64,000 bases of DNA from an uncultured Candidatus Saccharibacteria bacterium (GTDB lineage: Bacteria > Patescibacteriota > Minisyncoccia > Phycocordibacterales > UBA9973). The position numbers and the translations under genes were made by a program. Where the stretch lies: assembly GCA_964573395.1 (NCBI GenBank), contig CAZNJI010000003.1, forward strand, positions 15,951 through 79,950. The letters run 5' to 3'. This document shows, piece after piece, positions 1 through 64,000 of the stretch (position 1 is the stretch's first letter; every line of letters starts with the position of its first letter). The notes below the pieces were generated by a model. The model made no database searches, had not been told where the DNA came from, and saw only the letters and a list, made by a program, of their open reading frames with translations.

Positions 1-727
1 TGCCGTCAAAGAGCCCTTCAAGCTCGGGAAATGCCTTAGTTACGGCAATTGCCGCACCGGTTGAGCTTGGCACAATATTTTGCGCAGCAGCGCGACCTTC
101 ACGAAGATCTTTCTTCGACGGGCCGTCAACCAGGGCCTGGCTTGCCGTGTAGCCATGCACCGTATTTAAAATCGCTTTCTCGATTCCGAGCGCTTCATGC
201 AAAATTGCAATAAGCGGGCTTGCCGCATTTGTCGTGCACGATGCATTTGAAGTAATGTCACAGGTGCCGAATTTATTTTCATTCACCCCCAGCAAGATTG
301 TCTCTCCTCTGATAGATTCTACAGCGCTACCATCGCTTCCCTGCTGACTATCTTTGGCCGGAGCCGAAATGACAACTTTCTTTGCTCCTTGATCAAGATG
401 GAACTTCGCCTTATCGAACGCCGTAAAGAGGCCGGTTGATTCAACTACTACGTCGATATCGTGCTCTTTCCATGGCAATTTGGTGGTATCTTTTTCGGAT
501 ATAAACGCAACTCTCTTTCCGTCGATAATCAAATTCGATCCGTCCGTTGAAACTTCGCGATTCCATTTTTTATACACAGTGTCGTACTTTAAGAGGTATG
601 CCAGGCTTTCAATGGAACCAAGATCGTTTACTGCCACAATCTCAATTTCATCCCGCTCCCAGGCGATCTTCAAAAATGCCCTGCCAATCCGACCGAATCC
701 GTTAATTGCTACTCGTACTTTTTTCAT
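1..727 (-). CDS. gap: Glyceraldehyde-3-phosphate dehydrogenase, partial (C-terminus cut by the window edge)
   Basis: The reverse-strand translation contains SNASCTTN...AILHE and HGYTASQ..VDGPSKKDLREGRAAAQNIVPSSTGAA, which are GAPDH catalytic motifs. Start ATG is at 725-727 (MKKVRVAINGFGRIGR, NAD-binding). Confidence 0.9.
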   Translation of the reverse strand, partial: MKKVRVAINGFGRIGRAFLKIAWERDEIEIVAVNDLGSIESLAYLLKYDTVYKKWNREVSTDGSNLIIDGKRVAFISEKDTTKLPWKEHDIDVVVESTGLFTAFDKAKFHLDQGAKKVVISAPAKDSQQGSDGSAVESIRGETILLGVNENKFGTCDITSNASCTTNAASPLIAILHEALGIEKAILNTVHGYTASQALVDGPSKKDLREGRAAAQNIVPSSTGAAIAVTKAFPELEGLFDG

Positions 728-824
728 CCCCAAAGTATACCAAATTAAAAAAGCCCCGCCGATGTACGCTGCAGGGCTTTTTATTCATCATTAACCAAAA
801 CCTACCGTTATTATACTAAAAAAA

Positions 825-1232
825 TTAGATCGGCTCAACTCCAAACCAGGCCCGCTGCCACGCTCGCATCTGCTCGATTTCAGTGGTTTGGGCACTGATA
901 ATCGCTTTTGCCAGTACCACGAGCTCTGCCCGGGTTGTGCTCGTCAGCACAAGTTCTGCCATCTCTACCGCCCCTTCGTGGTGCACAATCATCTGTTCAA
1001 GAAATGCCGCATCAAATTCGCTATCTTTTTTACCAACAAGTGTCTCGTTCATTTGATCCATCATCTGCTCCATCGACATGTTCTGATGTGCAATCGGATT
1101 GCCGTCGTTTCTCATAAGCGTTCCGTCGGGCATGCGATGCATACCAATCGGCTGTGCAGATTTTACAAATGCGGCATGTGCACCAAAACCGATAGCTGCT
1201 CCAATAATTAGCACTAAAAAATTTTTCAACAT
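825..1232 (-). CDS. DUF305-family secreted protein
   Basis: 135 aa with an N-terminal signal-like hydrophobic segment and an HHEGAVEMA motif typical of DUF305. Confidence 0.55.
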   Translation of the reverse strand: MLKNFLVLIIGAAIGFGAHAAFVKSAQPIGMHRMPDGTLMRNDGNPIAHQNMSMEQMMDQMNETLVGKKDSEFDAAFLEQMIVHHEGAVEMAELVLTSTTRAELVVLAKAIISAQTTEIEQMRAWQRAWFGVEPI

Positions 1233-1252
1233 GGCTTATACAGTAACACGGA

Positions 1253-2668
1253 TTACATCATTTCTTTTAATAATTTGGCTGCAACAGCAGGATTTGCGCT
1301 TCCCTTGCTCGCTTTCATAATTTGCCCAACCAGCGCTTGGAGCGCCGCTTCTTTTCCTGCCTTGTAATCCGCAGCGATTTTTTCGTTCTCCTTTATCACT
1401 TGTTCAATAAGCGGCTTGAGCACGTCTTCGTTATGCTCCTGTAGCATGCCCTTTTCTTCTGCAATTTTTCTTGGATCGCCTCCAACAGTAGCAATGATAC
1501 CGAGCAAATCTTTCGCTCCGCGCGAAGTAAGCTCTCCTTCAACAACCATTTTCATGAGAGCGGTAAAACTCTCTACTGATGGAGGTGCGAGCTCCGGTTT
1601 TGTCTTTCGCAGCCCTGCTAAATCTGAAGTCAGGTAGTTGGAAACAACCGTCGCTGTTTTTTGCCCGCCGCCAAGCGCCGCCACAACCGTTTCGAAAAAG
1701 CGTGCAAGCTCCTCGTCATAAACGAACACCTCAATGTCTTCGTCTTTAATGCCGTAGATTTCGCGGAAACGCCCCCGCTTCGCTTTCGGCAATTCCGGAA
1801 GATTGCTTCTCAGTGTTTCAATGGAAAAAACGGAATGTAATTTCAATTTCGGTAAGTCGGGATCGGGAAAATAACGGTAATCGTGCGCACTTTCTTTTGA
1901 ACGCTGCGAGAATGTGCTTTGCTTTGTTTCATCCCACCCGCGGGTTTCCTGCACGATTTCATCGGCTCGCCCTGCTTCGTAGAGCGATTCCATCCGAGCA
2001 AGTTCGTAAGTAATTGCCCGCTCGGCACTTCGAAATGAGTTAAGGTTTTTTACTTCAACTTTGGTGCCGAATTCCCCCTCCTTGTCAGAAAGCGAAATGT
2101 TCGCCTCTACCCGCATCTCGCCTTTTTCCATGTTCGCTTCGGACACGCCGAGTGTGCGAAGCAAGAGCTGCAATTCGCGGGCAAAATCCCCTGCTTCTTT
2201 AGCACTCTTAATCATCGGCTCCGTAACCAGCTCCATCAGCGGCACGCCTGCACGGTTGTAGTCAACAAGCGAAAAATTTCCGCGATCGTGCTTCGAAGTT
2301 GCCGTGTCTTCTTCAAGATGGATGCGCGTAAGCGCTACGCCATGAAGCGTTCCACCGCTGACGATTGGATATTTATATTGGGAAATCTGATACCCTTTTG
2401 GAATGTCAGGGTAAAAGTAATTTTTACGGTCAAACTCGGTGAAATCGGCAATGGTGCCGTCTACCGCAAGGCCAACTTTTATTACGTGTTCAATGGCAGC
2501 CTTGTTTGCCACCGGAAGCGTTCCCGGGTGAGCCATGCAAACGGGGCAAATGTTCACGTTCGGCTTTGTTTCGTCAGGGTCATTCTTGCAGCCGCAAAAC
2601 ATCTTGGAATTGGTCTTCAGTTCCGCGTGAATTTCAAGCCCGATTACGGGAAAGTAGGTTTTTGCCAT
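1253..2668 (-). CDS. gatB: Asp/Glu-tRNA(Asn/Gln) amidotransferase subunit B
   Basis: 471 aa starting MAKTYFPVIGLEIHAELKT...CGCKNDPDE, a strong GatB N-terminus. Confidence 0.9.
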   Translation of the reverse strand: MAKTYFPVIGLEIHAELKTNSKMFCGCKNDPDETKPNVNICPVCMAHPGTLPVANKAAIEHVIKVGLAVDGTIADFTEFDRKNYFYPDIPKGYQISQYKYPIVSGGTLHGVALTRIHLEEDTATSKHDRGNFSLVDYNRAGVPLMELVTEPMIKSAKEAGDFARELQLLLRTLGVSEANMEKGEMRVEANISLSDKEGEFGTKVEVKNLNSFRSAERAITYELARMESLYEAGRADEIVQETRGWDETKQSTFSQRSKESAHDYRYFPDPDLPKLKLHSVFSIETLRSNLPELPKAKRGRFREIYGIKDEDIEVFVYDEELARFFETVVAALGGGQKTATVVSNYLTSDLAGLRKTKPELAPPSVESFTALMKMVVEGELTSRGAKDLLGIIATVGGDPRKIAEEKGMLQEHNEDVLKPLIEQVIKENEKIAADYKAGKEAALQALVGQIMKASKGSANPAVAAKLLKEMM

Positions 2669-2776
2669 ATGGTTTATGGCTCTATTTTAGCATGGCACTA
2701 GCCCTATTGACAAAATGGCATTTTTTGGTAGTGTACTGTAAAACATTCATTTTCAAAACCCATAAAAAATTGTTTT

Positions 2777-3574
2777 ATGCAAGAAGAAAAAACCTTCGAT
2801 GTTGAGAAGTTTCTGTCTGAAAAGACCTCTCAAACGGTTTATAATGGCTTATCTCCTGAACTGAAAGAGGTAACCCGCGTGTTATTCGTGGAAAAAGGCA
2901 TGAACGGCGAGCTTTCCGATGTTTTCAAATCCGGCGCACCTAGTACCAGAGAATTTCTTTCAAAGAAAAAAGTGGAGCTTGATAAGGAAAAGAAAGAGCT
3001 CGAAGCTGTGCAAGAAAAAAACCGTAAAGAAGCAGAAGAGCGGGAGAAAAAGCTCCAGGAGATGAACAACAAGTCTGTCCGGGTAGCACACAGGAATCTG
3101 CTGATCAAACAACTATTCGGCCTTGAAACTACCGGCAAGAAGAACGACGAAGTTATCCAACTAATTAAAACTTACCACGCAAGCCAATGCAAAAGTATTC
3201 TGTCACCGATGCTCAATTCCTTAGACCTTTCTGACGAAAGGATCGAAGACAAAATTATCCGTTGTGGAATTTCAGCCGTTTACAGGAACATATTCGCAAC
3301 CTCTTCGTTTGTATCAAACGCAGAAGGAAGACAAGTGGCAATTTATGCCCGCGTGCTTGAAAATGAATTCAAAAGAAAGATTTTCAGGTATGGCATTAAC
3401 GACAGCGACGAAAAGATCGAAGAGACAATGGCGCAAAAAAGGAATGAAATTATTAATTTCATTGCCAACGAAGAAGCGTCCAGGACCGGCATGCCGATTG
3501 AAGATCTCAAATTCCAGGCTGAAGGAAACTTGCCCCACATTATTGTCGATTTAACAGTAGCCGCCTTAGGTTAA
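2777..3574 (+). CDS. Hypothetical Lys/Glu-rich coiled-coil protein
   Basis: 265-aa ORF with an ATG start. A TTGACA-N16-TAGTGT promoter sits at 2707-2735. No recognisable domain. Confidence 0.45.
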   Translation: MQEEKTFDVEKFLSEKTSQTVYNGLSPELKEVTRVLFVEKGMNGELSDVFKSGAPSTREFLSKKKVELDKEKKELEAVQEKNRKEAEEREKKLQEMNNKSVRVAHRNLLIKQLFGLETTGKKNDEVIQLIKTYHASQCKSILSPMLNSLDLSDERIEDKIIRCGISAVYRNIFATSSFVSNAEGRQVAIYARVLENEFKRKIFRYGINDSDEKIEETMAQKRNEIINFIANEEASRTGMPIEDLKFQAEGNLPHIIVDLTVAALG

Positions 3575-3621
3575 GCTTGTTAAACACAAAAAAGTAACCG
3601 GTATTTTTACCGGTTTTTTTA

Positions 3622-4593
3622 TTACTTACTTTTCAAAATCCTTACAAGTTCGTCTCTGAATGCTTTTAGGTTTTCGTCATCAAAAAGTGTAATCGCAAAT
3701 ACCGGTTTTCCCAATTTTTGAAACTTCTTTATCTGAGTCGCCGCAACTTCTTCTGGAACCGTATCTGTTTTCGTAAGCAAAATCACCTCTTCCTTTTCCA
3801 AAAGTTTTTGATCGAACTTTCCGAGCTCTTCCCGCACTGTTTCGTATGCTTTCAACATGTTCTGGTTTTCAAAGGAAACCAGGTGTGCAAGTACTTCCGT
3901 TTTTCGGATATGTTTTAAAAATTTATGCCCCAATCCTTTTCCTTCGCTTGCGCCTTCAATAAGCCCCGGAATGTCGGCTAGAATAAACCCGTACATGTCG
4001 CCCAAGTTTGGATCAAGCGTAGTGAAGGGATAATCTCCCACTTTCGCAGTTGCATTGGTAAGCGCATTTAACAGGCTCGACTTGCCGGCGTTTGGAAACC
4101 CTATGAAGCCAACATCCGCAATGAGCGATACTTCAATGTGCAGCGTTGCCGTTTCGCCTGGCTTTCCAAGGGTTGCTTCTTCAGGAGACTGATTCGTTGA
4201 ACTTTTGAAATGTTCGTTTCCGTAACCGCCCGCGCCGCCGGAAACCACTTTTTCAACCTGCCCTTCTTTTAAAAGCTCAATTACTTTTCCGGTTTCCGTA
4301 TTAGTGACAGCAGAGCCGATGGGAAATTCAAGATAGAGATCCTCTCCGCTCTTTCCATGCAAACTTCGGCTGCCACCTGGTTCACCGTTTTCAGCAGCGT
4401 ATTCTTTTTTATGGCGATACTGGTCGAGCACGCGCAAGCTTCGGATGGCCCGAACGAATATGTCTCCGCCGCGGCCGCCGTTTCCTCCCGCAGGGCCGCC
4501 TTTTGCAATGAACTTCTCGCGCCGCCAGCGCACCACCCCGTCACCGCCGCTTCCTCCTTTTACCTCAATTGTAATTTCATCAAGAAATGCCAT
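3622..4593 (-). CDS. obg: GTPase Obg
   Basis: An N-terminal glycine-rich Obg fold (GGDGVVRWRREKFIAKGGPAGGNGGRGGD) plus GTPase motifs. Confidence 0.9.
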   Translation of the reverse strand: MAFLDEITIEVKGGSGGDGVVRWRREKFIAKGGPAGGNGGRGGDIFVRAIRSLRVLDQYRHKKEYAAENGEPGGSRSLHGKSGEDLYLEFPIGSAVTNTETGKVIELLKEGQVEKVVSGGAGGYGNEHFKSSTNQSPEEATLGKPGETATLHIEVSLIADVGFIGFPNAGKSSLLNALTNATAKVGDYPFTTLDPNLGDMYGFILADIPGLIEGASEGKGLGHKFLKHIRKTEVLAHLVSFENQNMLKAYETVREELGKFDQKLLEKEEVILLTKTDTVPEEVAATQIKKFQKLGKPVFAITLFDDENLKAFRDELVRILKSK

Positions 4594-4604
4594 AGAAATT
4601 CAAT

Positions 4605-5495
4605 TTACGTGGCAATTGCCTGTTCGGCAAGCCGAACGGCTCCTGCTTTCGTTTTCGCAACGGCAGTAAAACGACCATTGTGACAGAATACGGCATCAGG
4701 AATACCCGATGCTTCTTGGAGTGCTTCGTCGCGAAGCCCTGCCCAGCTTTCGGGAAATGGGAGCCGAAGCTTAAACTGGAGCGGGTCAATAGGAACTGCT
4801 TTTACCGTCCAGTTGCCATCTTCTCTTTGGTACACAACGAACAGAGGCTCTGGGTACTGCGTGAGCACATCTCTCCAGCCTGGATACTCCTGCGGCAATT
4901 CTATGATTCGCTTGGTTCCCGGCGCGTGATCGTATGCTTGCCGAATGAAGCTCGCCGATTCCGCGTAGCTCTTGGTATGCAGAATCATTCTCGTTAAAAC
5001 GGTAATGGCAATATTCACCGCATCAAGAAACGCCTCATCGTTCGTCCGCTCTTCATTCCATGCAGGCCGAAACAGCGCAAGCATCTCGCCGATGGTATAC
5101 GGGTACACCCCCTTGTCAGGAACGGATTGCACTACCCCGTTATCGTGGCCGTCTATTCCTTGTACTAACTTTTCATCTATCAACTGAGCATTTTCGATCG
5201 AGCCGGCAAGTATTTCGCCGTAATGCTTCCATACCAGCCCGAAAGAGGCATACGGAATGCCGTTTTCCCGCACCCCTGCCCCGCCTGGCTGGTGATGGTC
5301 GAACCGCAGCCGCTCTGGGTCGTATTCGCCGCCGACATCAACCAGAATGTCTGCAATCGAAAAATCCTGCTCGTTTCGGGAACGAACAATTTCTATTTCT
5401 TCATCCGGATGCGCCAGCGTTAGCGTGGCCGCAGCAAATACGTCATCAGCGTGGAACGTTCCGTCGTGGGTAACAATGATAAACCGCTCCTTCAT
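4605..5495 (-). CDS. MYG1/UPF0160-family metal-dependent hydrolase
   Basis: Begins MKERFIIVTHDGTFHADDV, the family signature. Start ATG is at 5493-5495; the upstream residues in the ORF track are probably not translated. Confidence 0.7.
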   Translation of the reverse strand: MKERFIIVTHDGTFHADDVFAAATLTLAHPDEEIEIVRSRNEQDFSIADILVDVGGEYDPERLRFDHHQPGGAGVRENGIPYASFGLVWKHYGEILAGSIENAQLIDEKLVQGIDGHDNGVVQSVPDKGVYPYTIGEMLALFRPAWNEERTNDEAFLDAVNIAITVLTRMILHTKSYAESASFIRQAYDHAPGTKRIIELPQEYPGWRDVLTQYPEPLFVVYQREDGNWTVKAVPIDPLQFKLRLPFPESWAGLRDEALQEASGIPDAVFCHNGRFTAVAKTKAGAVRLAEQAIAT

Positions 5496-5496
5496 G

Positions 5497-5838
5497 CTAA
5501 TCGGCGAATTTTCCGACGATCCAGTTGATAATCGAAATAATGAATGCGCCAATGATTGCCGCGGTAAAGCTTGCAACTTCAATGCCACTAATAATGGAAG
5601 CAACAAACCAGAAAAAGAGCCCGTTTAGGAGCACCGAAAAAAGGCCAAGCGTAATGATGTTGAGCGGCAAAGTCAGAATGCCGACAATCGGCTTCACGAC
5701 CAAATGAATGAACACCAAGCACGCCGCAACGATAACCGCGGTTAAAATGCTGTTCTCAGCAATCGTGATTCCCGAAACGATGTACGGCAGCGCGAAGACT
5801 GCAAGCGTTGTAACGAACCATCTGATTAAAATTCCCAT
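5497..5838 (-). CDS. YvlD/Phage_holin_4_2-family small membrane protein
   Basis: About 113 aa with 3-4 TM helices and an LPLNIITLGLF motif like B. subtilis YvlD. The track start at 5850 is TTG; the ATG is at 5838. Confidence 0.55.
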   Translation of the reverse strand: MGILIRWFVTTLAVFALPYIVSGITIAENSILTAVIVAACLVFIHLVVKPIVGILTLPLNIITLGLFSVLLNGLFFWFVASIISGIEVASFTAAIIGAFIISIINWIVGKFAD

Positions 5839-5842
5839 ATGT

Positions 5843-6298
5843 TTATGCAAATAAGCTTTCTACTATTTTTTTAACGACCGCACCGTCCGCCCGGCCAGCA
5901 ATTTCCTTCATAACCGCCCCAACCAGGATGCCTGCTTTTGATTTGTCTCCTAAGCCAAGTTCAGTTTGCTTTTTCACGGCAATTTCTCGGATGGATTCCT
6001 CATCCATCTGCGGCGGCAAAAATGTTTCAAGAATGACAACCTGCGCCTCCTCCTGCGCTGCAAGTTCTGCCCTGCCGCCTGCCTGGTACTGCTCGATGGC
6101 ATCCTTTCTTTGTTTAATGAGCCGCTTAATAACCGCTTGCAGCACGCCATCTTCAAGCGGGTCTTGCGGCGTTTTTCCCAAAGCTACTGCCTCGTTCGTT
6201 GCAGCCGAAAGAATGGCCCGAAGCGTGTCCATTTTCGTCTGGTCGCGCTCTTTCATGGCAGCCTGCAAGCTTTCTCGAACATCATTCTGGAGAGGCAT
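5843..6298 (-). CDS. yqeY: GatB/YqeY domain protein
   Basis: Conserved across the YqeY family (LQAAMKERD...RAILSA...KQRKDAIEQY...GRAELA...E..ILE.FLP). Confidence 0.75.
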   Translation of the reverse strand: MPLQNDVRESLQAAMKERDQTKMDTLRAILSAATNEAVALGKTPQDPLEDGVLQAVIKRLIKQRKDAIEQYQAGGRAELAAQEEAQVVILETFLPPQMDEESIREIAVKKQTELGLGDKSKAGILVGAVMKEIAGRADGAVVKKIVESLFA

Positions 6299-6330
6299 AC
6301 TGTTTAAGTATAGCATGCTACACTACGCCC

Positions 6331-7050
6331 ATGCGCATAGTATTTTTCGACACCGAAACGACCGGAAATGCAAAAACCGACAATCTCTGCCAGCTGGCGG
6401 TAAAGGAACGCGGCAGCCCGGAACCGATCATCAACGAACTGTTCAAACCCCCCATGCCGATTCCGATCGAATGCTCGATGATCCACCACATCACGAACAA
6501 GAAAGTGGCAGACAAGCCACTGTTCCAGGAAAGCCCGCGGTACGAGGAATTAAAATCGCTGTTCGAGGATGAAGATACCGTTATCGTTGCCCACAATGCC
6601 GACTTCGACGCGCAGATGCTTAAAAATGATGGAATTTCTATAACGAACAAACTCTGCACCTTCAAAGTAATTCGCGAGCTTGACGGCGAAGGAAAATTTC
6701 CAATGCATAAGCTCCAATATTTGCGCTATGCGCTCGATATTGAACTCGACGTGCCGGCCCACGATGCCATGGCAGACGTGCTCGTACTTGAAAAAGTGTT
6801 CGAATGGGAGCTTGAGCAGGCAAAAGAAACGTGGAGGCTTTCTGAAGCAGAAACGATTAAAAAAATGATCGAGATCAGCGCGCGTCCGTTCGCGTTCAGG
6901 CATTTCGATTTCGGGAAACATAAAGGAAAGACGATTGCCGAAGTTGCCGCAACCGACAAGGGCTATCTCACCTGGCTTTTGGAACAGAAGCGCCAGAGCC
7001 CAAGCGACGAAACCGATTGGATTTACACGCTCGAGCAGTACGTAAAATAG
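6331..7050 (+). CDS. DEDDh 3'-5' exonuclease, ExoX-like (DnaQ fold plus ExoX C-terminal domain)
   Basis: N-terminal FFDTETTG exo I motif with HNADFD and HDAMAD. The C-terminus carries an FGKHKGKTIAEV...GYLTWLL motif like the ExoX C-terminal domain. Confidence 0.7.
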   Translation: MRIVFFDTETTGNAKTDNLCQLAVKERGSPEPIINELFKPPMPIPIECSMIHHITNKKVADKPLFQESPRYEELKSLFEDEDTVIVAHNADFDAQMLKNDGISITNKLCTFKVIRELDGEGKFPMHKLQYLRYALDIELDVPAHDAMADVLVLEKVFEWELEQAKETWRLSEAETIKKMIEISARPFAFRHFDFGKHKGKTIAEVAATDKGYLTWLLEQKRQSPSDETDWIYTLEQYVK

Positions 7051-7077
7051 CAAAACCCAAAATGCTACAATAAGCAG

Positions 7078-8145
7078 ATGGAAAGTCTGTATATTACCAT
7101 CGGAATTTTGGCGGGCGCATTCGTTATGTTCCTTATTTTCGTGGCCCGCCGAAAACCGAGCACTCCGCCGGCAAACCAGGAACAAAACCAAGGAATGCAG
7201 CTTTTAATGCAGCAGCTTCATGAACTGCAGCGCACCGTCGACCAAAAACTCGGCGATTCTGAAAAAAGCCTGCGCGAATCGCTGCAGTTTCAATCCCGCG
7301 AATCGAACCGGGTTATCGCCGACATTACCGAACGACTCACCCGCCTTGATGAAACGAACAAGCAGGTAGTGTCGTTTACCGAAGAACTTGCTCAGTTGCA
7401 GGATATTTTAAAGAACCCAAAACAGCGCGGCATTTTGGGTGAATACTACCTAGAGACGCTTCTAAAAAACGTGCTTCCCCCATCAAGCTACCAGATGCAG
7501 TACGCTTTTAAAGACGGCTCGATCGTTGATGCGGTTATTTTCGTGAAAGAAAAAATCATTCCGGTTGATTCGAAATTCTCGCTTGAAAATTACAATCGGC
7601 TGTTCGAAGAGAAAAATCCGGTTGAACGCGAGCGGCTTGAGAAGCTTTTCGTTGCCAATTTAAAAGAGCGCATTGTTGAAACCGCCCAGTACATAAAACC
7701 TGAAGAAGGTACGATGGATTTTGCGTTCATGTTCATTCCGCACGAGGCGATTTACTACGACTTGCTGGTAAATAAAATCGGCGCACTGAAAGAAGATACC
7801 GAAAACCTTATCCAGCGGGCAGCCGGCAAATACCGCGTTATTATCGTTTCTCCTACCTCCTTCCTCGCCTATCTGCAAACGGTGCTACAGGGCTTAAAAG
7901 CGCTGCAGATTGAAGAATCAGCGAAAGAGATTCGAACTCGCGTCGATGAGCTGGGGCGGCATTTAAAATCGTATGAAGATTACCACAACCGCCTGGGCAA
8001 CAGCCTGCGCACGGTGGTAAACCACTACAGCGCTTCAGGCAGAGAGCTGAAGAAAATGGACAAAGACGTGGTGCGCATTACCGGCTCTTCTCCGGGTCTT
8101 TTGCCGGAGACCGTTTCTCTTGAAGACGATCCGCTCGATAGCTAG
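7078..8145 (+). CDS. rmuC: DNA recombination protein RmuC
   Basis: 355 aa with an N-terminal TM helix, coiled coil and a C-terminal RmuC nuclease-like region. Length and architecture are typical. Confidence 0.75.
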   Translation: MESLYITIGILAGAFVMFLIFVARRKPSTPPANQEQNQGMQLLMQQLHELQRTVDQKLGDSEKSLRESLQFQSRESNRVIADITERLTRLDETNKQVVSFTEELAQLQDILKNPKQRGILGEYYLETLLKNVLPPSSYQMQYAFKDGSIVDAVIFVKEKIIPVDSKFSLENYNRLFEEKNPVERERLEKLFVANLKERIVETAQYIKPEEGTMDFAFMFIPHEAIYYDLLVNKIGALKEDTENLIQRAAGKYRVIIVSPTSFLAYLQTVLQGLKALQIEESAKEIRTRVDELGRHLKSYEDYHNRLGNSLRTVVNHYSASGRELKKMDKDVVRITGSSPGLLPETVSLEDDPLDS

Positions 8146-8909
8146 CGAATATATTCAGGCCGAAGCACGCTCGTAAGGTTTGCATACGGCACGGTTACCG
8201 TTTGTGTTCCGGCGGCATAGGCTGCAACTTGGTACGGATCAAAAATAAAATCGATGCCGGTATCTTTTAATACGAAGTTCTGGTAGTTGTCTGCAATCGG
8301 CGCTGCGCCTTCGCTAATCCAGTTCGCATCGGCAAATTCACGCTTCTTCAAATCTGCTTGTACTACTTTTGAAACTGGTGTGAGGTAATCAACTCCCGCC
8401 TTGAATATGTCAGAGAGCGTAATGATTTCTCCGTTTTCATTAAACGAATAGGTTTTGCTGTAATGGTTCGGATGCGCGCCGCCGGTATCAAGCGAAATCT
8501 CAAACACGTAATTATACGCAATACTTGAAACATTACTGGTGTAATCAATTGAAATGAAATACTGGCGATCCGGCGAAAGGCCAAGTTCCTGCGCCTGCTC
8601 TGCAGTCATAACTGCAACGCCGGTGTCTTCAAGAAACTGCCGCACTTGTTCGCTGATGAAAGAGATGAAAATGTCGTTAACGCGCTTGTTCTCGGTTTCG
8701 GGATAAAATGCATCAACATGGTAGTATGTGCCTTTTTCTGAAAGATCGGCACGGCGGATTTCGCGCGGAACGAAACCAGTAACCGGATCTGCCGGCAGTT
8801 CCTCGTTAGGGTTTGCCTCAGGAGCTGGGCGGCTCTTGAGGACCAGCCATCCTCCTGCAAAAGCGGCTGCGACGATAAGAATGCTGATGATGAGTTTTTT
8901 GTGTTGCAT
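8142..8909 (-). CDS. DUF3298/DUF4163 (RsiV/PdaC-like) membrane-anchored protein
   Basis: Begins MQHKKLIISILIVAAAFAGGW (signal anchor). The C-terminal half resembles DUF3298. Confidence 0.5.
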   Translation of the reverse strand: MQHKKLIISILIVAAAFAGGWLVLKSRPAPEANPNEELPADPVTGFVPREIRRADLSEKGTYYHVDAFYPETENKRVNDIFISFISEQVRQFLEDTGVAVMTAEQAQELGLSPDRQYFISIDYTSNVSSIAYNYVFEISLDTGGAHPNHYSKTYSFNENGEIITLSDIFKAGVDYLTPVSKVVQADLKKREFADANWISEGAAPIADNYQNFVLKDTGIDFIFDPYQVAAYAAGTQTVTVPYANLTSVLRPEYIR

Positions 8910-8959
8910 ACCCCTGTAGTGTACCCCTTTCTGCCCCGCAATCAAAACCAGGAAAATAA

Positions 8960-8988
8960 TTGAAAAATCGGCCAATTTTCAGTATAGT
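8960..8988 (+). promoter_or_regulatory. Sigma-70-like promoter for tRNA-Glu(CTC)
   Basis: TTGAAA at 8960-8965, a 17-nt spacer, then TATAGT at 8983-8988. Confidence 0.5.
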
Positions 8989-9010
8989 TGTGCTTGCTTG
9001 GTGAATTAAG

Positions 9011-9073
9011 GGCCTAAAACATTTTTTCCAAAAATGTTCGGCCGAACATTTGCCAAAGCAAATGTTTTAGGCC
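9011..9073 (+). promoter_or_regulatory. Nested palindromic leader overlapping the 5' end of tRNA-Glu
   Basis: The outer arms GGCCTAAAACATTT (9011-9024) and AAATGTTTTAGGCC (9060-9073) are perfect reverse complements. They enclose a perfect 20-bp palindrome AAATGTTCGGCCGAACATTT (9032-9051). The 3' arm overlaps the first nucleotides of the tRNA (GGCC). Confidence 0.5.
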
Positions 9074-9141
9074 CTATCGTCTAACGGTTAGGACATCGGC
9101 TTCTCAAGCCGGTAATCGGGGTTCGATTCCCCGTAGGGTCA
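9070..9141 (+). tRNA. tRNA-Glu (anticodon CUC)
   Basis: Cloverleaf: acceptor GGCCCTA/TAGGGTC, anticodon stem TCGGC/GCCGG, loop TTCTCAA, T-arm CGGGG-TTCGATT-CCCCG. No encoded CCA. Confidence 0.85.
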
Positions 9142-9253
9142 CACGATTTTTATTCTTATTTTAACAATGTAATTTTTTGGTACCAAATGGGAGTTTGGAA
9201 CCAAAATAAAAAAGCCATCCTTTCGGATAAGCTTTAAGTAAAATTCTTTTAAT

Positions 9254-9583
9254 TTATTTACTCTTCATGAGCTGCGGAACCCTTTCGGCCAGTTCTTTTC
9301 CAGTAAATCCAAGCTCCTGCGCAAGCTTTAATGTATTTACCAGCATCTTTACGGTTGCTTCTTCCACCTGGCTTTTATTCATATAGGTGTACTTGCCCGT
9401 ATGATCATAGCTTTCACATACTTCCGCAATTTTACCGATAGACTTTTGCATATGAAGAACGCTGTGATTTAAAGCAAACATCGCTTTTTGCTCCGGTGGC
9501 ATATCTTTCATTACCGGGTAATTTTCCTCATTAAAAATGTACTTAGAGCCAATAAACTCTATAAATTGCTGTACTGTTTCCAT
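9254..9583 (-). CDS. Hypothetical 109-aa protein, possibly a MazG-like all-alpha NTP-PPase fold
   Basis: ATG start, own promoter and terminator, low GC. Weak resemblance to small MazG/YpjD-type proteins (ALNHSVLHMQKSIGKIAE...EEATVKML), but the catalytic acidic residues are not all conserved. Confidence 0.4.
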   Translation of the reverse strand: METVQQFIEFIGSKYIFNEENYPVMKDMPPEQKAMFALNHSVLHMQKSIGKIAEVCESYDHTGKYTYMNKSQVEEATVKMLVNTLKLAQELGFTGKELAERVPQLMKSK

Positions 9584-9635
9584 GTTTTTTGATTTTACCT
9601 ACACTACCATTTCCTTAATATTCGTCAATATTCGA

Positions 9636-9662
9636 TTCCAATTCCGACCACATTCGGTCACA
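9636..9662 (+). repeat. Islet junction motif copy a (TTCCAATTCCGACCACATTCGGTCACA)
   Basis: One of four related copies. It lies just upstream of the -35 element (CGTCAA at 9623-9628 on plus, i.e. TTGACG on the coding strand) of the gene at 9254-9583. Followed by GAAATTGGAAACAAAAAAGCC. Confidence 0.6.
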
Positions 9663-9685
9663 CACTGTAGTGGAAATTGGAAACA

Positions 9686-9720
9686 AAAAAGCCGTTCCTT
9701 TCGGTTCGGCTTTGTTTCAA
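9686..9720 (-). terminator. Probable intrinsic terminator of the gene at 9734-10279
   Basis: An imperfect hairpin (GCCGAACCGAAAGGAACGGC) followed by TTTTTTGTTTCC on the minus strand. Confidence 0.35.
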
Positions 9721-9733
9721 TGAAAACTTTTGA

Positions 9734-10279
9734 TCAATTCTTGCTGATTGTGACTTTTTCTTCTTTCATCAGAAAATGGTCAGGGGCAAACTCTGTTACG
9801 ATACCCACAATAACTGAAAGCGGTACATACATTCCCTGGACGATACAGTCGATTCCTTTCAGAGGCATTTTGAATTGCTCTTGCATAGATTCGTGCATTT
9901 CAGTTACCAGGTCAGACAGCTCAGGGTCATCTGTTTTTCCACTTTCGGAAACACTGTTAAGGATATCCACCGCTTCAGTGAAATGCTGGTAGAAACCCTC
10001 ATAATACATATTAGCCAGCTTCAGTCCTTCCGCACTGATATCTATCAGCGGAACCCATGTTGTGTACATTTCCCGTACTTCAGGGAACTTGTTCTTGTTG
10101 GATTCAGTAACAAACAGGCTTTTCATTGCTGTGTGCCAGTTGTTACGGAAGATTTGATGCCCAACCTTCATCATGTCCTTTGCGGCTGACATTTTTCCGA
10201 GAAAATCTTTTTTCTTTGAAGCTTTAACGAAATTGGTTTTTGCTTCTTCGAACAGTGAGAAATATTCAATCGGTTTCAT
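9734..10279 (-). CDS. Hypothetical 181-aa protein (islet module)
   Basis: ATG start. A perfect TTGACA-N17-TATTAT promoter lies upstream on the coding strand (about 10333-10361), and a structured 5' UTR contains the inverted repeats TTTAGTGGTT/AACCACTAAA. No recognisable domain. Confidence 0.45.
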   Translation of the reverse strand: MKPIEYFSLFEEAKTNFVKASKKKDFLGKMSAAKDMMKVGHQIFRNNWHTAMKSLFVTESNKNKFPEVREMYTTWVPLIDISAEGLKLANMYYEGFYQHFTEAVDILNSVSESGKTDDPELSDLVTEMHESMQEQFKMPLKGIDCIVQGMYVPLSVIVGIVTEFAPDHFLMKEEKVTISKN

Positions 10280-10434
10280 ATTTTGTTGATTTTAGTGGTT
10301 ACCAGAAATCCTATATCTGGACCTTTGGAAACCACTAAAACTCTCTCAAGGAACTCTATGGCTATATAATAGCATAATTATACATAAATGTCAATATATT
10401 ACTTTCCTATACAAACCAATACTTTTAAATAAAT

Positions 10435-10462
10435 GGTTCCAATTCTGACCACATTGGGTCAC
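10435..10462 (+). repeat. Islet junction motif copy b (GGTTCCAATTCTGACCACATTGGGTCAC)
   Basis: A near-identical copy of the junction motif. It ends in GGGTCAC, like the tRNA-Glu 3' end. Confidence 0.6.
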
Positions 10463-10534
10463 CTAAAGCAAAACTCTTGCTCTCGTTTACTACTAAACTC
10501 GTGGCTACCCTTTGGGTAGCCATAAATGGAGATT

Positions 10535-10565
10535 TAAATAAAAAGATCCCCTTTATTCGGGGATC
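10535..10565 (-). terminator. Intrinsic terminator of the gene at 10576-11355
   Basis: The hairpin GATCCCCGAATAAAGGGGATC is followed by a T-run on the minus strand. Confidence 0.55.
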
Positions 10566-10575
10566 GGATTAAATC

Positions 10576-11355
10576 TTATGCCTTTTCCAATTCCTTCTCT
10601 TTTCTGAAAGCAGTAACCGCAATGTCCTTGATTGAAAGAGTTGAATTGTTGCTTTGAAGCACAGTGTTTACCCATACGGTAAGGTCGTTAAAAAGCTTTG
10701 ATGCCTTGAATGCTTCGACAGAGATACTCTGTTCTTCGGTAAGAACTTCGTGGGCAACCAGCATGTCGCCTTTCTCGCAGACAAACACTACACCCAACCG
10801 TTCGTTCATCGAAGTGGCTGATCTTTCCAGAGGAACAATAGGAAGCGAATCCTTGATTCCATGAAGAATGACTTTCGTGTTACCCTTGTTTTCTTCAACG
10901 AGGAGCGTGATATCCGGTATGTGATTTTCCAAAAGAAACTCTACCCGAAACAGTACGTCTGCATAAAAATTCTTTTTGAATTCCATCGCTTTTTGTACCC
11001 CTTCAAGGTAGCCAGTCATCTTTTTGAAATTGTCCACCCCGTTGCTTATGTGGGCAACATCAACCTGGTTTGCTTCACGTTCCCTGATGTTTTCTTTCTT
11101 TTGGTCGAAACCAATAACACGATCGTATTCTTTGTTCGGGAAAATGTAATGGAAGCCGAAATAGTGTATCTTCATCTCTCTTCCACAACCACATTCACAC
11201 GAAAAACTAATATATGCATTCCATTTTTCGTTATCTTTGGTTGAGCGGAATAGGTCGTAGAAACTTTTGAGACGTATTTCTTCACTAATGTTGCCACAGT
11301 GCTCTACCCAATCAGGGAGGCTTTCTAAAAGGTTTATGTTTGTTTTTCTATTCAT
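10576..11355 (-). CDS. Hypothetical 259-aa protein with an N-terminal Cys/His cluster (islet module)
   Basis: ATG start. Carries WVEHCGN...SFSCECGCGREM...HYFGFHY. Upstream on the coding strand is a TTGCCA-N16-TAGTGT promoter. No recognisable domain. Confidence 0.45.
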   Translation of the reverse strand: MNRKTNINLLESLPDWVEHCGNISEEIRLKSFYDLFRSTKDNEKWNAYISFSCECGCGREMKIHYFGFHYIFPNKEYDRVIGFDQKKENIREREANQVDVAHISNGVDNFKKMTGYLEGVQKAMEFKKNFYADVLFRVEFLLENHIPDITLLVEENKGNTKVILHGIKDSLPIVPLERSATSMNERLGVVFVCEKGDMLVAHEVLTEEQSISVEAFKASKLFNDLTVWVNTVLQSNNSTLSIKDIAVTAFRKEKELEKA

Positions 11356-11457
11356 AAAGAACTAGTTTAGTGATTGATTATTTTGCTTACACTACCATTT
11401 ATCCTGAATTTGGCAATAGTCCTCTCATTTCATGTATACTGCTTTTCAACGCTAGTT

Positions 11458-11496
11458 GGTACCCCACTATTTCGGAAATCCAAGTCTTGGGGTCAC
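11458..11496 (+). repeat. Degenerate junction motif copy d (GGTACCCCACTATTTCGGAAATCCAAGTCTTGGGGTCACAG)
   Basis: Shares the GGT(T/A)CC start and the GGGGTCACA end with copies a-c; the middle has diverged. Confidence 0.35.
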
Positions 11497-11504
11497 AGAT
11501 TCTG

Positions 11505-11540
11505 GAAAAGAAAAAAGACCCGAAATATTCAGGTCTTTGG
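11505..11540 (-). terminator. Intrinsic terminator of the gene at 11554-12144
   Basis: The hairpin GACCTGAATATTTCGGGTC is followed by TTTTTTCTTTT on the minus strand. Confidence 0.55.
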
Positions 11541-11553
11541 ATAATTTTTTGTA

Positions 11554-12144
11554 CTAAGAAACATTTTGTAAAATGCGCAAACCATTTGTCCACGGAACAC
11601 CAATTTGGCAATCAATACCCCAGCGATTTCCGTATTGGCTACCCAGCCACCCTATGATAACAGGATAAATAGTAGTATCAGTTTTTTCTTCGTTAATCTT
11701 TACTTCAACTGAAACATATCCAACTAAAGTAGTGTTTGCATTTGTCAGTACGCCTTTTTCTCCTGACATTTGTTTCTTAGTCAATTGTAAAATTCTTTCA
11801 GCAATCTGGGTTGGGTCGGTAGTAGAGATGTTTAGATCAGACATAAGTTGCTTATCATACTTTGAGTGATTGTAGTGTCCTACTGATGAAATATATTCAC
11901 CTTTTGATCTCTCAGCCTGGTGAGTATAAAAGGTAGTTCCACACTGTAACTCTTTTTGTTTAAGAGTTTCAGCAGCTATCTCTTTGTCGGATATAAGCGG
12001 AAGAACATATTTAGTAAAGTTTTCTCCTTGCCAGTATTGTCTAAGAGCTTCCTTTCGCTTCTTGCGCTTTATACTTTTAACGGTGCAGATACCAATGTCT
12101 TGGTAGTGATTTTGCGGATTGTAGGTAGTGGAAGTACTTTTCAT
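11554..12144 (-). CDS. Hypothetical 196-aa protein (islet module)
   Basis: ATG start with its own promoter and terminator. No recognisable domain. Confidence 0.45.
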   Translation of the reverse strand: MKSTSTTYNPQNHYQDIGICTVKSIKRKKRKEALRQYWQGENFTKYVLPLISDKEIAAETLKQKELQCGTTFYTHQAERSKGEYISSVGHYNHSKYDKQLMSDLNISTTDPTQIAERILQLTKKQMSGEKGVLTNANTTLVGYVSVEVKINEEKTDTTIYPVIIGWLGSQYGNRWGIDCQIGVPWTNGLRILQNVS

Positions 12145-12193
12145 TTTTTAAATTTTCCTTACAATACCATCTCTCTGAGATCCGTCAATATCT

Positions 12194-12221
12194 GGTTCCA
12201 ATTCTGACCACATTCCCTCAC
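12194..12221 (+). repeat. Islet junction motif copy c (GGTTCCAATTCTGACCACATTCCCTCAC)
   Basis: Third near-identical copy. It lies directly upstream of the TTGACG-N16-TATTGT promoter (coding strand) of the gene at 11554-12144. Confidence 0.6.
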
Positions 12222-12261
12222 AATTTGAAAATTCTTCGTAGAGAGTATTTAGTTCCCCTCT

Positions 12262-12299
12262 TTTGTAATTAAAACCCACCCCTATATAGGGGGTGGGTT
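12262..12299 (-). terminator. Probable terminator of the phosphagen kinase gene
   Basis: The hairpin AACCCACCCCTATATAGGGGTGGGTT is followed by TTAATTAC on the minus strand. Confidence 0.45.
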
Positions 12300-12307
12300 A
12301 ATTTCGC

Positions 12308-13330
12308 TTAATTATTCAATGATTTCTCGAGCTCTATGAGTTTTTTTACTCCATGATAAAGCTGTTCGTAAATCTCACGTTCGGTTACCCCAAGGCGGCG
12401 CTTATTCGAAATGTCGTAGATGCCATCGGAAGATTCCGAGTGCTCTCCGTGTACGCCTCGGATCGATAGCCCAAGCGTTCCGCATATTGCTTTGAAGTTT
12501 TCACTCGCCGAAAGTTTTGGAATCTTAATGTGTACCGAAGCACGCATTGCTGTTCCTAAATTGGTTGGACAAGTGGTGTGGTATCCGCGGATATCATCAA
12601 AAGCAAAGTGAATTTTTTCATTGATGAAATCGAGTGCAGTTGCCAACCGCATGAATACTTCAGCAATGTCGGCACCCTGCTGCATGCTAATAATACGCAT
12701 ACTGTCTTCTTCTGAAATCCATACCAGGAACCTCTTATCATCTGAAAAGAAAATTCCGCGATTCTTCGGCCAGTCGCGGTTTACGCCAACACTTTCTAAA
12801 AAACGGTCTCCCTGCTTGAATAAGAAATGGTCTGCAACCAGTTTTTGCCGCATTTCTTCGCTCATGCCGTCAAGCGGAAAATATTCTCCCTTGAGCGATC
12901 CAGGAAGCTGCTGTAGTGCTGCAATAATTTCAGACTCCATAGCTGCCCGATCTGCCGCTGATATGGCAGAAGGAAACGCATATTTTGCAAAATTACGCCC
13001 AACCCGGATACGGGTTGATACAACATAACTCCCTTCTGGATCCAAGTTTTCAATAGAAAGACCAATGAGCGAAAAATCGCTTCTGTGGCCGGCCATGTCG
13101 TAGTGGTGATAATCCTTAATCACCGGGTCAAAAAGAGGAGCAAGCATAGTATACGATTCAGGATCGCCTGCATAGACACCAATACTTGAGTCTGGATTAT
13201 CAATGCCAGACTGAATGGCTTTTTGTAGTGTCCAGCCATGCGGAGTCGTTACATCGGCCAATTGTGTCTGTACTGCTTCACTGCAGTACTTTTTCATTAA
13301 CATGTCGGGGTTTGATTTAATTTCTGTCAT
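12308..13330 (-). CDS. Phosphagen (arginine/creatine-type) kinase, ATP:guanido phosphotransferase
   Basis: Active-site signature CPTNLGT (PROSITE pattern C-P-x-[ST]-N-[ILV]-G-T), ISNKRRLGVTE, and a eukaryote-like N-terminal domain (YAGDPESYTMLAPLFDPVIKDYHHY). 340 aa, full-length fold. Confidence 0.85.
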   Translation of the reverse strand: MTEIKSNPDMLMKKYCSEAVQTQLADVTTPHGWTLQKAIQSGIDNPDSSIGVYAGDPESYTMLAPLFDPVIKDYHHYDMAGHRSDFSLIGLSIENLDPEGSYVVSTRIRVGRNFAKYAFPSAISAADRAAMESEIIAALQQLPGSLKGEYFPLDGMSEEMRQKLVADHFLFKQGDRFLESVGVNRDWPKNRGIFFSDDKRFLVWISEEDSMRIISMQQGADIAEVFMRLATALDFINEKIHFAFDDIRGYHTTCPTNLGTAMRASVHIKIPKLSASENFKAICGTLGLSIRGVHGEHSESSDGIYDISNKRRLGVTEREIYEQLYHGVKKLIELEKSLNN

Positions 13331-13391
13331 AAGAACGATAGTTTACTGTAAATTTTGAAATAATACTATCCTATAAGGGTTTTTTGTCAAT

Positions 13392-13601
13392 TTATAAAGA
13401 TTGAATTGACAAATCAAAAAGCTTCGCTGTTTTAGGCGAAGCTTTGCTCACTTCCTGGTGCTGCATTGCCTTATCCCGCTGTTTTTTCAGAACGACAAAG
13501 ACGGCAATACAGATGAAGAGAATAATGATCATTGGCAGAAAGAATGTGTACTTTGGATTCTTGGTGTGATTAAAATCGTACCAAGCTTTTTTCATATCCA
13601 T
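13392..13601 (-). CDS. Possible small single-TM membrane protein
   Basis: 69 aa with an ATG start and one clear TM helix (FFLPMIIILFICIAVFVVL). Its 3' end overlaps a terminator-like hairpin at 13416-13445, so coding status is uncertain. Confidence 0.3.
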   Translation of the reverse strand: MDMKKAWYDFNHTKNPKYTFFLPMIIILFICIAVFVVLKKQRDKAMQHQEVSKASPKTAKLFDLSIQSL

Positions 13602-13683
13602 AATGAACCATTTTTGTGCGTATATAATACTATATTAATAGATTTTGTCAAATATAACAAGTTCTGGACTAATCAGTTATTTT

Positions 13684-15324
13684 TTATATTTTGAGCAACT
13701 CTCGCACTTTCTTAAACCCGAGTGCCACAATAAATGTTGAGAGCCGCGGACCGGTGTCTTTTGAAATAAGCAGGTTGTACAAATCTTTAAAGAAAGCGCG
13801 CTGGCGAACTGCGTTCTCTTTCTGATCGAGCGATTCATCTTTGGCAATATCGTATATAAACTGCTCAAGATTTTCTTCAATCAATTCGTTCTTTTCGATT
13901 GCAGTAAGAAGCGTAGCTACATACCCCTTTCCTTCTTCAGTCATTTTTTCGTAATATGCAGTATTTGGCTCAGTGCGAATAGAAATTTTTTCTTCTGTAT
14001 TGTATATGTCGAGCCAATTCTTCGCTTTTGGAATGCGATTCTTCAGTGCCTGGCTATCTACAGCCGCACCTGCGCTCTCAAAGAGCATCAGCATCTTCGA
14101 TGCATCCCATTGCATAATCTGTCCAAAGGCCACTGTCTGGCGGAACGACGTTGGTTGACCATAGTGCTTCTCGCTTTCTGAGAGCGACCAGGCAAGAGAG
14201 TCCGCCGCGATTGCATCCAATTCCCCATTCTCTAATTTTTTCACCCCCAGATCGTACTCTTCATACTGGCGATAAATTTCACTGTCAAATGCCAGGTTAA
14301 ACGGCTGTGCCGGCGTCTTGCGAAGATAGAGCCACTTTAAAAGCCGGGCTTCGTAAATCTGCAGCAAGTCCTCCGGCGAGACAGCGCCGCCTTTCGAGCC
14401 GGACATTTTGCCGTCCATTCCCACAATGCCGACGAATTTATACTCGACAAATACCGGCGGCTCGCTCGAAAAAATTTCTTTCGCGATGATGCTTGAAACA
14501 TCGAAGCTTGATCCTGGAGAAGCGTGGTCGTGCCCGCCCGGTTCGAACACCACTTCTTCATGCATCCAGCGCATTGGCCAATCTACTTTCCACGGAAGCT
14601 TGTAGCAAAAATCCGTTTTTAAATCGATCGTTTCTTCCTGCTTTGTTTCTTTGCAGTAATAGGTTACCTTCGATTCGCCGTTAAACGATCTGATTTCAGT
14701 GAAATCTTTGCCAGTAAAACGCGAATAAATTGCGATTGGGAAATAACTCTCAACAAAAGATTCCTTCGTGAGGCATTTTTCTTTGATCGCTTTTTCGCTC
14801 ATAAGCGAAAACATAACTTCGCCGATCTCTTTGCGCTTTTGCATCGCCAGAATTACCTTCTCAGCATAGGCGCCGCTCTCGTAGAGCTCGGTTTGGTTTT
14901 TATACTCAAGTTCAATGCCAAGCTTTCGCATTGATTCTTCGAATGGTTTTTGAAAACTTTCGGCATAGGATGCGTACTTGCCCGTCGGATCGGGAATCTT
15001 TGAAATCGGCATGCCGATGTATTGGCTAAACGATTCCGGCACCCCAGCCGGCACTTTTCGAAAGCGGTCGAAATTATCCCAGGAAAAAACAAATCGGGTT
15101 TGCTTGCCCTTTTCTTTGAGCGCCTGCAACACGGCGAAAGAGGTCATGACGTCACGGAAATTCCCGAAGTGCACCACTCCCGACGGGCTAATGCCTGCTG
15201 CGGCAGTGTACACATCCTTGTCTGGAAATGCCTTCAGTACCTCATCCGCAATGGTGCGCGCCCAGTGCTGGTTACCTGTTTCCAAGCTGCGTGGGTTGAT
15301 TCGCTTTGATTGATCGAATGCCAT
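13684..15324 (-). CDS. lysK: Lysyl-tRNA synthetase, class I (archaeal type)
   Basis: GISPSGVVHFGNFRD (class I HIGH region), WDNFDRFRKVP, IGMPISKIPDP, KMSGSKGG and GPRLSTFI match class I LysRS (Pyrococcus-type) motif for motif. Confidence 0.85.
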   Translation of the reverse strand: MAFDQSKRINPRSLETGNQHWARTIADEVLKAFPDKDVYTAAAGISPSGVVHFGNFRDVMTSFAVLQALKEKGKQTRFVFSWDNFDRFRKVPAGVPESFSQYIGMPISKIPDPTGKYASYAESFQKPFEESMRKLGIELEYKNQTELYESGAYAEKVILAMQKRKEIGEVMFSLMSEKAIKEKCLTKESFVESYFPIAIYSRFTGKDFTEIRSFNGESKVTYYCKETKQEETIDLKTDFCYKLPWKVDWPMRWMHEEVVFEPGGHDHASPGSSFDVSSIIAKEIFSSEPPVFVEYKFVGIVGMDGKMSGSKGGAVSPEDLLQIYEARLLKWLYLRKTPAQPFNLAFDSEIYRQYEEYDLGVKKLENGELDAIAADSLAWSLSESEKHYGQPTSFRQTVAFGQIMQWDASKMLMLFESAGAAVDSQALKNRIPKAKNWLDIYNTEEKISIRTEPNTAYYEKMTEEGKGYVATLLTAIEKNELIEENLEQFIYDIAKDESLDQKENAVRQRAFFKDLYNLLISKDTGPRLSTFIVALGFKKVRELLKI

Positions 15325-15338
15325 TGTTAAATTCTCTG

Positions 15339-16406
15339 TTAAATTCCTTCCGCCTTGAGCTGCTCGATGATTTCTTTCGCGCGCTTTGAAAGTTTTTCCG
15401 GAAGCTTGATGTTGAGCTTAATCACAAAATCGCCGCGCTTCTGGCCCATTGGCACGCCGTAATTCTTCAGCGTTACCGTGCTGCCGATTTTCGATCCTGC
15501 CGGAATGGTAACCGGAACGCTGCCATCAAGCGTTTCAACCGCATACTGAGCGCCCAGGAGCGCATCGGTAAGCTTAATGTCGAGCGTCGTTACTAATTTT
15601 GATCCGTCGCGATAGATGCTTCCATGTTTCGCTACGGTTATGCGCAGGTACAGATCGCCTGTTTTGCCTCCTTTTACTGCCTCGCCCATGCCGCCCAAGC
15701 GGAGCATTTCGCCGTCTTGAACGCCTGCGGGAATGACGATCGTTACCTTGTTAGAATCTTTCGTTACGCCTGCCCCCTTACAAGTTTCGCATGGCGTTTC
15801 CGGAATTTTGCCAGCCCCCGCGCAATTGTCGCAGGTTCGCGTTGTTGCAATCGAGCCAAGGAACGTTCGCTGCATGTCGCGAATGGTTCCGTGCCCGTTA
15901 CATTTCGAACAGGTTTTCAGTTTTGTGCCTGGTTTTGCGCCTGATCCGTCGCAAGTTTTGCACGTTGCAGTGCGCTTGAGTTCAACCGTCTTTTCAGCGC
16001 CGAAGACCGCCTCTTTAAAAGAAAGCGATACGTCAACCTGCAAGTCTCTGCCGCGCGTAGCACGGCTGCGTGATCCGCCGCCGAAAAATTCCCCGAAAAT
16101 GTCGCCCAGATCTACGCCGAAGCCACCATCCTGCTGGAAGCCGGAAAAATCGAACCCGCCAAATCCCTGCCCGCTGCCAAAACCACCCTGGCCCTGGCCG
16201 TAATTCGCGCCGAAACTGTCGTACTGCGAGCGTTTCGCATCATCTGAGAGCACTTGGTATGCCTCGTTTACTTCTTTGAATTTAGAAGCATCTCCGCCTT
16301 GCTTGTCGGGATGGTACTGGTGCGCGAGTTTTCGAAACGCCTTCTTAATCTCTTCTTTCGAGGCGCCTTTGCTCACTCCTAAAATTTCATAGTAGTCCTT
16401 CCCCAT
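15339..16406 (-). CDS. dnaJ: Chaperone DnaJ
   Basis: J-domain (DYYEILGV...HPDK), a Gly/Phe-rich region and four CxxCxGxG zinc-finger repeats. ATG at 16404-16406; the track start at 16412 is GTG. Confidence 0.9.
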
Positions 16407-16454
16407 ATGCACGCATTATACTGAAAAGTACGATTTTTTCAATCAAAAAAGAGC

Positions 16455-16486
16455 CGAATATTCGGCTCTTTTTTGCTGTTATCGAT
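16455..16486 (-). terminator. Hairpin between dnaK and dnaJ (attenuator/terminator)
   Basis: AAAAAAGAGCCGAATATTCGGCTCTTTTTT, a symmetric hairpin with flanking A/T runs. Confidence 0.45.
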
Positions 16487-16573
16487 GTCGCATCGATACG
16501 GTTTTCCCTGCCCGCTTGCTCTTTTTCTTGGCTGCAATTTTTCGTTTTTTATTCATATGGTCATATTAGCACA

Positions 16574-18451
16574 TTATTCTTTTGGCTCTTCCGGCTCTTC
16601 TTTCACTTCAGCTTCTTTTGGTTCAGCATCAGCCGGAGGAGTCTGGCTTCCCTGTTTAGCAATATGCTCGCCAATCTTTTGCATTTCGGTTGAAAGCTCG
16701 GCTGTTTTGGTTTTTATTGCTTCCAGGTCGTTTCCGTCTTTCACAGCTTTCAGTTCAGTAATTTTTCCTTCAACGGCAGTTTTGATTTCTTCGGTAATCG
16801 CATCTTTATGTTCAGTCAGCGCCTTCTCCGCGGCAAAAATGTTCATATCCGCTGTATTGCGCGCATCAACAAGATCTTTCTTCTTCTTGTCTTCTTCGGC
16901 GTGCGTGTCCGCATCTTTCTTCATGCGTTCGATGTCCTCCGGCGTGAGCCCTGAGCTTGCTTCGATGCGAATCGATTGTTCTTTGCCGGTTGCCTTGTCT
17001 TTTGCCTTTACGTTTAGGATGCCGTTCGCATCAACGTCGAACGTTACCTCAACTTGCGGCATGCCGCGCGGCGCCGGCGCAATGCCGTCGAGCACGAATT
17101 GCCCGAGCGATTTATTATCCGTTGCCATCGGGCGCTCGCCCTGCACCACGTGGATTTGCACCGATGTCTGATTATCGGCAGCAGTTGAAAATACCTGCGA
17201 CTTCGACGTTGGAACGGTGGTATTGCGCTCAATCAAGTGCGTTGCAACGCCCCCGAGCGTTTCAATGCCCAGAGAGAGCGGAATGACGTCAAGGAGCAAC
17301 ACGTCGCGAACGTCTCCCTGCAGCACGCCGCCCTGGACTGCCGCCCCAAGCGCGACCACCTCATCCGGGTTGATGGAACGATTCGGCTCTTTGCCGAAAA
17401 ATGTTTTCACTTCCTCAACGAGCTTCGGCATGCGCGTCTGGCCTCCCACTAGAATCACCTGGTCGATGTCGGCGATCTTGAACGGAGACGCTTCGATCGT
17501 TCGTTTCGTAATTTCAAGCGCGCGCTTAATGAATTCATCGGCAAGCTCTTCAAGCTTTGCGCGCGTCATTTTCAAGAGCAAGTGGCGCGGCCCTGATGCG
17601 TCGGAGGTAATGAACGGAATGTTAATTTCGGTTTCAACCGCAGTTGAGAGTTCGATTTTCGCCTTTTCTGCCGCTTCATCAAGGCGCTGCAGTGCGAGCG
17701 GGTCTTTCGTTACGTCGATGCCGCTTTCCTTCTTGAACTCTTCTGCGATCCAACTCATGAGCTTCATGTCGATATCGCGGCCTCCCAGGAACACGTCTCC
17801 GTCGGTTGCTTTTACTTCAACCACGTCGTCGCTTACTTCAAGCACGGAAACGTCGAGCGTTCCGCCGCCGAAATCGAACACAACAATCTGTTCGTTCTTA
17901 CGGGTATTAAAGCCGTACGCAAGCGCTGCCGCGGTTGGTTCGTTGATGATTCGCTTCACGTCGAGCCCGGCAATCGCTCCGGCATCCTTGGTTGCTTTAC
18001 GCTGGGCATCGTTAAAGTATGCCGGCACGGTAATGATCGCTTCCGTTATTTTTTCTCCGATCTTCGCTTCAACGTCCGCTTTGATTTTTTGCAGGATCAT
18101 CGCTGAAATTTCTTCAGGGCGATACTCTTTGTCGCCAAGCTTTACCAGCGCGCCGCCGTCAGTGCCGCGAGAAACTTGAAACGGAGCGGTTTTGATCATC
18201 CGCTGCACTTCCGGATCATCGAAGTTATGCCCCATGAAGCGCTTGATGCCGTAAATGGTGTTTTGCGGATTCGTCACTGCTTGCCGTTTTGCTAAAAGCC
18301 CTACCAGGCGATCGCCATTTTTTGCGGCAGCAACAATGGAAGGGGTCGTTCGATTCCCTTCGCTGTTCTCGATTATTTTTGGCTGGCCGCCTTCAATGAT
18401 GGCAACAGCCGAGTTTGTGGTTCCAAGGTCAATTCCAATGATTTTTGACAT
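16574..18451 (-). CDS. dnaK: Chaperone DnaK (Hsp70)
   Basis: [17 protein letters not shown]..., DLGGGTFD and other Hsp70 signatures. 625 aa. Confidence 0.95.
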
Positions 18452-18478
18452 AGTTCTGTAATGTTAAAAAGTGATAAG

Positions 18479-19036
18479 TTATTCTGATTTCAATTTATAG
18501 ACAGAAACCGTTGCAGGACGAAGTACTGAATTACGGTAGAGATACCCGGGCTTCAGCACCGTGGCTATCATTCCATCAAGGTCAGGATTATCTGTTTGTG
18601 TTTCAGCTACCGCTTCGTGCCGATTCGGATCGAATGGTTTCCCTATGTCTACAAATGATGAAAGGCCTCGTGACTCTAAAATTCCTTTCAGCTGTCCGTG
18701 GATGTATTCAACGCCGAGTCTCCAGTTCTGGTCGACGGCCTCCCATGTCTCTTTATTATTGAAGGCGAAGTAAAAACTGTCAAGAACGGGAATGAGGTCA
18801 TCGAAAAGTGATTCTTCGGCAATCGTTTTAGCGCGGATTTTTACTTCTTCAATTTGCTTTTGCAAGTTTGCATAATCGGCTCGAGATCGCTGCCAGCCGT
18901 CTAAGTACTCCTGGCGCTCTTTTTTAAGTGCCTTTAATTCTTCACGAAGTGATTTTAGCTTGTTATCCGAACCAAATGCCGCCCCCTCTTCATCGCTCGG
19001 TTCGAATGCAACATCATCTCTATTCTCATCTTCCAT
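18479..19036 (-). CDS. grpE: Nucleotide exchange factor GrpE
   Basis: Coiled-coil N-terminus and a conserved GrpE C-terminal domain (...GMIATVLKPGY...). The track start at 19075 is TTG; the ATG is at 19036. Confidence 0.8.
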   Translation of the reverse strand: MEDENRDDVAFEPSDEEGAAFGSDNKLKSLREELKALKKERQEYLDGWQRSRADYANLQKQIEEVKIRAKTIAEESLFDDLIPVLDSFYFAFNNKETWEAVDQNWRLGVEYIHGQLKGILESRGLSSFVDIGKPFDPNRHEAVAETQTDNPDLDGMIATVLKPGYLYRNSVLRPATVSVYKLKSE

Positions 19037-19105
19037 CCCATTAGAGAGCACACAAACTATATCTGTTGTATGCAAATTTAGTGTTATAAATCGACTTTTT
19101 ATTTA

Positions 19106-19134
19106 TCCCGTTTTACCCTATGCTCCTAACGGGA
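19106..19134. promoter_or_regulatory. Inverted repeat TCCCGTT-N15-AACGGGA upstream of grpE
   Basis: 7-bp perfect arms lying between the putative promoter and the grpE start codon. Not the canonical CIRCE or HAIR sequence. Confidence 0.3.
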
Positions 19135-19164
19135 CAGGTACGATTGAGTATACTTATTTTTCAC

Positions 19165-19200
19165 AATAAAAAAAGAGCCGGTTATGGCTCAATATTTTTT
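19165..19200 (-). terminator. Intrinsic terminator downstream of the gene at 19182-19418
   Basis: The hairpin GAGCCATAACCGGCTC is followed by TTTTTTT on the minus strand. Confidence 0.5.
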
Positions 19201-19418
19201 CTTTCAGTTAATCTTTGATGGAACGTCAGCCTTCTGCAACATGCGCACCACTCAAGCCGCGGGCTCTTTTTATCAAATTCAGGGACAAAAAAGGTGTTTG
19301 GCTCGCTTTTACATTCATTGCAATAATCGAAGACTTCTATTTGTTTTGCAGGTTTCGTAAAATCAAAGTTAAGTATTGGCTTCGGTGTATGTTCCACGAT
19401 TTTCGATGGATTATACAT
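19182..19418 (-). CDS. Hypothetical small Cys-rich (zinc-ribbon-like) protein
   Basis: Carries CNEC...CACC. ATG at 19418; the longer GTG-start ORF would overlap rpsI. Confidence 0.35.
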   Translation of the reverse strand: MYNPSKIVEHTPKPILNFDFTKPAKQIEVFDYCNECKSEPNTFFVPEFDKKSPRLEWCACCRRLTFHQRLTERKNIEP

Positions 19419-19453
19419 TGTTTTGGAAAACAAAAAAGCCCTTCTGGACTTTT

Positions 19454-19858
19454 TTATCGCTTGCTCCACTGTGGCGACTTTCGAGCTTTTTTGAGACCGA
19501 ACTTGCGGCGCTCTTTCACTCGCGGATCGCGCTTCAGGAATCCCGCACGCTTCAGTTTCGTTTTCGACTCTTCATCTTCGGCAACGAGTACGCGGGCAAT
19601 GCCGTGGCGGATTGCCTCTGCCTGGCTCTGGATGCCTCCGCCGTTCACGCGGACAGACACTTCGTAGTGCTTCGCCTCAACGGTGGTAAACGCATCGGTT
19701 ACTACCTTTTGGAGCTGTGCGGTCGGAAAGTACGATGCGAGATCTTTTCCGTTAATGTCGTAACTGCTCTTTGCGCTTGCAGAGAGCCGAACGCGGGCCG
19801 TTGCCGTTTTTCTGCGTCCTACTGCTTCAGTATAATTTTTCTTTTTCCGTTCTACCAT
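19454..19858 (-). CDS. rpsI: 30S ribosomal protein S9
   Basis: The C-terminus ...GGGIQSQAEAIRHGIARVL...KRAGFLKRDPRVKERRKFGLKKARK is canonical S9. Confidence 0.9.
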   Translation of the reverse strand: MVERKKKNYTEAVGRRKTATARVRLSASAKSSYDINGKDLASYFPTAQLQKVVTDAFTTVEAKHYEVSVRVNGGGIQSQAEAIRHGIARVLVAEDEESKTKLKRAGFLKRDPRVKERRKFGLKKARKSPQWSKR

Positions 19859-19865
19859 ATATCTA

Positions 19866-20210
19866 TTACTCAGTAACGATGAGCTGCTTCATCATTTCGT
19901 TTTTAAGCTTATTGTCGGGAAGCATGCCTTTTACCGCTTTCCGGATCACTTCGCTGTACCCTTTTTTGGTAATGACCGCCGCAAGCGTTTCAACTTTCTG
20001 CCCGCCCGGGTACCCGGAATAGCGCACGTATTTTTTTTCAAGCAGTTTCGGCGCCGCGATTTTGAGCTTGCTTGCATTCGTTACTGCAACCGTATTTCCT
20101 GATACGCGATTGCGCACAAAGGTAGCCTGCCCCTTTCCCATGAGCTTCGCTGCCACGTCAGTGGCGAGGCGGCCGATTGTTTTTCCAGTTGCGTCTACGG
20201 TGTAATTCAT
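19866..20210 (-). CDS. rplM: 50S ribosomal protein L13
   Basis: MNYTVDATGKTIGRLATDVAAKLMGK matches the L13 N-terminus. The rplM-rpsI pair is conserved. Confidence 0.9.
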   Translation of the reverse strand: MNYTVDATGKTIGRLATDVAAKLMGKGQATFVRNRVSGNTVAVTNASKLKIAAPKLLEKKYVRYSGYPGGQKVETLAAVITKKGYSEVIRKAVKGMLPDNKLKNEMMKQLIVTE

Positions 20211-20240
20211 AATTCAGTGCTTGTGATGGTATCAAAATAA

Positions 20241-20594
20241 TTAAACGAATTCAATAACGGCCATTTTGCTCGCATCTCCCTGGCGAGGGGTAAGCTTCAC
20301 GATGCGCGTGTAGCCGCCTTTGCGCTCGCTGTAACGCGGCGCGATGGAATCGACAAGTTTCTTTACTGCCGTTTCGTGATTGTAGAGCGACTTCAACAAC
20401 AGGCGCCGGGTGGCAAGCGTTGGATTCTTCGCCTTCGTTACCATTTTTTCTATCTTCGGACGAAGCTCTTTTGCCTTCGCTTCAGTGGTCGTAATACGCT
20501 CGTTTTTAATAAGCGACTCAACCAGCCCTTTCATAAGAGCGCTGCGCTGATTTTTTGATCGTCCAAATTTTCTGTTTGCGTCGTGATGTCTCAT
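20241..20594 (-). CDS. rplQ: 50S ribosomal protein L17
   Basis: MRHHDANRKFGRSKNQRSALMKGLVESLI matches the L17 N-terminus. Confidence 0.9.
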   Translation of the reverse strand: MRHHDANRKFGRSKNQRSALMKGLVESLIKNERITTTEAKAKELRPKIEKMVTKAKNPTLATRRLLLKSLYNHETAVKKLVDSIAPRYSERKGGYTRIVKLTPRQGDASKMAVIEFV

Positions 20595-20614
20595 GTCAGT
20601 ACAATAAAACCCGA

Positions 20615-21610
20615 TTAATCCTTGAGCGTAAGATTGAAAGCGGCAAGCACTTTCTTTATTTCTTGAATTCCCTTCTCTCCGATGCCTTCGATTTCCAAAA
20701 GATCGTCAACGTGCTTTCGCGCAACGCCGCCGACGGTTCGAATGTTTGCCGCAGAAAGCGCGTTGAGCGTTCGAGTTGAAAGGCCAAGCGAATCGATGCG
20801 CGTTTTGAGCACGTCGGTAATGTCGGCAGATGATTCTTCAGATGCCGCCTCCGCTTCCGGAGTCGTTTCTGGAGCCGCCTGCGCGCCAAGTTCTGCCTGT
20901 ATGTCGGCAATAACCTTGCCGCTATCAACTTCAACGACCGCAGCAAGCTGTTCAATCATGGTTTTCACCGATTGTTCGAGCGCTTCGCGCGGAGCAATCG
21001 TACCGTCAGTTTCAATAACGAGGCGGATGCGGTTATAGTTGGTTTTGTCCCCTACGCGCATGTCCTCAACATCGTAGCTCACGCGGCGGATCGGAGAAAA
21101 AATCGCATCGGTAAAAATGGTGCCGATCTCAGCTTTCTCTTTTTGGTGCTGTTCGCGCGTCACGAACCCGCGGCCTTTTTCGATCGTAAGCTCCATTGAG
21201 AGCGCCGCCTTACTGGTGATTTCGCAAATGTACTGGTCGGTATTAACCACTTCAACCTGTCCGGAAGTTTTGAGGTCTGCCGCAGTAATGATTTTCGGAC
21301 CCTTCACTTCAAGAGTAACTTTAACCGGTTCGTCTCCGACGACGGCAAAACGAATGTTTTTTAAATGCAGTAAAATGGTAATGACGTCTTCTTTTACTCC
21401 GTCAATCGTTGAAAATTCATGGCTGACGCCGTCGATTTTTACAGCAGTAACCGCAGAACCCTGCAAAGATGAGAGAATGATTCGTCGAAGTGAATTTGCC
21501 AGCGTATAGCCGTATCCTGGGTAGAGGCCGTCGATCTCATAGATGCCTTTGAATTTCTCTTCAAGTATCGCTTTTGGCTTGGATGGTAGAATGATGTTGT
21601 GCTCGCTCAT
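20615..21610 (-). CDS. rpoA: DNA-directed RNA polymerase subunit alpha
   Basis: 331 aa with the GYGYTLANSLRRILLSSL motif of the alpha N-terminal domain, and a C-terminal alpha-CTD. Confidence 0.9.
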   Translation of the reverse strand: MSEHNIILPSKPKAILEEKFKGIYEIDGLYPGYGYTLANSLRRIILSSLQGSAVTAVKIDGVSHEFSTIDGVKEDVITILLHLKNIRFAVVGDEPVKVTLEVKGPKIITAADLKTSGQVEVVNTDQYICEITSKAALSMELTIEKGRGFVTREQHQKEKAEIGTIFTDAIFSPIRRVSYDVEDMRVGDKTNYNRIRLVIETDGTIAPREALEQSVKTMIEQLAAVVEVDSGKVIADIQAELGAQAAPETTPEAEAASEESSADITDVLKTRIDSLGLSTRTLNALSAANIRTVGGVARKHVDDLLEIEGIGEKGIQEIKKVLAAFNLTLKD

Positions 21611-21658
21611 AGTCCTATATAATACAATTAATTATTAAAAATATCAATACCTTCTCTC

Positions 21659-22264
21659 CTATCGGCTATAAAACTCAAGCACGGTATCAAGCTTGAGGAA
21701 CTGATCATCATGCTTCGCCTTTTCTTTCACCGTCGCCTTGAGCTGTGCAGGTTCAAGGGTGAGCCATGAAGGCCAAGTGTAGCTCTGTACCTTCTTTTCA
21801 AAATCAGTAAACATTGCAGACGTTCGGCTACCATCGCGAACCGCAACAACGTCTCCCGGGCGAACCTGATAACTCGGTACGGTAATTTTCTTGCCGTTCA
21901 CCGTCAGGTGGCCATGGGAAACCATCTGTCGGGTGAACCGGCGGGTATTCCCGAATCCGAGCCGGTAGGCAACGTTATCAAGGCGAGATTCAAGAAGTTC
22001 GTAAAGTTTTTCCACCACTGGCATGCCTTTCACTTGCGTCGCTTCTTTCACGTAATTTGAAAGCTGGCGCTCCGAAATGCCGTACGTAAAGCGCACTTTC
22101 TGTTTTTCAAGAAGCTGCGCGCCGTAGTCTGAAGGAGCTTTTGCCCGTTTTCCAGACGAACGAGCCTTCCGCCCTTCAGATTGGACGAATTTCTGCGTTT
22201 GGCATTTTTCATATATCGGCGCCCCGAGACGGCGGCAAATTTTATACTGTGGTTTGTTTTTCAT
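21659..22264 (-). CDS. rpsD: 30S ribosomal protein S4
   Basis: KICRRLGAPIYEK... plus an S4 RNA-binding domain. 201 aa. Confidence 0.9.
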   Translation of the reverse strand: MKNKPQYKICRRLGAPIYEKCQTQKFVQSEGRKARSSGKRAKAPSDYGAQLLEKQKVRFTYGISERQLSNYVKEATQVKGMPVVEKLYELLESRLDNVAYRLGFGNTRRFTRQMVSHGHLTVNGKKITVPSYQVRPGDVVAVRDGSRTSAMFTDFEKKVQSYTWPSWLTLEPAQLKATVKEKAKHDDQFLKLDTVLEFYSR

Positions 22265-22267
22265 AGG

Positions 22268-22702
22268 CTATACTCGTCGCGGCTTTTTCGGCTTCGGGCC
22301 ATTATGCGGAACCGGAGTTTTGTCTTTAATGGATAAAAGGTCGATACCGGTAGCTACGAATGCTCGAACGAGCGGTTCGCGGCCGCTTCCCACCCCTTTC
22401 ACCACTGCATGCACTTCTTTGATGCCGGCGGTCGTTGCCTTTTCAGCTAAGATTTCTCCAACTTTTGAAGCGGCAAACGGCGTGCCCTTCTTCGCTCCTT
22501 TAAATCCAAGACTGCCGCTTGAAGACCAGAACAGGACGTTTCCTTTTGTGTCTGACACAATCGCCTTTGTATTGTTAAAAGTCGCTTCCACCGCAAGCTG
22601 TGCCGTAGTAATTTTCTTCTTTGGCAGGCGCGACGTAGCGCGAGTGCGCTTATCCGCATCTACCAACTGACCTTCTTGAGTTGCAATTCGTTTCTTACCC
22701 AT
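22268..22702 (-). CDS. rpsK: 30S ribosomal protein S11
   Basis: FNNTKAIVSDTKGNVLFWSSSGSLGFKGAKKGTPFAA is canonical S11. Confidence 0.9.
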   Translation of the reverse strand: MGKKRIATQEGQLVDADKRTRATSRLPKKKITTAQLAVEATFNNTKAIVSDTKGNVLFWSSSGSLGFKGAKKGTPFAASKVGEILAEKATTAGIKEVHAVVKGVGSGREPLVRAFVATGIDLLSIKDKTPVPHNGPKPKKPRRV

Positions 22703-22712
22703 ATGTTATAGA

Positions 22713-23093
22713 TTATGTCTTTGTTTCCTTACGGCGACCGCTGCCCATGGTTGCTCGAACGTTTCCGCGAACAGTACGGGAATTAGTCTTCGTTCGCTGA
22801 CCTTTCACTGGCAGGCGGCGCATGTGCCGGACGCCACGATACGCTTTAATATCTTTTAATCGCTTAATATTTGCAGAAATTTCGCGCTTAAGATTTCCTT
22901 CGATCTTCATTTCCTCGATTGCTTTCCGAATCGCATTTTCCTCGTCGATTGAGAGGTCCTTTGCTTTCTTGCCGAAATCAACCTTAACCTCTTTGAGAAC
23001 TGACCGAGCAGTCGAATACCCAACGCCATACACGCTCGTGAGTGCAAACTCGAGACGCTTGTCGTTTGGGATGGTGATACCTGAAATACGCAT
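22713..23093 (-). CDS. rpsM: 30S ribosomal protein S13
   Basis: MRISGITIPNDKRLEFALTSVYGVGYSTARSVL is canonical S13. Confidence 0.9.
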   Translation of the reverse strand: MRISGITIPNDKRLEFALTSVYGVGYSTARSVLKEVKVDFGKKAKDLSIDEENAIRKAIEEMKIEGNLKREISANIKRLKDIKAYRGVRHMRRLPVKGQRTKTNSRTVRGNVRATMGSGRRKETKT

Positions 23094-23098
23094 ACTAT

Positions 23099-23209
23099 TT
23101 ACTGTTTCTGCTTATGCTTCGGATTCGAACATATGACAAAAAGATGGTTGCCGCGCTTAACCATTTTGCATTTGTCACACATTTTTTTTACCGTTGCTCT
23201 TACTTTCAT
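23099..23209 (-). CDS. rpmJ: 50S ribosomal protein L36
   Basis: A 36-aa ORF absent from the ORF track: [36 protein letters not shown], with a CxxC...C...H zinc-ribbon. It sits exactly between infA and rpsM, as in the conserved operon. Confidence 0.8.
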
Positions 23210-23268
23210 AAATATAGAATCGGGGAATAAAAAAGCGCTCTTTCAAAAGCTGGGGAATTATACACGAT

Positions 23269-23481
23269 TTAATTTCTTTTGACAATACGGCCTTTTCCCC
23301 CGTACGGATCGGCTACCAATTCGACAGAATCGCCCACTAAAACCTTGATTCGGTGGAGGCGCATCTTCCCGGCAAGATAGGCCAGAATAACACTGCCGTC
23401 TTCCAGCTGTACGCGGAAGAGCGTGCTTGGCAATGCTTCTTGGATGATACCTTTTACTGTCTTCTCTGCTTCTGCCCCCAT
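23269..23481 (-). CDS. infA: Translation initiation factor IF-1
   Basis: 70-aa S1-like OB fold (...FRVQLEDGSVILAYLAGKMRLHRIKVLVGDSVELVADPYGGKGRIVKR). Confidence 0.9.
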   Translation of the reverse strand: MGAEAEKTVKGIIQEALPSTLFRVQLEDGSVILAYLAGKMRLHRIKVLVGDSVELVADPYGGKGRIVKRN

Positions 23482-23530
23482 GAGCTTTGTAGGCTTTAAT
23501 AATAAGAAATATTTTGAATTATGTCAAACG

Positions 23531-23557
23531 TAATCCAAATCTTCTTACTTTTTTGCC
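23531..23557. repeat. Near-perfect 27-bp AT-rich palindrome CTTACTTTTTTGCCGGAAAAAAGTAAG in the infA leader region
   Basis: 11-bp arms are exact reverse complements around a GCCGG centre. Confidence 0.4.
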
Positions 23558-23739
23558 GGAAAAAAGTAAGTAAAAAGCCTCTGCCCCTCACCCTGATGCA
23601 TACTCACGAGGCTTGCATTCGCTAACCCTCATAACTTGCTTCGCTTCGAACAGATTCGGTTTTCTTTGCAAGAACGCTCATGCTCGCCGGTTCGTATCTG
23701 GCACCAGGATTCAAGGGCATTTTAAATTCATTAGTAACA

Positions 23740-25014
23740 CTACCGGACGATTATTTTAATCGATTCGGTTTTTGATGGGAAATACGGAGTCCAAAATGGG
23801 ATTTTTCGGTACATTGCCTCAAGAACACTCGGGAAGGCTTTCATCGCTTCATCGAACGATCTGAACGGCTTTCCAACAACTGCCGCCTTCACCTTTTCTT
23901 CGTCTACAGAACCAACCAGCGTTCCGGTTCCCGAAATCTTAATGGTGAGCTCTTGTGGAATAGTAGCCGTTTCAAGCGGCAGCAGGCTCACCGGCTCAAC
24001 CACTAATGCGGCAAAATCGGGAATTCTATATGTTCCCCCTTTCTCGATGCCTGGGTTATTTTGCAGCGCTTCACCCGCTACCGCAGTAGCCAGCGGCTCT
24101 TCCGGAAATAGATACAACACCAGCGTGCCTGAAAGCGTTACCGGAAACTTAATGCTCGGGTTTTTCAAATTTACCGAAGCGGTATCGAATACGACAAACT
24201 GCAGATCGGGGAAACTGATGAATCCTTTTGGAATCTGAGCCCGCGCCTGGCGCTTCAGTTTTTCGGTAAGCAGCTGCTGCAAGACGTCGATAATCTGCTC
24301 TTTATTATCCTCCGTTACGGTATGTACCATGCCGCTTTCGCCTCCCGTGATCGATCCGCTCGAACGAGCGTACACTTTCGTCTTTCGGTCGCCGGTATAG
24401 CCCACGACGGTAAACGTTGTTCCCTCTACGTTGTAGTCGCTTCCGACTGCAGCCGCAGTTACCTGTACCGGATTCGACGTCCCCGCAATCCGGGTGCCTG
24501 CCTCTGTTTTAAATCCTGGAATCGTAATATCCGCGGCGGTAACGTAGCGCTTTCCAGTTGCCGCCTGAATCGTCGTTCCTTTTTTAATGACGAGCGGCTT
24601 TGAAGAATATTCATTGAAAAATGCAACCCGGCCGCTCGCTTTTACGTACGATTCAACCAGCTTATCGCCGATAATTTCCCTTGAAACGTCGCCCTTAAGC
24701 ACCATTGCCTGAAAATGAAGCGGCTCATTCGGAGCAACTTGCTCATGCGGCACAGTAATGAGCGAATCATCCAACGTAACGGCAACTTTCCGCGGCGTAA
24801 TAGTTACCGTTGCGCGCGAGTAAAGAATGCCAAGAAAGAAGAATCCTCCGGCCGCAAGCACGGCAATGGCAATACCGAAGAGTGTTCGAAAACGGTGCCG
24901 GCGTGGCGGATGGGTTTGGGGTGAGTCGTGACGGACAGGCTCATGCTCTACTACCGCATTAAGCTTCTTTCCTTTCTTTTCCCGCTCTTTGATTATTGCG
25001 TCGTATAATTTCAT
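23740..25014 (-). CDS. Hypothetical membrane-anchored extracytoplasmic protein
   Basis: 424 aa. A basic N-terminus, one TM helix (FGIAIAVLAAGGFFFLGILY), then a Thr/Gly/Val-rich beta-rich body. No recognisable domain. Confidence 0.45.
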   Translation of the reverse strand: MKLYDAIIKEREKKGKKLNAVVEHEPVRHDSPQTHPPRRHRFRTLFGIAIAVLAAGGFFFLGILYSRATVTITPRKVAVTLDDSLITVPHEQVAPNEPLHFQAMVLKGDVSREIIGDKLVESYVKASGRVAFFNEYSSKPLVIKKGTTIQAATGKRYVTAADITIPGFKTEAGTRIAGTSNPVQVTAAAVGSDYNVEGTTFTVVGYTGDRKTKVYARSSGSITGGESGMVHTVTEDNKEQIIDVLQQLLTEKLKRQARAQIPKGFISFPDLQFVVFDTASVNLKNPSIKFPVTLSGTLVLYLFPEEPLATAVAGEALQNNPGIEKGGTYRIPDFAALVVEPVSLLPLETATIPQELTIKISGTGTLVGSVDEEKVKAAVVGKPFRSFDEAMKAFPSVLEAMYRKIPFWTPYFPSKTESIKIIVR

Positions 25015-25018
25015 ATTC

Positions 25019-26194
25019 TTACCATTGCCGTTCTAAGAAAAGCGAACCTATGACGAGCGGCACATCGCTGCCGAAATTCTGGCCTAAAGATTCAACTAGC
25101 TGCTCGTCGAAAAACCTGACCTTCGGTGTTATTGCCGGCATCAAGTAGCCAAGCACCGGATCCTGCTCGATCGAATTCTGGAAAATGATTTCGTAGCGCG
25201 GATCGGTTACTATCAGCATATCTTCTGGAAGCGCAAAACCAAAGTGCCCCGTTTGCACTACTCCCTGCAATCCAATCTGCCACGACGCAATAAATGTCTG
25301 AAGCGCAATGTTAATCCGATTTTTCGCGGTAGCAGTTAAATGTTTATTTCGAAATGCAGCAAGGAGCGACTCGGCTTCGGCTAGCGTTTTGGTTCCATCG
25401 GCCATCAGTGTTCGAATGAGGCCGTAGGTTCCAATCGGAAACGAATGCTGGTAGAGGAACACGCCGTTTTTTATGAAGGCAACATCGGTAACCTCTTCGC
25501 CGACGTCGATAATGGTAAGCTCTTTCAATGGTTCGATGAAGTCGCGGAATGCCACAAATGCCGTGTATGCAGCCGTAGTAAAACCGAACGACTCAATGTG
25601 ATAATGCTTTCCCACGGCATCGCGAAGCCGCGTCAGAATGAGGTTTGGCGCAAAGGTTACGGTTACAGTAAGCTCGACTTCGGTAGCCTGTTTTCCGAAG
25701 GGGTTGCTTGAAGCGTACCCGTTGAGCCGTACCTGGGAAATTTGCCGTTCGATGATTTTCCCGTCTTTTCCGAACGGGCCAAATTTCTCAAGCTCGTGTT
25801 CAATGATATGCGAAATTTCTCGCTCAATCATTTCGTTCAAAAGGCGCTCGGTAAACACGAAAGGCGCATCTTTCCGCTGGACAATGGTTCTCGTCTGCGA
25901 GACATACCAGGGAGATGAAAGAACGAATTGCACGTAATCGGGGCGGTGCGTGTCGGCTTTTCCCAGCTCCGCCGCAACACGTTCAAGTGCCACGACAGTT
26001 TCGGTGATGAAGCGCTTGATATTGAGATCTTCCTTGAACTGCAAATTTACTCGGTGAGCAGCCAGGATGCTTGGTTTTTTTGCCTTGTCGAATCCTCGAT
26101 GCAGCATTGCGTGCGCGCCGCCAACGCTTCCGGAGCTAACGTCAAACAGTGCAACTACCCGCTCGCCTTTTTTTGCGCGAGAAAAAATTCCCAT
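25019..26194 (-). CDS. Actin-like ATPase (FtsA/PilM/Ppx-fold) protein
   Basis: An N-terminal VALFDVSSGSVGGA phosphate-1-like motif and IIDVGEEVTD (phosphate-2-like). 391 aa. Lies immediately upstream of the membrane protein at 23740-25014. Confidence 0.45.
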   Translation of the reverse strand: MGIFSRAKKGERVVALFDVSSGSVGGAHAMLHRGFDKAKKPSILAAHRVNLQFKEDLNIKRFITETVVALERVAAELGKADTHRPDYVQFVLSSPWYVSQTRTIVQRKDAPFVFTERLLNEMIEREISHIIEHELEKFGPFGKDGKIIERQISQVRLNGYASSNPFGKQATEVELTVTVTFAPNLILTRLRDAVGKHYHIESFGFTTAAYTAFVAFRDFIEPLKELTIIDVGEEVTDVAFIKNGVFLYQHSFPIGTYGLIRTLMADGTKTLAEAESLLAAFRNKHLTATAKNRINIALQTFIASWQIGLQGVVQTGHFGFALPEDMLIVTDPRYEIIFQNSIEQDPVLGYLMPAITPKVRFFDEQLVESLGQNFGSDVPLVIGSLFLERQW

Positions 26195-26246
26195 CCAATT
26201 AGTATATCAGCCTGAATTCGTATGGAGAAATTTTTAAACTTTTTTA

Positions 26247-27941
26247 TTACTGCAGAACTGCTTTGATGCGCCGAATTCCCTGCGAAGATGCCTCCTCTTT
26301 CAGAATTTTAAACGTTCCAAGAATGCCCGTGCGCTCAACGTGCGGCCCGCCGCAGAATTCAGCGCTAATGGCGCTACCCTCTCCATCAGCCGAAGGACAA
26401 ATAAAATAAACACTTACGATTTCCGGATATTTTGCGCCGAATTCCATCTCTGCTCCGATTTTTTCAGCTTCCGCCAAAGGCATTTCTCGCTTTACAACAT
26501 TATAGTCAGCCACAATCCATTCATTAACCAGCTTTTCAACAGCAGATTTTTCTTCATCAGTCATTTTTCTGTCGAACGAGAAATCTAACCGCAAGCGTTC
26601 TTCAGTAATATTACTTCCCCGCTGCTTCACGTCTTTTCCGAGCACTCGCTGGAGTGCCGCCAAGAGCAAGTGGTGTGCCGTATGAAGCTTTGTGGTCTGT
26701 TCGCTCGTATTTGCAAGCCCTCCTTTGAATTTCTGTTCCGCTCCGGTGCGAGACGCATCCTGGTGTGCTTTCATTTCCGTTTCAAATTTTTCTCGATTAA
26801 TTGCGATGCCTTTTTCTTTGGCTAATTCCTCAGTCAGTTCAATCGGAAAACCGTAGGTAGTGGCAAGAATGAACGGATCAGTGCCCTTTTCAAATTCTTT
26901 CAGTCCCTGTTGTAGAGTTAATCGGAATTTTGATTCTTCTGCCGCAAGATATGTTTCAAGTTTCGTTTCTACTTCCTTATAAGTATCCTTGTAAACACGA
27001 ATAAATAATCGGGCAATAAATCGCAAGGTTGTTTCTGTACCTCCAAAATTTAAACCAAGAATATCTGAATAGCGCACTGCCCGACGAATAAGTCTCCGTA
27101 AAATGTATCCTCTATCTTTATTTGAAGGAGTAACACCATCACCCAAAAGGAGAAGACATGTGCGAATATGGTCAGCAATAATTCTCGCTGAATGTTCGTT
27201 AAAGTTCTTGGAATTTTCCTTTATTAAATCTATTACTGAACTAAATAGATCTGTTTCGTACACATTTGAGACACCTACTGCTTGTACCAACAAACGCTCA
27301 AGGCCCATACCGGTATCAATACCTTTTGTCTCAAGCGGTATAAACGTTCCGTCTTTTGTTTTGTAGTACTCGTTGAAAACGATGTTCCATACCTCAACGC
27401 CATCGATGTAAATTTCAGTTGTCGGTCCGCATGGCCCCTCGTCTCCCGTCGGACCCCAGAAATTATCTTCTTTGTTATGTTCCCTGATAACGAGATTCGA
27501 ATCGATGCTCTGCCAAATGGCGCGCGATTCTTCATCTGCCGGAATGCCGCTTTCATCATCTTTAAAAATAGATACGTAATCGATTGCAAGGCCAAGCTCT
27601 TTCGTAATGAATTCATAGGCATAGGTAATTGCTTCTTTTTTCCAGTAGCCGCCAAAGGAAAAATTGCCGAGCATTTCAAAAAACGTCAGGTGCGTGTCAT
27701 CACCAACCTCTTCGATGTCGCCCGTTCGAACGCATTTTTGCACGGTTGCTACATTCTGAGCACCAAAATCAGCTTCCGCGTTTTTCTGGCCAGTGTAGTA
27801 AGGCTTGAATTGCTGCATGCCGGCAGTCGTAAAAAGAACGGATGGGTCATCCTTTGGAATAAGCGAAGCGCTCGGAAGCACTGTATGCCCTCGTTTCTCA
27901 AAAAAATCTAAAAATCGTTTTCGGAGTTCAGTACTGGTCAT
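26247..27941 (-). CDS. alaS: Alanyl-tRNA synthetase, short form
   Basis: N-terminal class II AlaRS catalytic motifs (FTTAGMQQFKP, GNFSFGGYWK, WGPTGDEGPCGPTTEIY) plus HxxxH...CGGPH editing-domain motifs. Only 564 aa. Confidence 0.85.
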   Translation of the reverse strand: MTSTELRKRFLDFFEKRGHTVLPSASLIPKDDPSVLFTTAGMQQFKPYYTGQKNAEADFGAQNVATVQKCVRTGDIEEVGDDTHLTFFEMLGNFSFGGYWKKEAITYAYEFITKELGLAIDYVSIFKDDESGIPADEESRAIWQSIDSNLVIREHNKEDNFWGPTGDEGPCGPTTEIYIDGVEVWNIVFNEYYKTKDGTFIPLETKGIDTGMGLERLLVQAVGVSNVYETDLFSSVIDLIKENSKNFNEHSARIIADHIRTCLLLLGDGVTPSNKDRGYILRRLIRRAVRYSDILGLNFGGTETTLRFIARLFIRVYKDTYKEVETKLETYLAAEESKFRLTLQQGLKEFEKGTDPFILATTYGFPIELTEELAKEKGIAINREKFETEMKAHQDASRTGAEQKFKGGLANTSEQTTKLHTAHHLLLAALQRVLGKDVKQRGSNITEERLRLDFSFDRKMTDEEKSAVEKLVNEWIVADYNVVKREMPLAEAEKIGAEMEFGAKYPEIVSVYFICPSADGEGSAISAEFCGGPHVERTGILGTFKILKEEASSQGIRRIKAVLQ

Positions 27942-27959
27942 AAAAAATTACGTATGTTT

Positions 27960-28430
27960 CTAGAGCGGATCGGAATCATCGGTCCGGCGGATCGGCAAGT
28001 TGCTGATTTTCCGCTCAATGAGCCATAAGACGATGAAGATGAAGAGCGTAAAGAAGGTTGCGGCAATCGCTACGCTGTACAATCCAAACCCGCAGGCAAG
28101 CCCAATAGCAGAAGCAACCCACAGCCCGCTTGCCGTCGTGATGCCCGTTACCCGGCCCTCTCGGTGCAAAATTGCTCCTGCGCCTAAGAACCCTGCTGCG
28201 GCAACCACTTGAGCCGCCGTTCGCATTGGGTCAAAATCATACGCTGCAAACGAAGAGACGACCAGCTGGGAAATGGTTGCAAAGAGTGCTGACCCCATGG
28301 AGATGAGCGCATACGTCCGCATGCCGGCAGTCTTGTGCGCGAAGAATCGCTCGAGCCCGATAACCATGCCAAGGATCATGGCAATAAAGATGCTGATAAA
28401 GACTTCGCTATGACTGGTCAGTGTTTCCAT
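27960..28430 (-). CDS. MgtC/SapB-family membrane protein
   Basis: 156 aa, 4-5 TM. GLERFFAHKTAGMRTYALISMGSALF matches the MgtC N-domain. Confidence 0.7.
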   Translation of the reverse strand: METLTSHSEVFISIFIAMILGMVIGLERFFAHKTAGMRTYALISMGSALFATISQLVVSSFAAYDFDPMRTAAQVVAAAGFLGAGAILHREGRVTGITTASGLWVASAIGLACGFGLYSVAIAATFFTLFIFIVLWLIERKISNLPIRRTDDSDPL

Positions 28431-28450
28431 ATGATAAAAGTATACACCAC

Positions 28451-29500
28451 TTACGCGATTACTCCGCCGCCGATACAGGTGTCGCCGTCATAGAGCACCA
28501 CCGACTGCCCGGCAGTAACCGCACCGGGATGAGATTTAAAATGAATGACGGAGTCTGATACGGTACACGCAACCTTCGGCGCATGATACCGAATTTGTGC
28601 TTTGTATGTTTTTGCTTTTTCAGGCGTCAGAATCCAATTGCTCGTTTTGAGCACGAGCGCCAATGGTTCACGGGTAAATGTTTCCGGCGAATCTTTTGAA
28701 ACAGTAATGGTATTTTTTTCGACATCTTTATGGGTAACAAAATATGGCACCGATCGATCGCCTGTCGTAATCGTAAACCCGTGACGCTCTCCAATGGTGT
28801 AGAACCACGCACCGGTATGTACTCCAATGGCTTCTTTGCTCTGATTAAGAACTTTTCCTGGCTTTTGCTTGATGTAGTGACCAAGGAACTCTTTCATGTC
28901 GACGTCTCCTAAAAAGCAAATACCCTGGCTGTCTTTTTTTTGAGATGTGAACAATCCTGCCCGCGCTGCAATATTACGCACTGAAGATTTTTTCAAATGC
29001 CCAATCGGAAACAGCGCGAGAGAGAGCTGCTCTTGGCTCAACATCCAGAGAAAATACGACTGGTCTTTCGCCGCATCTACTCCGCTTTCAAGTATTGCTT
29101 TCTCGCCATGCGTTACGCGTGCATAGTGGCCAGTAGCGATAAAATCTGCCCCTTTTTCAAGTGCGAATCTTAAAAAGGATCCGAATTTAATTACCTTGTT
29201 GCAGAGCACATCAGGATTCGGAGTGCGCCCGGCTCTGTATTCTTCAATCATGTATTCAGCAACTTCTTTTTTATATTCTTCTTCGCAATCAAGAAAATGA
29301 AATGGGATACTAAGTGCAGCACACACCCGCATCGCATCGCGCTTCTCGTCTACCCAGGTGCAGGGCAGCCAATCAGGTGCCCAGGTTTTAATGAACACCC
29401 CATGGACTTCATACCCTTCTTTTTTCAGGAGATATGCGGCAACAGACGAGTCTACCCCGCCTGAAATCCCTACGAATACTTTTTGGCCGTTATTTTTCAC
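28451..29500 (-). CDS. mnmA: tRNA-specific 2-thiouridylase MnmA
   Basis: VGISGGVDSSVAAYLL (PP-loop) and the catalytic Cys region. Apparent GTG start. Confidence 0.9.
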   Translation of the reverse strand: MKNNGQKVFVGISGGVDSSVAAYLLKKEGYEVHGVFIKTWAPDWLPCTWVDEKRDAMRVCAALSIPFHFLDCEEEYKKEVAEYMIEEYRAGRTPNPDVLCNKVIKFGSFLRFALEKGADFIATGHYARVTHGEKAILESGVDAAKDQSYFLWMLSQEQLSLALFPIGHLKKSSVRNIAARAGLFTSQKKDSQGICFLGDVDMKEFLGHYIKQKPGKVLNQSKEAIGVHTGAWFYTIGERHGFTITTGDRSVPYFVTHKDVEKNTITVSKDSPETFTREPLALVLKTSNWILTPEKAKTYKAQIRYHAPKVACTVSDSVIHFKSHPGAVTAGQSVVLYDGDTCIGGGVIA

Positions 29501-29536
29501 GAAGAGATACTAGCATAAAATAAAATGCTGAGTATG

Positions 29537-30076
29537 TTATTTCAAATTCATCAGTTTTTTGAAGAGTTCGTACGTTGCGTATGCATCAGAGAATGCAGTA
29601 TGCGCTTTACTGTTTTCAATGCCGAAATACTCGCAGAGCGCGCGTAGAGAAAACTTGTTGATGTCTCCTTGGTCATAGAGCTTTGCGAACGCAATGGAAA
29701 TGGTATCAAGCCGGTGGTAGTGCATACCATTTGGAACGCCGGTTTTTCGAAACGCTCCGTCGATGAACGCAGAATCGAATGACACATTATGCGCAATCAT
29801 CACTGCGCCTTCGGTTTTTTGCGCAAACACTTTCATCGCCTCATCCAGGCTGTATGCAAAGAGCCATGCCGATTCATCATAGCCGTTTACTCGAAGCGAT
29901 TGTGGGTCGGCTGTTTCAATGTGTTCTGGCTTTACCTTCAAATCAACCTTATCAACGACTTCAAGTGTACCATTTTGGAATCGCGCAATAACTGCGCCAA
30001 GCTCTATGATTTCATATAGCTCCGGGTTGATACCGGTTGTTTCAACGTCGACGAATGCAAGTGGTTGATTAAGCAT
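29537..30076 (-). CDS. DnaQ-like (DEDDh) 3'-5' exonuclease
   Basis: FVDVETTG (exo I), HNVSFDSAFI (exo II), HTAFSDAYAT (exo III). Confidence 0.75.
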   Translation of the reverse strand: MLNQPLAFVDVETTGINPELYEIIELGAVIARFQNGTLEVVDKVDLKVKPEHIETADPQSLRVNGYDESAWLFAYSLDEAMKVFAQKTEGAVMIAHNVSFDSAFIDGAFRKTGVPNGMHYHRLDTISIAFAKLYDQGDINKFSLRALCEYFGIENSKAHTAFSDAYATYELFKKLMNLK

Positions 30077-30081
30077 GATGG

Positions 30082-31080
30082 TTAGCTTCGCGATTTTAGG
30101 TAACGCCGAATGTTTTCTAGATGTTCAGCGTACGTGCGGGCATAGTGAATAGTACCTTCTTTATCATGAAGATAAAAGAGGTACGGCGAATCAGTTGGGT
30201 GTATAGTCGCTTCAATTGCGGCAAGGCCCGGGTTTGCAATCGGCTTCGGGGGAAGCCCCTTGTTTCTATACGTGTTAAACGGGCTCTCGAGAGCCAAATC
30301 AGCTTTCGTTAATTCCGCGCTCGATTTTCCGAGCAATACGGAAAACGGCGCATCAACTTGCAGCAGCGTTCCCATATCAAACCGCTTCCAGAGGATTCCG
30401 GCGATTACGGCGCGATCTTCCGGCCCGTTCGCTTCCCGTTCGACGATTGAGGCCATAGTAATAATTTCCTCCATAGTTCTTCCCGAAGTGTCCTGATCTA
30501 GTTTTAGCTTTTCAGTCCGGCGGACAAAGTTGTTGCGGAGGGTTGTAACGACCAGATCAGGCTTTGCGTTCGGGAAGAACGAATACGTATCGGGAAAGAG
30601 ATACCCTTCGTACGGAGCCGCAAGTTCAAGGAATAACTTCGTATCAAATTCAGGGAACGTAGCGCCGAGCCGCACCGCCATGTCGCGAAAAGTAAAACCT
30701 TCCGGAAAGGTAACCTTCTTCTTTTCAATGCCAAACTGCTTGCCGGAAATCCGAAGCGCGAGCTCAAAAGCGCTTGCCGGCTTTTCGAAATAATAAAGCC
30801 CTTCGCTGATGCTTCGGTCGCTTCCCAACAAGAGCATCCAGAATTCGAACAGCCGTTCGGAACGCACCGCGCCGTCAGCCGTCAGTTCATTCGAAATTGA
30901 GAAAAGCCCCTGCCCCAATTCGATGGTGAGTTGGTACGGGCGCGGAAAAGCCTCCGGCGGACGATTGAGCGAAAGAAAATAAAAAAAGAGCGCGAAAAGA
31001 GCAACTAGTGCTCCGATGAGCATCTTTCCCCACTGCCTCGTACGCCCGCTATATGAATCTGAAAAAGACAAAGGTTCCAC
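30082..31080 (-). CDS. mltG: Endolytic murein transglycosylase MltG (YceG-like)
   Basis: An N-terminal TM helix and a YceG-like domain (...LTIPEG.T...I...LA...). 332 aa. Start uncertain: GTG at 31080 or ATG at 31023. Confidence 0.75.
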   Translation of the reverse strand: MEPLSFSDSYSGRTRQWGKMLIGALVALFALFFYFLSLNRPPEAFPRPYQLTIELGQGLFSISNELTADGAVRSERLFEFWMLLLGSDRSISEGLYYFEKPASAFELALRISGKQFGIEKKKVTFPEGFTFRDMAVRLGATFPEFDTKLFLELAAPYEGYLFPDTYSFFPNAKPDLVVTTLRNNFVRRTEKLKLDQDTSGRTMEEIITMASIVEREANGPEDRAVIAGILWKRFDMGTLLQVDAPFSVLLGKSSAELTKADLALESPFNTYRNKGLPPKPIANPGLAAIEATIHPTDSPYLFYLHDKEGTIHYARTYAEHLENIRRYLKSRS

Positions 31081-31085
31081 GATAA

Positions 31086-32354
31086 TTAAATGGGTAGATT
31101 CGCAGGAGGTTCCGCCTTCTTTGCCTCGATGCGAGTAAAGGTTGGCGTTTCTGCAACCCGCCCTGGAAGATGGTACATCGTCGCAAGCTCTTCGGTCGTT
31201 AGAATAAACGGCTTCTCCCCGTTCCTCCCCGGAGAAGTAAAGTAGCTTTTAATGTCAAAAAAATCAAACGGCCGATAAAAGAAATATCTTTTTTTATACG
31301 CTGAAAGAAGCTTTGCTTTCTTTTCTATGATTCTATTACCCAACAGATCCTGCCAGGGAAAATCAAACGCCGTCGGTCCTTCCGGCTTGAATCCGTTCAA
31401 TTCGCTTGAGTTGTACTGGCGAACGGCACCAGTCAATCCTGCGATCATGTCTGCATTAAAATTTTCCTTCTTCGCCAAATAAATCGCCCGAATGCCGGCA
31501 TCGAAGCCGAATTTGTTCAAATTCCTCTCGATCGATTCGATTATGGCGCTTTGCCCCCTTGTCTCGCGAACCGTGGTCGTTACATCGCCGTCCTTCTGAG
31601 TGGTCATTTCTTTTCGAAGCTTTTTAATGAGCGCGCGTGCGCTGTCTTTCCATGATTTGCCTGATTCTTCTTCTCCTTTGTCGTTCTTTACCGTGAACCG
31701 GCTGGTATCGGCGCGAACAATGATTTGGAACCACACCTGCTCTCCCGCGCCGATGGAGCCCATGTATTCAAGTGTTGGAGTAATCGGATCGATGCGTTCC
31801 TCTTCTTCAAGAGAACCGACCGCTCTATCAAGGCCGTAGTCAACATACGTCTTTATGGGGTACGCATCTTCCTTCGTGAGAACGAATCGGCATCCCCACA
31901 AACTTAAGTCGGCATGCTTCGTAAATTCCGGAACTTGCAGCGTGTAATCGGGCACTTCTTTCACTTCTGCCTGCGGATATTGCGCGTAAATTTGCGTCTC
32001 GATTATTTTCTGGAATTTCGCATTTGTCCGGATGAAAAAGCGGATCTTCCCCTCGACTGAAACGATTTCCAGGGAAAAGTAGTTGCGAAGGTTTCCTTTC
32101 CAGTATTTGTCAAAAAAATTTCCCGTGCCTCCCGTTTGATAGAGCGCATTGAGCATCAGCTCCATGGCAACTGGTGATTTAAAAACATCTTTGGGCGGCT
32201 TTATTTCAAGCAGAACCCATTTAATGCCGTTGAGAAAAAGCGTATTAATGTAGCTCACCCACAAATTCCATGCAATAACGACCAGCACCGGTACGGCGAT
32301 AAAAATGGCGATTTGGTTCAGGAAACTGCCGAATCCTGAAGAAAATTCTTGCAT
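31086..32354 (-). CDS. Hypothetical N-terminally membrane-anchored protein
   Basis: 422 aa with a TM helix at residues ~14-35. No recognisable domain. Confidence 0.45.
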   Translation of the reverse strand: MQEFSSGFGSFLNQIAIFIAVPVLVVIAWNLWVSYINTLFLNGIKWVLLEIKPPKDVFKSPVAMELMLNALYQTGGTGNFFDKYWKGNLRNYFSLEIVSVEGKIRFFIRTNAKFQKIIETQIYAQYPQAEVKEVPDYTLQVPEFTKHADLSLWGCRFVLTKEDAYPIKTYVDYGLDRAVGSLEEEERIDPITPTLEYMGSIGAGEQVWFQIIVRADTSRFTVKNDKGEEESGKSWKDSARALIKKLRKEMTTQKDGDVTTTVRETRGQSAIIESIERNLNKFGFDAGIRAIYLAKKENFNADMIAGLTGAVRQYNSSELNGFKPEGPTAFDFPWQDLLGNRIIEKKAKLLSAYKKRYFFYRPFDFFDIKSYFTSPGRNGEKPFILTTEELATMYHLPGRVAETPTFTRIEAKKAEPPANLPI

Positions 32355-32381
32355 AGCTAGTAGTATACCAGACGAGCGAGC

Positions 32382-32918
32382 TTACTTTTTAAACTGAATC
32401 GGAATGCGAACCGTCTTTGGCGGCGTGCGGGCAAGATCAGGATGCGTTAAGACGACAAAGCCCGTTTTGGTGGTCGGAAGCATTGAAAGGTTAATGACCG
32501 CATTGAATTCTTGGATGCCGTCCGGCGTGCTTCCCGAAACGCCCGCAACCCTCTCTCCTGCCGGAATCGGCCGAAGGTCACTTAACGGCTTTCCCGCTGA
32601 GTCAATCACTTGTGCATAGAGCGCAACGCCGTTTACCGGAAGCCATTGACATGCGCCGACCGTGCCGGAAACTGGCACGGTAGTGGTAATAACCTGCAAA
32701 CCTTTCGGCGCAAAAACAGCAAGGCCACACTCGCTCGGTGCGGGCGTTTCCGTCACTGTGTCTTTCGCATTATTACTTTGCGTGCTTGTTCCTGCCGTGT
32801 CTTGAGAAGGAAACAAATTTGCCAGAAGCGTGAGCGCAAGAAGAACGACAACAATGATGACGATCGGGTCATGACCCCCGAAGATTCCACTTGGTTGCGG
32901 CGCCTTTTCGTCAGCCAT
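32382..32918 (-). CDS. Hypothetical membrane-anchored protein
   Basis: 178 aa with an N-terminal TM helix and a Thr/Val-rich extracytoplasmic region. Confidence 0.4.
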   Translation of the reverse strand: MADEKAPQPSGIFGGHDPIVIIVVVLLALTLLANLFPSQDTAGTSTQSNNAKDTVTETPAPSECGLAVFAPKGLQVITTTVPVSGTVGACQWLPVNGVALYAQVIDSAGKPLSDLRPIPAGERVAGVSGSTPDGIQEFNAVINLSMLPTTKTGFVVLTHPDLARTPPKTVRIPIQFKK

Positions 32919-32920
32919 AC

Positions 32921-33946
32921 TTATGCCGGGCTATATTTGCCCTCATCGCTCTTTTTGAAATATTTTGCGTTCTGCAGATTGACGATGATGGTGTTCCGCT
33001 TTAAGAAGCGCTCTTTCAGCACGCGATCAATGATTTCTTCTTTCGTCAGCGGCCCCTCTTTTTCCAGGATTTCGCGAATGACGTCTCGCACCACGCCTGG
33101 CTTGTATCCCCATTCAGCGAGCGCGTAGTAGCCGCGGCCGACCAGAACGAAACGAGGATCTTTAATGAGTTCGTTGTGGCAGGTTGCAACGTGCGTCTTT
33201 TTGTTGAACGTATCGCTGATCGCTTTTGCAACTTCTCGGAAGTGCATCGGAGAGCCGTGCTTTTTCATGATAAGGTACGCGTAGTCTTTGATGCCGCGCG
33301 TCTTTACGTTCTGCGAGTCGGCAGGGCCCCATTCGCCGAGCGGATTCTTTGCGATGCGCTTTGAAATGGAAAGCCAGCGTCGGGCGATTTCTTCGTTTTT
33401 ATACTGCTCGGAAACGTTGGAAAGTTCCTCTATGAATCGGCTAATCAGGTCGTTTTCCGCCAAAAGTTCTCGGTCTGATATGTTCTGATAAATAGCATGC
33501 AGCGCTTCGTGGATCATTTCAGAAATTTCTTCGTCAATCGTCCAGCGGGATTTGAAATGAGGGTCTTCCTTCAGTTTTTTGAATTCATCGCCGAGCACCA
33601 AGTAGAAATGAATGTGGTTCTGCACTGACTTGTCTTTTGAAAGCGCGGTTAAAAGCTCCTCTTCGTGCACCATCACGCCGAGCGAATCAATGACGCTTTT
33701 GAGTTCTTGGAACGTTTTGTGTTCGCTCTTAAACGCCTCGCTTTTTCGAATAGCGTTCAAAGCCGCGTTTTCAATCTGCCGTACGCGTTCTCGAGTGATG
33801 CCGTATTTCTTCCCAATCGCCTCAAGCGTTTTCGGTTCTCCATCGCCAAGACCATACCGGTTGACGATAATGTCGTGCGCACGATCTTGCAGCTCTGAAA
33901 GCAGACGCTTGGTGACTTGTTTCGGTTTGAAATTGACTGAAGGCAT
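32921..33946 (-). CDS. Sigma-70 region-4-like HTH fused to a C-terminal HARE-HTH domain protein
   Basis: LEAIGKKYGITRERVRQIENAALNAIRK matches sigma-70 region 4.2. The C-terminal HFREVAKAIS...DPRFVLVGRGYYALAEWGY resembles the HARE-HTH of the RNAP delta subunit. ATG at 33946. Confidence 0.5.
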   Translation of the reverse strand: MPSVNFKPKQVTKRLLSELQDRAHDIIVNRYGLGDGEPKTLEAIGKKYGITRERVRQIENAALNAIRKSEAFKSEHKTFQELKSVIDSLGVMVHEEELLTALSKDKSVQNHIHFYLVLGDEFKKLKEDPHFKSRWTIDEEISEMIHEALHAIYQNISDRELLAENDLISRFIEELSNVSEQYKNEEIARRWLSISKRIAKNPLGEWGPADSQNVKTRGIKDYAYLIMKKHGSPMHFREVAKAISDTFNKKTHVATCHNELIKDPRFVLVGRGYYALAEWGYKPGVVRDVIREILEKEGPLTKEEIIDRVLKERFLKRNTIIVNLQNAKYFKKSDEGKYSPA

Positions 33947-34010
33947 GTGTGTTTTGGTTAATTTGTATAAGTTGATAGTATCATGCTTGCAAGAAAAGTC
34001 AACATATCCC

Positions 34011-35078
34011 CTAGCCAATCCGCTTGATGTCTTGGATAGTAAGCGCGATCATGAGTGCAATCAGGAGCATGAATCCGATGATGTGGATGATGCCGACAAC
34101 TTCCTGGCTAAATTTCCTTCGGGTAACCGCTTCAAGGCCAAGAATAAGGAGCCGGCCGCCATCGAGCGCCGGAAACGGAATCAGGTTCAACACGGCCAAG
34201 TTAAGCGATATGAGCGCTACGAATGAGAGGAAGTAGCTGATGCCGACGCTTGCCGCCTCTGAAACCGCCCCGGCAAGCCCCACCGGACCGATGAACGCCT
34301 CAAGCCCGCCCTTTCCCTGCACCAGCGTTGCAATCAAGTTTCCAAAAGCAACAACAACGCTTTTCGTAATGAGCACGGATTCCTTCAACCCAACCCACAT
34401 CGCCTTGAACGGAGAGAGTGTTATGACCGCTATCGGTTCAGCCGCAATGCCAATGGAACGAGTGCCGTTTTCCGAATCTATGGCCGGAATGATGGGAATG
34501 AGTTCCAGTTTTCCTTCCCGTTCTACGGTCAGCTGAATTTTGCTTTGCGTTTCGGAATTTTGCAGCAGCGAACGGATATCTTCGGTGTGCGGATTTTCTA
34601 TCACCGTACCGGCAGAGCGAATTTCAATGATGCGATCGTGCAACCGGATTCCCGCATCTTCAGCCGGAGATTTCGGCAGAACGCTGATAACTTCCGGCGT
34701 GCCTTCAGGTACTACTTGCGGCACGCCGATCATGAATGCGGCTGAAAGCAGGATCCAGCCGAGCAGAAAATTGCAAACCACGCCCGCCACCAGCACCAGC
34801 GCCTGTTGGTACCGAGGGCGATTTAAAAAGAGCCGCTCAGGAGCAACGTCGGTTCGCGGTTCGATGGTGTTTTCTCCCGCAATCTTCACGAACCCGCCGA
34901 TCGGCAGCGCGTTCAATGAAAAGGTGGTTTCCTTTCCCTTCCAGCTCGCAACCTTCGGCGGAATGCCGAAACCGAATTCATCAACCTTCATGCCGGAGCG
35001 CCGCGCGGCAAAGTAATGCCCCCATTCATGAACGAGCACCGTGATTAAAAGCACTGCAATAAAAATAATGGCCGTCAT
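34011..35078 (-). CDS. rseP: Site-2 protease RseP (M50 zinc metalloprotease)
   Basis: HEWGHYFAAR (HExxH) in a TM helix, a PDZ region and C-terminal TM helices. Confidence 0.8.
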   Translation of the reverse strand: MTAIIFIAVLLITVLVHEWGHYFAARRSGMKVDEFGFGIPPKVASWKGKETTFSLNALPIGGFVKIAGENTIEPRTDVAPERLFLNRPRYQQALVLVAGVVCNFLLGWILLSAAFMIGVPQVVPEGTPEVISVLPKSPAEDAGIRLHDRIIEIRSAGTVIENPHTEDIRSLLQNSETQSKIQLTVEREGKLELIPIIPAIDSENGTRSIGIAAEPIAVITLSPFKAMWVGLKESVLITKSVVVAFGNLIATLVQGKGGLEAFIGPVGLAGAVSEAASVGISYFLSFVALISLNLAVLNLIPFPALDGGRLLILGLEAVTRRKFSQEVVGIIHIIGFMLLIALMIALTIQDIKRIG

Positions 35079-35080
35079 CG

Positions 35081-35617
35081 CTAGTTCAGAATTTCTTCCT
35101 CTTTTCTTTCAAACATTTTTTCAAGATTTCCGTTTCCGCCGTCGACAAGCTTCTGCAGATCGTCTTTTGCTTTAAAGAGAGCGTCTTCAGGAAGCCCGCC
35201 GTCCTTGATTCGAGCCAGCTCGTTTTCGCGAATTTGCCGAAGCTGGATGCGCGCGTCTTCCAAGCGTTCTTTCGCTACCTTCACCAGCTGCGCGCGGCGC
35301 TCGGTAGTGAGCTGCGGCACGATTACCCTGATTCCCTGGTCATCCACCGCGATTGAAAATCCCAGCTGCGATGCATGGAGCGCCCGCTCGACTTCCTTAA
35401 TGAGATTCTTATCCCACGGAGCAACGCGAAGCGTTCGGGGGTCTTCGATGGCGATTGAGGAAACGTTCTTAATGGGCATGAACGATCCGTATGACTCGAC
35501 CTGCACGTGGTCAAGGAGCGCCGGCGCCGCGCGGCCGGTATGGAGCTGCTGGTACTCCTTCTGAAGCCATTCTTCAATTCGCTTCACCTCAGACTGAAAA
35601 TTTCCAAATGAATGCAT
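35081..35617 (-). CDS. frr: Ribosome recycling factor
   Basis: ...LHTGRAAPALLDHVQVESYGSFMPIKNVSSIAIEDPRTLRVAPWDKNLIKEVERA.... ATG at 35617. Confidence 0.9.
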   Translation of the reverse strand: MHSFGNFQSEVKRIEEWLQKEYQQLHTGRAAPALLDHVQVESYGSFMPIKNVSSIAIEDPRTLRVAPWDKNLIKEVERALHASQLGFSIAVDDQGIRVIVPQLTTERRAQLVKVAKERLEDARIQLRQIRENELARIKDGGLPEDALFKAKDDLQKLVDGGNGNLEKMFERKEEEILN

Positions 35618-35637
35618 GGGGCGAGTATAACACAGGG

Positions 35638-36273
35638 TTACGGCCGAAGCGCGGTAACGACATATTCCATGACCTGCTTCGGAGAAAGGTTGCCCTCTGT
35701 CAGCCATTTTTTTGCTTCATACAAGAAGCGAAGCTGCTCTCCGTCTTTTGCATTCTTTTCTTTCAATAATCGTTCGTATTGGTCAAGGAGCGTCAGCGCT
35801 TCATACTTTCGGGCTTCGATTTCTCCTTCCCCCGCGAATGCCTCCTTAATATGAGCAAGTTGCGCTGCCTCCGGAAGAGAAGTGAAATCTTTTTTGCCGG
35901 ACTGAGCGCCTTCTTCGCCATTCATAAATAGGAGCGCCCTTGAGCGTATCGTTTCCGGCAACAGAAGCGGCCATGGCGTAATGAGGCAGAAGCGTATCTC
36001 TTCGCCCGGCTCTTCAAGCGTTTTTAAGAGCGCCTGGTGCGCTTCCGGGGTCATCACGCCGAAGCTTGCAATAATATAGTATGGCCGATCGCGCCGTTCG
36101 CTATTGAGCGAAACGAGCGAATGCGCATGTTCCAGGGAAAGCTTCGGTTCAGTGAGCAGGTAGGTTTCAAAGTCATGGCTTTCGAGCAATTCAGAAAGCT
36201 CTCCGCCGCTTGCAAGGCCCCCCTTAAAGATGAACACTTTGTTATGCGGATGTTGGGTGATGGCGGTGTGCAT
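35638..36273 (-). CDS. DNA polymerase III delta'-like clamp-loader subunit, short/degenerate
   Basis: Contains ALLKTLEEPGEEIRFCLIT (clamp-loader sensor-1/box VII), but no canonical Walker A upstream. About 211 aa. Confidence 0.5.
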   Translation of the reverse strand: MHTAITQHPHNKVFIFKGGLASGGELSELLESHDFETYLLTEPKLSLEHAHSLVSLNSERRDRPYYIIASFGVMTPEAHQALLKTLEEPGEEIRFCLITPWPLLLPETIRSRALLFMNGEEGAQSGKKDFTSLPEAAQLAHIKEAFAGEGEIEARKYEALTLLDQYERLLKEKNAKDGEQLRFLYEAKKWLTEGNLSPKQVMEYVVTALRP

Positions 36274-36274
36274 G

Positions 36275-37294
36275 TTATTTTTTCGAAAGCATCGAGCGCT
36301 TATACGCATCCAGGTGCTCAAGCGCAATACCGGTTCCTTTCGCAACGCAGTACAGCGCTTCGTCTGCCAGGCGGACCCGAACGCCGGTTTGCTGTTCGAT
36401 CAGCTGGGTCAGGTTGCGCAGCTGGCTCGTGCCGCCCGTCATGATGATTCCATGATCGATAATGTCAGAGGCGAGCTCGGGAGGAGTTTGCTGCAGCACG
36501 TGCTTAATCGCTTTTACCATTTGCTTCAGTTCCGCATCGATGGCGCGGGCGAGTTCGTTCGTCGTTACTTGCACCGTTTTCGGAAGCCCTTCAATCAGAT
36601 CGCGCCCTTTCACCTGCTGTTTTTCATCTTTTACTACCGGCATGGCCGATGCATGGGAAATTTTCAGTTCTTCTGCCGTTTTGTCTCCGATTGAAAGCCC
36701 GTGCGTCCGCCGCAGGTAATCGACGATTGCCTGATCGATTTTGTTCCCCGCGCACTTTACCGAAGTGCAGGCAACGATGCCGCCGAGCGAAATCACGGCC
36801 ACGTCGGTGGTGCCACCGCCAATGTCGACGATCATGAATCCACGGGATTGATTGATCGGAATCCCTGCGCCGATTGCCGCAAGAATCGGCTCTTTCACGA
36901 TTACCGCGCTTTTTGCTCCGGCGCGAATGGTTGCCTCAACCACCGCGCGGCGCTCGGTTGAAGTGATACCGGCAGGAACGGAGACCAATACATCCGGCTT
37001 GAACCAGTGGAATTTTCCGAGCGCCTTGTTAATGAAATGGCGGAGCATTGCCTCCGTCACGCGGTAGTCCGCAATGACGCCGTCTTGCATCGGCCGGTAG
37101 ACGATGACCGTATCGGGAGTTTTTCCGACCATATCCTTCGCTTCGCCGCCGATCGCCAAAATGCGATTCGTCTCGCGCGAAACGGCAACGATCGACGGCT
37201 CGTTCAAGATAATCCCCTTTCCGGAAGCATAGACGAGGCAGTTGGCAGTTCCCAAGTCTATGCCGATTTTTTTGTGCCACGGCAATTGAAACAT
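36275..37294 (-). CDS. mreB: Rod-shape determining protein MreB
   Basis: IGIDLGTANCLVY...NEPSIVAV and actin-fold motifs throughout. Confidence 0.9.
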   Translation of the reverse strand: MFQLPWHKKIGIDLGTANCLVYASGKGIILNEPSIVAVSRETNRILAIGGEAKDMVGKTPDTVIVYRPMQDGVIADYRVTEAMLRHFINKALGKFHWFKPDVLVSVPAGITSTERRAVVEATIRAGAKSAVIVKEPILAAIGAGIPINQSRGFMIVDIGGGTTDVAVISLGGIVACTSVKCAGNKIDQAIVDYLRRTHGLSIGDKTAEELKISHASAMPVVKDEKQQVKGRDLIEGLPKTVQVTTNELARAIDAELKQMVKAIKHVLQQTPPELASDIIDHGIIMTGGTSQLRNLTQLIEQQTGVRVRLADEALYCVAKGTGIALEHLDAYKRSMLSKK

Positions 37295-37371
37295 GTGTCC
37301 AAAGTATACGGTTCGGGCCGAAAGTTTCAACCTTGCTTTCAAGTTTTTGCAGTTAACCGTACACTAGACAC

Positions 37372-39243
37372 ATGCAGGTTATCTCTGTCATTCCGATTCA
37401 GAAAGGTATTCCGTTCGATACCCTTACCTACTACTCCCACGATCCGGTACCTGAAGGATTCTTGGTGCAGATTCCGCTCCAGTCTCGGCAGATTACCGGC
37501 GTGGCAATCGAGTCGAGATCGCTCTCGGATGCCAAGCTTGATGTCAAATCGTCGGCTTTTTCGCTGAAGAAAATCAGCCAAATTATCGGGCCGAGCAGTA
37601 TCGACCGAATATTCCTTACCGCTGCCAAAAAAGTAGCGCGGCGTTCCTTTATTCCGCTTGGCGCGCTATTAGGAGAAATACTCGTGAGTGCAACCCTTGA
37701 ACAGCGGCAATATCTGACAAAAGAATCGAGCGCCGAATCGAAGCACCAGGCGCCGCTGTTTGTCCAAGGAGACAGCGCCATGCGCGCGGATGACTACCGA
37801 ATGCTTATTCGCGATGCCCTCGCAGGGCATCAATCGGTGCTCTTCATTGCGCCGACCATCGGCCAGGTAGAAGAGTGGCGAGCAATTCTTGCAAAAGGAA
37901 TTGAGAAGCGTTCATTCGTTTTACATAGCGACGTTACCAAAACCGAACAGAAAAAAATCTACCGCGAGCTGTTTCAGCGGGAAGGAGCGTTCATCCTCTT
38001 TGCAACTCCCCACTATGCGATGATTCCATGGCTTGAAACGCCGATCACGATTCTTGATAATCTCTCTCATGTCGGCTACCTCTCCCACGGCAGTGTTCCG
38101 GTCGATTATCAGGAATTCTATCGAACCATCGTTGCAGCACGGAACAAAAAGTTGGTACTCGGCGACAGAGTGATTCCGTTCCGATATGTATGGGAAGAAG
38201 AAAAAAATCCGCGCAGCTTGTTTCCGCGCAGCTACCTTCCAACGAAACTGCACATCCTCGATACTTCAAAACGCACGTTCGAGAACATCAGCCAGGAAAT
38301 AGTCGAACTGCTCCGCCATACGGATGTCACCCAAAAGAAAGTGTTCGTCTACGCGGAGCGGAAAGGGATCGCCCCATACTCCGTCTGCCGAACCTGCAAA
38401 ATGGTCATCAAGTGCCGCCACTGCGCCGCATCGCTCGTGCTTCGCAGTGTTACCGGGTCGGACGGAAAAAAGGAACGCGCGTTCCTTTGCCCAGAGTGCG
38501 GCAATCAAGAGCCAAGCACCTATACCTGCGCCAACTGCGGCAGCTGGGATATCGAGGCAAGAGAAAGCGGTAGTGAAGGACTTTTCGAAGCGATAAAAAA
38601 TCTGAACCTCTCGCTCCCGACGCTTCTGATTGAGGGAGAACGGGAAACTGATGAAGACATTAAGCGGGCGCTTGAGAATGCGCCACGGGGAGCAGTTATT
38701 ATCGGCACCGACCGGGCGTTTTCATTCCTGCGGGAGACCGATTTCTCAATTATTCCCCACTTCGACCGACTGCTAAGCAAAATGACGCTCGGCGCCGGAG
38801 AGCGAACGCTGCGCCTTCTGTACCAGCTTGATGAAATTACCACCGACCGGATCATCCTCGTAACCAAGAATCCCACGCAATCATTTTTGAAGGCGCTCGA
38901 AAAGAAAGAATTGGGAAAATACGTTGAAGAAGAAAAAGAAGTGGCGCGAGCGCTCGGCTATCCGCCGTTTGGCACCATGTTCAAGGTAAGCATCCGCACG
39001 CCGGAACACGATCGCGAAAACGCCGTCGAATCGGTGATAGCCGCCTGCAAACCGCTTGAAGCGTTCCATGTGAGCTCGAAACGCAGCCGCCCCGGCGCCG
39101 CCTACGTGACGCTTATCTTCTTGGTAAAAGCCGGACGATCGTTTTTCGAAAGCGACACCGGACACTACGAACGACTGGTTGCCGAACTTTCCCTCTTGCC
39201 GTATCGGCCGAACATTGAAGGCAACCCTGATCGGGTCATATAA
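37372..39243 (+). CDS. Primosomal protein N' (PriA)-like, helicase motifs degenerate
   Basis: The PriA-type Cys cluster CRTCKMVIKCRHCAAS...CPECG...CANCGS is present, but there is no recognisable Walker A GxGKT. Confidence 0.6.
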   Translation: MQVISVIPIQKGIPFDTLTYYSHDPVPEGFLVQIPLQSRQITGVAIESRSLSDAKLDVKSSAFSLKKISQIIGPSSIDRIFLTAAKKVARRSFIPLGALLGEILVSATLEQRQYLTKESSAESKHQAPLFVQGDSAMRADDYRMLIRDALAGHQSVLFIAPTIGQVEEWRAILAKGIEKRSFVLHSDVTKTEQKKIYRELFQREGAFILFATPHYAMIPWLETPITILDNLSHVGYLSHGSVPVDYQEFYRTIVAARNKKLVLGDRVIPFRYVWEEEKNPRSLFPRSYLPTKLHILDTSKRTFENISQEIVELLRHTDVTQKKVFVYAERKGIAPYSVCRTCKMVIKCRHCAASLVLRSVTGSDGKKERAFLCPECGNQEPSTYTCANCGSWDIEARESGSEGLFEAIKNLNLSLPTLLIEGERETDEDIKRALENAPRGAVIIGTDRAFSFLRETDFSIIPHFDRLLSKMTLGAGERTLRLLYQLDEITTDRIILVTKNPTQSFLKALEKKELGKYVEEEKEVARALGYPPFGTMFKVSIRTPEHDRENAVESVIAACKPLEAFHVSSKRSRPGAAYVTLIFLVKAGRSFFESDTGHYERLVAELSLLPYRPNIEGNPDRVI

Positions 39244-39522
39244 CCACTCTCTTGAAACTTTTCTTTTGGAAACACGCATATTTTTTCTCGTGAAAAATTA
39301 CTCCGCTCGTCTTACACCGACTGCGCGAGGTTCCCAAAAGAAAATTTCTGCGTTCGTTTGACTGAGAAGCCAGAACTGTTTTTTGAGAGGCTCCGCAGGC
39401 GGGTAGCCGAGGCTGAGCAAAAAATCACGAGATTTTTATGCATACTCTCAAAAAATAGTTCCGGGCAAATCATATCTTAGGTAATTTGCGCCAGCACAAA
39501 TCATGTGGTACGATTTCGGCTC

Positions 39523-39747
39523 ATGCCAATTATCAATGTAGAAATGAAAAAAACCGGCACCGAAAATCCAACGAGCCTCATTCGCCGATTTTCGCGCAAG
39601 ATGCAGGAAGCCGGCATCATCCCGAAAGTAAAAGGAAAGCGATACAGCCAGCGCGCGCCATCATCGCTCTCTTTAAAAACGATGGCACTGCGAAGAATCG
39701 CGCGCCGAAAAGAAGTCGAACGGCTCAAGAAACTTGGCAAAATGTAA
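39523..39747 (+). CDS. rpsU: 30S ribosomal protein S21
   Basis: Small basic protein (...SLIRRFSRKMQEAGII...KRYSQRAP...LRRIARRKEVERLKK). Confidence 0.75.
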   Translation: MPIINVEMKKTGTENPTSLIRRFSRKMQEAGIIPKVKGKRYSQRAPSSLSLKTMALRRIARRKEVERLKKLGKM

Positions 39748-39754
39748 AGATTTC

Positions 39755-40147
39755 ATGGAACGCTTCGAACAACGTGGTGTCGTAGCAATTCGAGAAACAA
39801 AAGGCAAGCTCCCCCGCTTGCCTTTTGTGCAGTTGCGCGATGCGATTTTAGGAAAGCATTACGAAGTAACCATTGTTTTCTCTTCGCCACGCAGCATTAA
39901 AAATTTAAATAAAGTACATCGAAAAAAAGATTACATTCCGAACGTACTCTCATTCCCGCTCGAAAAAAAGAGCGGCGAAATCTACGCTTGCCTCTCTCAA
40001 ATTCGGCGCGATGCGAAGCAGCACGACCAAACCTACGAAAAATTCTTACTTTTCTTGATTATTCACTCCATGCTCCATTTGAAAGGTTACGCCCACGGTA
40101 GTAAAATGGAAAAAGCAGAAGCAAGTTTCTTGCGCCGCTTCACATAA
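39755..40147 (+). CDS. ybeY: Endoribonuclease YbeY
   Basis: HSMLHLKGYAH zinc-binding motif (H-x3-H-x5-H). Confidence 0.8.
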   Translation: MERFEQRGVVAIRETKGKLPRLPFVQLRDAILGKHYEVTIVFSSPRSIKNLNKVHRKKDYIPNVLSFPLEKKSGEIYACLSQIRRDAKQHDQTYEKFLLFLIIHSMLHLKGYAHGSKMEKAEASFLRRFT

Positions 40148-40150
40148 ACG

Positions 40151-41314
40151 ATGCAAAAAATCGCCGTAGGTATAGACATGGGAACCAGCACCACCAGGGT
40201 GATTGTTTCAGAACGAGACAAAACATCCGGCGCTTTAACCGTGCTCGGTACCGGCATCTCTGAAACGCGCGGCATGCGACATGGCTACATCGTGAATAAG
40301 GAAGAAGCGGCAATTTCCATTGAACGTGCCGTGCGGGAAGCAGAAAAAAATTCTGGGCTTCGCATTCGACGCGCCTGTGTATCACTCGGCGGCATCGGGC
40401 TTTCGTCGGTGTACGCAAGCGGAAGCGCCATCGTTACCCGCGCCGACGGAGTGATTACTTCCCTTGATATCGAAAAAGCGATGACCGAAGCGGAGCGCGA
40501 TTTGGATTTGAAAAACAGAACCATCCTCCACGCCTATCCTATTTCATTTAAGATCGACGGCAAAGAAATTCCAGGCCGGCCCGAAGGAATTCAAGGAACA
40601 AAAATCGAAACGAAAGTGCTCTTCATTACGAGCTTCAGCCAGCACCTCGATGATCTGCTGGAAGCAATGCAAGCGGCTGGCGTGGTTGTTGAGCAAATTA
40701 TTGCCACTCCGATTGCAACGAACCACGTACTCTTAACCGATTTGCAGCGCAATTTCGGATGCGCCATCATCGACATCGGAACGGAAACGGTTTCGGTTGC
40801 CGTGTATGAAAATAACACCCTTACTTCGCTGCACGTATTCGGCATCGGCTCGCTCGACATTACCAAAGACATCGGGCTTGGGCTTCGCATCAGCCCGGAA
40901 GAAGCTGAAAACGTAAAAATTGGCGCCGTGCAATTCCAGAACTATCCGAAAAAGAAACTCGACGAAATCATCGAAGCGCGCCTCTCGGACATTTTCGAAC
41001 TCGTTGACAAATATTTTAAAAAAATCGGGCGCAGCGGTTTGCTTCCAGCCGGTGCCATCATCATCGGCGGCGGAAGCCAGCTGCAGCTCGTTGAAAGCGT
41101 TGCGAAAGCAATGCTCCGCATTCCGGCAAAGCACGGGTACGTTGACATGCCGGGAATCAAAGCGCCCATTTCCGATCAGCGCTTTTTGGTAGCGTATGGC
41201 TGCACGCACTACCGCATTAATAGCGATAACTATGAAGAAGGCGGCAAGCTGAATACTTCAATGGGTGGCATTCTCGCGAGCTTGAAGCAATTTTTCAAAC
41301 AACTGATTCCGTAA
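40151..41314 (+). CDS. ftsA: Cell division protein FtsA
   Basis: Actin-like. GIDMGTSTTRVIV. Lies directly upstream of ftsZ. Confidence 0.9.
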   Translation: MQKIAVGIDMGTSTTRVIVSERDKTSGALTVLGTGISETRGMRHGYIVNKEEAAISIERAVREAEKNSGLRIRRACVSLGGIGLSSVYASGSAIVTRADGVITSLDIEKAMTEAERDLDLKNRTILHAYPISFKIDGKEIPGRPEGIQGTKIETKVLFITSFSQHLDDLLEAMQAAGVVVEQIIATPIATNHVLLTDLQRNFGCAIIDIGTETVSVAVYENNTLTSLHVFGIGSLDITKDIGLGLRISPEEAENVKIGAVQFQNYPKKKLDEIIEARLSDIFELVDKYFKKIGRSGLLPAGAIIIGGGSQLQLVESVAKAMLRIPAKHGYVDMPGIKAPISDQRFLVAYGCTHYRINSDNYEEGGKLNTSMGGILASLKQFFKQLIP

Positions 41315-41433
41315 GTTCTTTACAGTCACAAACAAAGAAATAAAACTCCATATTGTCAATAGAATCGGTGTTTCTATTCCCTTTTCAAGCCTTTCTGCTA
41401 TGATAGCCCTATACTCATTAGAGAGAGTGAAAT

Positions 41434-42591
41434 ATGCCTAAAATCAACCCAGATATAGAAACTGCGGCGCGAATAAAAGTTGTCGGTGTTGGCGGCTCGG
41501 GAGCAAATGCAGTCAACCACATGATCAATTCGAAAGTTCGGAGTGTGGAGTTCATTGTCATGAACACCGACGTGCAGGACCTTCATAAAAGCCAAGCAGA
41601 AAAGAAAATCCACCTTGGAAAGAACCTCACCAAAGGTCTTGGTGCCGGCATGAATCCGGATATCGGCAAACGTGCTGCTGAAGAAACCAAAGCCGAGATC
41701 CAAGACGCGCTCAAGGGCGCCGACATGATATTCATTGCCTGCGGCATGGGCGGCGGAACCGGAACCGGCGCGGCCCCAATCGTTGCGCGCGCGGCGAAAG
41801 AACTCGGTATTCTTACCGTTTCAGTCGTTACCAAACCGTTCTTCTTTGAAGGCAATCAGCGCATGCGCATTGCTGAGGCCGGCATCGACGAGCTCGAGAA
41901 AGAAGTTGATGCGATTATCGTCATTCCAAACGACCGCCTCCTCGCGATTGCCGGAAAGGACATGAGCTTCAAAGACGCGTTTGCGAAATGCGACGAAATC
42001 CTTCGCCAGGCTGTTGAAGGCATCTCTGACCTCATCGCTTCCCCGGGTCTCATTAACGTCGACTTCGCCGACATGAAGAGCGTACTTACCGACGCAGGAA
42101 CGGCGCTGATGGGCGTTGGCGCGGCAGGCGGCGACGGGCGCGCAGAAAAAGCAGCCCTGCAGGCAATTAACTCTCCCCTTCTCGACATCTCTATTAACGG
42201 CGCAAAAGGCGTCCTCTTTGCCATCAGCTCGAACGACGACCTTACCATGGCGGAATTCCAAGATGCCGCAAAGGTCATTACCGAATCGATCGACAAAGAC
42301 GCTCGGGTCATTATTGGAACCATCATCGACGACCGCATTAAAAAAGGCGAACTCAAGATTACGGTTATCGCAACCGGTTTTCCAAGCGACATTTCAAAGA
42401 AAGCAACGCTCTTCCAGGGCAACGCGATGCCGCAGCCGGTTCCGCGAACCGAACCGCGCGAAGCTGAGCGAAAGGAAGCAATACAGCCGATGGTGCAAAA
42501 AGTTGAACCAAAACCGCTTGAAGATGTTGACGACGAAGATGATCCTGACTGGGGCGCTATTCCGGCATTCCTCCGAAGAAATAAGAAATAA
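41434..42591 (+). CDS. ftsZ: Cell division protein FtsZ
   Basis: GVGGSGANAVNHM and the tubulin signature GGGTGTG. Confidence 0.95.
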   Translation: MPKINPDIETAARIKVVGVGGSGANAVNHMINSKVRSVEFIVMNTDVQDLHKSQAEKKIHLGKNLTKGLGAGMNPDIGKRAAEETKAEIQDALKGADMIFIACGMGGGTGTGAAPIVARAAKELGILTVSVVTKPFFFEGNQRMRIAEAGIDELEKEVDAIIVIPNDRLLAIAGKDMSFKDAFAKCDEILRQAVEGISDLIASPGLINVDFADMKSVLTDAGTALMGVGAAGGDGRAEKAALQAINSPLLDISINGAKGVLFAISSNDDLTMAEFQDAAKVITESIDKDARVIIGTIIDDRIKKGELKITVIATGFPSDISKKATLFQGNAMPQPVPRTEPREAERKEAIQPMVQKVEPKPLEDVDDEDDPDWGAIPAFLRRNKK

Positions 42592-42646
42592 CAAAAAGCG
42601 CAGCATCAAAACTGCGCTTTTTGTTTACGTGCTATAATTTGGCACC

Positions 42647-43582
42647 ATGACGTACGATTTAATCATTATCGGAGGCGGCCCAGCAGCCTGTGCAGCTGCC
42701 GTGTATGCCGCCCGAAAACAATTGAAAACGCTTCTTGTCGCAGAGGAAATCGGCGGGCAATCAAACGTGTCTGAAACCATTTATAACTGGATCGGCACCA
42801 AAGAAATCTCGGGTACTGATCTGGCAAAAAGCCTGCACGAGCACATTAAAGCGTATGCCGGCGAGAATGGCTTCCTGACGCTGCTAATCGGCAAGCGGGT
42901 AGAAAAAATAGAGAAGCCCGATCAATTCGTGGTAACGCTTTCAAACGGCGAAACCGCAGCAGGAGCTACGGTATTGGTTGCAACCGGCAGCCGCCACAAG
43001 AAGCTTGATATTCCGGGAGCAGCCGAATACGACAACAAAGGAATTATGTACTGCGCAACCTGCGATGGCCCGCTTTTTGCCGGACAGCCGGTCGCAGTCA
43101 TCGGCGGCGGCAATGCCGGATTTGAAGCAGCAGCACAGCTTGCCCAATATGCCGAGCATGTTACCCTATTGCACCGAAGCGAAAATTTTCGTGCCGACCA
43201 GATTACCGTCGACATGGTGCTGAAAAATGAGAAGGTGTCTGCTGTTAAAAATGTCGAATTAGTATCGGTGCAAGGTTCGCAGTTTGTTGAAAGCATTTCG
43301 TACAAAATAAAAGGAACCGATGACGTTATTACCCTTCCGGTGGGGGCTGTTTTTGTTGAAATCGGCCAGTTGCCCAACACCGAACTTATTGCAGGGCTTG
43401 CCGAGCGCGATGAACTCAATCGGGTTGTCGTTGATCCGAAAAATCAGCGAACGAACGTTCCGGGGCTCTGGGCTGCTGGGGACTGTACCGACGGGCTGTA
43501 TCATCAGAACAATATCGCCGCAGGCGATGCCGTCAAAGCCATCGAAGACTTGTATCTGTGGTTCAAGCGCGGCGGTAAATAA
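42647..43582 (+). CDS. trxB: Thioredoxin reductase
   Basis: IIGGGPAACAAAVYAAR (FAD), CATCDG redox-active disulfide, GGGNAGFEAA (NADPH). Confidence 0.9.
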   Translation: MTYDLIIIGGGPAACAAAVYAARKQLKTLLVAEEIGGQSNVSETIYNWIGTKEISGTDLAKSLHEHIKAYAGENGFLTLLIGKRVEKIEKPDQFVVTLSNGETAAGATVLVATGSRHKKLDIPGAAEYDNKGIMYCATCDGPLFAGQPVAVIGGGNAGFEAAAQLAQYAEHVTLLHRSENFRADQITVDMVLKNEKVSAVKNVELVSVQGSQFVESISYKIKGTDDVITLPVGAVFVEIGQLPNTELIAGLAERDELNRVVVDPKNQRTNVPGLWAAGDCTDGLYHQNNIAAGDAVKAIEDLYLWFKRGGK

Positions 43583-43587
43583 TATTC

Positions 43588-43677
43588 GGAGGAATGCCAG
43601 AGTGGTTGAATGGGCCGCTCTCGAAAAGCGGTAGAGCCGAAAGGTTCTCGAGAGTTCGAATCTCTCTTCCTCCGCCA
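43588..43677 (+). tRNA. tRNA-Ser (anticodon CGA)
   Basis: Acceptor GGAGGAA, anticodon loop CTCGAAA, a long variable arm, T-arm GAGAG-TTCGAAT-CTCTC. CCA is encoded. Confidence 0.85.
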
Positions 43678-43730
43678 AGAGAACTTAGTATCGGCATAAC
43701 CTACAACCCTATGTATGTGGGGCGACCCAG

Positions 43731-44117
43731 TTAGTTTTTTCCTTGTTTACGGTACGTTTGTTTAATTTCCGAGTAAAGCTTTTTGGTAGTAGCTTTCCTA
43801 GCGTTTTCCTTAGAAAACAATTCGACTGGGTATTTTTCTTTTACTTTTTTCAATTTTTCTTCAAGAATCTTTTGGAGATCCAAATCGAGTATGACACCCA
43901 TATCTAAACAGTAGATAAGAATATCTGCCAACTCTTTCTTTATTTTTTCTAATTGCTCTGCATCAACTTTTTTCTTATTGCGAGTATTGTCCCACTGGAA
44001 GATCTCAAGAAGCTCTGCACTTTCAATAACGAGAGATTTTGCTATATCCGCAGGGTGAAGATTGTCCCAACCTCTTTCTTCAAGATATTCTTTTACTTTT
44101 TTCTTAAGGCTATTCAT
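43731..44117 (-). CDS. MazG-like nucleoside triphosphate pyrophosphohydrolase (small all-alpha NTP-PPase)
   Basis: 128 aa. SLVIESAELLEIFQW...KKELADILIYCLDMG matches MazG/YpjD-type EExxE...E..D motifs. ATG at 44117. Confidence 0.65.
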   Translation of the reverse strand: MNSLKKKVKEYLEERGWDNLHPADIAKSLVIESAELLEIFQWDNTRNKKKVDAEQLEKIKKELADILIYCLDMGVILDLDLQKILEEKLKKVKEKYPVELFSKENARKATTKKLYSEIKQTYRKQGKN

Positions 44118-44130
44118 TACTTTTATTATA

Positions 44131-44177
44131 ATAAAAAATCCCGTCCCGTGGTTAGTACCACAGGACGGGTTTTGTTG
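44131..44177. terminator. Bidirectional intrinsic terminator
   Basis: The hairpin CCCGTCCCGTGG-TTAGTA-CCACAGGACGGG has A/T runs on both sides. Confidence 0.55.
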
Positions 44178-44179
44178 CA

Positions 44180-44947
44180 TCATTTCAGCAACTGCAATGC
44201 CTTGACGAGATACGTCTCGGCCATACCCCAGTCGATCTGGTCGAGAGCACTTCCGCTCGGCCGAAGCTTGCCTTGAGCATCAATCGAGATGTCGGGAAAC
44301 TCCCGATACAGAGGCTCGACGAGCCCGATGCTTTCAGGTCCGAGTCCGCCAGCCGCGACGATCCCGAGATTGGGAAACGCTTCCTTGATCGCTCGAGCGA
44401 ACGGAATGAGTCCCACAGCATCCATGCCGAGTCCTCGCCCCATGCTCTTGTCGAGAAGGACGTGCTGAGCGACACCTTCGTAACCCCGAAGCCGTTCGAC
44501 GACTTCTTGCGGATCGTTGTTGGCTTGCTCAATTGCATTCTTGCCGACTTGGAGAATGACCTCCAGCTGCTTGCGCGAGGCGTGAACCACACCGGCGACG
44601 TGTCCTGGATCTGGCCAGACCATGTCGAGTTGCAGAGCGTTGATACCGATGCCTCCGAACTTGATCGCGCGACCGAGACTTTGGAAAACATCGATCGCAT
44701 CGTAGTCCGCATAGTGCAGGCAGTTCATCGTCTCGTCCGAGCCGAAGATGTCAGCGATCGTCTCCTTGGAAGGGAACGCTTTCGTCCATTTGGTCTCAAG
44801 ACCATGAAGCGTCTTGTAGCTCATCATCACGCCGACATGAAGCCGACGGTTCTGTTCTGCTCCAAGGTTCGTCTTGAACACCGCGAGCATACGTTGGACC
44901 TGCTCAAAAGTCATGAAGTCGGTGATGCCGACGTATGGGATGTACAT
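44180..44947 (-). CDS. TrpF-like (phosphoribosylanthranilate-isomerase fold, TIM barrel) protein, GC-rich and probably horizontally acquired
   Basis: Weak PRAI-like motifs (YVGITDF, LQLDMVW, VLLDKSMGRGLGMD, IVAAGGLGPESIG). About 57% GC with strongly GC3-biased codons, against ~45-48% in its neighbours. Confidence 0.45.
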   Translation of the reverse strand: MYIPYVGITDFMTFEQVQRMLAVFKTNLGAEQNRRLHVGVMMSYKTLHGLETKWTKAFPSKETIADIFGSDETMNCLHYADYDAIDVFQSLGRAIKFGGIGINALQLDMVWPDPGHVAGVVHASRKQLEVILQVGKNAIEQANNDPQEVVERLRGYEGVAQHVLLDKSMGRGLGMDAVGLIPFARAIKEAFPNLGIVAAGGLGPESIGLVEPLYREFPDISIDAQGKLRPSGSALDQIDWGMAETYLVKALQLLK

Positions 44948-45094
44948 GATTTGGCCTCCTTTGTGTTTTTGGTTTATGAATGTGTCTATCTGACTTGGAT
45001 ATTACTGATTTTATGGAGAAAGTCTAGGAAAATAAACCCGACCTACATACCCCATTTCAATCTCCAAAGATCTGCTGAATAACCTTATGGTGCC

Positions 45095-45321
45095 TCACCA
45101 CCCTGGTACTTAACCCACGATCCCCGCGGTTTGAACGTAGTGAAGAACTGCGGGAGATTCGAACGGGAAAGGGGTCGGGAAAACGGGAGTTTTCCCGTGG
45201 TGGAGGTATTGGAACCGCCTGGTTCCAAAGCATAGTACTGAGTTTTTCGAAGTACGAGCAGTGAGATTCTCACCATCTCCGCAGAAGTGGAAACGGAGCC
45301 GTTATGAGGCTCCGTTTTTTT
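45095..45321 (+). ncRNA. Putative structured small RNA, unclassified, ending in an intrinsic terminator
   Basis: No credible ORF. Multiple local hairpins (GGGAAAAC/GTTTTCCC, TTGGAACC-GCCT-GGTTCCAA, GTACT...AGTAC, GTGAG-ATT-CTCAC). A distal pairing CCTCACCACC with GGTGGTGGAGG. The terminator GGAGCCGTTATGAGGCTCC is followed by T7 at 45295-45321. Confidence 0.25.
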
Positions 45322-45932
45322 CAATAATGAAATGTTTCCAGAAAAAAGATTGCGCTGCCGTTTAGGATAACATGGACAATGGATACGAGAGTAAAGTCTC
45401 TGAATTTCCAATACAGAAAATTGAAAAAGATTCCGCTTAGAAAAATTAAAACAATTGAAACCGCATCAAGCGGATAAAAACTGTGCATACCGGTAAATAC
45501 AACGGTGTTCACTCCGTAGTTCAATGCCGAACTTCTAAAGATTTCTTTCCCCAACCGCAAAAGATATCCCTGGTAGAGAAAAACCTGCAGAATGGAGCCC
45601 ATAACGGTATGCTGCAGAAAAGTAAGCGATCCGGTCGTGAAGAAGAACATTGCCACCAGGAATGCCGCTATGGTTCCGATGTAGGAAGTGAAAAATGCAT
45701 CAACCTGCTTGTTGTTAGGAAAAACATCGGTTAGCTTCCATCTTTTTACGATTACGATGCGAATCGCACTTATGACGACTACCAACAGAAAGACGCTCAC
45801 CAGAACTTCAAGATTGTTCCGTATCGGAATGATTCCGAAAATCAAGAGGCAAGGGGCAAAAACGGCAATGAAAACGTACTCGGCGCAAAGCAAGAGTTTC
45901 TGAAAAGAAAAGTGTAAGGAACTTGGATTCAT
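45321..45932 (-). CDS. CPBP-family intramembrane metalloprotease (CAAX protease/Abi)
   Basis: Multi-TM. Has CPBP motif 2 (FTGMHSF) and motif 3 (HVILNGSAIFF). 203 aa. Confidence 0.65.
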   Translation of the reverse strand: MNPSSLHFSFQKLLLCAEYVFIAVFAPCLLIFGIIPIRNNLEVLVSVFLLVVVISAIRIVIVKRWKLTDVFPNNKQVDAFFTSYIGTIAAFLVAMFFFTTGSLTFLQHTVMGSILQVFLYQGYLLRLGKEIFRSSALNYGVNTVVFTGMHSFYPLDAVSIVLIFLSGIFFNFLYWKFRDFTLVSIVHVILNGSAIFFLETFHY

Positions 45933-46088
45933 AATCAGTCATTTTCCTAAACTGTATTCCTCAAAAAAATCTTTGTCAATTTAAACGAGTATTATGCACA
46001 TCAGCGCTTGACTTTCACGGTGCTTTTTCTACACTTATAGAAGAATTGTTAACTTGCATGTTTTGTTTTTTACATTTAAACCTTAAGT

Positions 46089-46340
46089 ATGGATCTACGT
46101 CAGAATTTTCCTGCCACTAAAAACATCAACGGCGAACTGTTTCTTTTTGTATCACTCAAAAAGAAGCGAGGAAAAGAGCGCTTTATCTATCAGTCAACCA
46201 CTGATGGCACAAAAGCTTATTTCTCTTTCACCAAAGATGGAGCAAAGAAAGATTCTGAGAAGCAAAACATTGCCGTCCCCATGTTCCGTAACCCTTTTCG
46301 CTCATTTGTAGCGTGGTTTTTGTTCCTTATCCCCCGCTAG
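46089..46340 (+). CDS. Hypothetical small protein
   Basis: 83 aa, ATG start. No recognisable domain. Confidence 0.3.
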   Translation: MDLRQNFPATKNINGELFLFVSLKKKRGKERFIYQSTTDGTKAYFSFTKDGAKKDSEKQNIAVPMFRNPFRSFVAWFLFLIPR

Positions 46341-46417
46341 CCAATATCCAATGATCTACCCGTACATTCCGTACGGGTTTTTTATGCTCTCTTGACAAAC
46401 AGAAGATATTATTTATA

Positions 46418-46648
46418 GTGAAGCAAAATTCATCTTTTAAAAAACTCTGTATGGAAGCAATTGTTATTCCCTTAAAGCTTAATACTCCACAAATAGACCA
46501 TAAAGAAGCAAAGGATTTACCCAAGTTAAAGAAAAAGAGGCGTGTCGCTAATTCCCCTCTTTTCCTACCAACCGTATTATTTTTTTATATACCTGTTCTG
46601 GTTGGTACCATACTATTGGTAGCATCTCTTTTAAAAAGTCTTTTGTGA
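46418..46648 (+). CDS. Possible small membrane protein
   Basis: GTG start with a C-terminal TM helix, followed by a strong terminator. Coding status uncertain. Confidence 0.25.
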   Translation: MKQNSSFKKLCMEAIVIPLKLNTPQIDHKEAKDLPKLKKKRRVANSPLFLPTVLFFYIPVLVGTILLVASLLKSLL

Positions 46649-46651
46649 ACC

Positions 46652-46682
46652 TCCCTGCAGCCAACCGGCTGCAGTTTTTTAT
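46652..46682 (+). terminator. Rho-independent terminator
   Basis: CTGCAGCC-AACC-GGCTGCAG followed by TTTTTTA. Confidence 0.6.
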
Positions 46683-46685
46683 TCT

Positions 46686-46707
46686 GTGAGCGATACAGGA
46701 ATCGGCT
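46686..46707 (-). repeat. Direct repeat of the tRNA-Val 3' end (partial pseudo-tRNA, att-like scar)
   Basis: TCTGTGAGCGATACAGGAATCG (plus strand) is identical to 46812-46833, which covers the T-stem, acceptor 3' strand and ACA of tRNA-Val. Confidence 0.55.
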
Positions 46708-46817
46708 ATCACGTAGCCAGGTGTGTTTCGACCTCGATGACTCGATAACGAAACTCCTTTCGATTCCGTACGCATGCAAAGCAGTTTGCATGCTATCGCC
46801 TCAGCCGTCTTGCGTCT

Positions 46818-46891
46818 GTGAGCGATACAGGAATCGAACCTGTGACCTCAGCAATGTCAATGCTGCGCTCTAACCATCTGAGCTAATCGCT
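46818..46891 (-). tRNA. tRNA-Val (anticodon GAC)
   Basis: Reverse complement: GAGCGAT-TA-GCTC-AGATGGTTA-GAGC-G-CAGCA-TTGACAT-TGCTG-AGGTC-ACAGG-TTCGATT-CCTGT-ATCGCTC-A. Confidence 0.85.
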
Positions 46892-46975
46892 CGCTCGTCC
46901 TGCTATCCTAGCGTATTTTGATATTTTTTCAAAAAAATTGATTTTTACCAATTTACTGGTACAATCTTTCGCACT

Positions 46976-47047
46976 GGCCCTATCGTCTAACGGTTAGGAC
47001 GCCGGCTTTTCAAGCCGTTAATCGGGGTTCGATTCCCCGTAGGGTCA
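46976..47047 (+). tRNA. tRNA-Glu (anticodon UUC)
   Basis: Same backbone as the tRNA-Glu at 9070 (identical acceptor, D- and T-arms). Anticodon loop TTTTCAA. A TTGATT-N17-TACAAT promoter lies at 46941-46969. Confidence 0.85.
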
Positions 47048-47111
47048 CACAGCCAGAATTGGAAACAAAAAGCGACTGAATGAATTTCTTCAAACAGTCA
47101 CATTAGCTTAC

Positions 47112-47396
47112 TTAAGAATAATAAATTTTTGTTCCAGGGAATTTTTTTTCGAAGAACAAACAAAGAGAGACATATATTCCGCTCCAACTTGCGGTTTCAA
47201 GTTTTTTAAGCGAGAAGCCCTTTCCGTTGGGTAGGTACTTATAGTTAGAAAAGACAATGTAGTCAGCATATGTGATATCTTCAAGGTCTGAACTAATTCG
47301 TTTTAATATCTCTTCAGACGGCATATCGTCTCCCTCAAAAATAAGCTCTCTAATCTCGAAGTTTTCCGTGTCGACAAGTCGTGCATTATAAGCCAT
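47112..47396 (-). CDS. Hypothetical 94-aa protein
   Basis: ATG start. A TTGCCA-N16-TAAGGT promoter sits upstream on the coding strand (47420-47455). No domain. Confidence 0.35.
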   Translation of the reverse strand: MAYNARLVDTENFEIRELIFEGDDMPSEEILKRISSDLEDITYADYIVFSNYKYLPNGKGFSLKKLETASWSGIYVSLCLFFEKKFPGTKIYYS

Positions 47397-47517
47397 AACA
47401 AAAAGTTTAAGGTTTTGAATTACCTTACCACTTACCTCATATTTGGCAATAGAACCTTAAATATCCCCACCCTACTCACAGAAAATGGGCTATGATTAGT
47501 GCAAACCGATCTTCATC

Positions 47518-47826
47518 ATGAAAGGAACACCTGACTCAGCAGCAATGTTACGGAGTGAGTACTTTTATTCTTTGGTACAGTGGCTTATTTATAACAATGA
47601 ATCAACAGCCGAAGAACTACAGAAGGCGAGTAAACAATATGCGAAAGTCTTATCTCTTCCGGGAGATTTAGAAACTACCCATGAGGGCATACACCGACAG
47701 TTGAAAAATAAAGACAGCGAGATATGGAAAAATCTCGACGCCATCATCAACAGCGGCACAGACAATGCATTAAAAACATTATGGAAAGAAGCCTTGCGAA
47801 AGAATGAAATTACGTTTCCTCTTTAA
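47518..47826 (+). CDS. Hypothetical 102-aa protein
   Basis: ATG start. Followed by the bidirectional terminator AAAAAAGAGCCCCCTCAAAGAGGGGGCTTGATTTTTT (47822-47862). Confidence 0.35.
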   Translation: MKGTPDSAAMLRSEYFYSLVQWLIYNNESTAEELQKASKQYAKVLSLPGDLETTHEGIHRQLKNKDSEIWKNLDAIINSGTDNALKTLWKEALRKNEITFPL

Positions 47827-47859
47827 AAAAGAGCCCCCTCAAAGAGGGGGCTTGATTTT

Positions 47860-48561
47860 TTAATACACAAAAGTTTTTTTGCGGAATACTGCTTCCGATA
47901 GAATGCGTTGAACGGCCCGTTCAACCGGCATGTCATCGTAGGGAATGATTACGTCCGGCTTAACAAAACCTTGTTTAACCAGTAAATGTTCTTTTTCGGC
48001 AGTATGAAGCCGTTTGTTGATTTCTGCTTCTATTTCTTCCTGGCTTCGATTTGATTCCCACAACCGCTTTTCGAGCCGCCGCCGAAGAACCGGAAGAGAA
48101 GTGTTTAAGTTAACCAATAGCACATTGTCGCCAAAAATTTCTTTAACCCTTTTTCCGCCATTTGCATCGAGATCCAAGGCCATTTTCTTTTTTTCTGTAA
48201 TGGCAATACGCTCGACTTCTGAGGCAAGCGTACCGTACAGGTTATTGTTTCCTGTGTACGGATTTGTTTCGATGTAATCTTCCATCTCGAAATCCGTTAC
48301 GGTTGGAAAATGAAAATAATCTGTTCCATGAACTTCATTCGCGCGCAATTTCCTGGTTGTACCGGAAACAGCAAAGGAAAATACATTTGGCAAGACGTTT
48401 ACAATGCTTTTTTGACCTGTCCTGACAAGGGTGGTTTTTCCTGAGCCTGAAGGGCCGAAAATACAGATGTGTTTGTACTTCAAGGTTACGCGAGCATAGT
48501 TCCGTTCTGCATCTTTTATATCTGCTAAAAGATGTTCTAAGTCTTTTCTTTTAATGAGCAT
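47860..48561 (-). CDS. gmk: Guanylate kinase
   Basis: P-loop IFGPSGSGKTTL and the guanylate kinase signature VSGTTRKLRANEVHGTDYFHF. ATG at 48561; the longer track ORF reads through the divergent promoter region. Confidence 0.75.
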   Translation of the reverse strand: MLIKRKDLEHLLADIKDAERNYARVTLKYKHICIFGPSGSGKTTLVRTGQKSIVNVLPNVFSFAVSGTTRKLRANEVHGTDYFHFPTVTDFEMEDYIETNPYTGNNNLYGTLASEVERIAITEKKKMALDLDANGGKRVKEIFGDNVLLVNLNTSLPVLRRRLEKRLWESNRSQEEIEAEINKRLHTAEKEHLLVKQGFVKPDVIIPYDDMPVERAVQRILSEAVFRKKTFVY

Positions 48562-48582
48562 AAGATAATAATTTTTTCTCAA

Positions 48583-48621
48583 GGTACCATAACTTTTGAA
48601 AATAGCAATTCTATTGGTACC
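48583..48621. promoter_or_regulatory. Palindrome GGTACCATAAC...CTATTGGTACC in the divergent gmk/tsaD promoter region
   Basis: 7-bp inverted arms (GGTACCA/TGGTACC) spaced by 25 bp. Confidence 0.3.
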
Positions 48622-48745
48622 CAGAACGAAAGTATTTCGCCAAATGCGCTTGTGCTTCGTACCCAAAAAAGTACACTGAATGACTACTGGGCACGGCGGG
48701 GCAAGTAGTGTTAAAAAACCTTCCATATGCTATAAAAACTTATTC

Positions 48746-49912
48746 ATGAAAATATTGTCGATAGAAACAAGCTGCGACGAAACCGCTGTTTCGGTACTTG
48801 AAGGCAACGAGCATACAATAACCGTACTTGGAAATGCGCTCGCAAGCCAAATTGAGCTCCATGCCCAGTATGGCGGAGTGTTTCCGGCGCTTGCGAAGCG
48901 CGCACATGCTGAAAAATTCGTTCTGCTTCTCAAAGAAGCTCTTTCGGAATCAGGCATGCTTATTGAAGGCAATGCAGATCTTCCAGACTTAAAAGAACAA
49001 CTCGAATTTTTAAACGAAAAAGAAACAACCCTGAAAGAGCACTTTCTTCCTTTTTTCTCGCAATACCAGAAACCTGCCGGAGTAGACTACATTGCGGTTA
49101 CTTCTGGCCCCGGCCTTGAACCGGCGCTGTGGGTTGGCATCAACGCCGCCAAAGCATTAAGCACCGTGTGGGACATTCCCCTTTTCCCGATCAATCACAT
49201 GGAAGGGCATGTCGTTTCTGCTGTATTCCAGCAAAAAAACGAAAATAAATTTTCGCTCCACGAGCTTAGCTACCCTGTGCTTGCACTGTTAGTTTCTGGC
49301 GGGCATACAGAATTGGTTGTAAGCGACGAACCGCTTCAATACAAAAAAATCGGCCAAACACGAGATGATGCCGTTGGCGAGGCGTTCGACAAGGTTGCAC
49401 GGATTTTAGGGCTTCCGTATCCAGGTGGACCAAAGATTTCCGCTTTTGCAAAAGAATCGCGCGAACAAAATTTAGAAAAATTTATCGAGCTTCCCCGCCC
49501 TATGCTTCACTCAGGAGATTATGATTTTTCCTTCTCTGGCTTGAAAACAGCCGTACTCTACGCAACCCAAAAAAAAGAACTTTCTGAAAATGACAAGAAA
49601 TCGATCGCGCAGGAATTCGAAGAAGCGGCAGTTGAAGTACTTGTTTCAAAAACCGCCAAAGCAATCGAAGAGTTCAATGTGCAAACGCTTCTGGTCGGCG
49701 GCGGCGTAGCGAATAACGAATGGCTTCGAGCTGAACTCACGAGGGCTATAAAGGAGCAGTACCCGCAGGTTACCCTTTTATTTCCTACCAAAGATCTCAC
49801 TACCGACAACTCGGTCATGATCGGCATGACGCTTTACTACCAACTGCTGCACGAGAAGAATAAAAAAACCGCTTCCAATATTTTGAAAGCGGATGGGAAT
49901 TTAAGTTTTTAG
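48746..49912 (+). CDS. tsaD: tRNA N6-threonylcarbamoyladenosine synthase TsaD (Kae1/Gcp family)
   Basis: MKILSIETSCDETAVSV..., HMEGH, VSGGHTEL, LVGGGVANN. Confidence 0.85.
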   Translation: MKILSIETSCDETAVSVLEGNEHTITVLGNALASQIELHAQYGGVFPALAKRAHAEKFVLLLKEALSESGMLIEGNADLPDLKEQLEFLNEKETTLKEHFLPFFSQYQKPAGVDYIAVTSGPGLEPALWVGINAAKALSTVWDIPLFPINHMEGHVVSAVFQQKNENKFSLHELSYPVLALLVSGGHTELVVSDEPLQYKKIGQTRDDAVGEAFDKVARILGLPYPGGPKISAFAKESREQNLEKFIELPRPMLHSGDYDFSFSGLKTAVLYATQKKELSENDKKSIAQEFEEAAVEVLVSKTAKAIEEFNVQTLLVGGGVANNEWLRAELTRAIKEQYPQVTLLFPTKDLTTDNSVMIGMTLYYQLLHEKNKKTASNILKADGNLSF

Positions 49913-50220
49913 AAAAGTACCTGTGCTGTTTCCTTAAAAAGGATTTTCAAACTTTTTACTAGTGTGGGCTCTAAATTTGCTTCTGCCTTAGCCACGATCG
50001 CTCTCATCCTTGCCCTGCATGATTGCTGCAAATCATAAATCTGTTGCCAGGCCGTACTCTTTACATCAACCATCCTCTCGGCACCTTTCAGAGTGAAGAA
50101 GATAGCCAATATTTCATCTTTACCTGCGGAATGAATCTTTGAGTTGAAGAGAAAGAGTTGCTGAAGAATATTTTCCGGTTTTGCAGAGAGCAGATTCTCG
50201 AGTGATTGATTTGTACCCAT
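49909..50220 (-). CDS. Hypothetical 103-aa protein
   Basis: ATG start. No domain recognised. Confidence 0.35.
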   Translation of the reverse strand: MGTNQSLENLLSAKPENILQQLFLFNSKIHSAGKDEILAIFFTLKGAERMVDVKSTAWQQIYDLQQSCRARMRAIVAKAEANLEPTLVKSLKILFKETAQVLF

Positions 50221-50308
50221 TTTTCATTATTTTTTTGTTATTTTACTATGTTTTTATCATAAGTCAATAGTCCTCCCTAAAACAGCCTAAAAATGGTATA
50301 TTTTTTCG

Positions 50309-52474
50309 ATGGAATCGGAAAAATTACCCGATAAGCTCTTAAAACCTTATAATCCGGCTGACGAAGAAAGCCGGCTCTACAGTGCATGGGAAAAATCAGG
50401 GTTTTTTAATCCTGATACGCTGATTGAAAAAGGAGCTATCCCAAAGGACGCAGAGCCCTACTCTATCATCATGCCGCCGCCGAATGTTACCGGTGTGCTG
50501 CATATGGGCCACGCGCTTATGCTTACGGTGCAGGATATTCTTATTCGCTACAAGCGCATGCGTGGGTTTAAAACACTGTGGATTCCAGGAACCGATCATG
50601 CGGCCATTGCAACACAATCGGTGGTTGAAAAGAAAATTCAGAAGGAAGAAGGAAAATCGCGCCACGACCTTGGCCGTGAAGAACTGCTAAAACGAATTGA
50701 GCAGTTTGCCGCAGAAAGCCATGACACCATTGCTTCGCAAATTCGTGTTATGGGCGCATCGTGCGATTGGTCGCGTGAGGCATTTACGCTCGATGAGGCA
50801 CGCTCAAAAGCGGTGCGCACGATGTTTAAAAAAATGTACGACGACGGCCTTATTTACCGTGGACACCGAATCGTGAACTGGGACCCGAAAGGCCAAACAA
50901 CCATTTCAGACGACGAAATCGTGTACAAGGAAGAAAAAACAAAATTCTACTATTTAAAGTACGGCCCGTTTACCATCGGCACCGCTCGTCCAGAAACGAA
51001 GTTTGGCGACAAGTATGTAGTTATGCATCCCGATGATGCACGGTACAAGGAATATACTCATGGGCAGCAGTTAGAACTTGAATGGATTAACGGCCCGATT
51101 ACGGCAACGGTTATCAAAGACGAATCGATCGACATGGAATTCGGCACCGGCGTGATGACCATTACGCCATGGCATTCTGTTGCTGATTTTGAAATCGCCG
51201 AACGGCACAATTTAGATAAAGAACAAATTATTGATGAATATGGAAAACTGCTGTCCGTAGCCGGAGACTTTGCCGGCATGAAGATTGCCGATGCGCGAGA
51301 AAAAATTGTTGCTCGCCTGGAAGAGAAAGGATTGCTCGAAAAAACCGAAGATTATACGCACAACATTGCCACTGCAGAGCGAACTGGCGGCATTATTGAA
51401 CCGCAAATTAAATTGCAGTGGTTCATTAATGTTAACAAGGAAGTTCCAGGGCGCGGAAAAACGCTGAAAGACCTGATGCGGAAGCCTGTTTCGAACGGAC
51501 AGATTGTTATCGTTCCCGACTATTTCAATAAAACTTATTTCCATTGGATCGATAATTTGCGCGACTGGTGCATCAGCCGGCAGATTTGGTACGGGCATCG
51601 AATACCAGTGTGGTACCGAGGAGATGAAATAGTTGTAGGCACAGAAGCGCCAGGGGGAGATGACTGGAAGCAAGATGAAGATACGCTTGATACCTGGTTT
51701 TCTTCCGGACTATGGACATTTTCAACACTTGGCTGGCCAGAAGAAACTAAAGATTTAGAAATGTACCATCCAACAGATGTACTTGAAACAGGCTATGAAA
51801 TCCTCTTTTTCTGGGTTGCCCGCATGATTTTGATGACAGAGTACGCGCTTGATGCTATCCCCTTTAAAACGGTATACCTCCACGGTACCGTTAGGGACGG
51901 TAAGGGGCAAAAGATGTCAAAAAGTCTGGGAAATGGCATTGACCCGCTCGATATTGCCCAAAAATACGGCGCTGATGCCGGGCGCATGGCGCTCGTGGTG
52001 GGAACTGCCCCTGGAACCGATAGCAAGATCTCGGAAGACAAAATTAAGGGTTACAAGCATTTTGCGAACAAACTTTGGAATATTACCCGATTCATTTTTG
52101 CCAACACCGGCACGGATTCGCTTTCTGCTCCGCTTAAGGATACTGACCAAGCAATTTTTGATGCCTGGAAAAGCGAGGCAAAAAGCATTACGGATGACAT
52201 AGAACAATTCCGGCTTCATGTAGCCTCAGAAAAAATATACCAGTATGTTTGGACGACGCTTGCCGACGTACTGATTGAAGAGAGCAAGCAAATTCTTTCC
52301 GGAACCGATGAAAAAGCTAAGCTATCGCGCCAAAAGTTGCTTTTAGAGCTCCTCGCAGGAAACTTGAAACTCCTACATCCGTTCATGCCGTTCGTTACGG
52401 AAGCTATTTGGGAATTACTTCCTCTGCCGAACAAGCGCGAGTTTGTTATGATTGAACAATGGCCAGTGGAGTAG
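50309..52474 (+). CDS. valS: Valyl-tRNA synthetase, short form without the C-terminal coiled-coil
   Basis: PPPNVTGVLHMGHAL (HIGH), the editing domain and KMSKSLGN. 721 aa. Confidence 0.9.
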   Translation: MESEKLPDKLLKPYNPADEESRLYSAWEKSGFFNPDTLIEKGAIPKDAEPYSIIMPPPNVTGVLHMGHALMLTVQDILIRYKRMRGFKTLWIPGTDHAAIATQSVVEKKIQKEEGKSRHDLGREELLKRIEQFAAESHDTIASQIRVMGASCDWSREAFTLDEARSKAVRTMFKKMYDDGLIYRGHRIVNWDPKGQTTISDDEIVYKEEKTKFYYLKYGPFTIGTARPETKFGDKYVVMHPDDARYKEYTHGQQLELEWINGPITATVIKDESIDMEFGTGVMTITPWHSVADFEIAERHNLDKEQIIDEYGKLLSVAGDFAGMKIADAREKIVARLEEKGLLEKTEDYTHNIATAERTGGIIEPQIKLQWFINVNKEVPGRGKTLKDLMRKPVSNGQIVIVPDYFNKTYFHWIDNLRDWCISRQIWYGHRIPVWYRGDEIVVGTEAPGGDDWKQDEDTLDTWFSSGLWTFSTLGWPEETKDLEMYHPTDVLETGYEILFFWVARMILMTEYALDAIPFKTVYLHGTVRDGKGQKMSKSLGNGIDPLDIAQKYGADAGRMALVVGTAPGTDSKISEDKIKGYKHFANKLWNITRFIFANTGTDSLSAPLKDTDQAIFDAWKSEAKSITDDIEQFRLHVASEKIYQYVWTTLADVLIEESKQILSGTDEKAKLSRQKLLLELLAGNLKLLHPFMPFVTEAIWELLPLPNKREFVMIEQWPVE

Positions 52475-53187
52475 GAACACACCACATTGTTTTTGCAATT
52501 ATTACAGGGCTCCTCCCCTCTTTTATTTGGCTCTTTTTCTGGCTTCGCCGCGATCGAACGCGGCCGGAACCAACCGGGCTCCTCGTACTATGTTTTACGC
52601 TTGGCGCAGCCGGTATTCCCATTACGATTGCGCTGCAGAAATTCATTTATTCCATCATAGCCGATGAAAAAGTGCGCCTTATTTGGCTTGCGCTGATTGA
52701 AGAAGTAATCAAGTTCCTGCCGGTCTACTTCATTGCACTGAAAAGCAAGTTTAACGATGAAGTAATTGATCCGGCAATTTACATGATTACCTCAGCGCTC
52801 GGGTTTGCCGCGCTTGAAAACCTTGCCTACGCTACCCGGCCTGAATTCTTGGGGAACATCGCGTTCGGATTGCAGAATTCATCGCTACGGTTTTTCGGTG
52901 CAACACTCCTGCATGGCATAACGAGCGGTTTCGTAGGAATCGTTATCGGCCTTGCACCCCGCTACACTGGATGGTTTTTCGGATTATTCGGTTTAGGCAT
53001 GGCAACATTCTTGCACGCCACTTTCAACTTTTTTATAATGAAAGTACCAGTAGTAAATAACGTGCTTAATCTGAGAGAAATTTTGCCAGTGTACGGGTAT
53101 TTATGGGTTGCAGCTGTTATAATAGTACTGACGCTCGAAAAATTGCGCCGCATTAAGCCGATTAGCAGCGTTCCTACACAGATATGA
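52459..53187 (+). CDS. PrsW-family intramembrane protease
   Basis: Multi-TM with IEEVIKF (EExxK), GFAALENLAY (FxxxEN), LLHGITSG and HATFN. Confidence 0.55.
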   Translation: MASGVGTHHIVFAIITGLLPSFIWLFFWLRRDRTRPEPTGLLVLCFTLGAAGIPITIALQKFIYSIIADEKVRLIWLALIEEVIKFLPVYFIALKSKFNDEVIDPAIYMITSALGFAALENLAYATRPEFLGNIAFGLQNSSLRFFGATLLHGITSGFVGIVIGLAPRYTGWFFGLFGLGMATFLHATFNFFIMKVPVVNNVLNLREILPVYGYLWVAAVIIVLTLEKLRRIKPISSVPTQI

Positions 53188-53696
53188 TGATGAAACCAGC
53201 CAATAAAAAAAGATCTTTCTTCGAACGGCTTGCCGGAAACTTGGGCTTTGACGATGCCGACGACTACGAAGACGTTGAAATACGGCGCGAAGAAAAACAC
53301 CATACTCCCCCTGTACCGACGAGTAAAAAAGAAAAGGAGGTAGAGCAAACTGCACCAGTTGAAACGGCAATCGAGCTTGGCGTTGACGTGTACCAAACGC
53401 CAAACGATATCGTCATTCAAACCATCGTCGCCGGCGTTTCTCCTGACAACCTTGCCATAAACATCACCCGAGACTCGGTTACCATTAAAGGAAAGCGCGA
53501 AGAAAATAGAACCATTTCGCAAGACGGCTATTTGATGCGCGAACTTTATTGGGGCACTTTTGCAAGAACGGTAAACTTGCCGGTTGAGGTTGAAATCGAC
53601 GGCGCGGAAGCAATCTGCAAGAACGGCATGCTGATGATCAAGCTCCCGAAACTCGACAAATACCGCCATACGACGCTGAAAGTGAAAACGCTCTAA
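53184..53696 (+). CDS. Small heat shock protein (Hsp20/alpha-crystallin)
   Basis: Alpha-crystallin domain (VDVYQTPNDIVIQ...ITRDSVTIKGKRE...NGMLMIKLPK). Confidence 0.8.
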   Translation: MMMKPANKKRSFFERLAGNLGFDDADDYEDVEIRREEKHHTPPVPTSKKEKEVEQTAPVETAIELGVDVYQTPNDIVIQTIVAGVSPDNLAINITRDSVTIKGKREENRTISQDGYLMRELYWGTFARTVNLPVEVEIDGAEAICKNGMLMIKLPKLDKYRHTTLKVKTL

Positions 53697-53699
53697 TCA

Positions 53700-53730
53700 A
53701 AAATCCGCCCAATTGGCGGATTTTTGATTT
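53700..53730. terminator. Bidirectional terminator
   Basis: AAAAATCCGCC-AATT-GGCGGATTTTT. Confidence 0.6.
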
Positions 53731-53739
53731 TCTTCTATG

Positions 53740-53812
53740 TGCTCGGGACCAGGGTCGAACTGGTGACCTATCCCTCTTCAGGGGAGCGCTCTACCAACTG
53801 AGCTACCCGAGC
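53740..53812 (-). tRNA. tRNA-Phe (anticodon GAA)
   Basis: Reverse complement: GCTCGGG-TA-GCTC-AGTTGGTA-GAGC-G-CTCCC-CTGAAGA-GGGAT-AGGTC-ACCAG-TTCGACC-CTGGT-CCCGAGC-A. Confidence 0.85.
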
Positions 53813-53896
53813 AAGTGAGGAACAAAACAAGAATATATCATATTGTTGTTTTTTCCGAATGCCGCTCGAGCAACATGGTTACCCGAGCAATGTTTG

Positions 53897-54178
53897 CTAT
53901 TCTCCTTTTATTTGGTTTATCAAATCCTGAAAATGAGTAAATTCGGGAGTATTTATTTTCAGTGCGTCATTATAGCCGGTATAAATCGACTGAACTTGCT
54001 TTATATACGGCTGAAGGTAATAAAATGCCCCAAACGTTATGCCGATGATTATCAGCCAATAAAAAAGCCGAAATAAGCCTGCATTTCTTTGTACCCGGCG
54101 GATCTTTCTTAACAGCTCGCGGTTTTCTTTGAGCGAATACTCAATATTCCGTAATCGCTTATCAAGCTCAGGATCCAT
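53897..54178 (-). CDS. Hypothetical small membrane protein
   Basis: 93 aa with an N-terminal coiled-coil and one TM helix (LFRLFYWLIIIGITFGAFYYL). Confidence 0.4.
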   Translation of the reverse strand: MDPELDKRLRNIEYSLKENRELLRKIRRVQRNAGLFRLFYWLIIIGITFGAFYYLQPYIKQVQSIYTGYNDALKINTPEFTHFQDLINQIKGE

Positions 54179-54274
54179 GGAGCCATTTTAGCAGAAAAAG
54201 GGTTATTTTCAATGAAAATGCCATCTATTTTGACAAATGATACTTTTTGTTGTAATTTGATGAAAAATTAGAAA

Positions 54275-54676
54275 ATGAAGAAAATACTCATCGTTCATTA
54301 CCAAGCTATACACAGCCTTCAAAAAATCATTTCCGCCAGCACGGAGTTCGGGGCAAGCATACGAATTATCTGCGGCATGAACCCTTACCTTTCAAACGTT
54401 GCTCGGAAAATCGCAGACGAGTTGGGAGTATCCTACCTCCAAACAAAATATCTGGATGATGATGACATAGCAGATTTTGACCACGAAGGCTTAGCGCTGA
54501 TTGAACGCACCGGAATGGATTTGCTTATCATTGTCAGTAAGCTGAACTTCTGCTCAATAGCAAGATTTTTCGCGTATGAAAAAATTTTGAAAAAGGATTT
54601 TGCCATAACTCATTTGTTCCCGAACGGAGGAATATGCGAAATCGACTTGCGATCGGGAGAAGAAAAATTTTTATGA
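54275..54676 (+). CDS. Hypothetical 133-aa protein
   Basis: ATG start. No domain recognised. Confidence 0.4.
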   Translation: MKKILIVHYQAIHSLQKIISASTEFGASIRIICGMNPYLSNVARKIADELGVSYLQTKYLDDDDIADFDHEGLALIERTGMDLLIIVSKLNFCSIARFFAYEKILKKDFAITHLFPNGGICEIDLRSGEEKFL

Positions 54677-54721
54677 TCAATTTTCCAAGACTCTTTGTAT
54701 TTCACAAAGAGTCTTTTTTTG

Positions 54722-54793
54722 TGCCCTCGGTAGGAATCGAACCTACAATTACCCCTTAGGACGGGGCAGTTATATCCATTTAACTACGAGAGC
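54722..54793 (-). tRNA. tRNA-Arg (anticodon CCU)
   Basis: Reverse complement: GCTCTCG-TA-GTTA-AATGGATA-TAAC-T-GCCCC-GTCCTAA-GGGGT-AATT-GTAGG-TTCGATT-CCTAC-CGAGGGC-A. Confidence 0.8.
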
Positions 54794-54828
54794 AGTTGAG
54801 AATATTTCTGAAAATATCTCCGAAAAGA

Positions 54829-55068
54829 TTAAGCGCGAATGCCGAGCATGTCCGCAACGACTTCCTCGCGGAATCCAACTACAATGTTGTCTCCAACGCG
54901 TATAACCGGCACGCCGAGCTGTCCAGTGAGATCAATCATCTCCCTCCTCTTTTCAGCATCAGCGGCAACGTTGAATTCGGTATAGGCAATACCCTTCTCT
55001 TGAAAGAAGGCTTTTGCCATGTTGCAGAAGTGGCAAACGGGGGTGCTGTAGATAGTAACTGGTTTCAT
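54829..55068 (-). CDS. Glutaredoxin-like protein (NrdH/Grx family)
   Basis: 79 aa. CHFC redox motif after a beta-strand (VTIYSTPVCHFCNMAK). Thioredoxin fold. Confidence 0.8.
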   Translation of the reverse strand: MKPVTIYSTPVCHFCNMAKAFFQEKGIAYTEFNVAADAEKRREMIDLTGQLGVPVIRVGDNIVVGFREEVVADMLGIRA

Positions 55069-55091
55069 AGAAGCTGATTATAGCATACCGA

Positions 55092-55517
55092 TTATCTATC
55101 AAAAATACGCTGAAAAGCGTCAAAAAATTCTCCGAAAAGCGTTTTTGTTTTCTTTTCTTCCGACCCTTCCTGCTCGATCGGATCGACGATAACCACCAGG
55201 CCCTCTCCCGGCTTTACCAAGCGGTATTTGTCTCGCAAAATCTGCTCTTTGCCATCGTCCGTTTTTAAATATTTGATCGTTTCAGAAAGATTTTCCTGCT
55301 TTTTCACCAAGGCTGCCTGCTCCAGCTTCATGACTTGAATTGATTTTCGAATGCCAACCTGCTTTCTCACTAAAGAAATAACAGACGAAAGCAAGAGAAG
55401 GAACCCGATGAGAAGTACGGCAAGCAGAACGGGAGACGGCCCTCTTTTTTTGTTTTTTAGATTGGATCGCAGGAATTGGGACATGTATGCTATAATAAAT
55501 GTACCATGTTTTCGCAT
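55092..55517 (-). CDS. FtsB/DivIC-like septum formation initiator
   Basis: A short cytoplasmic N-terminus, one TM helix and a coiled-coil (...LEQAALVKKQENLSETIKYLKTDDGKEQILRDKYRLVKPGE...). Confidence 0.5.
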   Translation of the reverse strand: MRKHGTFIIAYMSQFLRSNLKNKKRGPSPVLLAVLLIGFLLLLSSVISLVRKQVGIRKSIQVMKLEQAALVKKQENLSETIKYLKTDDGKEQILRDKYRLVKPGEGLVVIVDPIEQEGSEEKKTKTLFGEFFDAFQRIFDR

Positions 55518-55617
55518 AAGAATAGAAAAGCGGTAAAAATCGCTTGGGCGGTTTTGTGTGTGCTAATTATCGTCAGCATGCTCCTTTTGTACATGCCGAC
55601 ATTCCGCTACTAAACCC

Positions 55618-57414
55618 CTATTCTCCCTGCCTCATTACTTTAATGAAGACTTCATGCGGAATGTTCACGCTGGCGTGCTCTCGCATCTTTTTCTTTCCTT
55701 TTTTCTGTTTTTCAAGCAGCTTCATCTTTCGGGTAATATCGCCGCCATAGAGGTACCCGGTTACGTCCTTTCGGAATGCCTTGAGCGTCCGCGAAGAAAC
55801 GATTCGACTGAGCGCCTTTGCCTGGATTTTCATCACCACCTGCTGGCGCGGAAGCAATGCTTCTAATTTATCCACAAACCGTTCAGCTTCTTCCTGAATT
55901 CTGCGGCGGGATATCACACGCGTAAATGCCGGAATCTCTTCATCTCCCACCAAAATTTCCATCTTCGTTACGTCTGCCGGGCGCATTTCGGCAATGTCAT
56001 ATGATACCGAGCCATACCCGGAAGTAAGGCTTTTCAATTCATCGAAAAAGTTCCGCATCATCTCGCGAAGCGGGATCATGCAAGAAATGGAAGAACGGTC
56101 GTGAGAGAAATTCAGCACCTCGCCCACCTCGGCTTCGTGGTCGTACAAAAACGGCATTAAGGCTCCAACTTGCGGAAGCGGCACGATAATCGAAGCTTTT
56201 ACCCACGGCTCACGAACCGAGAGCACGTCTCCGTCATTCGGGAAAAGGTGCGGAGAGTATACGGTTACGTCTTTGCCGTTTCGGAGTTTTACCTCGTACG
56301 TAATCGACGGAAGCGTAACAATCAGTTCCAAAGAAAATTCTCTGCGAAGCCGTTCGGTTAAGATTTCAAGATGCAGCATTCCCAGGAAACCAACACGATA
56401 GCCTCGGCCGAGCGCCCCGGAAACTTCTTCTTCATATGAAAACGCCGAATCGGTCAGCCGCAGCTTTCCGAGCGCAAGTTTCAAATCATCGAACTGGTCT
56501 TGGCTTTCAGGATAAATCGATGCCCAGACCACGGGGCGAGGCTGAGCATAGCCAGAGAGTGCCGGAAGCGGGTTTTTAAAGCTGGTAATCGTATCTCCAA
56601 CGGCCGCAATGCCCGGCTGCTTAATGCCGGTTACCACGTACCCGATGGTCCCCGCCTGAAGCTCATCGGTCGGAGTCGCCTCGGGCGTAAACACCCCTAC
56701 TTCCATGACCACAAACCGCTGTTTTGTCGCGGTAAAAACAAGCTCGTCTCCTTTTTTAATGCTTCCCTGAAACAGCCGAATGAAAACGCTGATTCCTTTA
56801 TGGTTTGAATAGCTAAAATCGAAAATAAGGCCCTGCGGGATTTTTCCGGCATCAGAGATTTTCGGCGGCGGAATGCGCTCGATAATTGCCTGCAGCAGTT
56901 CTGCTACCCCATCGCCCGTTCTGCCAGAAACAGCCAGCACCGAATCAGGGTCGCACGAAAGAAGCTGTGCCAATTCAAGCATTGTTTCTTCTACTCGCGC
57001 AAGCGGCGAATCGACTTTCGTAATGACAGGAATGATAATTAGCCCGGACTCCTGCGCCATGGCAAGCGTGGTGAGCGTTTGTGCCTGCACGCCCTGCGTT
57101 GCGTCTACCAACAGAAGCGATCCTTCTACCGCTTTAAGCGCCCGCGATACTTCGTACGAAAAATCGATGTGCCCCGGGGTATCAATCAAGTTCAGCGTAT
57201 GAATAGCGCCATGATGCTGGTACTGCATCCGTACCGGCTGCATTTTAATGGTAATGCCGCGTTCCCGCTCAAGCTCCATCGAATCGAGCACCTGATCCCG
57301 CATCTTGCGGGCTTCGATCGTGCCCGTTACCTCCAAGAGCCGATCTGCAAGCGTACTCTTTCCGTGATCGATGTGGGCTATGATGCTGAAGTTGCGAATA
57401 TGACTATGGTTCAT
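55618..57414 (-). CDS. lepA: Elongation factor 4 (LepA)
   Basis: IRNFSIIAHIDHGKSTLADRL G1 motif, the LepA-specific C-terminal domain. 598 aa. Confidence 0.95.
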   Translation of the reverse strand: MNHSHIRNFSIIAHIDHGKSTLADRLLEVTGTIEARKMRDQVLDSMELERERGITIKMQPVRMQYQHHGAIHTLNLIDTPGHIDFSYEVSRALKAVEGSLLLVDATQGVQAQTLTTLAMAQESGLIIIPVITKVDSPLARVEETMLELAQLLSCDPDSVLAVSGRTGDGVAELLQAIIERIPPPKISDAGKIPQGLIFDFSYSNHKGISVFIRLFQGSIKKGDELVFTATKQRFVVMEVGVFTPEATPTDELQAGTIGYVVTGIKQPGIAAVGDTITSFKNPLPALSGYAQPRPVVWASIYPESQDQFDDLKLALGKLRLTDSAFSYEEEVSGALGRGYRVGFLGMLHLEILTERLRREFSLELIVTLPSITYEVKLRNGKDVTVYSPHLFPNDGDVLSVREPWVKASIIVPLPQVGALMPFLYDHEAEVGEVLNFSHDRSSISCMIPLREMMRNFFDELKSLTSGYGSVSYDIAEMRPADVTKMEILVGDEEIPAFTRVISRRRIQEEAERFVDKLEALLPRQQVVMKIQAKALSRIVSSRTLKAFRKDVTGYLYGGDITRKMKLLEKQKKGKKKMREHASVNIPHEVFIKVMRQGE

Positions 57415-57425
57415 ACGAAGTGATA

Positions 57426-57539
57426 TTACAGGAAGATATCATGTCTCGCCCCGTCTGAAAAATTCTGTGCATTCGACAAAATTTTTTCGTTCGGGGTGTG
57501 AGCTATGATGCTGAAGTTGCGAATATGGTTAGAATCCAT
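57426..57539 (-). pseudogene. Upstream mini-ORF from a duplication of the lepA 5' end
   Basis: Encodes MDSNHIRNFSIIAHTPNEKILSNAQNFSDGARHDIFL. The first ~14 codons copy the lepA start (MNHSHIRNFSIIAH). The 27-nt CTATGATGCTGAAGTTGCGAATATG occurs at 57379 and again at 57502. Confidence 0.45.
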
Positions 57540-57654
57540 GCGATTGCGAAACTATATCATAAGAATGGTTATTTTTGAAAAACGGCCTTACAAAATATAA
57601 ATTCTTAAAAAGATTTTTAAAGAGGCTCTCGAAAAAGGTATTTCAAGCGAGCTT

Positions 57655-59346
57655 TTAAACTTCCGGCTGTTCAGGCGCAACCGGCTTCTTTTTCCAGAAG
57701 CGGGACGTAACCACTTCGACCATCGAACGAAGCTCTTCATGATCGAGAAGCCTAATGACCGCCAAGTATGCCGCCGCACCAAAAGCTCCGGCAATTGTTC
57801 CCTGCAAAAGAATGCCAACGAGCGTATCGTTTCGAACCGCATCGGCAAGCAGATTCAGAATGCCGTAGGTGATTGTGGCTCCTAGAATCGCCGCAGCGAT
57901 GATATGGAACAGAATACGTCCGAACAGTTTCGGAACTGGCAGCCTATTCCCCGTTTTATGGAATTTGAACCACAGGAGAAGCGCGTTGATAATTTGCCCG
58001 ATGGAAAACGCAAGCGGCAGCATAATGACGGCCGTTCCAGAAATGCCATCAAGACGCAGAAGCGAACTTAAGAAAAGTTCAACGCCAGGAAAACTCTGAT
58101 GGAGCCATACCAGGATTCCGGCTATCAGCGTAGTGATAAGAACGGTAATCGAATTAATCTTCAGCGGAATCTTCGTATTTCCCATCGCGTAAAATCCGCG
58201 CACTAAAAGAAGCACCATGCTCTGGGCGGTAATGGAAAGCGAAAACAGGGCAAGCGATGCCGCAACGAGGCGCGTGTCGGACCATGAGAACATTCCCGAC
58301 CCCAAGAGCACCCGGACGATTTGCGCGCGGAGCACGATAAACAGAAGCGAGAGCGGAATGGAAAAGAAGAAAATGTTTTTCGCCGCCTTATGGATGATTT
58401 CCGAGAATTCCGCAAACCGCTCTTCTTGGAAAAAGCGAGAGAGCACCGGAAACGCCGCCACGGCATACGATATTCCGATAATGTAGAACGGAGTGGTTTG
58501 GATGTTGTATGAGAAATTAAAAATGGAAATCGAACCAGCCGCAAGAAGCGACGCCAGCGACCCCATGATAAGGAGGGTTACATTTGAAAGCGCCAGCGAG
58601 AGCGTTCTTGGCAATGATACGAATACAACCTTTTTAATGAATGCCCACTGGATGCGCAGCGTGAGATGCGGCAGGGTCGCAATTTGAAGCAAGGTCGGCA
58701 GCTGGATGGCCATGTGCATGAACGCGCCGAGCACTACCCCAACCACAACGCCGGTAATGCCAAGCGATGGGCGGAAGAAAAAGAGCCCAATTAAAATAAA
58801 CGCGTTGTAAATAATCGGCGCGAGCGCAAAGACGTAGAATTTCTTTTGCACCTGCGAAAATGCGCCGAACAGATTGGAGAGCCCGAGGAAAATCGGTGAA
58901 AGGAGGAGGATCCTCGAAAGAATGACGAAAAGCTCCCGCTGGGCAGGAGTAAACCCAGGCACGACCGCAAACGAGAGCTGGTTCATGAAGAGCGCTGCCA
59001 GCCCGCAGATGAGCACCATGGCGCCCACAAAGACAGTGAAGAGGCTTTCTGAAAAATCGCGCAGATCATGCTTTGAATCTTTATGAGATCCCAGATATTT
59101 TACCAACAGCGGCAACAATGCAGTAACCGAAACCAGCGAAGCAAAGGAGTTGTACAGGAAATCAGGAATGCGGAAAGCGGCATAGTAGACATCGAGCGTT
59201 ACCGATGGGCCGTATAAGTGCGCAAGGGTTCGATCTCGAACCAACCCCAGCAGCTGCGATGCTAGGGAAAAGAGCGCCAGTAAGAGCGCTCCTTGGTTCA
59301 TTGTTTTTATTTCCCTATTGAGGAGACCGAGCAGTTTCGAAACCAT
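57655..59346 (-). CDS. murJ: Lipid II flippase MurJ (MviN family)
   Basis: 563 aa, about 14 TM, with MurJ N-terminal signature residues (LGLVRDRTLAHLYG...DVYYAAFRIPDFLYN). Confidence 0.85.
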   Translation of the reverse strand: MVSKLLGLLNREIKTMNQGALLLALFSLASQLLGLVRDRTLAHLYGPSVTLDVYYAAFRIPDFLYNSFASLVSVTALLPLLVKYLGSHKDSKHDLRDFSESLFTVFVGAMVLICGLAALFMNQLSFAVVPGFTPAQRELFVILSRILLLSPIFLGLSNLFGAFSQVQKKFYVFALAPIIYNAFILIGLFFFRPSLGITGVVVGVVLGAFMHMAIQLPTLLQIATLPHLTLRIQWAFIKKVVFVSLPRTLSLALSNVTLLIMGSLASLLAAGSISIFNFSYNIQTTPFYIIGISYAVAAFPVLSRFFQEERFAEFSEIIHKAAKNIFFFSIPLSLLFIVLRAQIVRVLLGSGMFSWSDTRLVAASLALFSLSITAQSMVLLLVRGFYAMGNTKIPLKINSITVLITTLIAGILVWLHQSFPGVELFLSSLLRLDGISGTAVIMLPLAFSIGQIINALLLWFKFHKTGNRLPVPKLFGRILFHIIAAAILGATITYGILNLLADAVRNDTLVGILLQGTIAGAFGAAAYLAVIRLLDHEELRSMVEVVTSRFWKKKPVAPEQPEV

Positions 59347-59356
59347 ACACTAGTTA

Positions 59357-61651
59357 TTACTCCTCGGGCGTCTCTTCGCTATTCGGAGCTGTTCCGTTTT
59401 GCAGCTGCCTGATTTGGGCATCAATCCCGCCGAGATTCGGGAAGCGAACCTTCAGAGACTCGAGCTCGCTGATTGCCTGAGTCCGATTTCCCTGCGCAAT
59501 CAGAATGCTGATGTAGCGCAAGTGCGCCTCTACGTTCTGCGGATTTACCGACCGAGCCCGGCCGAATGCTTCAAGCGCCGCCGCATAATTCTTCAAATTA
59601 AGCTCGAACGTTCCGAGCACAAAGAAGCCTCTGTCTGAAAACGGAAACCGAGTGGTATACGTTCTCAAAATGTCGCGCGCGGCATCCGTGTCATTTTGCG
59701 ATTGTCTAATTTGCGCCTTGATAACGTACGCATCAAGATAATCCGGTTTTAATTCGATCGCCTTATCAAGGTACCCTTCTGCGGCAGAGATATCGACCTG
59801 GCTAATGGCAAAGCTTGCAAGCGAAACTTGGCGAGACGGATTCGTCGGAGAAGATGATGCGGCCCGGTTCAGTGCATCTCGAGCGATTTGCACGGCGCCT
59901 TCGGTTTTTGCGGCAACGGCAACTTGGTACACTTCTCCCAGCGTTGCCCAGTTCAGCGAGTTTGCCCCATCGAATCGGATGGCGGCTTGCGCAGCATTTT
60001 CAGCTTGGGTGAAATACGTTTGTACGTTCACGCGATCTTCTTCGGTGGCATTTCTTACCTTATTTAAATACAGCCCCGAAAGCGTTCGCCAATAGATATC
60101 GCTCTGGGAGAACGCGAGCGCTCGAGCTGACCGCGCAATTGCCTGGTCGGGAGTCTGGGACCGAAGCGCCCGATTATACGCGGCAATTCCCAAAAATCGC
60201 GTTGAAACGAGATATGCCGCCGAGAGCGTGCCGAGCGAAGTAATTACCAACAGTAAAATGATGAAAAAACTCGAGCGCGGATCTTTTAAGTATTGGAAAC
60301 TCAAAAGCGGTGTCTTCCCCACCATAACCGATACGCCGATCAGAAGCCCGATGAGCATGAATCCAAACACGATAAGAATAATGCTTGGGTTGCCGAAGAA
60401 TAGGAACGAAGTGAAAAGCACCAGCATGAAAAGCGAGGTTACCGCAATGAATCGGCTGAAGCGATCCGGGTACTGCGAGTTAAACAATCTGAATCCGAGC
60501 AATAATACCAATACGAACGTCGCCAACAGAACAAGAACCGGCAAGATGCCGTGCGTTACCAAGAGCGTGCTCATGGTACTGTGCCCGTTTTCAAACGGCG
60601 TATTCCACAGAATAGTGTTGTTGATGCTTACCGGTTTATACAGCTCCCACTGCTCTATGAACCGAACAGGTCCGGCGCCAAAGATCGGGTTTTGTGCAAG
60701 CGCCGGGCGCGCAATCGCCATGGTAGCCGAAAAAGACGGCCTGATATCCGAAAACGACAAGCCAATGGTGCGGGATATCGATGCCCCCACTGAAGGCCCG
60801 GTTAATATGAAAAATGCCCCGATCAAAAGAGATACGAACGCAATGCCCGGGAAGCGGGTTTCGGGAATGACTGCATCTTCCGCGTTTGGATTGAGCTTGT
60901 TATGAATGGCGCGCTCGACGGAAGATTTATACACAAAAACCAAGAGCGACGAGATAACCACGAAGAGCCAGGCGGTGCTGAAGTTCAAAAATACGAGCGC
61001 AATGACGGATACGATGGCCCCAAACACGGAAAGGGTTTTGAAGATCCCTTTTGGCGCAAGCACTTCAATCATCAGAAGTGCCAAAATGAACGTGAGCGTT
61101 GCATAGTAAGCAAAATCAACCCACGTGCCAACCAGCGTTCCCTGCGTTGCCACGTGACCAAAAAGTCCGGAGAAGTCAGTTGAGTTCCGCAGAAGGAAGA
61201 AAATAATCTGCAACAGGATAACTCCGATTGAGACGAAGAATGTCGTCAGAAACAGTTTTACCAGCCTGCGCTGTTCGCGCGCGAAAATTGAAACAAGAAA
61301 GGCAAACAACACAAGAACGCCAATGGTTGCGAATGAATCAAAGTTGAAAATATTTCCCCAGAGTGAAACCCAGGTATTAGGAGAAAAAAGACTTGCAGTG
61401 AACGAGAGGAGCGCGAAGACAAAAAGCCCAAGAAGGGCGCGGTTGCGCGGAAACTGCATCGTTCCTTCGACAAACTGGCTGATAATCCAGGCAGTTACCG
61501 AAAGGAGCGTTCCGACATACAAAATGGCATATTTAATTCCGGCAAATCCGCCTATTGATGCCGGAAGAAAAATAAGAGGAAGTAAGGCAACCGTGAGCAA
61601 TAAAATGGAAAAAGAAGCGTTATAAAATCGTTTCGCAACGGGGTTGGTCAT
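59357..61651 (-). CDS. O-antigen-ligase (Wzy_C)-like polytopic membrane protein with C-terminal TPR repeats
   Basis: About 12 TM helices over ~480 aa, then a soluble TPR-like region (ALELKPDYLDAYVIKAQI...). 764 aa. Confidence 0.6.
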   Translation of the reverse strand: MTNPVAKRFYNASFSILLLTVALLPLIFLPASIGGFAGIKYAILYVGTLLSVTAWIISQFVEGTMQFPRNRALLGLFVFALLSFTASLFSPNTWVSLWGNIFNFDSFATIGVLVLFAFLVSIFAREQRRLVKLFLTTFFVSIGVILLQIIFFLLRNSTDFSGLFGHVATQGTLVGTWVDFAYYATLTFILALLMIEVLAPKGIFKTLSVFGAIVSVIALVFLNFSTAWLFVVISSLLVFVYKSSVERAIHNKLNPNAEDAVIPETRFPGIAFVSLLIGAFFILTGPSVGASISRTIGLSFSDIRPSFSATMAIARPALAQNPIFGAGPVRFIEQWELYKPVSINNTILWNTPFENGHSTMSTLLVTHGILPVLVLLATFVLVLLLGFRLFNSQYPDRFSRFIAVTSLFMLVLFTSFLFFGNPSIILIVFGFMLIGLLIGVSVMVGKTPLLSFQYLKDPRSSFFIILLLVITSLGTLSAAYLVSTRFLGIAAYNRALRSQTPDQAIARSARALAFSQSDIYWRTLSGLYLNKVRNATEEDRVNVQTYFTQAENAAQAAIRFDGANSLNWATLGEVYQVAVAAKTEGAVQIARDALNRAASSSPTNPSRQVSLASFAISQVDISAAEGYLDKAIELKPDYLDAYVIKAQIRQSQNDTDAARDILRTYTTRFPFSDRGFFVLGTFELNLKNYAAALEAFGRARSVNPQNVEAHLRYISILIAQGNRTQAISELESLKVRFPNLGGIDAQIRQLQNGTAPNSEETPEE

Positions 61652-61697
61652 AATAGGTTAGTGTAGCCGATTTAGGCTCGAATGTGAATTCCTTATC

Positions 61698-64000
61698 CTA
61701 CAGAACGATATTGACGATTCTTCCCGGAACGACGATTACTTTCTTAACCGTTTCGCCCTTTAAAAAATCTTTAATCTTCGGAAGAGCGAGTGCGGCTTTT
61801 TCCGTTTCTTCTTTTGAAGCAGTTAAAGCAATTTGAAGCTCCGCTCGAATTTTTCCGTTTACCTGCACTCCAATCGTTACCGTATCGTCTGCGGCAAGCG
61901 CGGAATCATATTTTGGCCAGGATGAAAGATGGATGCTTTTCTTTTCCCCTATCAGTTTCCATAGCTCTTCGGCAACGTGCGGCGCAAACGGCGCAAGAAG
62001 CTGGAGAAGCATCTTATATTCTTTTGAAGATACTGCTTCATCTTTCTCCCACGCATTTAAAAGAATCATCATCTGAGAAATCGCCGTATTGAATTTAAAC
62101 TCTAGAATGTCTTCGCCAACCTTTTTGATTGTTTTATGCAGAAGCGGAGTAACCTTTTTTGATTTTGAAACTTTCAGCTGCAGCCTCCATACGCGTTCAA
62201 GGAAACGGCGGATTCCGATAACTCCATTCGGATCCCACGGATAATTGATAGTTACCCCATACGGTCCCATGAACGCAAGGTACATGCGCACGGTATCGGC
62301 CCCTAGTCGCTTGACGATTTCATCAGGATCAATGACATTTCCTTTCGACTTGCTCATTTTATTACCGTCTGGCCCTAAAATAAGCCCTCTATTTCGCCGA
62401 ATTTCGTACGCCTCAGTATCCTTCACTAACTTCAAATCCTGCAATGCTTTTACCCAAAATCGAGAGTACAGAACGTGCATGGTCGTGTGCTCTGCTCCGC
62501 CCATATACAGGCTAATAGGCATCCAAGAATCCATCTTTTTCATCTCGGCAAAAGTTTTTTTATTTTTTGAATCAAGATACCGATAGAAATACCACGATGA
62601 ATCGACGAAGGTATCCATAGTCTCTACTTCAGGCTTCCATCCTTTGCCGAAAATTTTTTCAGTTCGCTTTAAAAGCTCTCTGCTTCGCGCTAGCGGCGCA
62701 GTGCCGTCAGGAGTATGATCGATGTCTTTTGGCAGAAGCCATGGCAGATGTTCATCAGGAACCGGGTGTGCAATACCGTTCGGGTCATAGACAATTGGAA
62801 TCGGCGTTCCCCAGTACCGCTGCCGGCTAATTCCCCAATCTCGGAGCCGATACGTTTTTACCATTTTTCCTTTTACTTGCGCCGTAATCGCCTGTTTATC
62901 AACCAGGGGACGGTTTACGATCGGCAATTCATACACAGTGGCAAATTCATGATCTCGTTCATCATGATGCGGGACACCCATAACCGCCCCTGTTCCATAC
63001 TGTGCCAACACATAATCAGCAATCCACACCGGTACCGTTTCGCCGTTGGCCGGATTGATTGCCGTTATACCTTGAAGCGCAACGCCTGTTTTTTTCTTTG
63101 CCTGCTGTCGGTCTAGTTCGGACTTATGTTTGGTTTCTTGAATATATTTTTTCACCTCTTCGGCATTTTGAGCAGAAGTAAGCAGTGATTCAACCAAAGG
63201 ATGCTCAGGAGCAAGGACGATATACGTAACCCCAAACAGCGTATCAGCCCTAGTGGTAAACACTGTTACTGTGTCATGAGTTGAAAGCTTAAAGACGATT
63301 TCGCTTCCTTCGCTTCTCCCAATCCAGTTTCGCTGTGATGCTTTAATTTCTTCAGGCCAATGAAGGCGATCGAGATCATCAATTAAGCGGTCAGCGTATT
63401 TGGTAATTCGAAGCATCCACTGTTCTTGATTGCGCTGTTCCACTGTACTGCCGCATCGCTCGCACTTTCCGTCTAGCACCTGCTCATTCGCAAGAATTGT
63501 TTTATCTTTCGGGCACCAATTTACCTGGGTACTATCTCGGTACACTAAATCGTTTTTGAAAAATTGATTGAACATCCACTGCGTCCAGCGGTAATAATCA
63601 GGATCGCACGAAACAACTTCTCGATTCCAATCAAAACATGCCCCCATCGAATGAAATTGCGTTCGCATTTTTTTCATTTGGGCATAGGTCCATTTTTTGG
63701 GATCGGCTCCTTGTTTAATTGCCGCATTTTCTGCCGGCAACCCAAACGCATCAAACCCCATCGGATAGAGCACGTTAAACCCTTGCATCCGCTTGAAGCG
63801 TGCAAAAATATCAGGTACCGCGAACGCGTACCAATGGCCGACATGCAGGTTTCCGGATGGATACGTAAATTCAACGAGCGTATAATAATTTTGCTTCCCC
63901 TTTACTTGGTCTTTTACTTGGTAGAGCTTTTTCTTCTCCCATTCCTTCTGCCACTTTTTCTCGATTTTCAGGTGGTCGTACTGAGCTGCCTTTTTGGCTT
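61698..64000 (-). CDS. leuS: Leucyl-tRNA synthetase, N-terminus beyond the window edge
   Basis: The reverse translation up to the window end reads ...YDHLKIEKKWQKEWEKKKLYQ...YPSGNLHVGHWYAF (HIGH region). KMSKSKGN is downstream. Confidence 0.9.
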   Translation of the reverse strand, partial: AKKAAQYDHLKIEKKWQKEWEKKKLYQVKDQVKGKQNYYTLVEFTYPSGNLHVGHWYAFAVPDIFARFKRMQGFNVLYPMGFDAFGLPAENAAIKQGADPKKWTYAQMKKMRTQFHSMGACFDWNREVVSCDPDYYRWTQWMFNQFFKNDLVYRDSTQVNWCPKDKTILANEQVLDGKCERCGSTVEQRNQEQWMLRITKYADRLIDDLDRLHWPEEIKASQRNWIGRSEGSEIVFKLSTHDTVTVFTTRADTLFGVTYIVLAPEHPLVESLLTSAQNAEEVKKYIQETKHKSELDRQQAKKKTGVALQGITAINPANGETVPVWIADYVLAQYGTGAVMGVPHHDERDHEFATVYELPIVNRPLVDKQAITAQVKGKMVKTYRLRDWGISRQRYWGTPIPIVYDPNGIAHPVPDEHLPWLLPKDIDHTPDGTAPLARSRELLKRTEKIFGKGWKPEVETMDTFVDSSWYFYRYLDSKNKKTFAEMKKMDSWMPISLYMGGAEHTTMHVLYSRFWVKALQDLKLVKDTEAYEIRRNRGLILGPDGNKMSKSKGNVIDPDEIVKRLGADTVRMYLAFMGPYGVTINYPWDPNGVIGIRRFLERVWRLQLKVSKSKKVTPLLHKTIKKVGEDILEFKFNTAISQMMILLNAWEKDEAVSSKEYKMLLQLLAPFAPHVAEELWKLIGEKKSIHLSSWPKYDSALAADDTVTIGVQVNGKIRAELQIALTASKEETEKAALALPKIKDFLKGETVKKVIVVPGRIVNIVL

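Follow-up and report, generated by a model that had tools for sequence, protein, structure and literature searches.

Why should a run of short, unrelated genes, each equipped with a promoter and a terminator, lie in tandem against the 3' end of tRNA-Glu and share a nearly identical 28-bp box at their junctions? We addressed this question in a 64-kb stretch of DNA (the window) from a genome of the Patescibacteria (candidate phyla radiation, CPR). A sequence-only reading had offered two answers, serial insertion at the tRNA 3' end or a shared activator site. Our findings favour the first over the second, but with four corrections: one of the five genes is backbone, the box does not appear to be a partial tRNA copy, the conserved block is larger than the box, and a further module exists elsewhere.

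The tRNA-Glu(CTC) said to adjoin the array is present at 9070-9142 (+; ARAGORN, Rfam), and its 3' end, GGGTCACA (9135-9142, +), forms the proximal array boundary. The five minus-strand ORFs (109, 181, 259, 196 and 340 aa) are also present, yet they do not form one tRNA-anchored array. The 340-aa product (12308..13330, -; Pfam, synteny) is, as had been recognized, a eukaryote-type phosphagen kinase, carrying both Pfam domains of the arginine/phosphagen kinases, and among solved structures its best relatives are arginine kinases rather than McsB. Its assignment to the island cargo fails, since in relatives the kinase belongs to a conserved backbone (dnaK-dnaJ-LysRS-small ORF-kinase-...-tRNA-Glu(CTC)-DUF3298-RmuC-ExoX-YqeY-DHH-Obg-GatB) and flanks the slot; thus, the slot holds four modules, not five. 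In this order, too, the 3' end of tRNA-Glu(CTC) points toward the kinase, and the tRNA keeps the same syntenic place in L031, L033 and L025. From grpE to GatB the window is collinear with L031-L035, the sole difference being the interval from the kinase to the tRNA-Glu(CTC) 3' end. Here this interval holds four low-GC, mutually unrelated ORFans; in L031 it holds one 269-aa gene, and in L034 CBASS, an S24 peptidase, a methyltransferase and a terminase-like gene. In the closest relative by DnaK (87%) the whole region is absent. The interval differs from lineage to lineage; that it is an insertion slot is a proposal that belongs to an overall explanation we hold tentatively, at slightly less than an even chance.

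A sigma-70-like promoter and a terminator made of a hairpin and T-run were found for each gene, as anticipated. Module 1 comprises a 109-aa ORFan (9254..9583, -; GC 0.39), its promoter (9601..9628, -; TTGACG-N16-(TG)GTAGTGT) and a terminator hairpin (9203..9235, -) that is 73% identical over 33 nt to that of the 181-aa gene (9681..9713, -). The latter gene, also an ORFan (9734..10279, -; GC 0.41), makes up module 2 and is read from a working promoter at 10366..10394 (-; TTGACA-N17-TATTAT with TG, 11/12), 40 nt from the box. Module 3 carries a 259-aa gene (10576..11355, -) with a promoter at 11389..11416 (-; TTGCCA-N16-(TG)GTAGTGT) and a terminator at 10545..10565 (-), and module 4 a 196-aa gene (11554..12144, -; GC 0.37) with a promoter at 12161..12188 (-; TTGACG-N16-TATTGT with TG) and a terminator at 11514..11538 (-). 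The promoter type is not confined to the array: TTGACR-N16-TGGTAGTGTA recurs outside it at 2707-2735 (+) and 47422-47449 (-).

The low GC noted for the region stands, with 0.37-0.41 in the module genes versus 0.47-0.53 in the backbone. The cassette proteins are unrelated to one another, lack paralogues in the window, cluster with no other protein at 90% identity, and have very few homologues or none. For instance, the 259-aa protein belongs to a rare family with 14 other members among 1.84 billion representatives, and its confident structure model matched no known fold; for the 196-aa protein, 5.8 billion proteins contained just three homologues, at 42-47% identity, none of them adjoining a tRNA. 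A MazG fold, suggested for the 109-aa protein, found no support in searches that included Pfam. Overall, by composition, mutual unrelatedness and scarcity of homologues, the cargo looks foreign.

The three near-identical junction copies were readily recovered. The box, GGTTCCAATTCTGACCACATTSSSTCAC, occurs with 0-2 mismatches at 9634-9661, 10435-10462 and 12194-12221 (+), and none of 100 shuffled sequences gave a match. With the following base, these are copy a (GATTCCAATTCCGACCACATTCGGTCAC(A), 9634..9662, ending in GGTCACA at 9656-9662), copy b (GGTTCCAATTCTGACCACATTGGGTCAC(C), 10435..10463) and copy c (GGTTCCAATTCTGACCACATTCCCTCAC(A), 12194..12222), all on the plus strand by motif search and HMM; copy c forms the distal array boundary, adjoining the kinase terminator, and has CCC in place of GGG before TCAC. 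Any two copies agree at 25/29 positions. No other copy was found in the 64 kb, also by HMM, and a wider search for the motif had no more success, the 19-nt box core being matched no better than by chance in species-representative genomes, JGI metagenomes and viral contigs. A fourth, degenerate copy had been placed at 11458, but this junction (d, 11456..11497, +) is missed by an HMM built from copies a, b and c and resembles the others only in its terminal TTGGGGTCACA (11487-11497, the last ~10 nt) and the following GATTCTGGAAAAGAAAAAAG flank.

Could such a box bind an activator (or repressor) that co-regulates a small gene set? Immediately upstream of the -35 element the box has two half-sites, GAATGTGG and GAATTGGA, separated by one turn of the helix, and copies a and c take the classic activator position, their ends 5 nt upstream of -35 and their span roughly -41 to -68. 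Box conservation is also somewhat above that of neighbouring spacers: between a and c the box changes at a 3-nt SSS triplet and one other position, compared with 10/16 matches in their -35/-10 spacers. To this extent the position proposed earlier fits. However, copy b is a perfect box kept beside a decayed promoter homologue, with the working promoter ~40 nt further on, and the 259-aa gene retains its promoter without a box, as does the kinase gene, whose promoter is of the same type. Box and promoter are therefore separable, and the box is probably not an obligatory activator site. Co-regulation also lacks a further box in the 64 kb and a candidate regulator, and gives no reason for the GGGTCACA ending or for the inverted partners found after tRNA ends (below). 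We consider it quite unlikely; the box resembles a site of cassette insertion more than one of regulation.

Conservation extends well past the box. Copies a and c share a block of box, promoter and 5' leader (78% identity over 78 nt) that runs from the start codon and stops precisely at ...TCACA; there is further similarity among three -10/leader regions and between two terminators. This is what would be expected if the junctions were composite terminator-promoter repeats of the PeSL type, each a regulatory unit of terminator, box, promoter and leader, whose repetition lets ordinary homologous recombination exchange, add or remove ORFans with no dedicated recombinase, the tRNA-end likeness being incidental or left by one founding event. 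As in PeSLs, ORFans with a sigma-70-like promoter and stem-loop each occupy a variable region between conserved genes (PMC2839356, PMC4122927). Similarly, a homologue of the 196-aa gene on another CPR contig (L039) lies between its own, different junction repeats (26 nt, 96%; 84 nt, 85%). Yet 78 nt at 78% is a poor substrate for homologous recombination, the setting is a cellular chromosome rather than a T4-type phage, and three observations would go unexplained: the last 7-8 nt of tRNA-Glu at every boundary, the inverted half-boxes right after a tRNA-Glu end and copy a, and a cassette at both tRNA-Glu genes. On balance we regard this alternative as unlikely. The inclusion of promoter and leader in the conserved block nonetheless counts against the site-specific insertion that we favour, as homologous exchange accounts for it equally well and a site-specific mechanism needs no such block.

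How, then, do the junctions relate to the tRNA? All cassette boundaries terminate in the closing bases of tRNA-Glu, (G)GGTCAC(A), and it is exactly there that homology between cassettes stops. On the plus strand of the 64 kb, GGTCACA occurs four times, at the two tRNA-Glu ends and at junctions a and d; the terminal bases are GGGTCACC in copy b and CCCTCACA in copy c. The likeness of the motif to the tRNA-Glu 3' end claimed earlier is exact over these last 7-8 nt, GGGTCACA. Beyond them it is no more than suggestive: when all 127,932 windows of 34 nt are ranked by likeness to the tRNA-Glu 3' end, copy a comes 6th and copy b ~18th among distinct loci, but in gapped local alignment against tRNA-Glu alone copies b and c are not significant. 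In its strict form, the earlier insertion reading makes the boxes plain att scars of classical integrase-bearing islands: tandem islets would have lost their integrases by later deletion, and each box between them would be a degraded duplicate of part of the tRNA-Glu 3' end. The position at a tRNA 3' end, the direct orientation and the terminal GGGTCAC agree with this, as do TTCGATTCC and GGTCACACA, held by copy a and both found in tRNA-Glu. However, the three copies are far closer to one another (25/29) than to the tRNA and have in common the bases that are extra in comparison with it, and therefore descend from a common non-tRNA sequence. Moreover, genuine scars do occur in this lineage, both nearby and in a relative, and these duplicate 19-22 nt of the tRNA exactly or nearly so: an exact 22-nt repeat lies 132 bp from tRNA-Val, and L025 has a 17/19 repeat beside tRNA-Glu(CTC), with 3' and 5' partial duplicates. 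The modules, in turn, are single genes of 0.5-1.1 kb without integrase remnants. Scars of this kind are thus a very improbable source of the array; set against the 22-nt scar at tRNA-Val, the box appears not to be a plain tRNA-copy scar. Judging from the duplicates at tRNA-Val and at tRNA-Glu(CTC) of L025, tRNA 3' ends are probable recombination hot spots in the lineage.

The second tRNA-Glu gene, tRNA-Glu(TTC) (46976..47048, +; ARAGORN), has the same 3' end, GGGTCACA. Directly 3' of it lies a 94-aa ORFan gene (47112..47396, -) of the same build, a further module, with its promoter at 47422-47449 (-) and a possible degenerate box ending in CTCACA at about 47462-47489. The resemblance reported between the flank of copy a and the sequence leaving this tRNA holds: AATTGGAAACAAAAA matches at 15/15, GGTCACAC is common to both, and none of 500 shuffles reached the score. 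These flanks carry inverted partial boxes. One, CAGAATTGGAAACA (47051..47066; alignment, HMM), starts 2 nt past the tRNA-Glu(TTC) 3' end and matches the reverse complement of copies b and c at 13/14 (0/500 shuffles). The other, TGTAGTGGAAATTGGAAACAAA (9666..9687; repeat, alignment, HMM), is homologous to the tRNA-Glu(TTC) downstream flank and pairs with copy a over 22 nt (77% complementary, 13 nt between arms) in a hairpin with z of -1.9. In an HMM scan of 128 kb of searched sequence, two of the four next matches after the three full copies were these inverted partial copies, that at 9666..9687 with the joint best score outside a, b and c, and both begin 2-4 nt past GGTCACA. Junctions c and d did not fold when tested, so the inverted pair is formed by junction a only. 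An inverted motif-like segment, AAATGGGAGTTTGGAACC (9185..9203), read from the sequence next to the 109-aa gene, immediately ahead of its terminator, is weak and without statistical support of its own.

Taken together, these features suggest that each cassette carries, in its box, one end of a recombination junction, and that a recombinase encoded outside the window inserted the cassettes serially at the 3' end of tRNA-Glu; this remains a tentative explanation, to which we give a little under an even chance. Slot variability, synteny, cassette anatomy and boundaries are shown by the sequences; recombination itself, its direction and its enzyme are what we infer. On the plus strand a cassette runs from an inverted half-box through an A-run and terminator hairpin, the minus-strand gene and its promoter to the 28-bp box, with the terminal bases of tRNA-Glu, (G)GGTCAC(A), at either side. 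The outer 7-8 nt of the box would act as a shared crossover core, and the remainder, GGTTCCAATTCTGACCACATT, as an arm loosely mimicking the T-loop region of the tRNA, with its inverted partner across the core. Cassettes would be added one after another beside the tRNA-Glu 3' end, each insertion leaving a fresh GGGTCACA at tRNA-Glu and displacing older cassettes toward the kinase, and the same process may have placed the single cassette at tRNA-Glu(TTC). The enzyme would act in trans. As had been stated, no integrase was found: Pfam gave no integrase, recombinase or transposase domain in 46 ORFs of the window, six of the scanned ORFs beyond the slot having no match. Nine other ORFs of at least 150 aa, none overlapping a scanned gene, lay outside that scan; they include 1253-2668 (GatB), 3622-4593 (Obg), 4605-5606 (DHH), dnaJ and dnaK, identified by synteny or NCBIfam, as well as 61698-63788, left out of all scans. 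Nor was there any sign of movement, the array being 100% identical in contigs of three sequencing runs. These negatives count against the explanation, as do the lack of the 19-nt box core elsewhere beyond chance, the weak likeness of box and tRNA past the last 7-8 nt, the inverted pair limited to junction a, the CCC of copy c and the position of the 196-aa gene's homologues away from tRNAs.

Several known systems share parts of this organization. In integrons, and in clusters of attC sites without integrase, cassettes are bounded by a short common core, GTTRRRY, and inserted at attI. The present array likewise stacks single-gene units of one orientation, each with a recombination-site-like element, at one fixed chromosomal site, with GGTCACA as the core; yet no intI adjoins it, each cassette brings its own promoter and terminator, foldable imperfect palindromes are not a consistent feature of the junctions, and insertion would be at a tRNA end, not attI. 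In the Xer-dependent dif modules of Acinetobacter plasmids, small gene modules lie between inverted copies of a 28 bp site and the recombinase is encoded elsewhere. Site length, small modules bounded by inverted copies and a recombinase encoded elsewhere are paralleled in our proposal, but an 11-6-11 palindrome is not evident (CTGACC/GGTCAC arms match at 5/6 in copy b and 3/6 in copy c), the box does not resemble dif consensus sequences, and no Xer genes were seen in the window. The PeSL cassettes of T4-type phage hyperplastic regions combine an intergenic sigma-70-like promoter with a terminator stem-loop (PMC2839356, PMC4122927). There, as here, repeats lie upstream of ORFans in a variable stretch flanked by conserved genes, with conserved junctions and unrelated cargo; unlike those of phage, the junctions of this cellular CPR chromosome are tied to a tRNA 3' end and carry a GC-balanced 28-bp box upstream of -35, where PeSLs have an AT-rich stretch. 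Finally, the tycheposon islands of Prochlorococcus arise by tandem integration at tRNAs; tycheposons encode a tyrosine recombinase and replication genes and have partial tRNA copies on their flanks, their attachment sites being about 40 nt long (bioRxiv 10.1101/2020.12.28.424599). In contrast, the units here are single genes of 0.5-1.1 kb without a recombinase, and the junction repeat is exact to the tRNA over 7-8 nt only. Yet both show accumulation next to a tRNA, within a variable island of a small, streamlined genome, cargo mostly of unknown function and junctions marked by repeats, and in both newcomers would displace older material outward.

Three junctions between the low-GC minus-strand genes downstream of tRNA-Glu(CTC) carry copies of a 28-bp box, as the sequence-only reading had it: GGTTCCAATTCTGACCACATTSSSTCAC occurs on the forward strand at 9634, 10435 and 12194 (copies a, b and c) with at most two mismatches, shuffled sequences yield none, and the copies are pairwise identical at 25/29 positions. 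A profile HMM built from the three copies recovered no fourth full copy in the window, and the degenerate copy proposed at 11458 fell away, since junction d (about 11458-11497) shares with the others just the terminal TTGGGGTCACA and the flank after it. Between copies a and c the likeness runs well past the box: 78% of 78 nt agree, in a block that opens at the base preceding the start codon and stops exactly at ...TCACA; within this stretch the boxes differ at the SSS triplet and one other position, and the -35/-10 spacers agree at 10/16 positions. Three -10/leader regions and two terminators are alike as well. On the forward strand every module boundary closes with (G)GGTCAC(A), at the end of tRNA-Glu(CTC) (9135-9142; gene at 9070-9142, +, ARAGORN), copy a (9655-9662), copy b (10456-10463), junction d (11490-11497) and copy c (12215-12222, as CCCTCACA). 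The heptamer GGTCACA itself is found four times on that strand of the window, namely at both tRNA-Glu ends and at junctions a and d. Directly after the core of copy a lies an inverted partial box, GTGGAAATTGGAAAC, and directly after tRNA-Glu(TTC) (46976-47048, +, ARAGORN) lies another, CAGAATTGGAAAC; once the full copies are set aside, both rank among the four best HMM matches, and the two flanks align with each other at 15/15 positions and with copies b and c, reverse-complemented, at 13/14. Immediately 3' of tRNA-Glu(TTC) comes a 94-aa ORFan that has the same promoter type and a possible degenerate box whose end is CTCACA.

We tentatively read the box as a cassette boundary, a reading that, judged from sequence, we rate just short of an even call. 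Single-gene expression cassettes would have been inserted serially beside the 3' end of tRNA-Glu, the 28-bp box representing the cassette-borne arm and core of the junction and the inverted half-box its opposite arm; the cassette-cassette junction (junction a) would then resemble a complete site, and the tRNA end with its flank a chromosomal site. Of the two explanations originally offered, serial insertion at a tRNA end fits the data best, although its simplest form, plain att scars, is less likely. The strongest competing account has composite terminator-promoter units exchanged through homologous recombination, as for the PeSLs of T4-type phages (PMC2839356, PMC4122927); it explains the extended homology but leaves the tRNA-linked boundaries unexplained. 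Junction b contains about 60 extra nucleotides (10467-10522) with two hairpins, one a 9-bp GC-rich stem (GTGGCTACC-CTT-TGGGTAGCCAT), that reach z -4.7 in single-stranded DNA folding and may be remnants of terminators from a lost cassette. A perfect 16-nt inverted repeat, AGGGCCTAAAACATTT / AAATGTTTTAGGCCCT, occupies 9009-9024 and 9060-9075, its second arm covering the first 6 nt of tRNA-Glu(CTC).

The surroundings of the array are conserved. The best named relatives of the adjacent class I LysRS come from Paceibacterota, Zambryskibacteria and Gracilibacteria, which places the genome in the Patescibacteria. From the contexts of LysRS and kinase homologues, tblastn and tRNA scans, we recovered a common order of L13, S9, grpE, dnaK, dnaJ, LysRS, a small ORF and the phosphagen kinase, then a variable interval, then tRNA-Glu(CTC) with its 3' end toward the kinase, (Gmad2), DUF3298, RmuC, ExoX, YqeY, DHH, Obg and GatB. 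One of the compared contigs, L031, is collinear with the window across this entire stretch, and the phosphagen kinase therefore belongs to the backbone and not to the cargo. Thus, five minus-strand ORFs (109, 181, 259, 196 and 340 aa) do follow tRNA-Glu(CTC), but the picture of a five-module array requires correction: the 340-aa kinase is a conserved syntenic gene of the clade. It is 87-90% identical to its counterparts, as against 78% for DnaK from the same contigs. The interval between kinase and tRNA holds four ORFans in the window, a single 269-aa gene in L031 and, in a further contig (L034, 12900-21000), a CBASS pair (CD-NTase and Cap15), an S24 peptidase, an N6/N4 methyltransferase and a terminase-like gene, a defence or prophage island in the very place that the array takes in the window. 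Junction repeats were found in neither L034 nor L030 among the relatives' slots, and in L025 the tRNA duplicates described below were the only ones. In L024, the closest relative by DnaK (87%), lysK stands immediately beside cysS.

The eukaryote-type phosphagen kinase (12308-13330, -) is widespread in Patescibacteria at 70-90% identity and, compared between the same genomes, better conserved than DnaK (88% against 78%), its nearest relatives outside the group being myxobacterial (66-67%); a literature search returned nothing tying phosphagen kinases to Patescibacteria, and a second, on tRNA islands in Patescibacteria, nothing relevant. Between dnaJ and the kinase the window encodes a class I LysRS (lysK, 13684-15324), and at that position the relatives L031 (251-1717), L032 (8047-9513) and L034 (8063-9529), which share this gene order, encode a class II enzyme (NCBIfam lysine-tRNA ligase, 3.7e-144); these unrelated enzymes appear to have been swapped in place.

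The four cargo genes are indeed low in GC (0.37-0.41, against 0.47-0.53 in their neighbours). Their products show no relationship to each other in all-against-all BLAST, which disposes of paralogy, or to the proteins of relatives' loci; none has a Pfam or NCBIfam match, and all are singletons at 90% identity. A defence role was likewise set aside, PADLOC returning one marginal, sub-significant match (109-aa protein), as was a phage origin, none of the four having relatives in IMG/VR. Among 1.84 billion representatives, 14 relatives of the 259-aa protein turned up, and its structure prediction, proposed as a check, gave a confident model (pLDDT 88.5) that matches no solved fold; for the 196-aa protein the same check failed, the model being unusable (pLDDT 37). 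The latter has three homologues at 42-47% identity. One of them, in another CPR contig (L039), has junction repeats of its own that differ from those here, with no tRNA nearby: repeats at 609-692, 1719-1744 and 2795-2887 bracket the homologue and a 94-aa neighbour (84 nt at 85% and 26 nt at 96%), have no Rfam or tRNA match, and include a 26-nt copy that, by its sequence, looks like an internally deleted one.

How closely the box resembles the tRNA bears on whether its copies are plain att scars, the partial tRNA ends left by successive integrations. In a comparison of all 127,932 34-nt windows with the final 28 nt of tRNA-Glu, copy a ranked 6th by score, or 4th once tRNA genes are left aside; copy b came about 18th when distinct loci are counted, and copy c lower. 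Under a stricter local alignment to tRNA-Glu copies b and c were not significant, and exact identity between box and tRNA covers the last 7-8 nt only. The three boxes descend from a common ancestral sequence other than the tRNA, sharing with it the terminal core and, weakly, the T-loop region, which makes plain scars the less likely account. A true scar in the same window is quite different: the 3' end of tRNA-Val(GAC) (46683-46704) is duplicated exactly over 22 nt at 46815-46836, 132 bp downstream, enclosing a 110-nt insert, and has the sequence of a textbook att-type scar. In contig L025, tRNA-Glu(CTC) has both a 3'-end duplicate (17/19; 5603-5621 / 5754-5772, 151 bp away) and a 5'-end duplicate (19/20; 5811-5830 / 5886-5905), and the slot encodes a collagen-like GXY-repeat protein; the small inserts at tRNA-Val and at this tRNA-Glu share no homology. 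A low-GC (0.34) MazG-like gene (43731-44183), which converges on the 3' end of tRNA-Ser(CGA) (43588-43677), is another foreign-looking gene abutting a tRNA end.

The genes each have, as proposed, their own sigma-70-like promoter and their own terminator, a hairpin followed by a T-run. The promoter type (TTGACR or TTGCCA, 16 nt, TGGTAGTGTA) is a house type, since it also occurs at 2707 (+) and 47422 (-). The alternative original explanation, that the box is an activator binding site common to these genes, finds agreement at copies a and c, where 5 nt lie between the end of the box and the -35 element downstream of it. Elsewhere box and promoter are separable: copy b keeps a perfect box next to a decayed promoter homologue, the good promoter (11/12, with TG) being some 40 nt beyond; the 259-aa gene shows the reverse, an intact promoter with a decayed box; and the kinase promoter never had a box. 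The distance from the -35 element is therefore not fixed, and the box is neither needed nor maintained by the promoters, which renders an activator site less likely than a cassette boundary. A regulon would be expected to have additional sites across the genome and a cognate regulator; within the 64 kb there is no further box site, and no candidate regulator emerged. As a CtsR or CIRCE heat-shock operator the box is a poor match by eye to the consensus sequences, and it is absent upstream of dnaK, grpE and hsp20, the dnaK operon being a neighbour of the array. An RNA gene or riboswitch was also discarded, Rfam giving no matches in the junctions at a permissive threshold. Separately, the long 5' leader of the 181-aa gene contains a strong hairpin (10290-10340, minus-strand RNA; 22-nt arms, MFE -24.9 kcal/mol, z -3.3) that may be a regulatory structure, and a 365-aa protein (32921-34018) unusually pairs sigma-70 region 4 with a HARE-HTH domain.

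Searches for movement and its machinery came back negative. The array is 100% identical in contigs from three sequencing runs. Neither the module proteins nor the 46 window ORFs that were run against Pfam have a tyrosine or serine recombinase domain; nine further ORFs of at least 150 aa, overlapping no scanned gene, lie outside that set. The 19-nt core of the motif occurs nowhere beyond chance in genomes, metagenomes or viral contigs, with 10 scattered single exact matches in 185,579 species-representative genomes (the source genome not included), 12 in JGI metagenomes and one in viral contigs, all of them in coding or GC-rich contexts and consistent with chance. Only L015 has several core copies at one locus; it belongs to a eukaryotic subtelomere of CCCTAA-type repeats and has no bearing on the array.

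The genomes of CPR/Patescibacteria are very small, and little is understood of the way in which they acquire and try out new genes; to our knowledge, few mobile elements have been described for them. A fixed tRNA-Glu slot that stacks ready-to-express orphan genes behind a common boundary would offer a concrete, testable mechanism of gene sampling. More boldly, the locus might represent a new cassette platform in CPR, with the tRNA-Glu 3' end serving as an integron-attI-like site at which box-bearing ORFan cassettes with their own promoters and terminators are captured and stacked by a recombinase from elsewhere or from a mobile element; we consider this unlikely, yet if true it would give tiny CPR genomes a dedicated site for sampling new genes. 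If the box turns out to be no more than a relic or a regulator site, the locus amounts to a small variable region of the ordinary kind. Both tRNA-anchored islets and junction-repeat cassettes are kinds already known, and the evidence here comes from one genome.

Among known systems, tycheposon-like islands resemble the slot in their position at the 3' side of a tRNA and in content that differs among related genomes (here the window, L031 and L034). They differ in that their flanking direct repeats are partial tRNA copies of tens of nucleotides, as against 7-8 nt of exact identity here, and in carrying an integrase, in the element or as a remnant, of which the scanned window ORFs have none. A Xer/dif site comprises 28 bp, in which a 6-bp centre separates inverted arms of 11 bp each; for CTGACC-ACATTG-GGTCAC in the box, the palindrome holds at 5/6 positions in copy b, at 4/6 in copy a and at 3/6 in copy c, and 11-bp arms are not visible. 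Integrons keep an intI integrase and attI beside an array of mostly promoterless cassettes in one orientation, each closed by an imperfect palindrome able to fold when single-stranded. The array shares the single orientation, but its cassettes have their own promoter and terminator, and its neighbours are tRNA-Glu, DUF3298, RmuC and the kinase, with no intI/attI; attC-like folding was rejected, as junction a alone folds to an inverted pair (z -1.9; c, z +1.2; d, z -0.2). In PeSLs, recombination between units gives rise to indels or mini-circles. These units reside in T4-type phage genomes, whereas the array lies amid Patescibacteria housekeeping genes, with no phage relatives found. As defined in PMC2839356, PeSLs are repeated intergenic units that precede ORFans in a variable region and join a stem-loop to a sigma-70-like promoter; the junctions of the window, likewise upstream of ORFans in a variable slot, have this composition of promoter and stem-loop.

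Follow-up and report, generated by a model that had tools for sequence, protein, structure and literature searches.

A predicted arginine kinase cassette in Patescibacteria, sister to the arginine kinases of Myxococcota

Phosphagen kinases of the type considered here are used by animals to store quick-release energy, and Patescibacteria are thought to be host-dependent, with a fermentative energy metabolism reduced to a minimum. The window (the whole stretch of DNA analyzed, 64,000 nucleotides) is core chromosome of a Paceibacterota-type (CPR) genome, and the streamlined bacterial genome recorded in the first-pass annotation is indeed that of a small-genome CPR bacterium. We consider it likely that the gene encodes an L-arginine kinase with phosphoarginine as ATP buffer, forms a monocistronic cassette, belongs to a Patescibacteria-specific clade sister to Myxococcota, and is an accessory gene that has probably been exchanged laterally. 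The product would be a functional cytoplasmic L-arginine kinase of the EC 2.7.3.3 type (Arg + MgATP ↔ phospho-L-arginine + MgADP), and the phosphoarginine pool may buffer ATP in the Paceibacterota (CPR) cell; both the arginine substrate and the ATP-buffering role are what we infer from the sequence.

The coding sequence (12308..13330, minus strand; 340 aa plus stop codon, with an ATG start in the ORF list) comprises an N-terminal α-helical domain (ATP-gua_PtransN, PF02807; residues 9–72, 13115..13306, minus strand) and a C-terminal catalytic domain (ATP-gua_Ptrans, PF00217; residues 131–337, 12320..12940, minus strand). The former matched its Pfam profile at 8.5e-24 (84.2 bits vs. a cutoff of 25.7; profile positions 4–67 of 67), and the latter at 4.6e-72 (242.1 bits vs. 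a cutoff of 22.4; profile positions 2–202 of 203). Both matches are far above the cutoffs, and the features from which the gene had initially been recognized are all present: the N-terminal small domain, noted from YAGDPESYTMLAPLFDPVIKDYHHY (residues 53–77); the active-site sequence CPTNLGT (residues 254–260; 12551..12571, minus strand), which conforms to the signature C-P-x(0,1)-[ST]-N-[ILV]-G-T, its reactive cysteine being Cys254 (equivalent to C271 of the Limulus enzyme); and NKRRLGVTE (residues 309–317; 12380-12406, minus strand). Residues were compared using the numbering of Limulus arginine kinase (1M15), whose reference sequence was validated. The five nucleotide-phosphate-binding arginines (R107, R109, R212, R263, and R291, corresponding to Limulus R124, R126, R229, R280, and R309) and the catalytic glutamates (E208 and E296, corresponding to E225 and E314) are present, together with D62, S63, G66, Y68, Y89, R193, E224, D226, C271, P272, T273, N274, H315, D324, and R330 (Limulus numbers). 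With the exception of Y89 and R124, for which the query alone was checked, these residues show complete or near invariance across 81 clade members. The first-pass annotation had set the loss of catalytic residues on careful alignment as a check on its own reading, and none has been lost relative to Limulus arginine kinase.

The AlphaFold2 model (pLDDT, 90.1; pTM, 0.89), in which low confidence is confined to two known mobile loops, shows the two-domain fold of the family, with a small helical N-domain and an α/β saddle. In Foldseek comparison, TM scores of 0.86–0.91 were obtained against over 40 chains of solved arginine and creatine kinases (0.88–0.91 for the arginine kinases), among them the arginine-bound Anthopleura arginine kinase (4RF7; 0.90) and the Limulus transition-state complex (1BG0; 0.88). 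Judged by alignment and model, the protein is a complete two-domain small-molecule phosphagen kinase with all catalytic residues intact. It shares with the metazoan arginine kinases (Limulus, 1M15/1BG0; Anthopleura japonicus, 4RF6-9) the predicted fold (TM, 0.88–0.90), the signature, and the arginine and nucleotide ligands, with sequence identities of 44.5% to the Limulus and 47–50% to the Anthopleura enzyme. In contrast, the ~15 extra N-terminal residues of arthropod arginine kinases are missing, the Anthopleura enzyme is a contiguous dimer whereas the present kinase is single-domain in this respect, bacterial, and monocistronic, and three positions differ from Limulus (G64S, V65I, and R312H).

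The guanidino-specificity loop, DSSIGVY (13172..13192, minus strand; Limulus D62–Y68), aligns with that of Limulus without insertion or deletion. It has the full length and the D62-S63-x-x-G66-x-Y68 motif of the arginine-kinase subfamily (EC 2.7.3.3), and D62, S63, G66, and Y68 are invariant across the 81 CPR-clade proteins. The D62–R193 interdomain bridge, Y89, and H315 are also present, as D47, R176, Y74, and H297. From the arginine-kinase length of the loop and the clade-wide invariance of the residues that contact arginine, L-arginine is strongly predicted as the substrate, and the initial statement that the substrate is unknown is narrowed accordingly, as a sequence-based prediction from the loop inspection that had been proposed. 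Two loop positions are unlike Limulus (G64S and V65I), and Ser at position 64 also occurs in domain 2 of Anthopleura arginine kinase. The contacts at positions 64 and 65 run via the backbone. These two replacements could be taken to indicate another guanidino substrate such as taurocyamine, glycocyamine, creatine, agmatine, or D-arginine, as could the facts that the Schistosoma taurocyamine kinases evolved from arginine kinases and that one of them (4WO8) is the second-best PDB sequence match (~1e-83 to 1e-88 per domain), after Anthopleura arginine kinase 4RF6 (~1e-108 per domain). However, no DS-x-x-G-x-Y motif is seen where the taurocyamine kinase is aligned. The residues holding the α-carboxylate and α-amino groups (S63, Y68, and the D62–R193 bridge) and the guanidinium ligands (E225, C271, and E314) are present in the kinase and invariant in the clade, with Y89 present in the query, where alone it was checked. 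Creatine and glycocyamine kinases have deletions in the specificity loop, whereas the loop of the kinase is undeleted and of arginine-kinase length. Furthermore, the PDB matches to arginine kinases (1e-95 to 1e-108) are better than those to creatine, lombricine, and glycocyamine kinases (1e-65 to 1e-73, with creatine kinases at ~1e-72). We therefore regard a substrate other than L-arginine as quite improbable.

The catalytic domain of the kinase is homologous to that of McsB, the protein-arginine kinase that marks proteins for degradation, and the JGI pipeline names some homologues 'protein-arginine kinase'. An McsB-like identity is nevertheless contradicted by both profile scores and domain architecture, and was rejected as having only a minute probability. 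Five NCBIfam McsB equivalog models scored 80–154 bits against cutoffs of 381–679 (the best being 154.1 bits vs. a cutoff of 385, and the others 80–148 bits), with alignments starting only at residue 95 or later, and solved McsB structures matched at 1e-26 to 1e-30, in comparison with arginine kinases at 1e-95 to 1e-108. The N-terminal small-substrate domain present here does not occur in McsB, which has its own C-terminal dimerization/phosphoarginine-binding domain; the kinase must lack the latter since it stops 3 residues past the catalytic domain. McsA, ClpC, and CtsR are the partners of McsB; no mcsA, clpC, or ctsR was found among the annotated ORFs of the window or the called genes of loci L013–L021. 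The first-pass reading of a true phosphagen kinase rather than McsB is thus borne out by the N-terminal domain and by McsB scores far under the cutoffs.

Arginine kinases have been described from few bacterial species, almost all of them Proteobacteria, and it is debated whether the bacterial enzymes are ancient or were acquired from eukaryotes (PMC6429109, PMC11492440). Those of Desulfotalea psychrophila, Myxococcus xanthus, and Sulfurovum lithotrophicum have been characterized (PMC11492440; PMC6429109), and the enzymes of Desulfotalea psychrophila, Sulfurovum, Moritella, and Oceanithermus are two-domain proteins in which no catalytic residue is missing, and they are considered rare, with a patchy distribution (PMC11492440; PMC6429109). 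In these last four cases the hosts are of Proteobacteria type or Deinococcota, unlike the present one. At least 82 protein clusters (90% identity), all from Patescibacteria MAGs and 69–100% identical to the kinase, make up the clade in which it falls; some members are already called 'phosphagen kinase' or 'arginine kinase' by NCBI. We found no literature tying arginine or phosphagen kinases to CPR, Patescibacteria, or Parcubacteria, and the family is large, strongly conserved, and apparently undescribed in these ultra-small bacteria. A 50%-representative search, which returned mostly unnamed multi-domain eukaryote-like proteins, was of use only in sampling for a neighbor-joining tree that left out the Desulfotalea, Sulfurovum, Moritella, and Oceanithermus arginine kinases. 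In this tree, the CPR clade is monophyletic (bootstrap, 100) and joins the Myxococcota arginine kinases as its sister group (bootstrap, 97); a second, separate CPR kinase clade was also recovered (bootstrap, 91), and the deeper nodes of this single-method tree have bootstrap values below 10. The Myxococcota enzymes (Myxococcus xanthus Ark and its Archangium and Vitiosangium homologues) resemble the kinase in being single-domain proteins of ~330–345 aa with both phosphagen-kinase domains, a short N-terminus, and the residues for catalysis and arginine binding, at 55–67% identity, whereas eukaryotic sequences reach at most ~54%. Nevertheless, the CPR clade is monophyletic apart from the Myxococcota (bootstrap, 100) and has its own conserved promoter/leader cassette.

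As far as its sequence relatives indicate, the kinase does not branch from within the eukaryotic sequences, nor is it an isolated import from a eukaryote. The initial description of a eukaryote-type enzyme, rare in bacteria and explained by horizontal transfer, was in this respect misleading, given a clade that comprises 82 or more Patescibacteria clusters and has bacteria as its sister group. A recent eukaryotic acquisition, or eukaryotic contamination or misassembly, might be argued from the metazoan identity of the best solved-structure matches and from the debated eukaryotic origin of bacterial arginine kinases (PMC6429109). Against this, the gene has bacterial core genes on either side in a single contig, and its promoter and terminator are of bacterial type; an identical protein occurs on a 94-kb NCBI contig together with an identical RpoA; the nearest relatives are the Patescibacteria clusters, followed by Myxococcota; comparison of CPR copies shows saturation at synonymous sites; and the GC content is ameliorated to each host. 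A eukaryotic source was accordingly rejected on gene context, clade membership, and saturated synonymous sites, and we judge it extremely unlikely.

A near-consensus σ70-type promoter (TTGACA-16-TAGTAT; extended form, TAGTATTAT; 13363..13390, minus strand) lies 32 nt upstream of the ATG, from which it is separated by a conserved leader of ~32 nt extending from the -10 element to the ATG (13331..13362, minus strand; identified by alignment) without an obvious Shine-Dalgarno sequence. Starting 9 nt past the stop codon is an intrinsic terminator (12273..12299, minus strand), a hairpin with a 10-bp GC-rich stem (-18.9 kcal/mol; z = -3.5) followed by a U-run (UUUUAAUU). Promoter and leader recur ahead of the kinase gene in at least 10 of the 12 loci that were aligned, whose contexts vary, and a hairpin with a T-run follows the stop codon in 10 of 11, with differing sequences; BLASTN similarity with all eight compared loci starts at about window positions 13390–13398. 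The kinase is a self-contained monocistronic cassette, and the promoter and terminator attributed to it at first reading hold beyond this single genome. The same promoter form occurs four times in the window, against 0.05 expected, once preceding the r-protein/rpoA operon, and from the near-consensus, housekeeping-strength promoter we infer high expression of the kinase. The cassette would be transcribed from this strong promoter and stop at its own terminator. No Rfam family (riboswitch or leader) was detected in the conserved 5′ region. A sub-threshold chance match to rnk_leader (E = 0.17) covers the terminator.

Upstream, the kinase is flanked by a conserved block, lysS-dnaJ-dnaK-grpE-rpsI-rplM-rplQ-rpoA, the first gene of which encodes a class I lysyl-tRNA synthetase (lysS; 13684..15324, minus strand). 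Between lysS and the kinase is a 69-aa ORF with a single TM segment (13392..13601, minus strand), which has its own promoter (13624-13651) and terminator (13418-13445) and stands where relatives have a conserved ORF of ~105 aa; the latter accompanies the kinase in the closest lineage alone and is missing from the window. On the 3′ side, the kinase borders a variable hotspot (9143..12272, minus strand) with four ORFan ORFs (109, 181, 259, and 196 aa), at the far edge of which lies a tRNA-Glu(CUC) gene (9070..9142, plus strand; ARAGORN and Rfam) as a conserved landmark; in L013, the same tRNA-Glu is located in the same relative orientation between the kinase and a DUF3298 gene. None of the four hotspot ORFs matched Pfam, NCBIfam, or PHROG, and the 259- and 196-aa ORFs, the two searched there, had no match in phage collections. 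No full-length homologue of the hotspot ORFs was found among the fetched loci, the sole match being in L009, over 38 residues of the 109-aa ORF, and relatives carry different cargo at this position.

The first-pass annotation regarded the kinase as a module of a low-GC islet. The low-GC stretch itself is real (GC, 0.38–0.43 over 9–14 kb vs. ~0.47 for the whole window), and the hotspot, which lies outside the kinase unit, is the actual islet. With a GC content of 0.446 against 0.472 for the window, however, the kinase gene is not atypical in composition; it is within the native gene range (0.41–0.53), whereas the neighboring hypothetical ORFs have 0.37–0.41, and its GC3 tracks the GC of the host flanks across genomes (r = 0.76, p = 0.007). 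Neither an att-like repeat of the tRNA 3′ end nor an integrase was found near the kinase in the window. The full junction of dnaK-dnaJ-lysS, kinase, variable ORFs, and tRNA-Glu is present in L013–L016 without the islet ORFs of the window; L017 shares only the upstream side (lysS and the small ORF), with different downstream genes; and in L018–L020, which are closer relatives by core genes, the kinase is absent at the junction within the 10 kb on either side of rpoA that were covered, and may sit elsewhere. The kinase as cargo of a tRNA-Glu-linked low-GC islet was rejected in this particular form for the lack of att repeat and integrase, the near-native GC, and the shared junction; the missing kinase at the junction of L018–L020 and the rate discordance given below nevertheless point to lateral exchange.

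The kinase is under strong purifying selection: pN is 0.09–0.20 with pS saturated at 0.77–0.85, and dN/dS is ~0.05 for one non-saturated pair. As regards inheritance, the gene might be strictly vertical, ancestral at the lysS/tRNA-Glu junction and repeatedly lost, its high similarity reflecting extreme functional constraint only. The junction common to the window and L013–L016, and on its upstream side to L017, fits ancestral presence with repeated loss; between L014 and L015, the kinase is concordant with the neighbor genes in dS and dN; and the ameliorated GC, the absence of integrase and att repeat beside the kinase in the window, and the failure to find viral carriers in IMG/VR point in the same direction. 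On the other hand, the ratio of dN (window–L014) to dN (L014–L015) is 1.45 for the kinase and 6–10 for DnaK, DnaJ, RpoA, and GrpE, and the divergence of the kinase from its relatives is ~4–7 times under the core-gene prediction, a discordance that may look larger than it is owing to rate heterogeneity among sites. For the pair of window and L014, pS is 0.667 for the kinase, whereas the core genes are saturated at 0.78–0.81. Constraint alone fits poorly with a dN of up to 0.23 within the clade, showing that the kinase is not at a plateau. Also against vertical descent, L018 and L019, the closest by core genes, lack the kinase at the junction, the stretches directly bordering the gene on either side are unlike their counterparts in L014 and L015, and the contexts in L001–L009 are unrelated, once adjoining a serine recombinase. 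Strictly vertical inheritance is therefore unlikely, although it retains an appreciable probability. The kinase is an accessory, patchily present gene within Paceibacteria, and its divergence far below the core-gene prediction suggests that the cassette has been exchanged laterally among related Paceibacteria, which makes mobility of the kinase plausible. Nucleotide identity between the kinase gene and that of L014 is uniform (0.76–0.86), and a mosaic or recombinant structure within the gene was rejected on this ground. Altogether, the gene is a member of a large, strongly constrained Patescibacteria-specific arginine kinase clade, carried as an accessory cassette at a synteny junction or variable hotspot by tRNA-Glu, and probably exchanged between related lineages.

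With respect to the role of the enzyme, no feature of the 64-kb window connects the kinase with the uptake or catabolism of arginine or with an energy-demanding machine, and an all-versus-all comparison of neighbors at 11 loci gave no conserved functional partner gene, with only GIY-YIG-like selfish ORFs recurring. It is conceivable, but rather doubtful, that the phosphoarginine store is a lineage-specific adaptation of an episymbiotic, non-respiring subset of Paceibacteria, in which the strongly expressed cassette is exchanged, and ATP equivalents banked on the host are spent in host-free or high-demand phases; in a more radical version of this doubtful reading, the cells would draw on phosphoarginine or arginine that they scavenge from a host containing phosphagens. 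Under the preferred reading of a phosphoarginine ATP buffer, a system with a strong promoter, purifying selection, and apparent exchange would mean that temporal energy management matters in tiny cells. The clade brings a new phylum into the phosphagen-kinase phylogeny, and its size and depth, together with Myxococcota, would, if the doubtful reading above is correct, shift the discussion of where phosphagen kinases arose towards a root among bacteria and away from transfer out of eukaryotes into bacteria. Since the enzyme is predictable by homology and is named 'phosphagen kinase' by NCBI in some MAGs, the advance lies in distribution and context rather than in mechanism; the kinase is also a simple biochemical handle, amenable to expression and assay. 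In the sister group, the arginine kinase of M. xanthus has been reported to be necessary for fruiting-body and spore formation (PMC11492440). The Myxococcota hosts are large-genome, respiring, predatory, and social bacteria, whereas the host of the present kinase is a CPR bacterium with an ultra-small genome.

The kinase is encoded on the minus strand (12308–13330; ATG start, 340 residues) and contains the two Pfam domains of the family, ATP-gua_PtransN (residues 9–72, 8.5e-24) and ATP-gua_Ptrans (residues 131–337, 4.6e-72), both far over the gathering score. The motifs on which the first-pass annotation had based its reading, CPTNLGT (residues 254–260), NKRRLGVTE (309–317), and the N-terminal YAGDPESY...DYHHY (53–77), are all present, and its distinction from the protein-arginine kinase McsB holds as well, since the N-terminal domain is there and the five McsB equivalog models of NCBIfam gave 80–154 bits versus cutoffs of 381–679, with alignments beginning at residue 95 or later. 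Among PDB sequences, the best matches were arginine kinases (1e-95 to 1e-108), led by each domain of the two-domain Anthopleura kinase (4RF6), followed by each domain of Schistosoma taurocyamine kinase (1e-83 to 1e-88), creatine, glycocyamine, and lombricine kinases (1e-65 to 1e-73), and McsB (1e-26 to 1e-30). An AlphaFold2 model built from a 42-sequence alignment (mean pLDDT, 90.1; pTM, 0.89) was of poor confidence only at residues ~171–190 and ~291–300, where the mobile loops of the family lie, and resembled arginine-bound Anthopleura kinase (TM, 0.90) and the Limulus transition-state complex (TM, 0.88) in a Foldseek search of the PDB.

The active site of the arginine-kinase type is intact. 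Residue mapping onto the Limulus enzyme, whose reference sequence was checked against 1RL9 and 1M15 (357/357 in register, two variant residues corrected), showed that Asp62, Ser63, Gly66, Tyr68, Tyr89, Arg124, Arg126, Arg193, Glu224, Glu225, Asp226, Arg229, Cys271, Pro272, Thr273, Asn274, Arg280, Arg309, Glu314, His315, Asp324, and Arg330 are all kept; these residues are invariant or nearly so in 81 clade members, Tyr89 and Arg124 having been checked in the query only. The guanidino-specificity loop, singled out for inspection in the first-pass annotation, has the arginine-kinase length with no indel relative to Limulus and retains the canonical ligands. It differs from Limulus at two positions (G64S and V65I) that touch the substrate via the backbone, and Ser at position 64 is also found in the active domain 2 of the Anthopleura kinase. 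Because the residues known from solved structures to hold the α-carboxylate and α-amino groups of free arginine are conserved, the sequence argues for free l-arginine as the probable substrate, over peptidyl-arginine or a shorter guanidino compound. Such an enzyme would interconvert ATP and arginine with phosphoarginine and ADP and would act as a temporal ATP buffer, speculatively for storage between host contacts or in support of bursts of ATP demand. Within the 64-kb window, nothing ties the kinase to arginine transport or catabolism or to any particular ATPase.

By gene content, the window is ordinary core chromosome, running gatB, obg, a MYG1-family gene, yqeY, rmuC, tRNA-Glu, four ORFans, the kinase, lysS, dnaJ, dnaK, grpE, rpsI, rplM, rplQ, rpoA, rpsD, rpsK, rpsM, alaS, mnmA, frr, mreB, ftsA, ftsZ, lepA, murJ, and leuS. 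The 564-residue alanyl-tRNA synthetase (26247–27941, minus strand) stops at the tRNA_SAD domain, the usual C-terminal region apparently missing, and is likewise short in related genomes (563–605 residues in L018, L020, and L021). The top named matches of RpoA are exclusively Candidatus Paceibacterota, Nomurabacteria, or Patescibacteria, and a 94,098-bp NCBI contig encodes RpoA and the kinase in identical form. Approximately 82 clusters of kinase homologues (69–100% identity) were found, every one from MAGs or metagenomes, the labelled members bearing Patescibacteria (CPR) names. Next rank the kinases of Myxococcota (Archangium and Vitiosangium, 66–67%; Myxococcus, 55–60%), then a second Paceibacterota group (57–59%), and eukaryotic arginine kinases, including those of Percolomonas and the two-domain molluscan, flatworm, and cnidarian enzymes, at ~54% or below.

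When 334 kinase domains were placed in a neighbour-joining tree and a 111-taxon subset was bootstrapped 100 times, the main CPR clade, to which the query belongs, received a bootstrap value of 100, Myxococcota 83, the two together 97, and the second CPR clade 91; deeper nodes lacked resolution. Judged from these sequences, the nearest relatives of the kinase are bacterial, and thus the description "eukaryote-type" is right only insofar as it means "not McsB". The two CPR clades were never sister (bootstrap of their joining, 0), implying that the kinase arose in Patescibacteria independently at least twice; in L010, the second-clade gene (1121–2116) sits between obg (40–1029) and yqeY (2200–2652). 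Published lists of bacterial arginine kinases cover a handful of species, nearly all of them Proteobacteria, and treat the origin of these enzymes as debated (PMC11492440, PMC6429109); full-text searches found no literature linking either arginine kinases or phosphagen kinases to CPR, Patescibacteria, Parcubacteria, or Paceibacteria. Since the enzyme type is known, and some clade members are already correctly, if generically, named "phosphagen kinase" or "arginine kinase" at NCBI, what is added here is a large new clade of a known enzyme; the mechanism is not new.

In comparisons of the window with ten GTDB kinase loci, saturated pS (0.77–0.85) with low pN (0.09–0.20; 0.32 for second-clade L010) indicates strong purifying selection on the kinase. 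Its GC3 varies between genomes (0.19–0.50) in correlation with the GC of the flanks (r = 0.76, p = 0.007), showing that each copy has ameliorated to its own host. The kinase had been taken as one module of a low-GC islet, but its GC content (0.446 versus 0.472 overall) lies within the range of native genes (0.41–0.53), and the low GC is caused by the adjacent hypothetical ORFs (0.37–0.41). The proposal that it has its own promoter and terminator was in turn upheld, and was strengthened by cross-genome conservation. In BLASTN comparison with the window, similarity begins ~60 nt 5′ of the ATG in 8 of 8 loci, and a conserved strong-promoter cassette, composed of TTGACA, a 16–17-nt spacer, TAGTATTAT, and a ~32-nt leader, is kept in at least 10 of 12 loci of varied contexts. 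A hairpin and T-run of differing sequence directly follow the stop codon in 10 of 11 aligned loci (10-bp stem, −18.9 kcal/mol, z = −3.5 in the window). The promoter form TTGACA-N16–18-TAKTAT occurs four times in the window versus 0.05 expected, with one copy 5′ of the r-protein/rpoA operon. High expression of the kinase is inferred. The leader matched no Rfam family; a sub-threshold match to the enterobacterial rnk leader (12263–12369, minus strand; 27 bits versus gathering 50, E = 0.17), overlapping the 3′ end of the gene and the terminator, is most likely due to chance.

No conserved neighbours of the kinase were found in the GTDB loci L001–L011, where only small GIY-YIG-like ORFs recur, 0.3–1.6 kb from the kinase (L003:6722–7009, L006:1514–1768, and L010:2817–3062). 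These, together with a serine-recombinase-like gene pair two ORFs upstream in L002 (2370–3784), hint at a tendency of the kinase to occupy mobile or variable parts of the genome. The closest homologues (87–90% identity; L013/L014, L015/L016, and L017) follow the gene block that also precedes the kinase in the window, the full order in L013–L016 being rpoA-rplQ-rplM-rpsI-grpE-dnaK-dnaJ-lysS-small ORF-kinase-variable ORFs-tRNA-Glu(CUC)-DUF3298-rmuC...yqeY-obg-gatB; L017 shares only the upstream lysS and small ORF. The stretch between kinase and tRNA-Glu differs by genome, with four ORFans in the window, one 269-residue ORF in L013, and ~10 kb with CBASS and prophage-like genes in L015, where the tRNA is not in view. 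The L015 cargo (12916–21017; trypsin-like protease, a CBASS-like pair of Cap15 and CD-NTase, S24 peptidase, N6/N4 DNA methyltransferase, and a terminase-like gene) shows that this hotspot accepts defence and prophage genes.

Directly 5′ of the kinase in the closest lineage lies a conserved ORF of 103–106 residues (MQ..SYAPLIEFHGY...; L014:9584–9895, L015:9581–9901, and L017:1627–1944) with no Pfam or NCBIfam match. Because it also adjoins the kinase in L002 (3840–4157) despite a different wider context, the two may form a two-gene module; in the window it is replaced by an unrelated 69-residue single-TM ORF (13392–13601) with its own promoter and terminator. At the adjacent lysyl-tRNA synthetase locus, one class of enzyme has displaced the other in situ: directly after dnaJ, a class I enzyme is encoded in the window (13684–15324, minus strand; TIGR00467, 397 bits) and L019 (9418–11046; 68% identical), and a class II enzyme at exactly the same position in L014 (8047–9513), L015 (8063–9529), L017 (111–1571), L018, and L020 (NF001756, ~480 bits for the three tested). 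A 255-residue ORF without a Pfam family (44180–44947, minus strand), beside a MazG-like gene (43731–44183), is 34% identical to the 269–270-residue ORF directly 3′ of the kinase in L013–L016, so that this kinase-adjacent gene of the relatives has a homologue elsewhere in the present genome.

In their core genes, the RpoA-sampled relatives L018–L020 resemble the window more than L014 does (DnaK, 85–87% versus 77%). They keep rpoA...dnaJ-lysS, but the kinase is missing after lysS, and its place is taken by EamA and purD (L018) or cysS and corA (L019 and L020); tblastn found no kinase match in these three loci. By Nei–Gojobori estimates, the kinase (dN, 0.049; dS, 1.04) resembles neighbouring genes (dN, 0.02–0.05; dS, 0.45–1.0) between L014 and L015. 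Between the window and L014, its dN is 0.071 (pS, 0.667), versus 0.175, 0.199, 0.322, and 0.419 for DnaK, RpoA, DnaJ, and GrpE, respectively (pS, 0.78–0.81, saturated), giving deep-to-shallow dN ratios of 1.45 for the kinase and 6–10 for the four core genes. An ancestral gene, lost repeatedly and held under extreme constraint, would be a less probable account of this pattern than transfer: the kinase dN reaches 0.23 within the clade, leaving room for much more divergence. No viral carrier was found, nor any att repeat or integrase by the kinase in the window. The simplest reading is that the window copy is much younger than the genome split and so probably came from a related Paceibacterium, through lateral acquisition or allelic replacement. 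Overall, the first-pass observation is upheld, and its interpretation is borne out in part. That CPR contain so large and constrained a clade of arginine kinases, apparently a mobile one, would mildly surprise a specialist; it can be tested cheaply by experiment, but homology already predicts its function.

Within the islet itself, a repeat of ~45–78 nt (73–80% identical; 9585–9662, 10418–10462, 11371–11400, and 12145–12222) immediately precedes, in minus-strand reading, every one of the four ORFans and is absent upstream of the kinase. Its core, GGTTCCAATTCTGACCACATT(G/C)GGTCAC, is loosely like the 3′ terminus of the tRNA-Glu next to it, and the copy at 12145–12222 contains a promoter-like TTGACG-N17-TATTGT; the repeat may serve as a regulatory module common to the four ORFs, or it may be left over from serial insertion. 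The 109-residue islet ORF (9254–9583, minus strand), which has no Pfam hit and by eye looks like an all-α MazG-type NTP pyrophosphohydrolase, matches a short stretch only of an ORF in L009 (8319–8966; 31% over 84 residues by blastp, 42% over 38 residues by tblastn) that is convergent with and adjoins the kinase there.

Follow-up and report, generated by a model that had tools for sequence, protein, structure and literature searches.

A large part of bacterial diversity belongs to the Patescibacteria, whose genomes are tiny and which are presumed to depend on hosts. Little is understood of how they acquire and trade accessory functions. The described systems closest to the locus reported here are tRNA-gene islands, SCC-type arrays, and integron/CALIN arrays. 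In the islands and SCC-type arrays, variable accessory genes lie between co-oriented repeated boundaries; SCC elements are inserted at rlmH by the Ccr large serine recombinases. Integrons divide cassettes of one or two genes by co-oriented arrays of short repeats, and their IntI is a tyrosine recombinase. A 2025 survey of Patescibacteria found many islands, with transfer mostly within the phylum, and did not mention a tRNA-linked or repeat-bounded system (PMC12455944).

The 64-kb stretch of DNA analyzed here (the window) carries a segment at 43.68–45.12 kb that we are moderately inclined to regard as a small mobile cassette, moved between Patescibacteria genomes and now located 3' of a tRNA-Ser. 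The cassette would contain a conserved boundary repeat (element A), a promoter and leader of its own, a barrel gene with its terminator, and a MazG-like gene.

The barrel gene (44180–44947, minus strand) encodes a 255-aa PRAI/TrpF-like (βα)8-barrel protein, assigned through homology, an AlphaFold2 model, and profile comparison. It is a real gene, as the initial annotation had proposed, having at least 961 homologues at E ≤ 1e-3 with a top identity of 90%. No family match was found for the antisense ORF at 44273–45082 (plus strand, 269 aa). The elevated GC content was likewise borne out: 56.0% (~57% in the annotation; GC3 0.668), compared with a window mean of 47.2%. Among 768-bp segments across the 64 kb, the standard deviation was 4.4 points, and 0.24% equaled the value of the barrel gene; the highest value outside the gene was 56.5%, near 36.3 kb. 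The neighboring genes are poorer in GC (33.9–34.4% for the MazG-like and 41.2% for the Rce1-like gene). As an argument for a high-GC donor, this composition mostly fails. In 81–83 loci of the family, the barrel gene averaged 4.5 points above its flanks. Its GC content correlated with that of the flanks (r = 0.80, 81 loci), and the window gene lay +1.3 residual standard deviations from the family regression; the elevation is therefore mainly a family property. There was no sign of a donor outside the phylum, and the high GC content probably reflects family-wide composition together with incomplete amelioration.

An intrinsic terminator follows the barrel gene (44140–44169, minus strand), with a 13-bp stem containing nine GC pairs and the tail ATTTTTTATT. 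It is situated between the barrel stop codon and the probable true start of the MazG-like gene (44117). The terminator had been called clean and bidirectional. It is indeed strong, but both genes are on the minus strand, and bidirectionality thus has no bearing on it. Reading of the sequence revealed a TATAAT immediately 3' of the terminator, before the MazG-like ATG. The MazG-like nucleoside-triphosphate pyrophosphohydrolase (43731–44117, minus strand, 128 aa) matched the Pfam MazG-like family (E 1.2e-11) and a PHROG pyrophosphatase (E 1.1e-11), and its gene has a GC content of 33.9% (GC3 0.333). The mechanical ORF extends to 44183; the 128-aa counterpart at locus L085, to which the protein is 94.5% identical, starts at residue 23 of this longer frame.

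The block shared with other genomes (43682–45116, minus strand) comprises the 3' part of element A, the promoter, the leader, the barrel gene, the terminator, and the MazG-like gene. In blastn comparisons, this 1,435-bp block was 86.9% identical in nucleotides, over 1,445 aligned columns, to positions 7832–9273 of loci L084/L085. The similarity of these loci to a 2.1-kb segment (43400–45500) was confined to the block. The identity runs through the non-coding parts and the low-GC MazG-like gene, and both copies share a GC mosaic of ~55% in the barrel gene and ~32% in the MazG-like gene. It ends abruptly at a tRNA-Ser(CGA) detected with ARAGORN (43588–43677, plus strand), the last shared position (43682) being 5 nt from the tRNA 3' end (43677). 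This 3' end faces the cassette, and the tRNA is the proposed anchor or integration target. In L084–L086, the cassette is found amid a serine recombinase, DNA methyltransferases, and defence genes. For the adjoining housekeeping protein TrxB, no non-self homologue above 67% identity occurred among 5.8 billion proteins, while the barrel protein reaches 85–90%; the inference of transfer presupposes that, were the L085 organism closely related, its TrxB would be represented in that database. ORFs other than the barrel gene that were tested from L004, L005, L001, L006, and L033 had no similarity in the window. On the far side, an Rce1/CPBP-like membrane protease gene (45321–45932, minus strand; Pfam Rce1-like E 4.9e-6) flanks the cassette outside the block shared with L085.

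The initial annotation had proposed a recent horizontal acquisition, to be refuted if orthologues occupied the same locus with the same composition across the lineage. In about 80 loci, the barrel genes have no conserved location. The MazG-like gene adjoins the barrel gene in only ~6 of 83 loci, and tRNA and tmRNA genes lie nearby in many. The acquisition is supported by the block identity, the TrxB comparison, and the tRNA-Ser boundary, but for the most part not by the GC evidence, which gives no sign of a high-GC donor. The best-surviving alternative, which we consider unlikely, is that the barrel gene is a vertically inherited, lineage-specific core gene, with a GC excess imposed by constraints on the amino acids and codons of a highly conserved enzyme. 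The lost synteny would then reflect fast rearrangement of Patescibacteria genomes, and the repeat would be an unrelated intergenic element. The tracking of host GC with a family-wide offset and a small window residual agrees with this explanation. So do the high conservation of the family (mean column identity of 72% over 32 diverse members), its wide occurrence (1,883 clusters at 50% identity, E ≤ 1e-3), and its absence from IMG/VR contigs, PHROGs, and PADLOC. The shared identity, however, spans non-coding parts and an unrelated MazG-like gene and stops sharply at the tRNA-Ser, and TrxB has no comparably close homologue. Vertical descent is also disfavored by the same cassette lying within the recombinase and defence island of L084–L086, and by the same promoter and leader preceding unrelated cargo genes. 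These observations argue for a cassette that has moved between genomes.

The non-coding stretch upstream of the barrel gene is a composite of promoter and leader, the element A repeat, a tRNA-relic module, and a terminator. The leader and the sigma-70-type promoter (44948–45026, minus strand) were recognized from their conservation across loci. The predicted promoter consists of a −35 box TAGACT (45026–45021), a 16-nt spacer, and a −10 box TAATAT (45004–44999), and the predicted ribosome-binding site is AGGAGG (44960–44955). A generic promoter scan did not list this promoter. Alignments showed that promoter and leader are kept upstream of the barrel genes in L001, L004, L005, and L085, and that they also precede unrelated cargo genes in L123, L104, and L148. 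A riboswitch or other 5'-UTR RNA before the barrel gene was rejected: only the proximal ~80 nt are kept in the closest relatives, reading as promoter plus ribosome-binding site, no same-strand ORF follows element A in half of its copies, and the element shows neither covariation nor unusual stability.

Element A (45037–45128, minus strand) is a conserved repeat of about 95–105 nt with the pattern GCGG-N7-GGGTTAAGTACC ... TAAGGKTATT ... GGTCGGG. Exact-pattern matching yielded at least 120 metagenomic copies, and an alignment was made of 76 copies. The nhmmer profile of the element matched the window at 45128–45023 (E 5.8e-18); no second copy was found in the 64 kb. Element A had no match in Rfam, nor did the regions upstream of it in 12 other loci. 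One copy was located on an IMG/VR contig (L087). Antiparallel to and downstream of element A we counted 35 tRNAs, 31 of them tRNA-Ser, most at a distance of 330–2,950 nt. Two or more copies occur in 21 loci, where all 26 adjacent pairs are co-oriented and spaced by 447–1,460 nt, with one pair at 6,654 nt. The order is A–barrel–A–x–A followed by tRNA-Ser in L006, and A–barrel–MazG–A–NDT–A in L085. Diverse cargo genes lie between the copies and between element A and the tRNA. RNAalifold predicted three pairs with no covariation, the top mutual-information pairs were not Watson–Crick, and the minimum free energy showed no excess stability relative to shuffled sequences (z −0.3 and −0.6). We also asked whether element A copies the 3' end of the tRNA-Ser at its own locus. 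This was rejected for most loci, the A region scoring on average 8.0 with the tRNA of its own locus and 7.2 with the tRNAs of other loci. Beyond element A, an exact 17–18-nt repeat of the tRNA-Ser 3' end is present in L102 and L144, with no general signal in the other loci.

Members of a conserved family of large serine recombinases lie nearby in related loci; homologues occur in 16 loci with element A and are co-oriented with it in all 16. They are 33–100% identical to the two queries used, and those of L085 and L135 share 86% identity. In the window, tblastn with these two large serine recombinases as queries found none; the window copy would thus be either a fixed remnant or mobilized in trans. 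Site-specific recombination at or near element A would be the means by which cassettes are inserted, collected, or reshuffled. Beyond this we propose, tentatively and with less than even confidence, that Patescibacteria may carry an undescribed integron-like system, in which cassettes of one or two genes bounded by element A are inserted by serine recombinases and arrayed beside tRNA-Ser. The element, often followed by the portable promoter and leader, would mark the cassette boundaries, and the co-oriented arrays next to tRNA-Ser would be built by large serine recombinases of a family dedicated to this task. The barrel and MazG-like pair would be one circulating cassette, supplying a phospho-sugar or nucleotide-salvage reaction to cells of minimal metabolism. 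Literature searches returned no description of the element A repeat or of a tRNA-Ser cassette system.

The locus resembles tRNA-gene islands and SCC-type arrays in its cargo abutting a tRNA 3' end, its variable accessory genes, its co-oriented repeated boundaries, and the large serine recombinases of related loci. With the tRNA-gene islands it also shares, in L102 and L144, the exact tRNA 3'-end duplicate at the far boundary. Unlike in those systems, the units are tiny (0.45–1.5 kb), several tRNA-Ser isoacceptors are used, and the window holds no recombinase; element A is strongly conserved across very divergent genomes instead of copying the local tRNA end. A typical serine-recombinase att site is about half the length of element A, whose role as a recombination site is putative. 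The likeness to integron/CALIN arrays lies in the co-oriented short repeats separating one- or two-gene cassettes. Moreover, element A often starts a few tens of bases from the stop codon of opposite-strand cargo and contains GTTAAGT, which matches the GTTRRRY core consensus. In contrast to attC, it has no hairpin of that type. Cassettes such as that of the window bring a promoter with them, tRNA-Ser serves as the anchor of the array, and the recombinases seen near element A are of the serine type, unlike IntI.

Beyond element A lies the hairpin-rich tRNA-relic module (45142–45287, strand unassigned), recognized from its folding and its similarity to L056 and L025. The initial annotation had described an ORF-free, hairpin-rich segment next to the barrel gene, and indeed no supported ORF was found. 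The same GC elevation as in the gene had also been claimed; the content is mildly raised (48.5% at 45000–45300, 52.1% at 45085–45320), but the stretch does not simply belong to the same GC-rich block. For 45060–45325, folding energies of −107.2 kcal/mol (z −5.1) and −97.4 kcal/mol (z −4.7) were predicted for the plus and minus strands, respectively, and no shuffled sequence equaled either. The module includes a T-loop-like TTCGAATC at 45163–45156 (minus strand). On the plus strand, GTGAG-ATT-CTCAC (45261–45273) is followed by an acceptor-like CATCTCC (45274–45280) and a G (45281). The module resembles positions 3037–3109 of L056, which adjoin a tRNA-Lys and a duplicate of the tRNA-Lys 3' end. 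Its 3' part resembles the end of the L025 tmRNA and its terminator. An intrinsic terminator (45291–45321, plus strand), AAACGGAGCC-GTTATGA-GGCTCCGTTT with a T run, forms part of the predicted fold and abuts the convergent stop codon of the Rce1-like gene; it resembles the terminator after the L025 tmRNA and was not listed by the terminator scan. No direct repeat of the T-loop-like fragment was present elsewhere in the window. The match of the tRNA-Ser 3' end to 45264–45283 is degenerate (13 of 20 positions by eye), and tmRNA ends match at least as well. The module with its terminator (45142–45321) would represent the distal junction, that is, a decayed tRNA- or tmRNA-like 3' end with its original terminator.

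The module is like a tmRNA or tRNA pseudogene in its T-loop-like TTCGAATC and in its T-arm-like hairpin, which precedes the acceptor-like CATCTCC and a terminator in the order seen where the L025 ssrA ends. A genuine tmRNA is not supported: neither ARAGORN nor Rfam RF00023 detected one in the window, and the tag region is missing from the alignment with the L025 tmRNA. We regard it as quite improbable that the segment (about 45040–45320, plus strand) encodes a functional small RNA, a reduced tmRNA- or tRNA-like molecule whose transcription would diverge from that of the barrel gene and stop at 45291–45321. The strong predicted structure and the T7 terminator on the plus strand are what such an RNA would have. 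The 3' end resembles a tmRNA T-arm and acceptor, CATCTCC being identical to that of all four Patescibacteria tmRNAs examined, and GGGAGATTCGAAC resembles a GGNTTCGAC motif near the 5' end of the same four. No tmRNA was called elsewhere in the window, but the real ssrA may lie outside the 64 kb. The segment was recognized neither by ARAGORN nor by any tmRNA or tRNA model of Rfam, in Rfam both at the gathering score and at E ≤ 10. Compared with a tmRNA, the T-loop has 3 nt instead of 7, the tag reading frame is missing, and the module has only about 145 nt. Furthermore, true tmRNAs gave no blastn match to the regions upstream of element A, the element itself shows neither covariation nor excess stability, and the promoter scan yielded nothing on the plus strand. 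Our preferred reading of the module is a decayed tRNA- or tmRNA-like end at the cassette boundary.

The AlphaFold2 model of the barrel protein (pLDDT 93.1, pTM 0.91) contains eight β/α units, strands alternating with helices. It confidently predicts a (βα)8 barrel with a fold of the ribulose-phosphate-binding type. Foldseek searches with the model returned TIM-barrel enzymes (E as low as 3.6e-7, TM 0.5–0.6). The best profile matches of the family to the PDB were ribulose-phosphate 3-epimerase (RPE) and TrpF, through the GGLGP loop (E 0.012 for the RPE loop). The similarity to TrpF noted initially is real but weak: 37 of 129 diverse family members matched Pfam PRAI, with a best E of 4.9e-5. In an hhalign comparison with the E. 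coli TrpF domain, β6–β7 aligned with the catalytic Asp and the GGLGP phosphate loop. HVLLDKSMGRG...AAGGLGP of the barrel family paired with KYVLDNGQGGSG...LAGGLGA, placing D166 on the catalytic Asp of TrpF. D166 and A199–P204 are almost invariant in 129 family sequences; of the PRAI features, the family retains the general-acid Asp that closes β6 as well as the β7/β8 loops that bind phosphate. Outside the tool alignments, NKVCGLT in β1 of E. coli TrpF resembles PYVGIT of the family by eye, with V/I at the Cys position. Based on these sequence comparisons, the protein appears to be a remote relative of phosphoribosylanthranilate isomerase (PRAI/TrpF).

The likeness to PRAI/TrpF (PF00697) comprises a (βα)8 barrel of about 250 aa, xxGIT in β1, LLD followed by a Gly-rich loop in β6, and the β7 AGGLGP phosphate loop, which is also common to RPE. 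In contrast to PRAI/TrpF, the family falls under every curated threshold, the Cys general base appears by eye to be replaced by V/I, and H78, D81, Q106, D108, Q133, S221, and D223 are additional near-invariant residues. The window protein is also ~50 residues longer than TrpF. That it is a true TrpF for tryptophan synthesis or salvage is very hard to credit: the weak PRAI and NCBIfam similarity, the β6 Asp, and the phosphate loop speak for it, but the protein had no match to Pfam PRAI (PF00697) at E ≤ 1 and scored 11.5 bits against NCBIfam TrpF (PRK01222; cut-off 181), the position of the catalytic Cys is V/I by eye, no trp genes are among the top families of the ±2 neighbors in about 80 loci, and the family has been seen only in a phylum generally known to lack most amino-acid biosynthesis. 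The barrel protein is thus probably not an enzyme of the tryptophan pathway.

The protein is the founding member of a large family that lacks annotation and has been seen in no phylum other than Patescibacteria. The family has no Pfam, NCBIfam, or PDB representative, and no description of it was found in literature searches. Identities across named candidate lineages are 60–90%. In the gene neighborhoods of about 80 loci, no cluster recurred in more than five, and assignment of a function from conserved partners was dropped. Phage or defence cargo was rejected on the absence of the protein from the PHROGs, PADLOC, and IMG/VR collections. The protein may bind a phosphorylated sugar through the β7 GGLGP and β8 loops, and it probably acts on a phosphoribosyl-type substrate by acid/base isomerization or related chemistry. 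The putative catalytic set would be the β6 Asp (D166) with H78, D81, D108, and Q133, the Cys base of TrpF being apparently absent. The enzyme may act beside its MazG-like partner on nucleotide-derived metabolites.

A distant and highly conserved relative of TrpF, in organisms without tryptophan synthesis, makes the barrel family a good target for finding a missing step of salvage metabolism. If the proposed system is real, element A would provide a sequence handle for finding accessory genes in fragmentary metagenomes, and the combination of repeat, recombinase, and tRNA-Ser would constitute a concrete, testable mechanism by which Patescibacteria exchange them.

The barrel gene was confirmed as an ORF of 255 aa on the minus strand of the window (44180-44947). 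It lies in a sharply bounded two-gene block that is common to the window and to contigs L084/L085 and abuts a tRNA-Ser gene. The block (45116-43682) is 86.9% identical to L084/L085 at the nucleotide level, non-coding parts included; the low-GC MazG-like gene within it shows 94.5% aa identity, and the GC mosaic is repeated. Outside the block, L084/L085 gave no match to window 43400-45500, and the ORFs of five other barrel-gene loci matched nothing else in the window. Among 5.8 billion proteins, homologues of the housekeeping TrxB next to the block reach at most 67% identity; for the barrel protein, by contrast, eight matches lie at 85-90%. No conserved neighbourhood was found: each neighbour cluster occurs in at most five of ~80 loci, and each Pfam family among at most three of ~150 neighbours. 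The cassette is surrounded by a large serine recombinase, DNA methyltransferases and defence genes in L084-L086, and the barrel gene lies among restriction enzymes in L001. Mobility of the barrel gene is supported, and the transfer initially proposed was borne out by the shared block, the TrxB comparison and the variable neighbourhood.

The shared block stops 5 nt short of the 3' end of tRNA-Ser(CGA) (43588-43677), a gene called by ARAGORN and absent from the whole-window Rfam scan at gathering thresholds. Many other loci carry a tRNA-Ser or tmRNA gene directly downstream of the barrel gene and antiparallel to it. tmRNA genes lie 0.1-0.8 kb from the barrel gene in four of ~80 species loci (L015 5275-5651, L039 3002-3407 and L050 4845-5241 on the minus strand, L025 2882-3267 on the plus strand); well under one locus would be expected for a single-copy gene that close. 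Elsewhere in the window, a perfect 22-nt direct repeat was seen (46683-46704 and 46815-46836), the second copy being the 3' end of tRNA-Val(GAC) (46818-46892, minus strand). The repeat has the appearance of a small scar left by integration, at a distance of 132 nt from this tRNA.

The initial annotation had argued from GC content for a high-GC donor, and this argument was not upheld. The barrel gene has a GC content of 56.0% (GC1 0.641, GC2 0.371, GC3 0.668) against a window mean of 47.2%, a value reached by just 0.24% of 768-bp sliding windows (56.5% near 36.3 kb), and its flanking genes lie far below it (MazG-like 34%, Rce1-like 41%). Across 83 loci, however, barrel genes exceed their flanks by a mean of 4.5 points (range -10 to +15.5). 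Gene and flank GC are correlated (r = 0.80, 81 loci), and the window gene lies 1.3 residual sd above this regression. The compositional case for foreign origin is weak. The MazG-like gene (43731-44183) is the most AT-rich of the window (~34% GC, GC3 0.33) and was transferred together with a barrel gene of 56% GC, which makes the cassette a compositional mosaic. A separate low-GC stretch (36-42% vs the 47% window mean) spans 9000-14000.

The MazG-like ORF of 150 aa, which seemingly overlaps the barrel gene, is over-extended. Its L085 homologue is 128 aa long, with the alignment beginning at residue 23 of the window ORF, which probably places the true start at 44117. The terminator of the barrel gene (44140-44169, minus strand; a 13-bp stem, then a T-run), initially described as bidirectional, is indeed present and therefore sits between two co-directional genes.

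The barrel protein had no match in Pfam and no sequence relative in the PDB; its sole NCBIfam match was TrpF (E = 0.14). At least 961 homologues at 60-90% identity are all labelled hypothetical, and their named sources are Patescibacteria throughout (Paceibacteria, Minisyncoccia and many candidate phyla). Searching 1.84 billion cluster representatives with a profile returned 1,883 clusters at E ≤ 1e-3, and a 32-sequence alignment gave a mean column identity of 72%. AlphaFold2 yielded a confident (βα)8 barrel (pLDDT 93.1, pTM 0.91), for which Foldseek found just generic barrel enzymes in the PDB at TM 0.5-0.6 (triosephosphate isomerases, MfnB/MJ1099, OMP decarboxylase, CutC). Weak Pfam PRAI matches occurred in 37 of 129 diverse family members (best E 4.9e-5), and profile-to-PDB searches reached ribulose-phosphate 3-epimerase and TrpF via the AGGLGP loop. 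The initial assignment to a TrpF-related (βα)8 barrel was correct on the strength of the model and the PRAI matches; the kinship is, judged by sequence, genuine though remote. Alignment by hhalign to the TrpF domain of E. coli covered β6-β7, and the near-invariant D166 fell on the TrpF catalytic Asp. The family falls short of the thresholds for TrpF, and the Cys base of TrpF is probably missing, with V/I at that position as judged by eye. Further near-invariant polar residues (H78, D81, Q106, D108, Q133, S221 and D223) are located at or just past predicted strand ends of the model. The protein represents a new family inside the ribulose-phosphate-binding barrel superfamily, with TrpF as its nearest relative. 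We infer an isomerase-like enzyme acting on a phospho-sugar, probably of phosphoribosyl type, with an altered catalytic apparatus, and not an enzyme of tryptophan.

The initial annotation had also described a GC-rich, hairpin-rich stretch at 45.0-45.3 kb. No supported ORF was found there, and folding was much better than for shuffles on either strand (z -5.1, -4.7), but GC is just mildly raised (48.5-52.1%). The non-coding segment consists of four parts: promoter and leader, element A, a hairpin module and a terminator (45291-45321, plus strand). The promoter and leader (44948-45026, minus strand; TAGACT, 16-nt spacer, TAATAT, AGGAGG) are portable, being conserved ahead of barrel genes in L001, L004, L005 and L085 and also ahead of unrelated cargo genes in L123, L104 and L148.

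Element A (45037-45128, minus strand) is a widespread co-oriented repeat linked to tRNA-Ser and a serine recombinase family. An exact-pattern scan of metagenomes gave at least 120 copies, and one more was found on an IMG/VR contig. In 76 aligned copies GGGTTAAGTACC and TAAGGNTATT were invariant, which is partly circular as both blocks made up the search pattern, and GGGTC was near-invariant. Element A had no match in Rfam. Since it showed neither covariation nor excess folding stability, it appears to be a site recognised by its sequence and not a hairpin RNA.

Near element A copies, 35 of 62 tRNAs were downstream and antiparallel. Thirty-one of these 35 were tRNA-Ser, with five anticodons and, for most, a distance of 330-2,950 nt; the window belongs to these loci, at 1,342 nt. 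Twenty-one loci contain two or three copies, with adjacent pairs co-oriented in 26 of 26 cases and, with one exception, spaced by 447-1,460 nt. The order is A-barrel-A-x-A, then tRNA-Ser, in L006, and A-barrel-MazG-A-(nucleoside deoxyribosyltransferase)-A in L085. Cargo between A and tRNA is varied (serine recombinase, amidase, RelA/SpoT-like, GIY-YIG, RuBisCO-like and several DUFs). GIY-YIG proteins of ~90 aa recur right beside tRNA-Ser on the tRNA strand (L090, L102, L149), and a 350-aa cargo gene of L151 is RuBisCO-large-like. Large serine recombinase homologues (33-100% identical to two queries) were found in 16 loci with element A, co-oriented with it in every one; the 64-kb window contains none. 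Two of them from different metagenomes (L085 5105-6421, L135 3986-5314) share 86% identity, which far exceeds housekeeping-protein identity between these lineages and suggests that the recombinase itself is spreading.

Downstream of element A, two AATG(A/C)GACA direct repeats are followed by GTACTAAGG and inverted TGTCTCATT (L092, L097, L111, L112, L115, L117, L122, L129, L135, L164). This conserved block resembles operator or recombinase arm-type sites, and in L092, L097, L112 and L115 it is directly adjoined by a small ORF on the reverse strand (MPLSDRSIKELQEII...), likewise conserved. LOOT RNA (Rfam RF03000) scored above the gathering threshold in three loci with element A arrays (L085 12991-13118, minus strand; L112 3271-3391 and L154 9001-9113, plus strand).

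The hairpin module (45142-45287) contains the T-loop-like TTCGAATC and, on the plus strand, a hairpin that resembles a T-arm but has a loop of 3 nt, then CATCTCC-G. It is similar to the L025 tmRNA 3' end plus terminator, and to an L056 segment beside tRNA-Lys that ends with a duplicated tRNA-Lys 3' end. In L056 the duplicate lies ~170 nt from the gene (2955-2990 and 3161-3233), and the interval holds the similar module. Same-strand T-loop-like motifs occur upstream of A in 13 of 102 copies vs one of 102 downstream, and the tRNA-Ser 3' end is repeated exactly (17-18 nt) beyond A in L102 and L144. We read the module as a probable decayed junction relic rather than a working RNA gene.

The likeness to an integron array is superficial; the attC hairpin test failed and no IntI was seen. 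The locus in the window behaves like an island linked to a tRNA gene or like a tandem array of the SCC type. The recombinase would insert and accumulate cassettes at tRNA-Ser, element A would serve as a recognition or boundary site, and the window copy would be a remnant without recombinase. The barrel enzyme would act on a phosphoribosyl-type substrate, possibly jointly with the MazG-like protein. The functions of the barrel family and the array system are putative. The searchable literature yielded no description of the barrel family, the element A repeat or the tRNA-Ser array; the system of repeat, recombinase and tRNA-Ser array is previously undescribed. An unannotated, highly conserved enzyme family rides on a mobile cassette; this family and the array system together are more interesting than the foreign block originally proposed.
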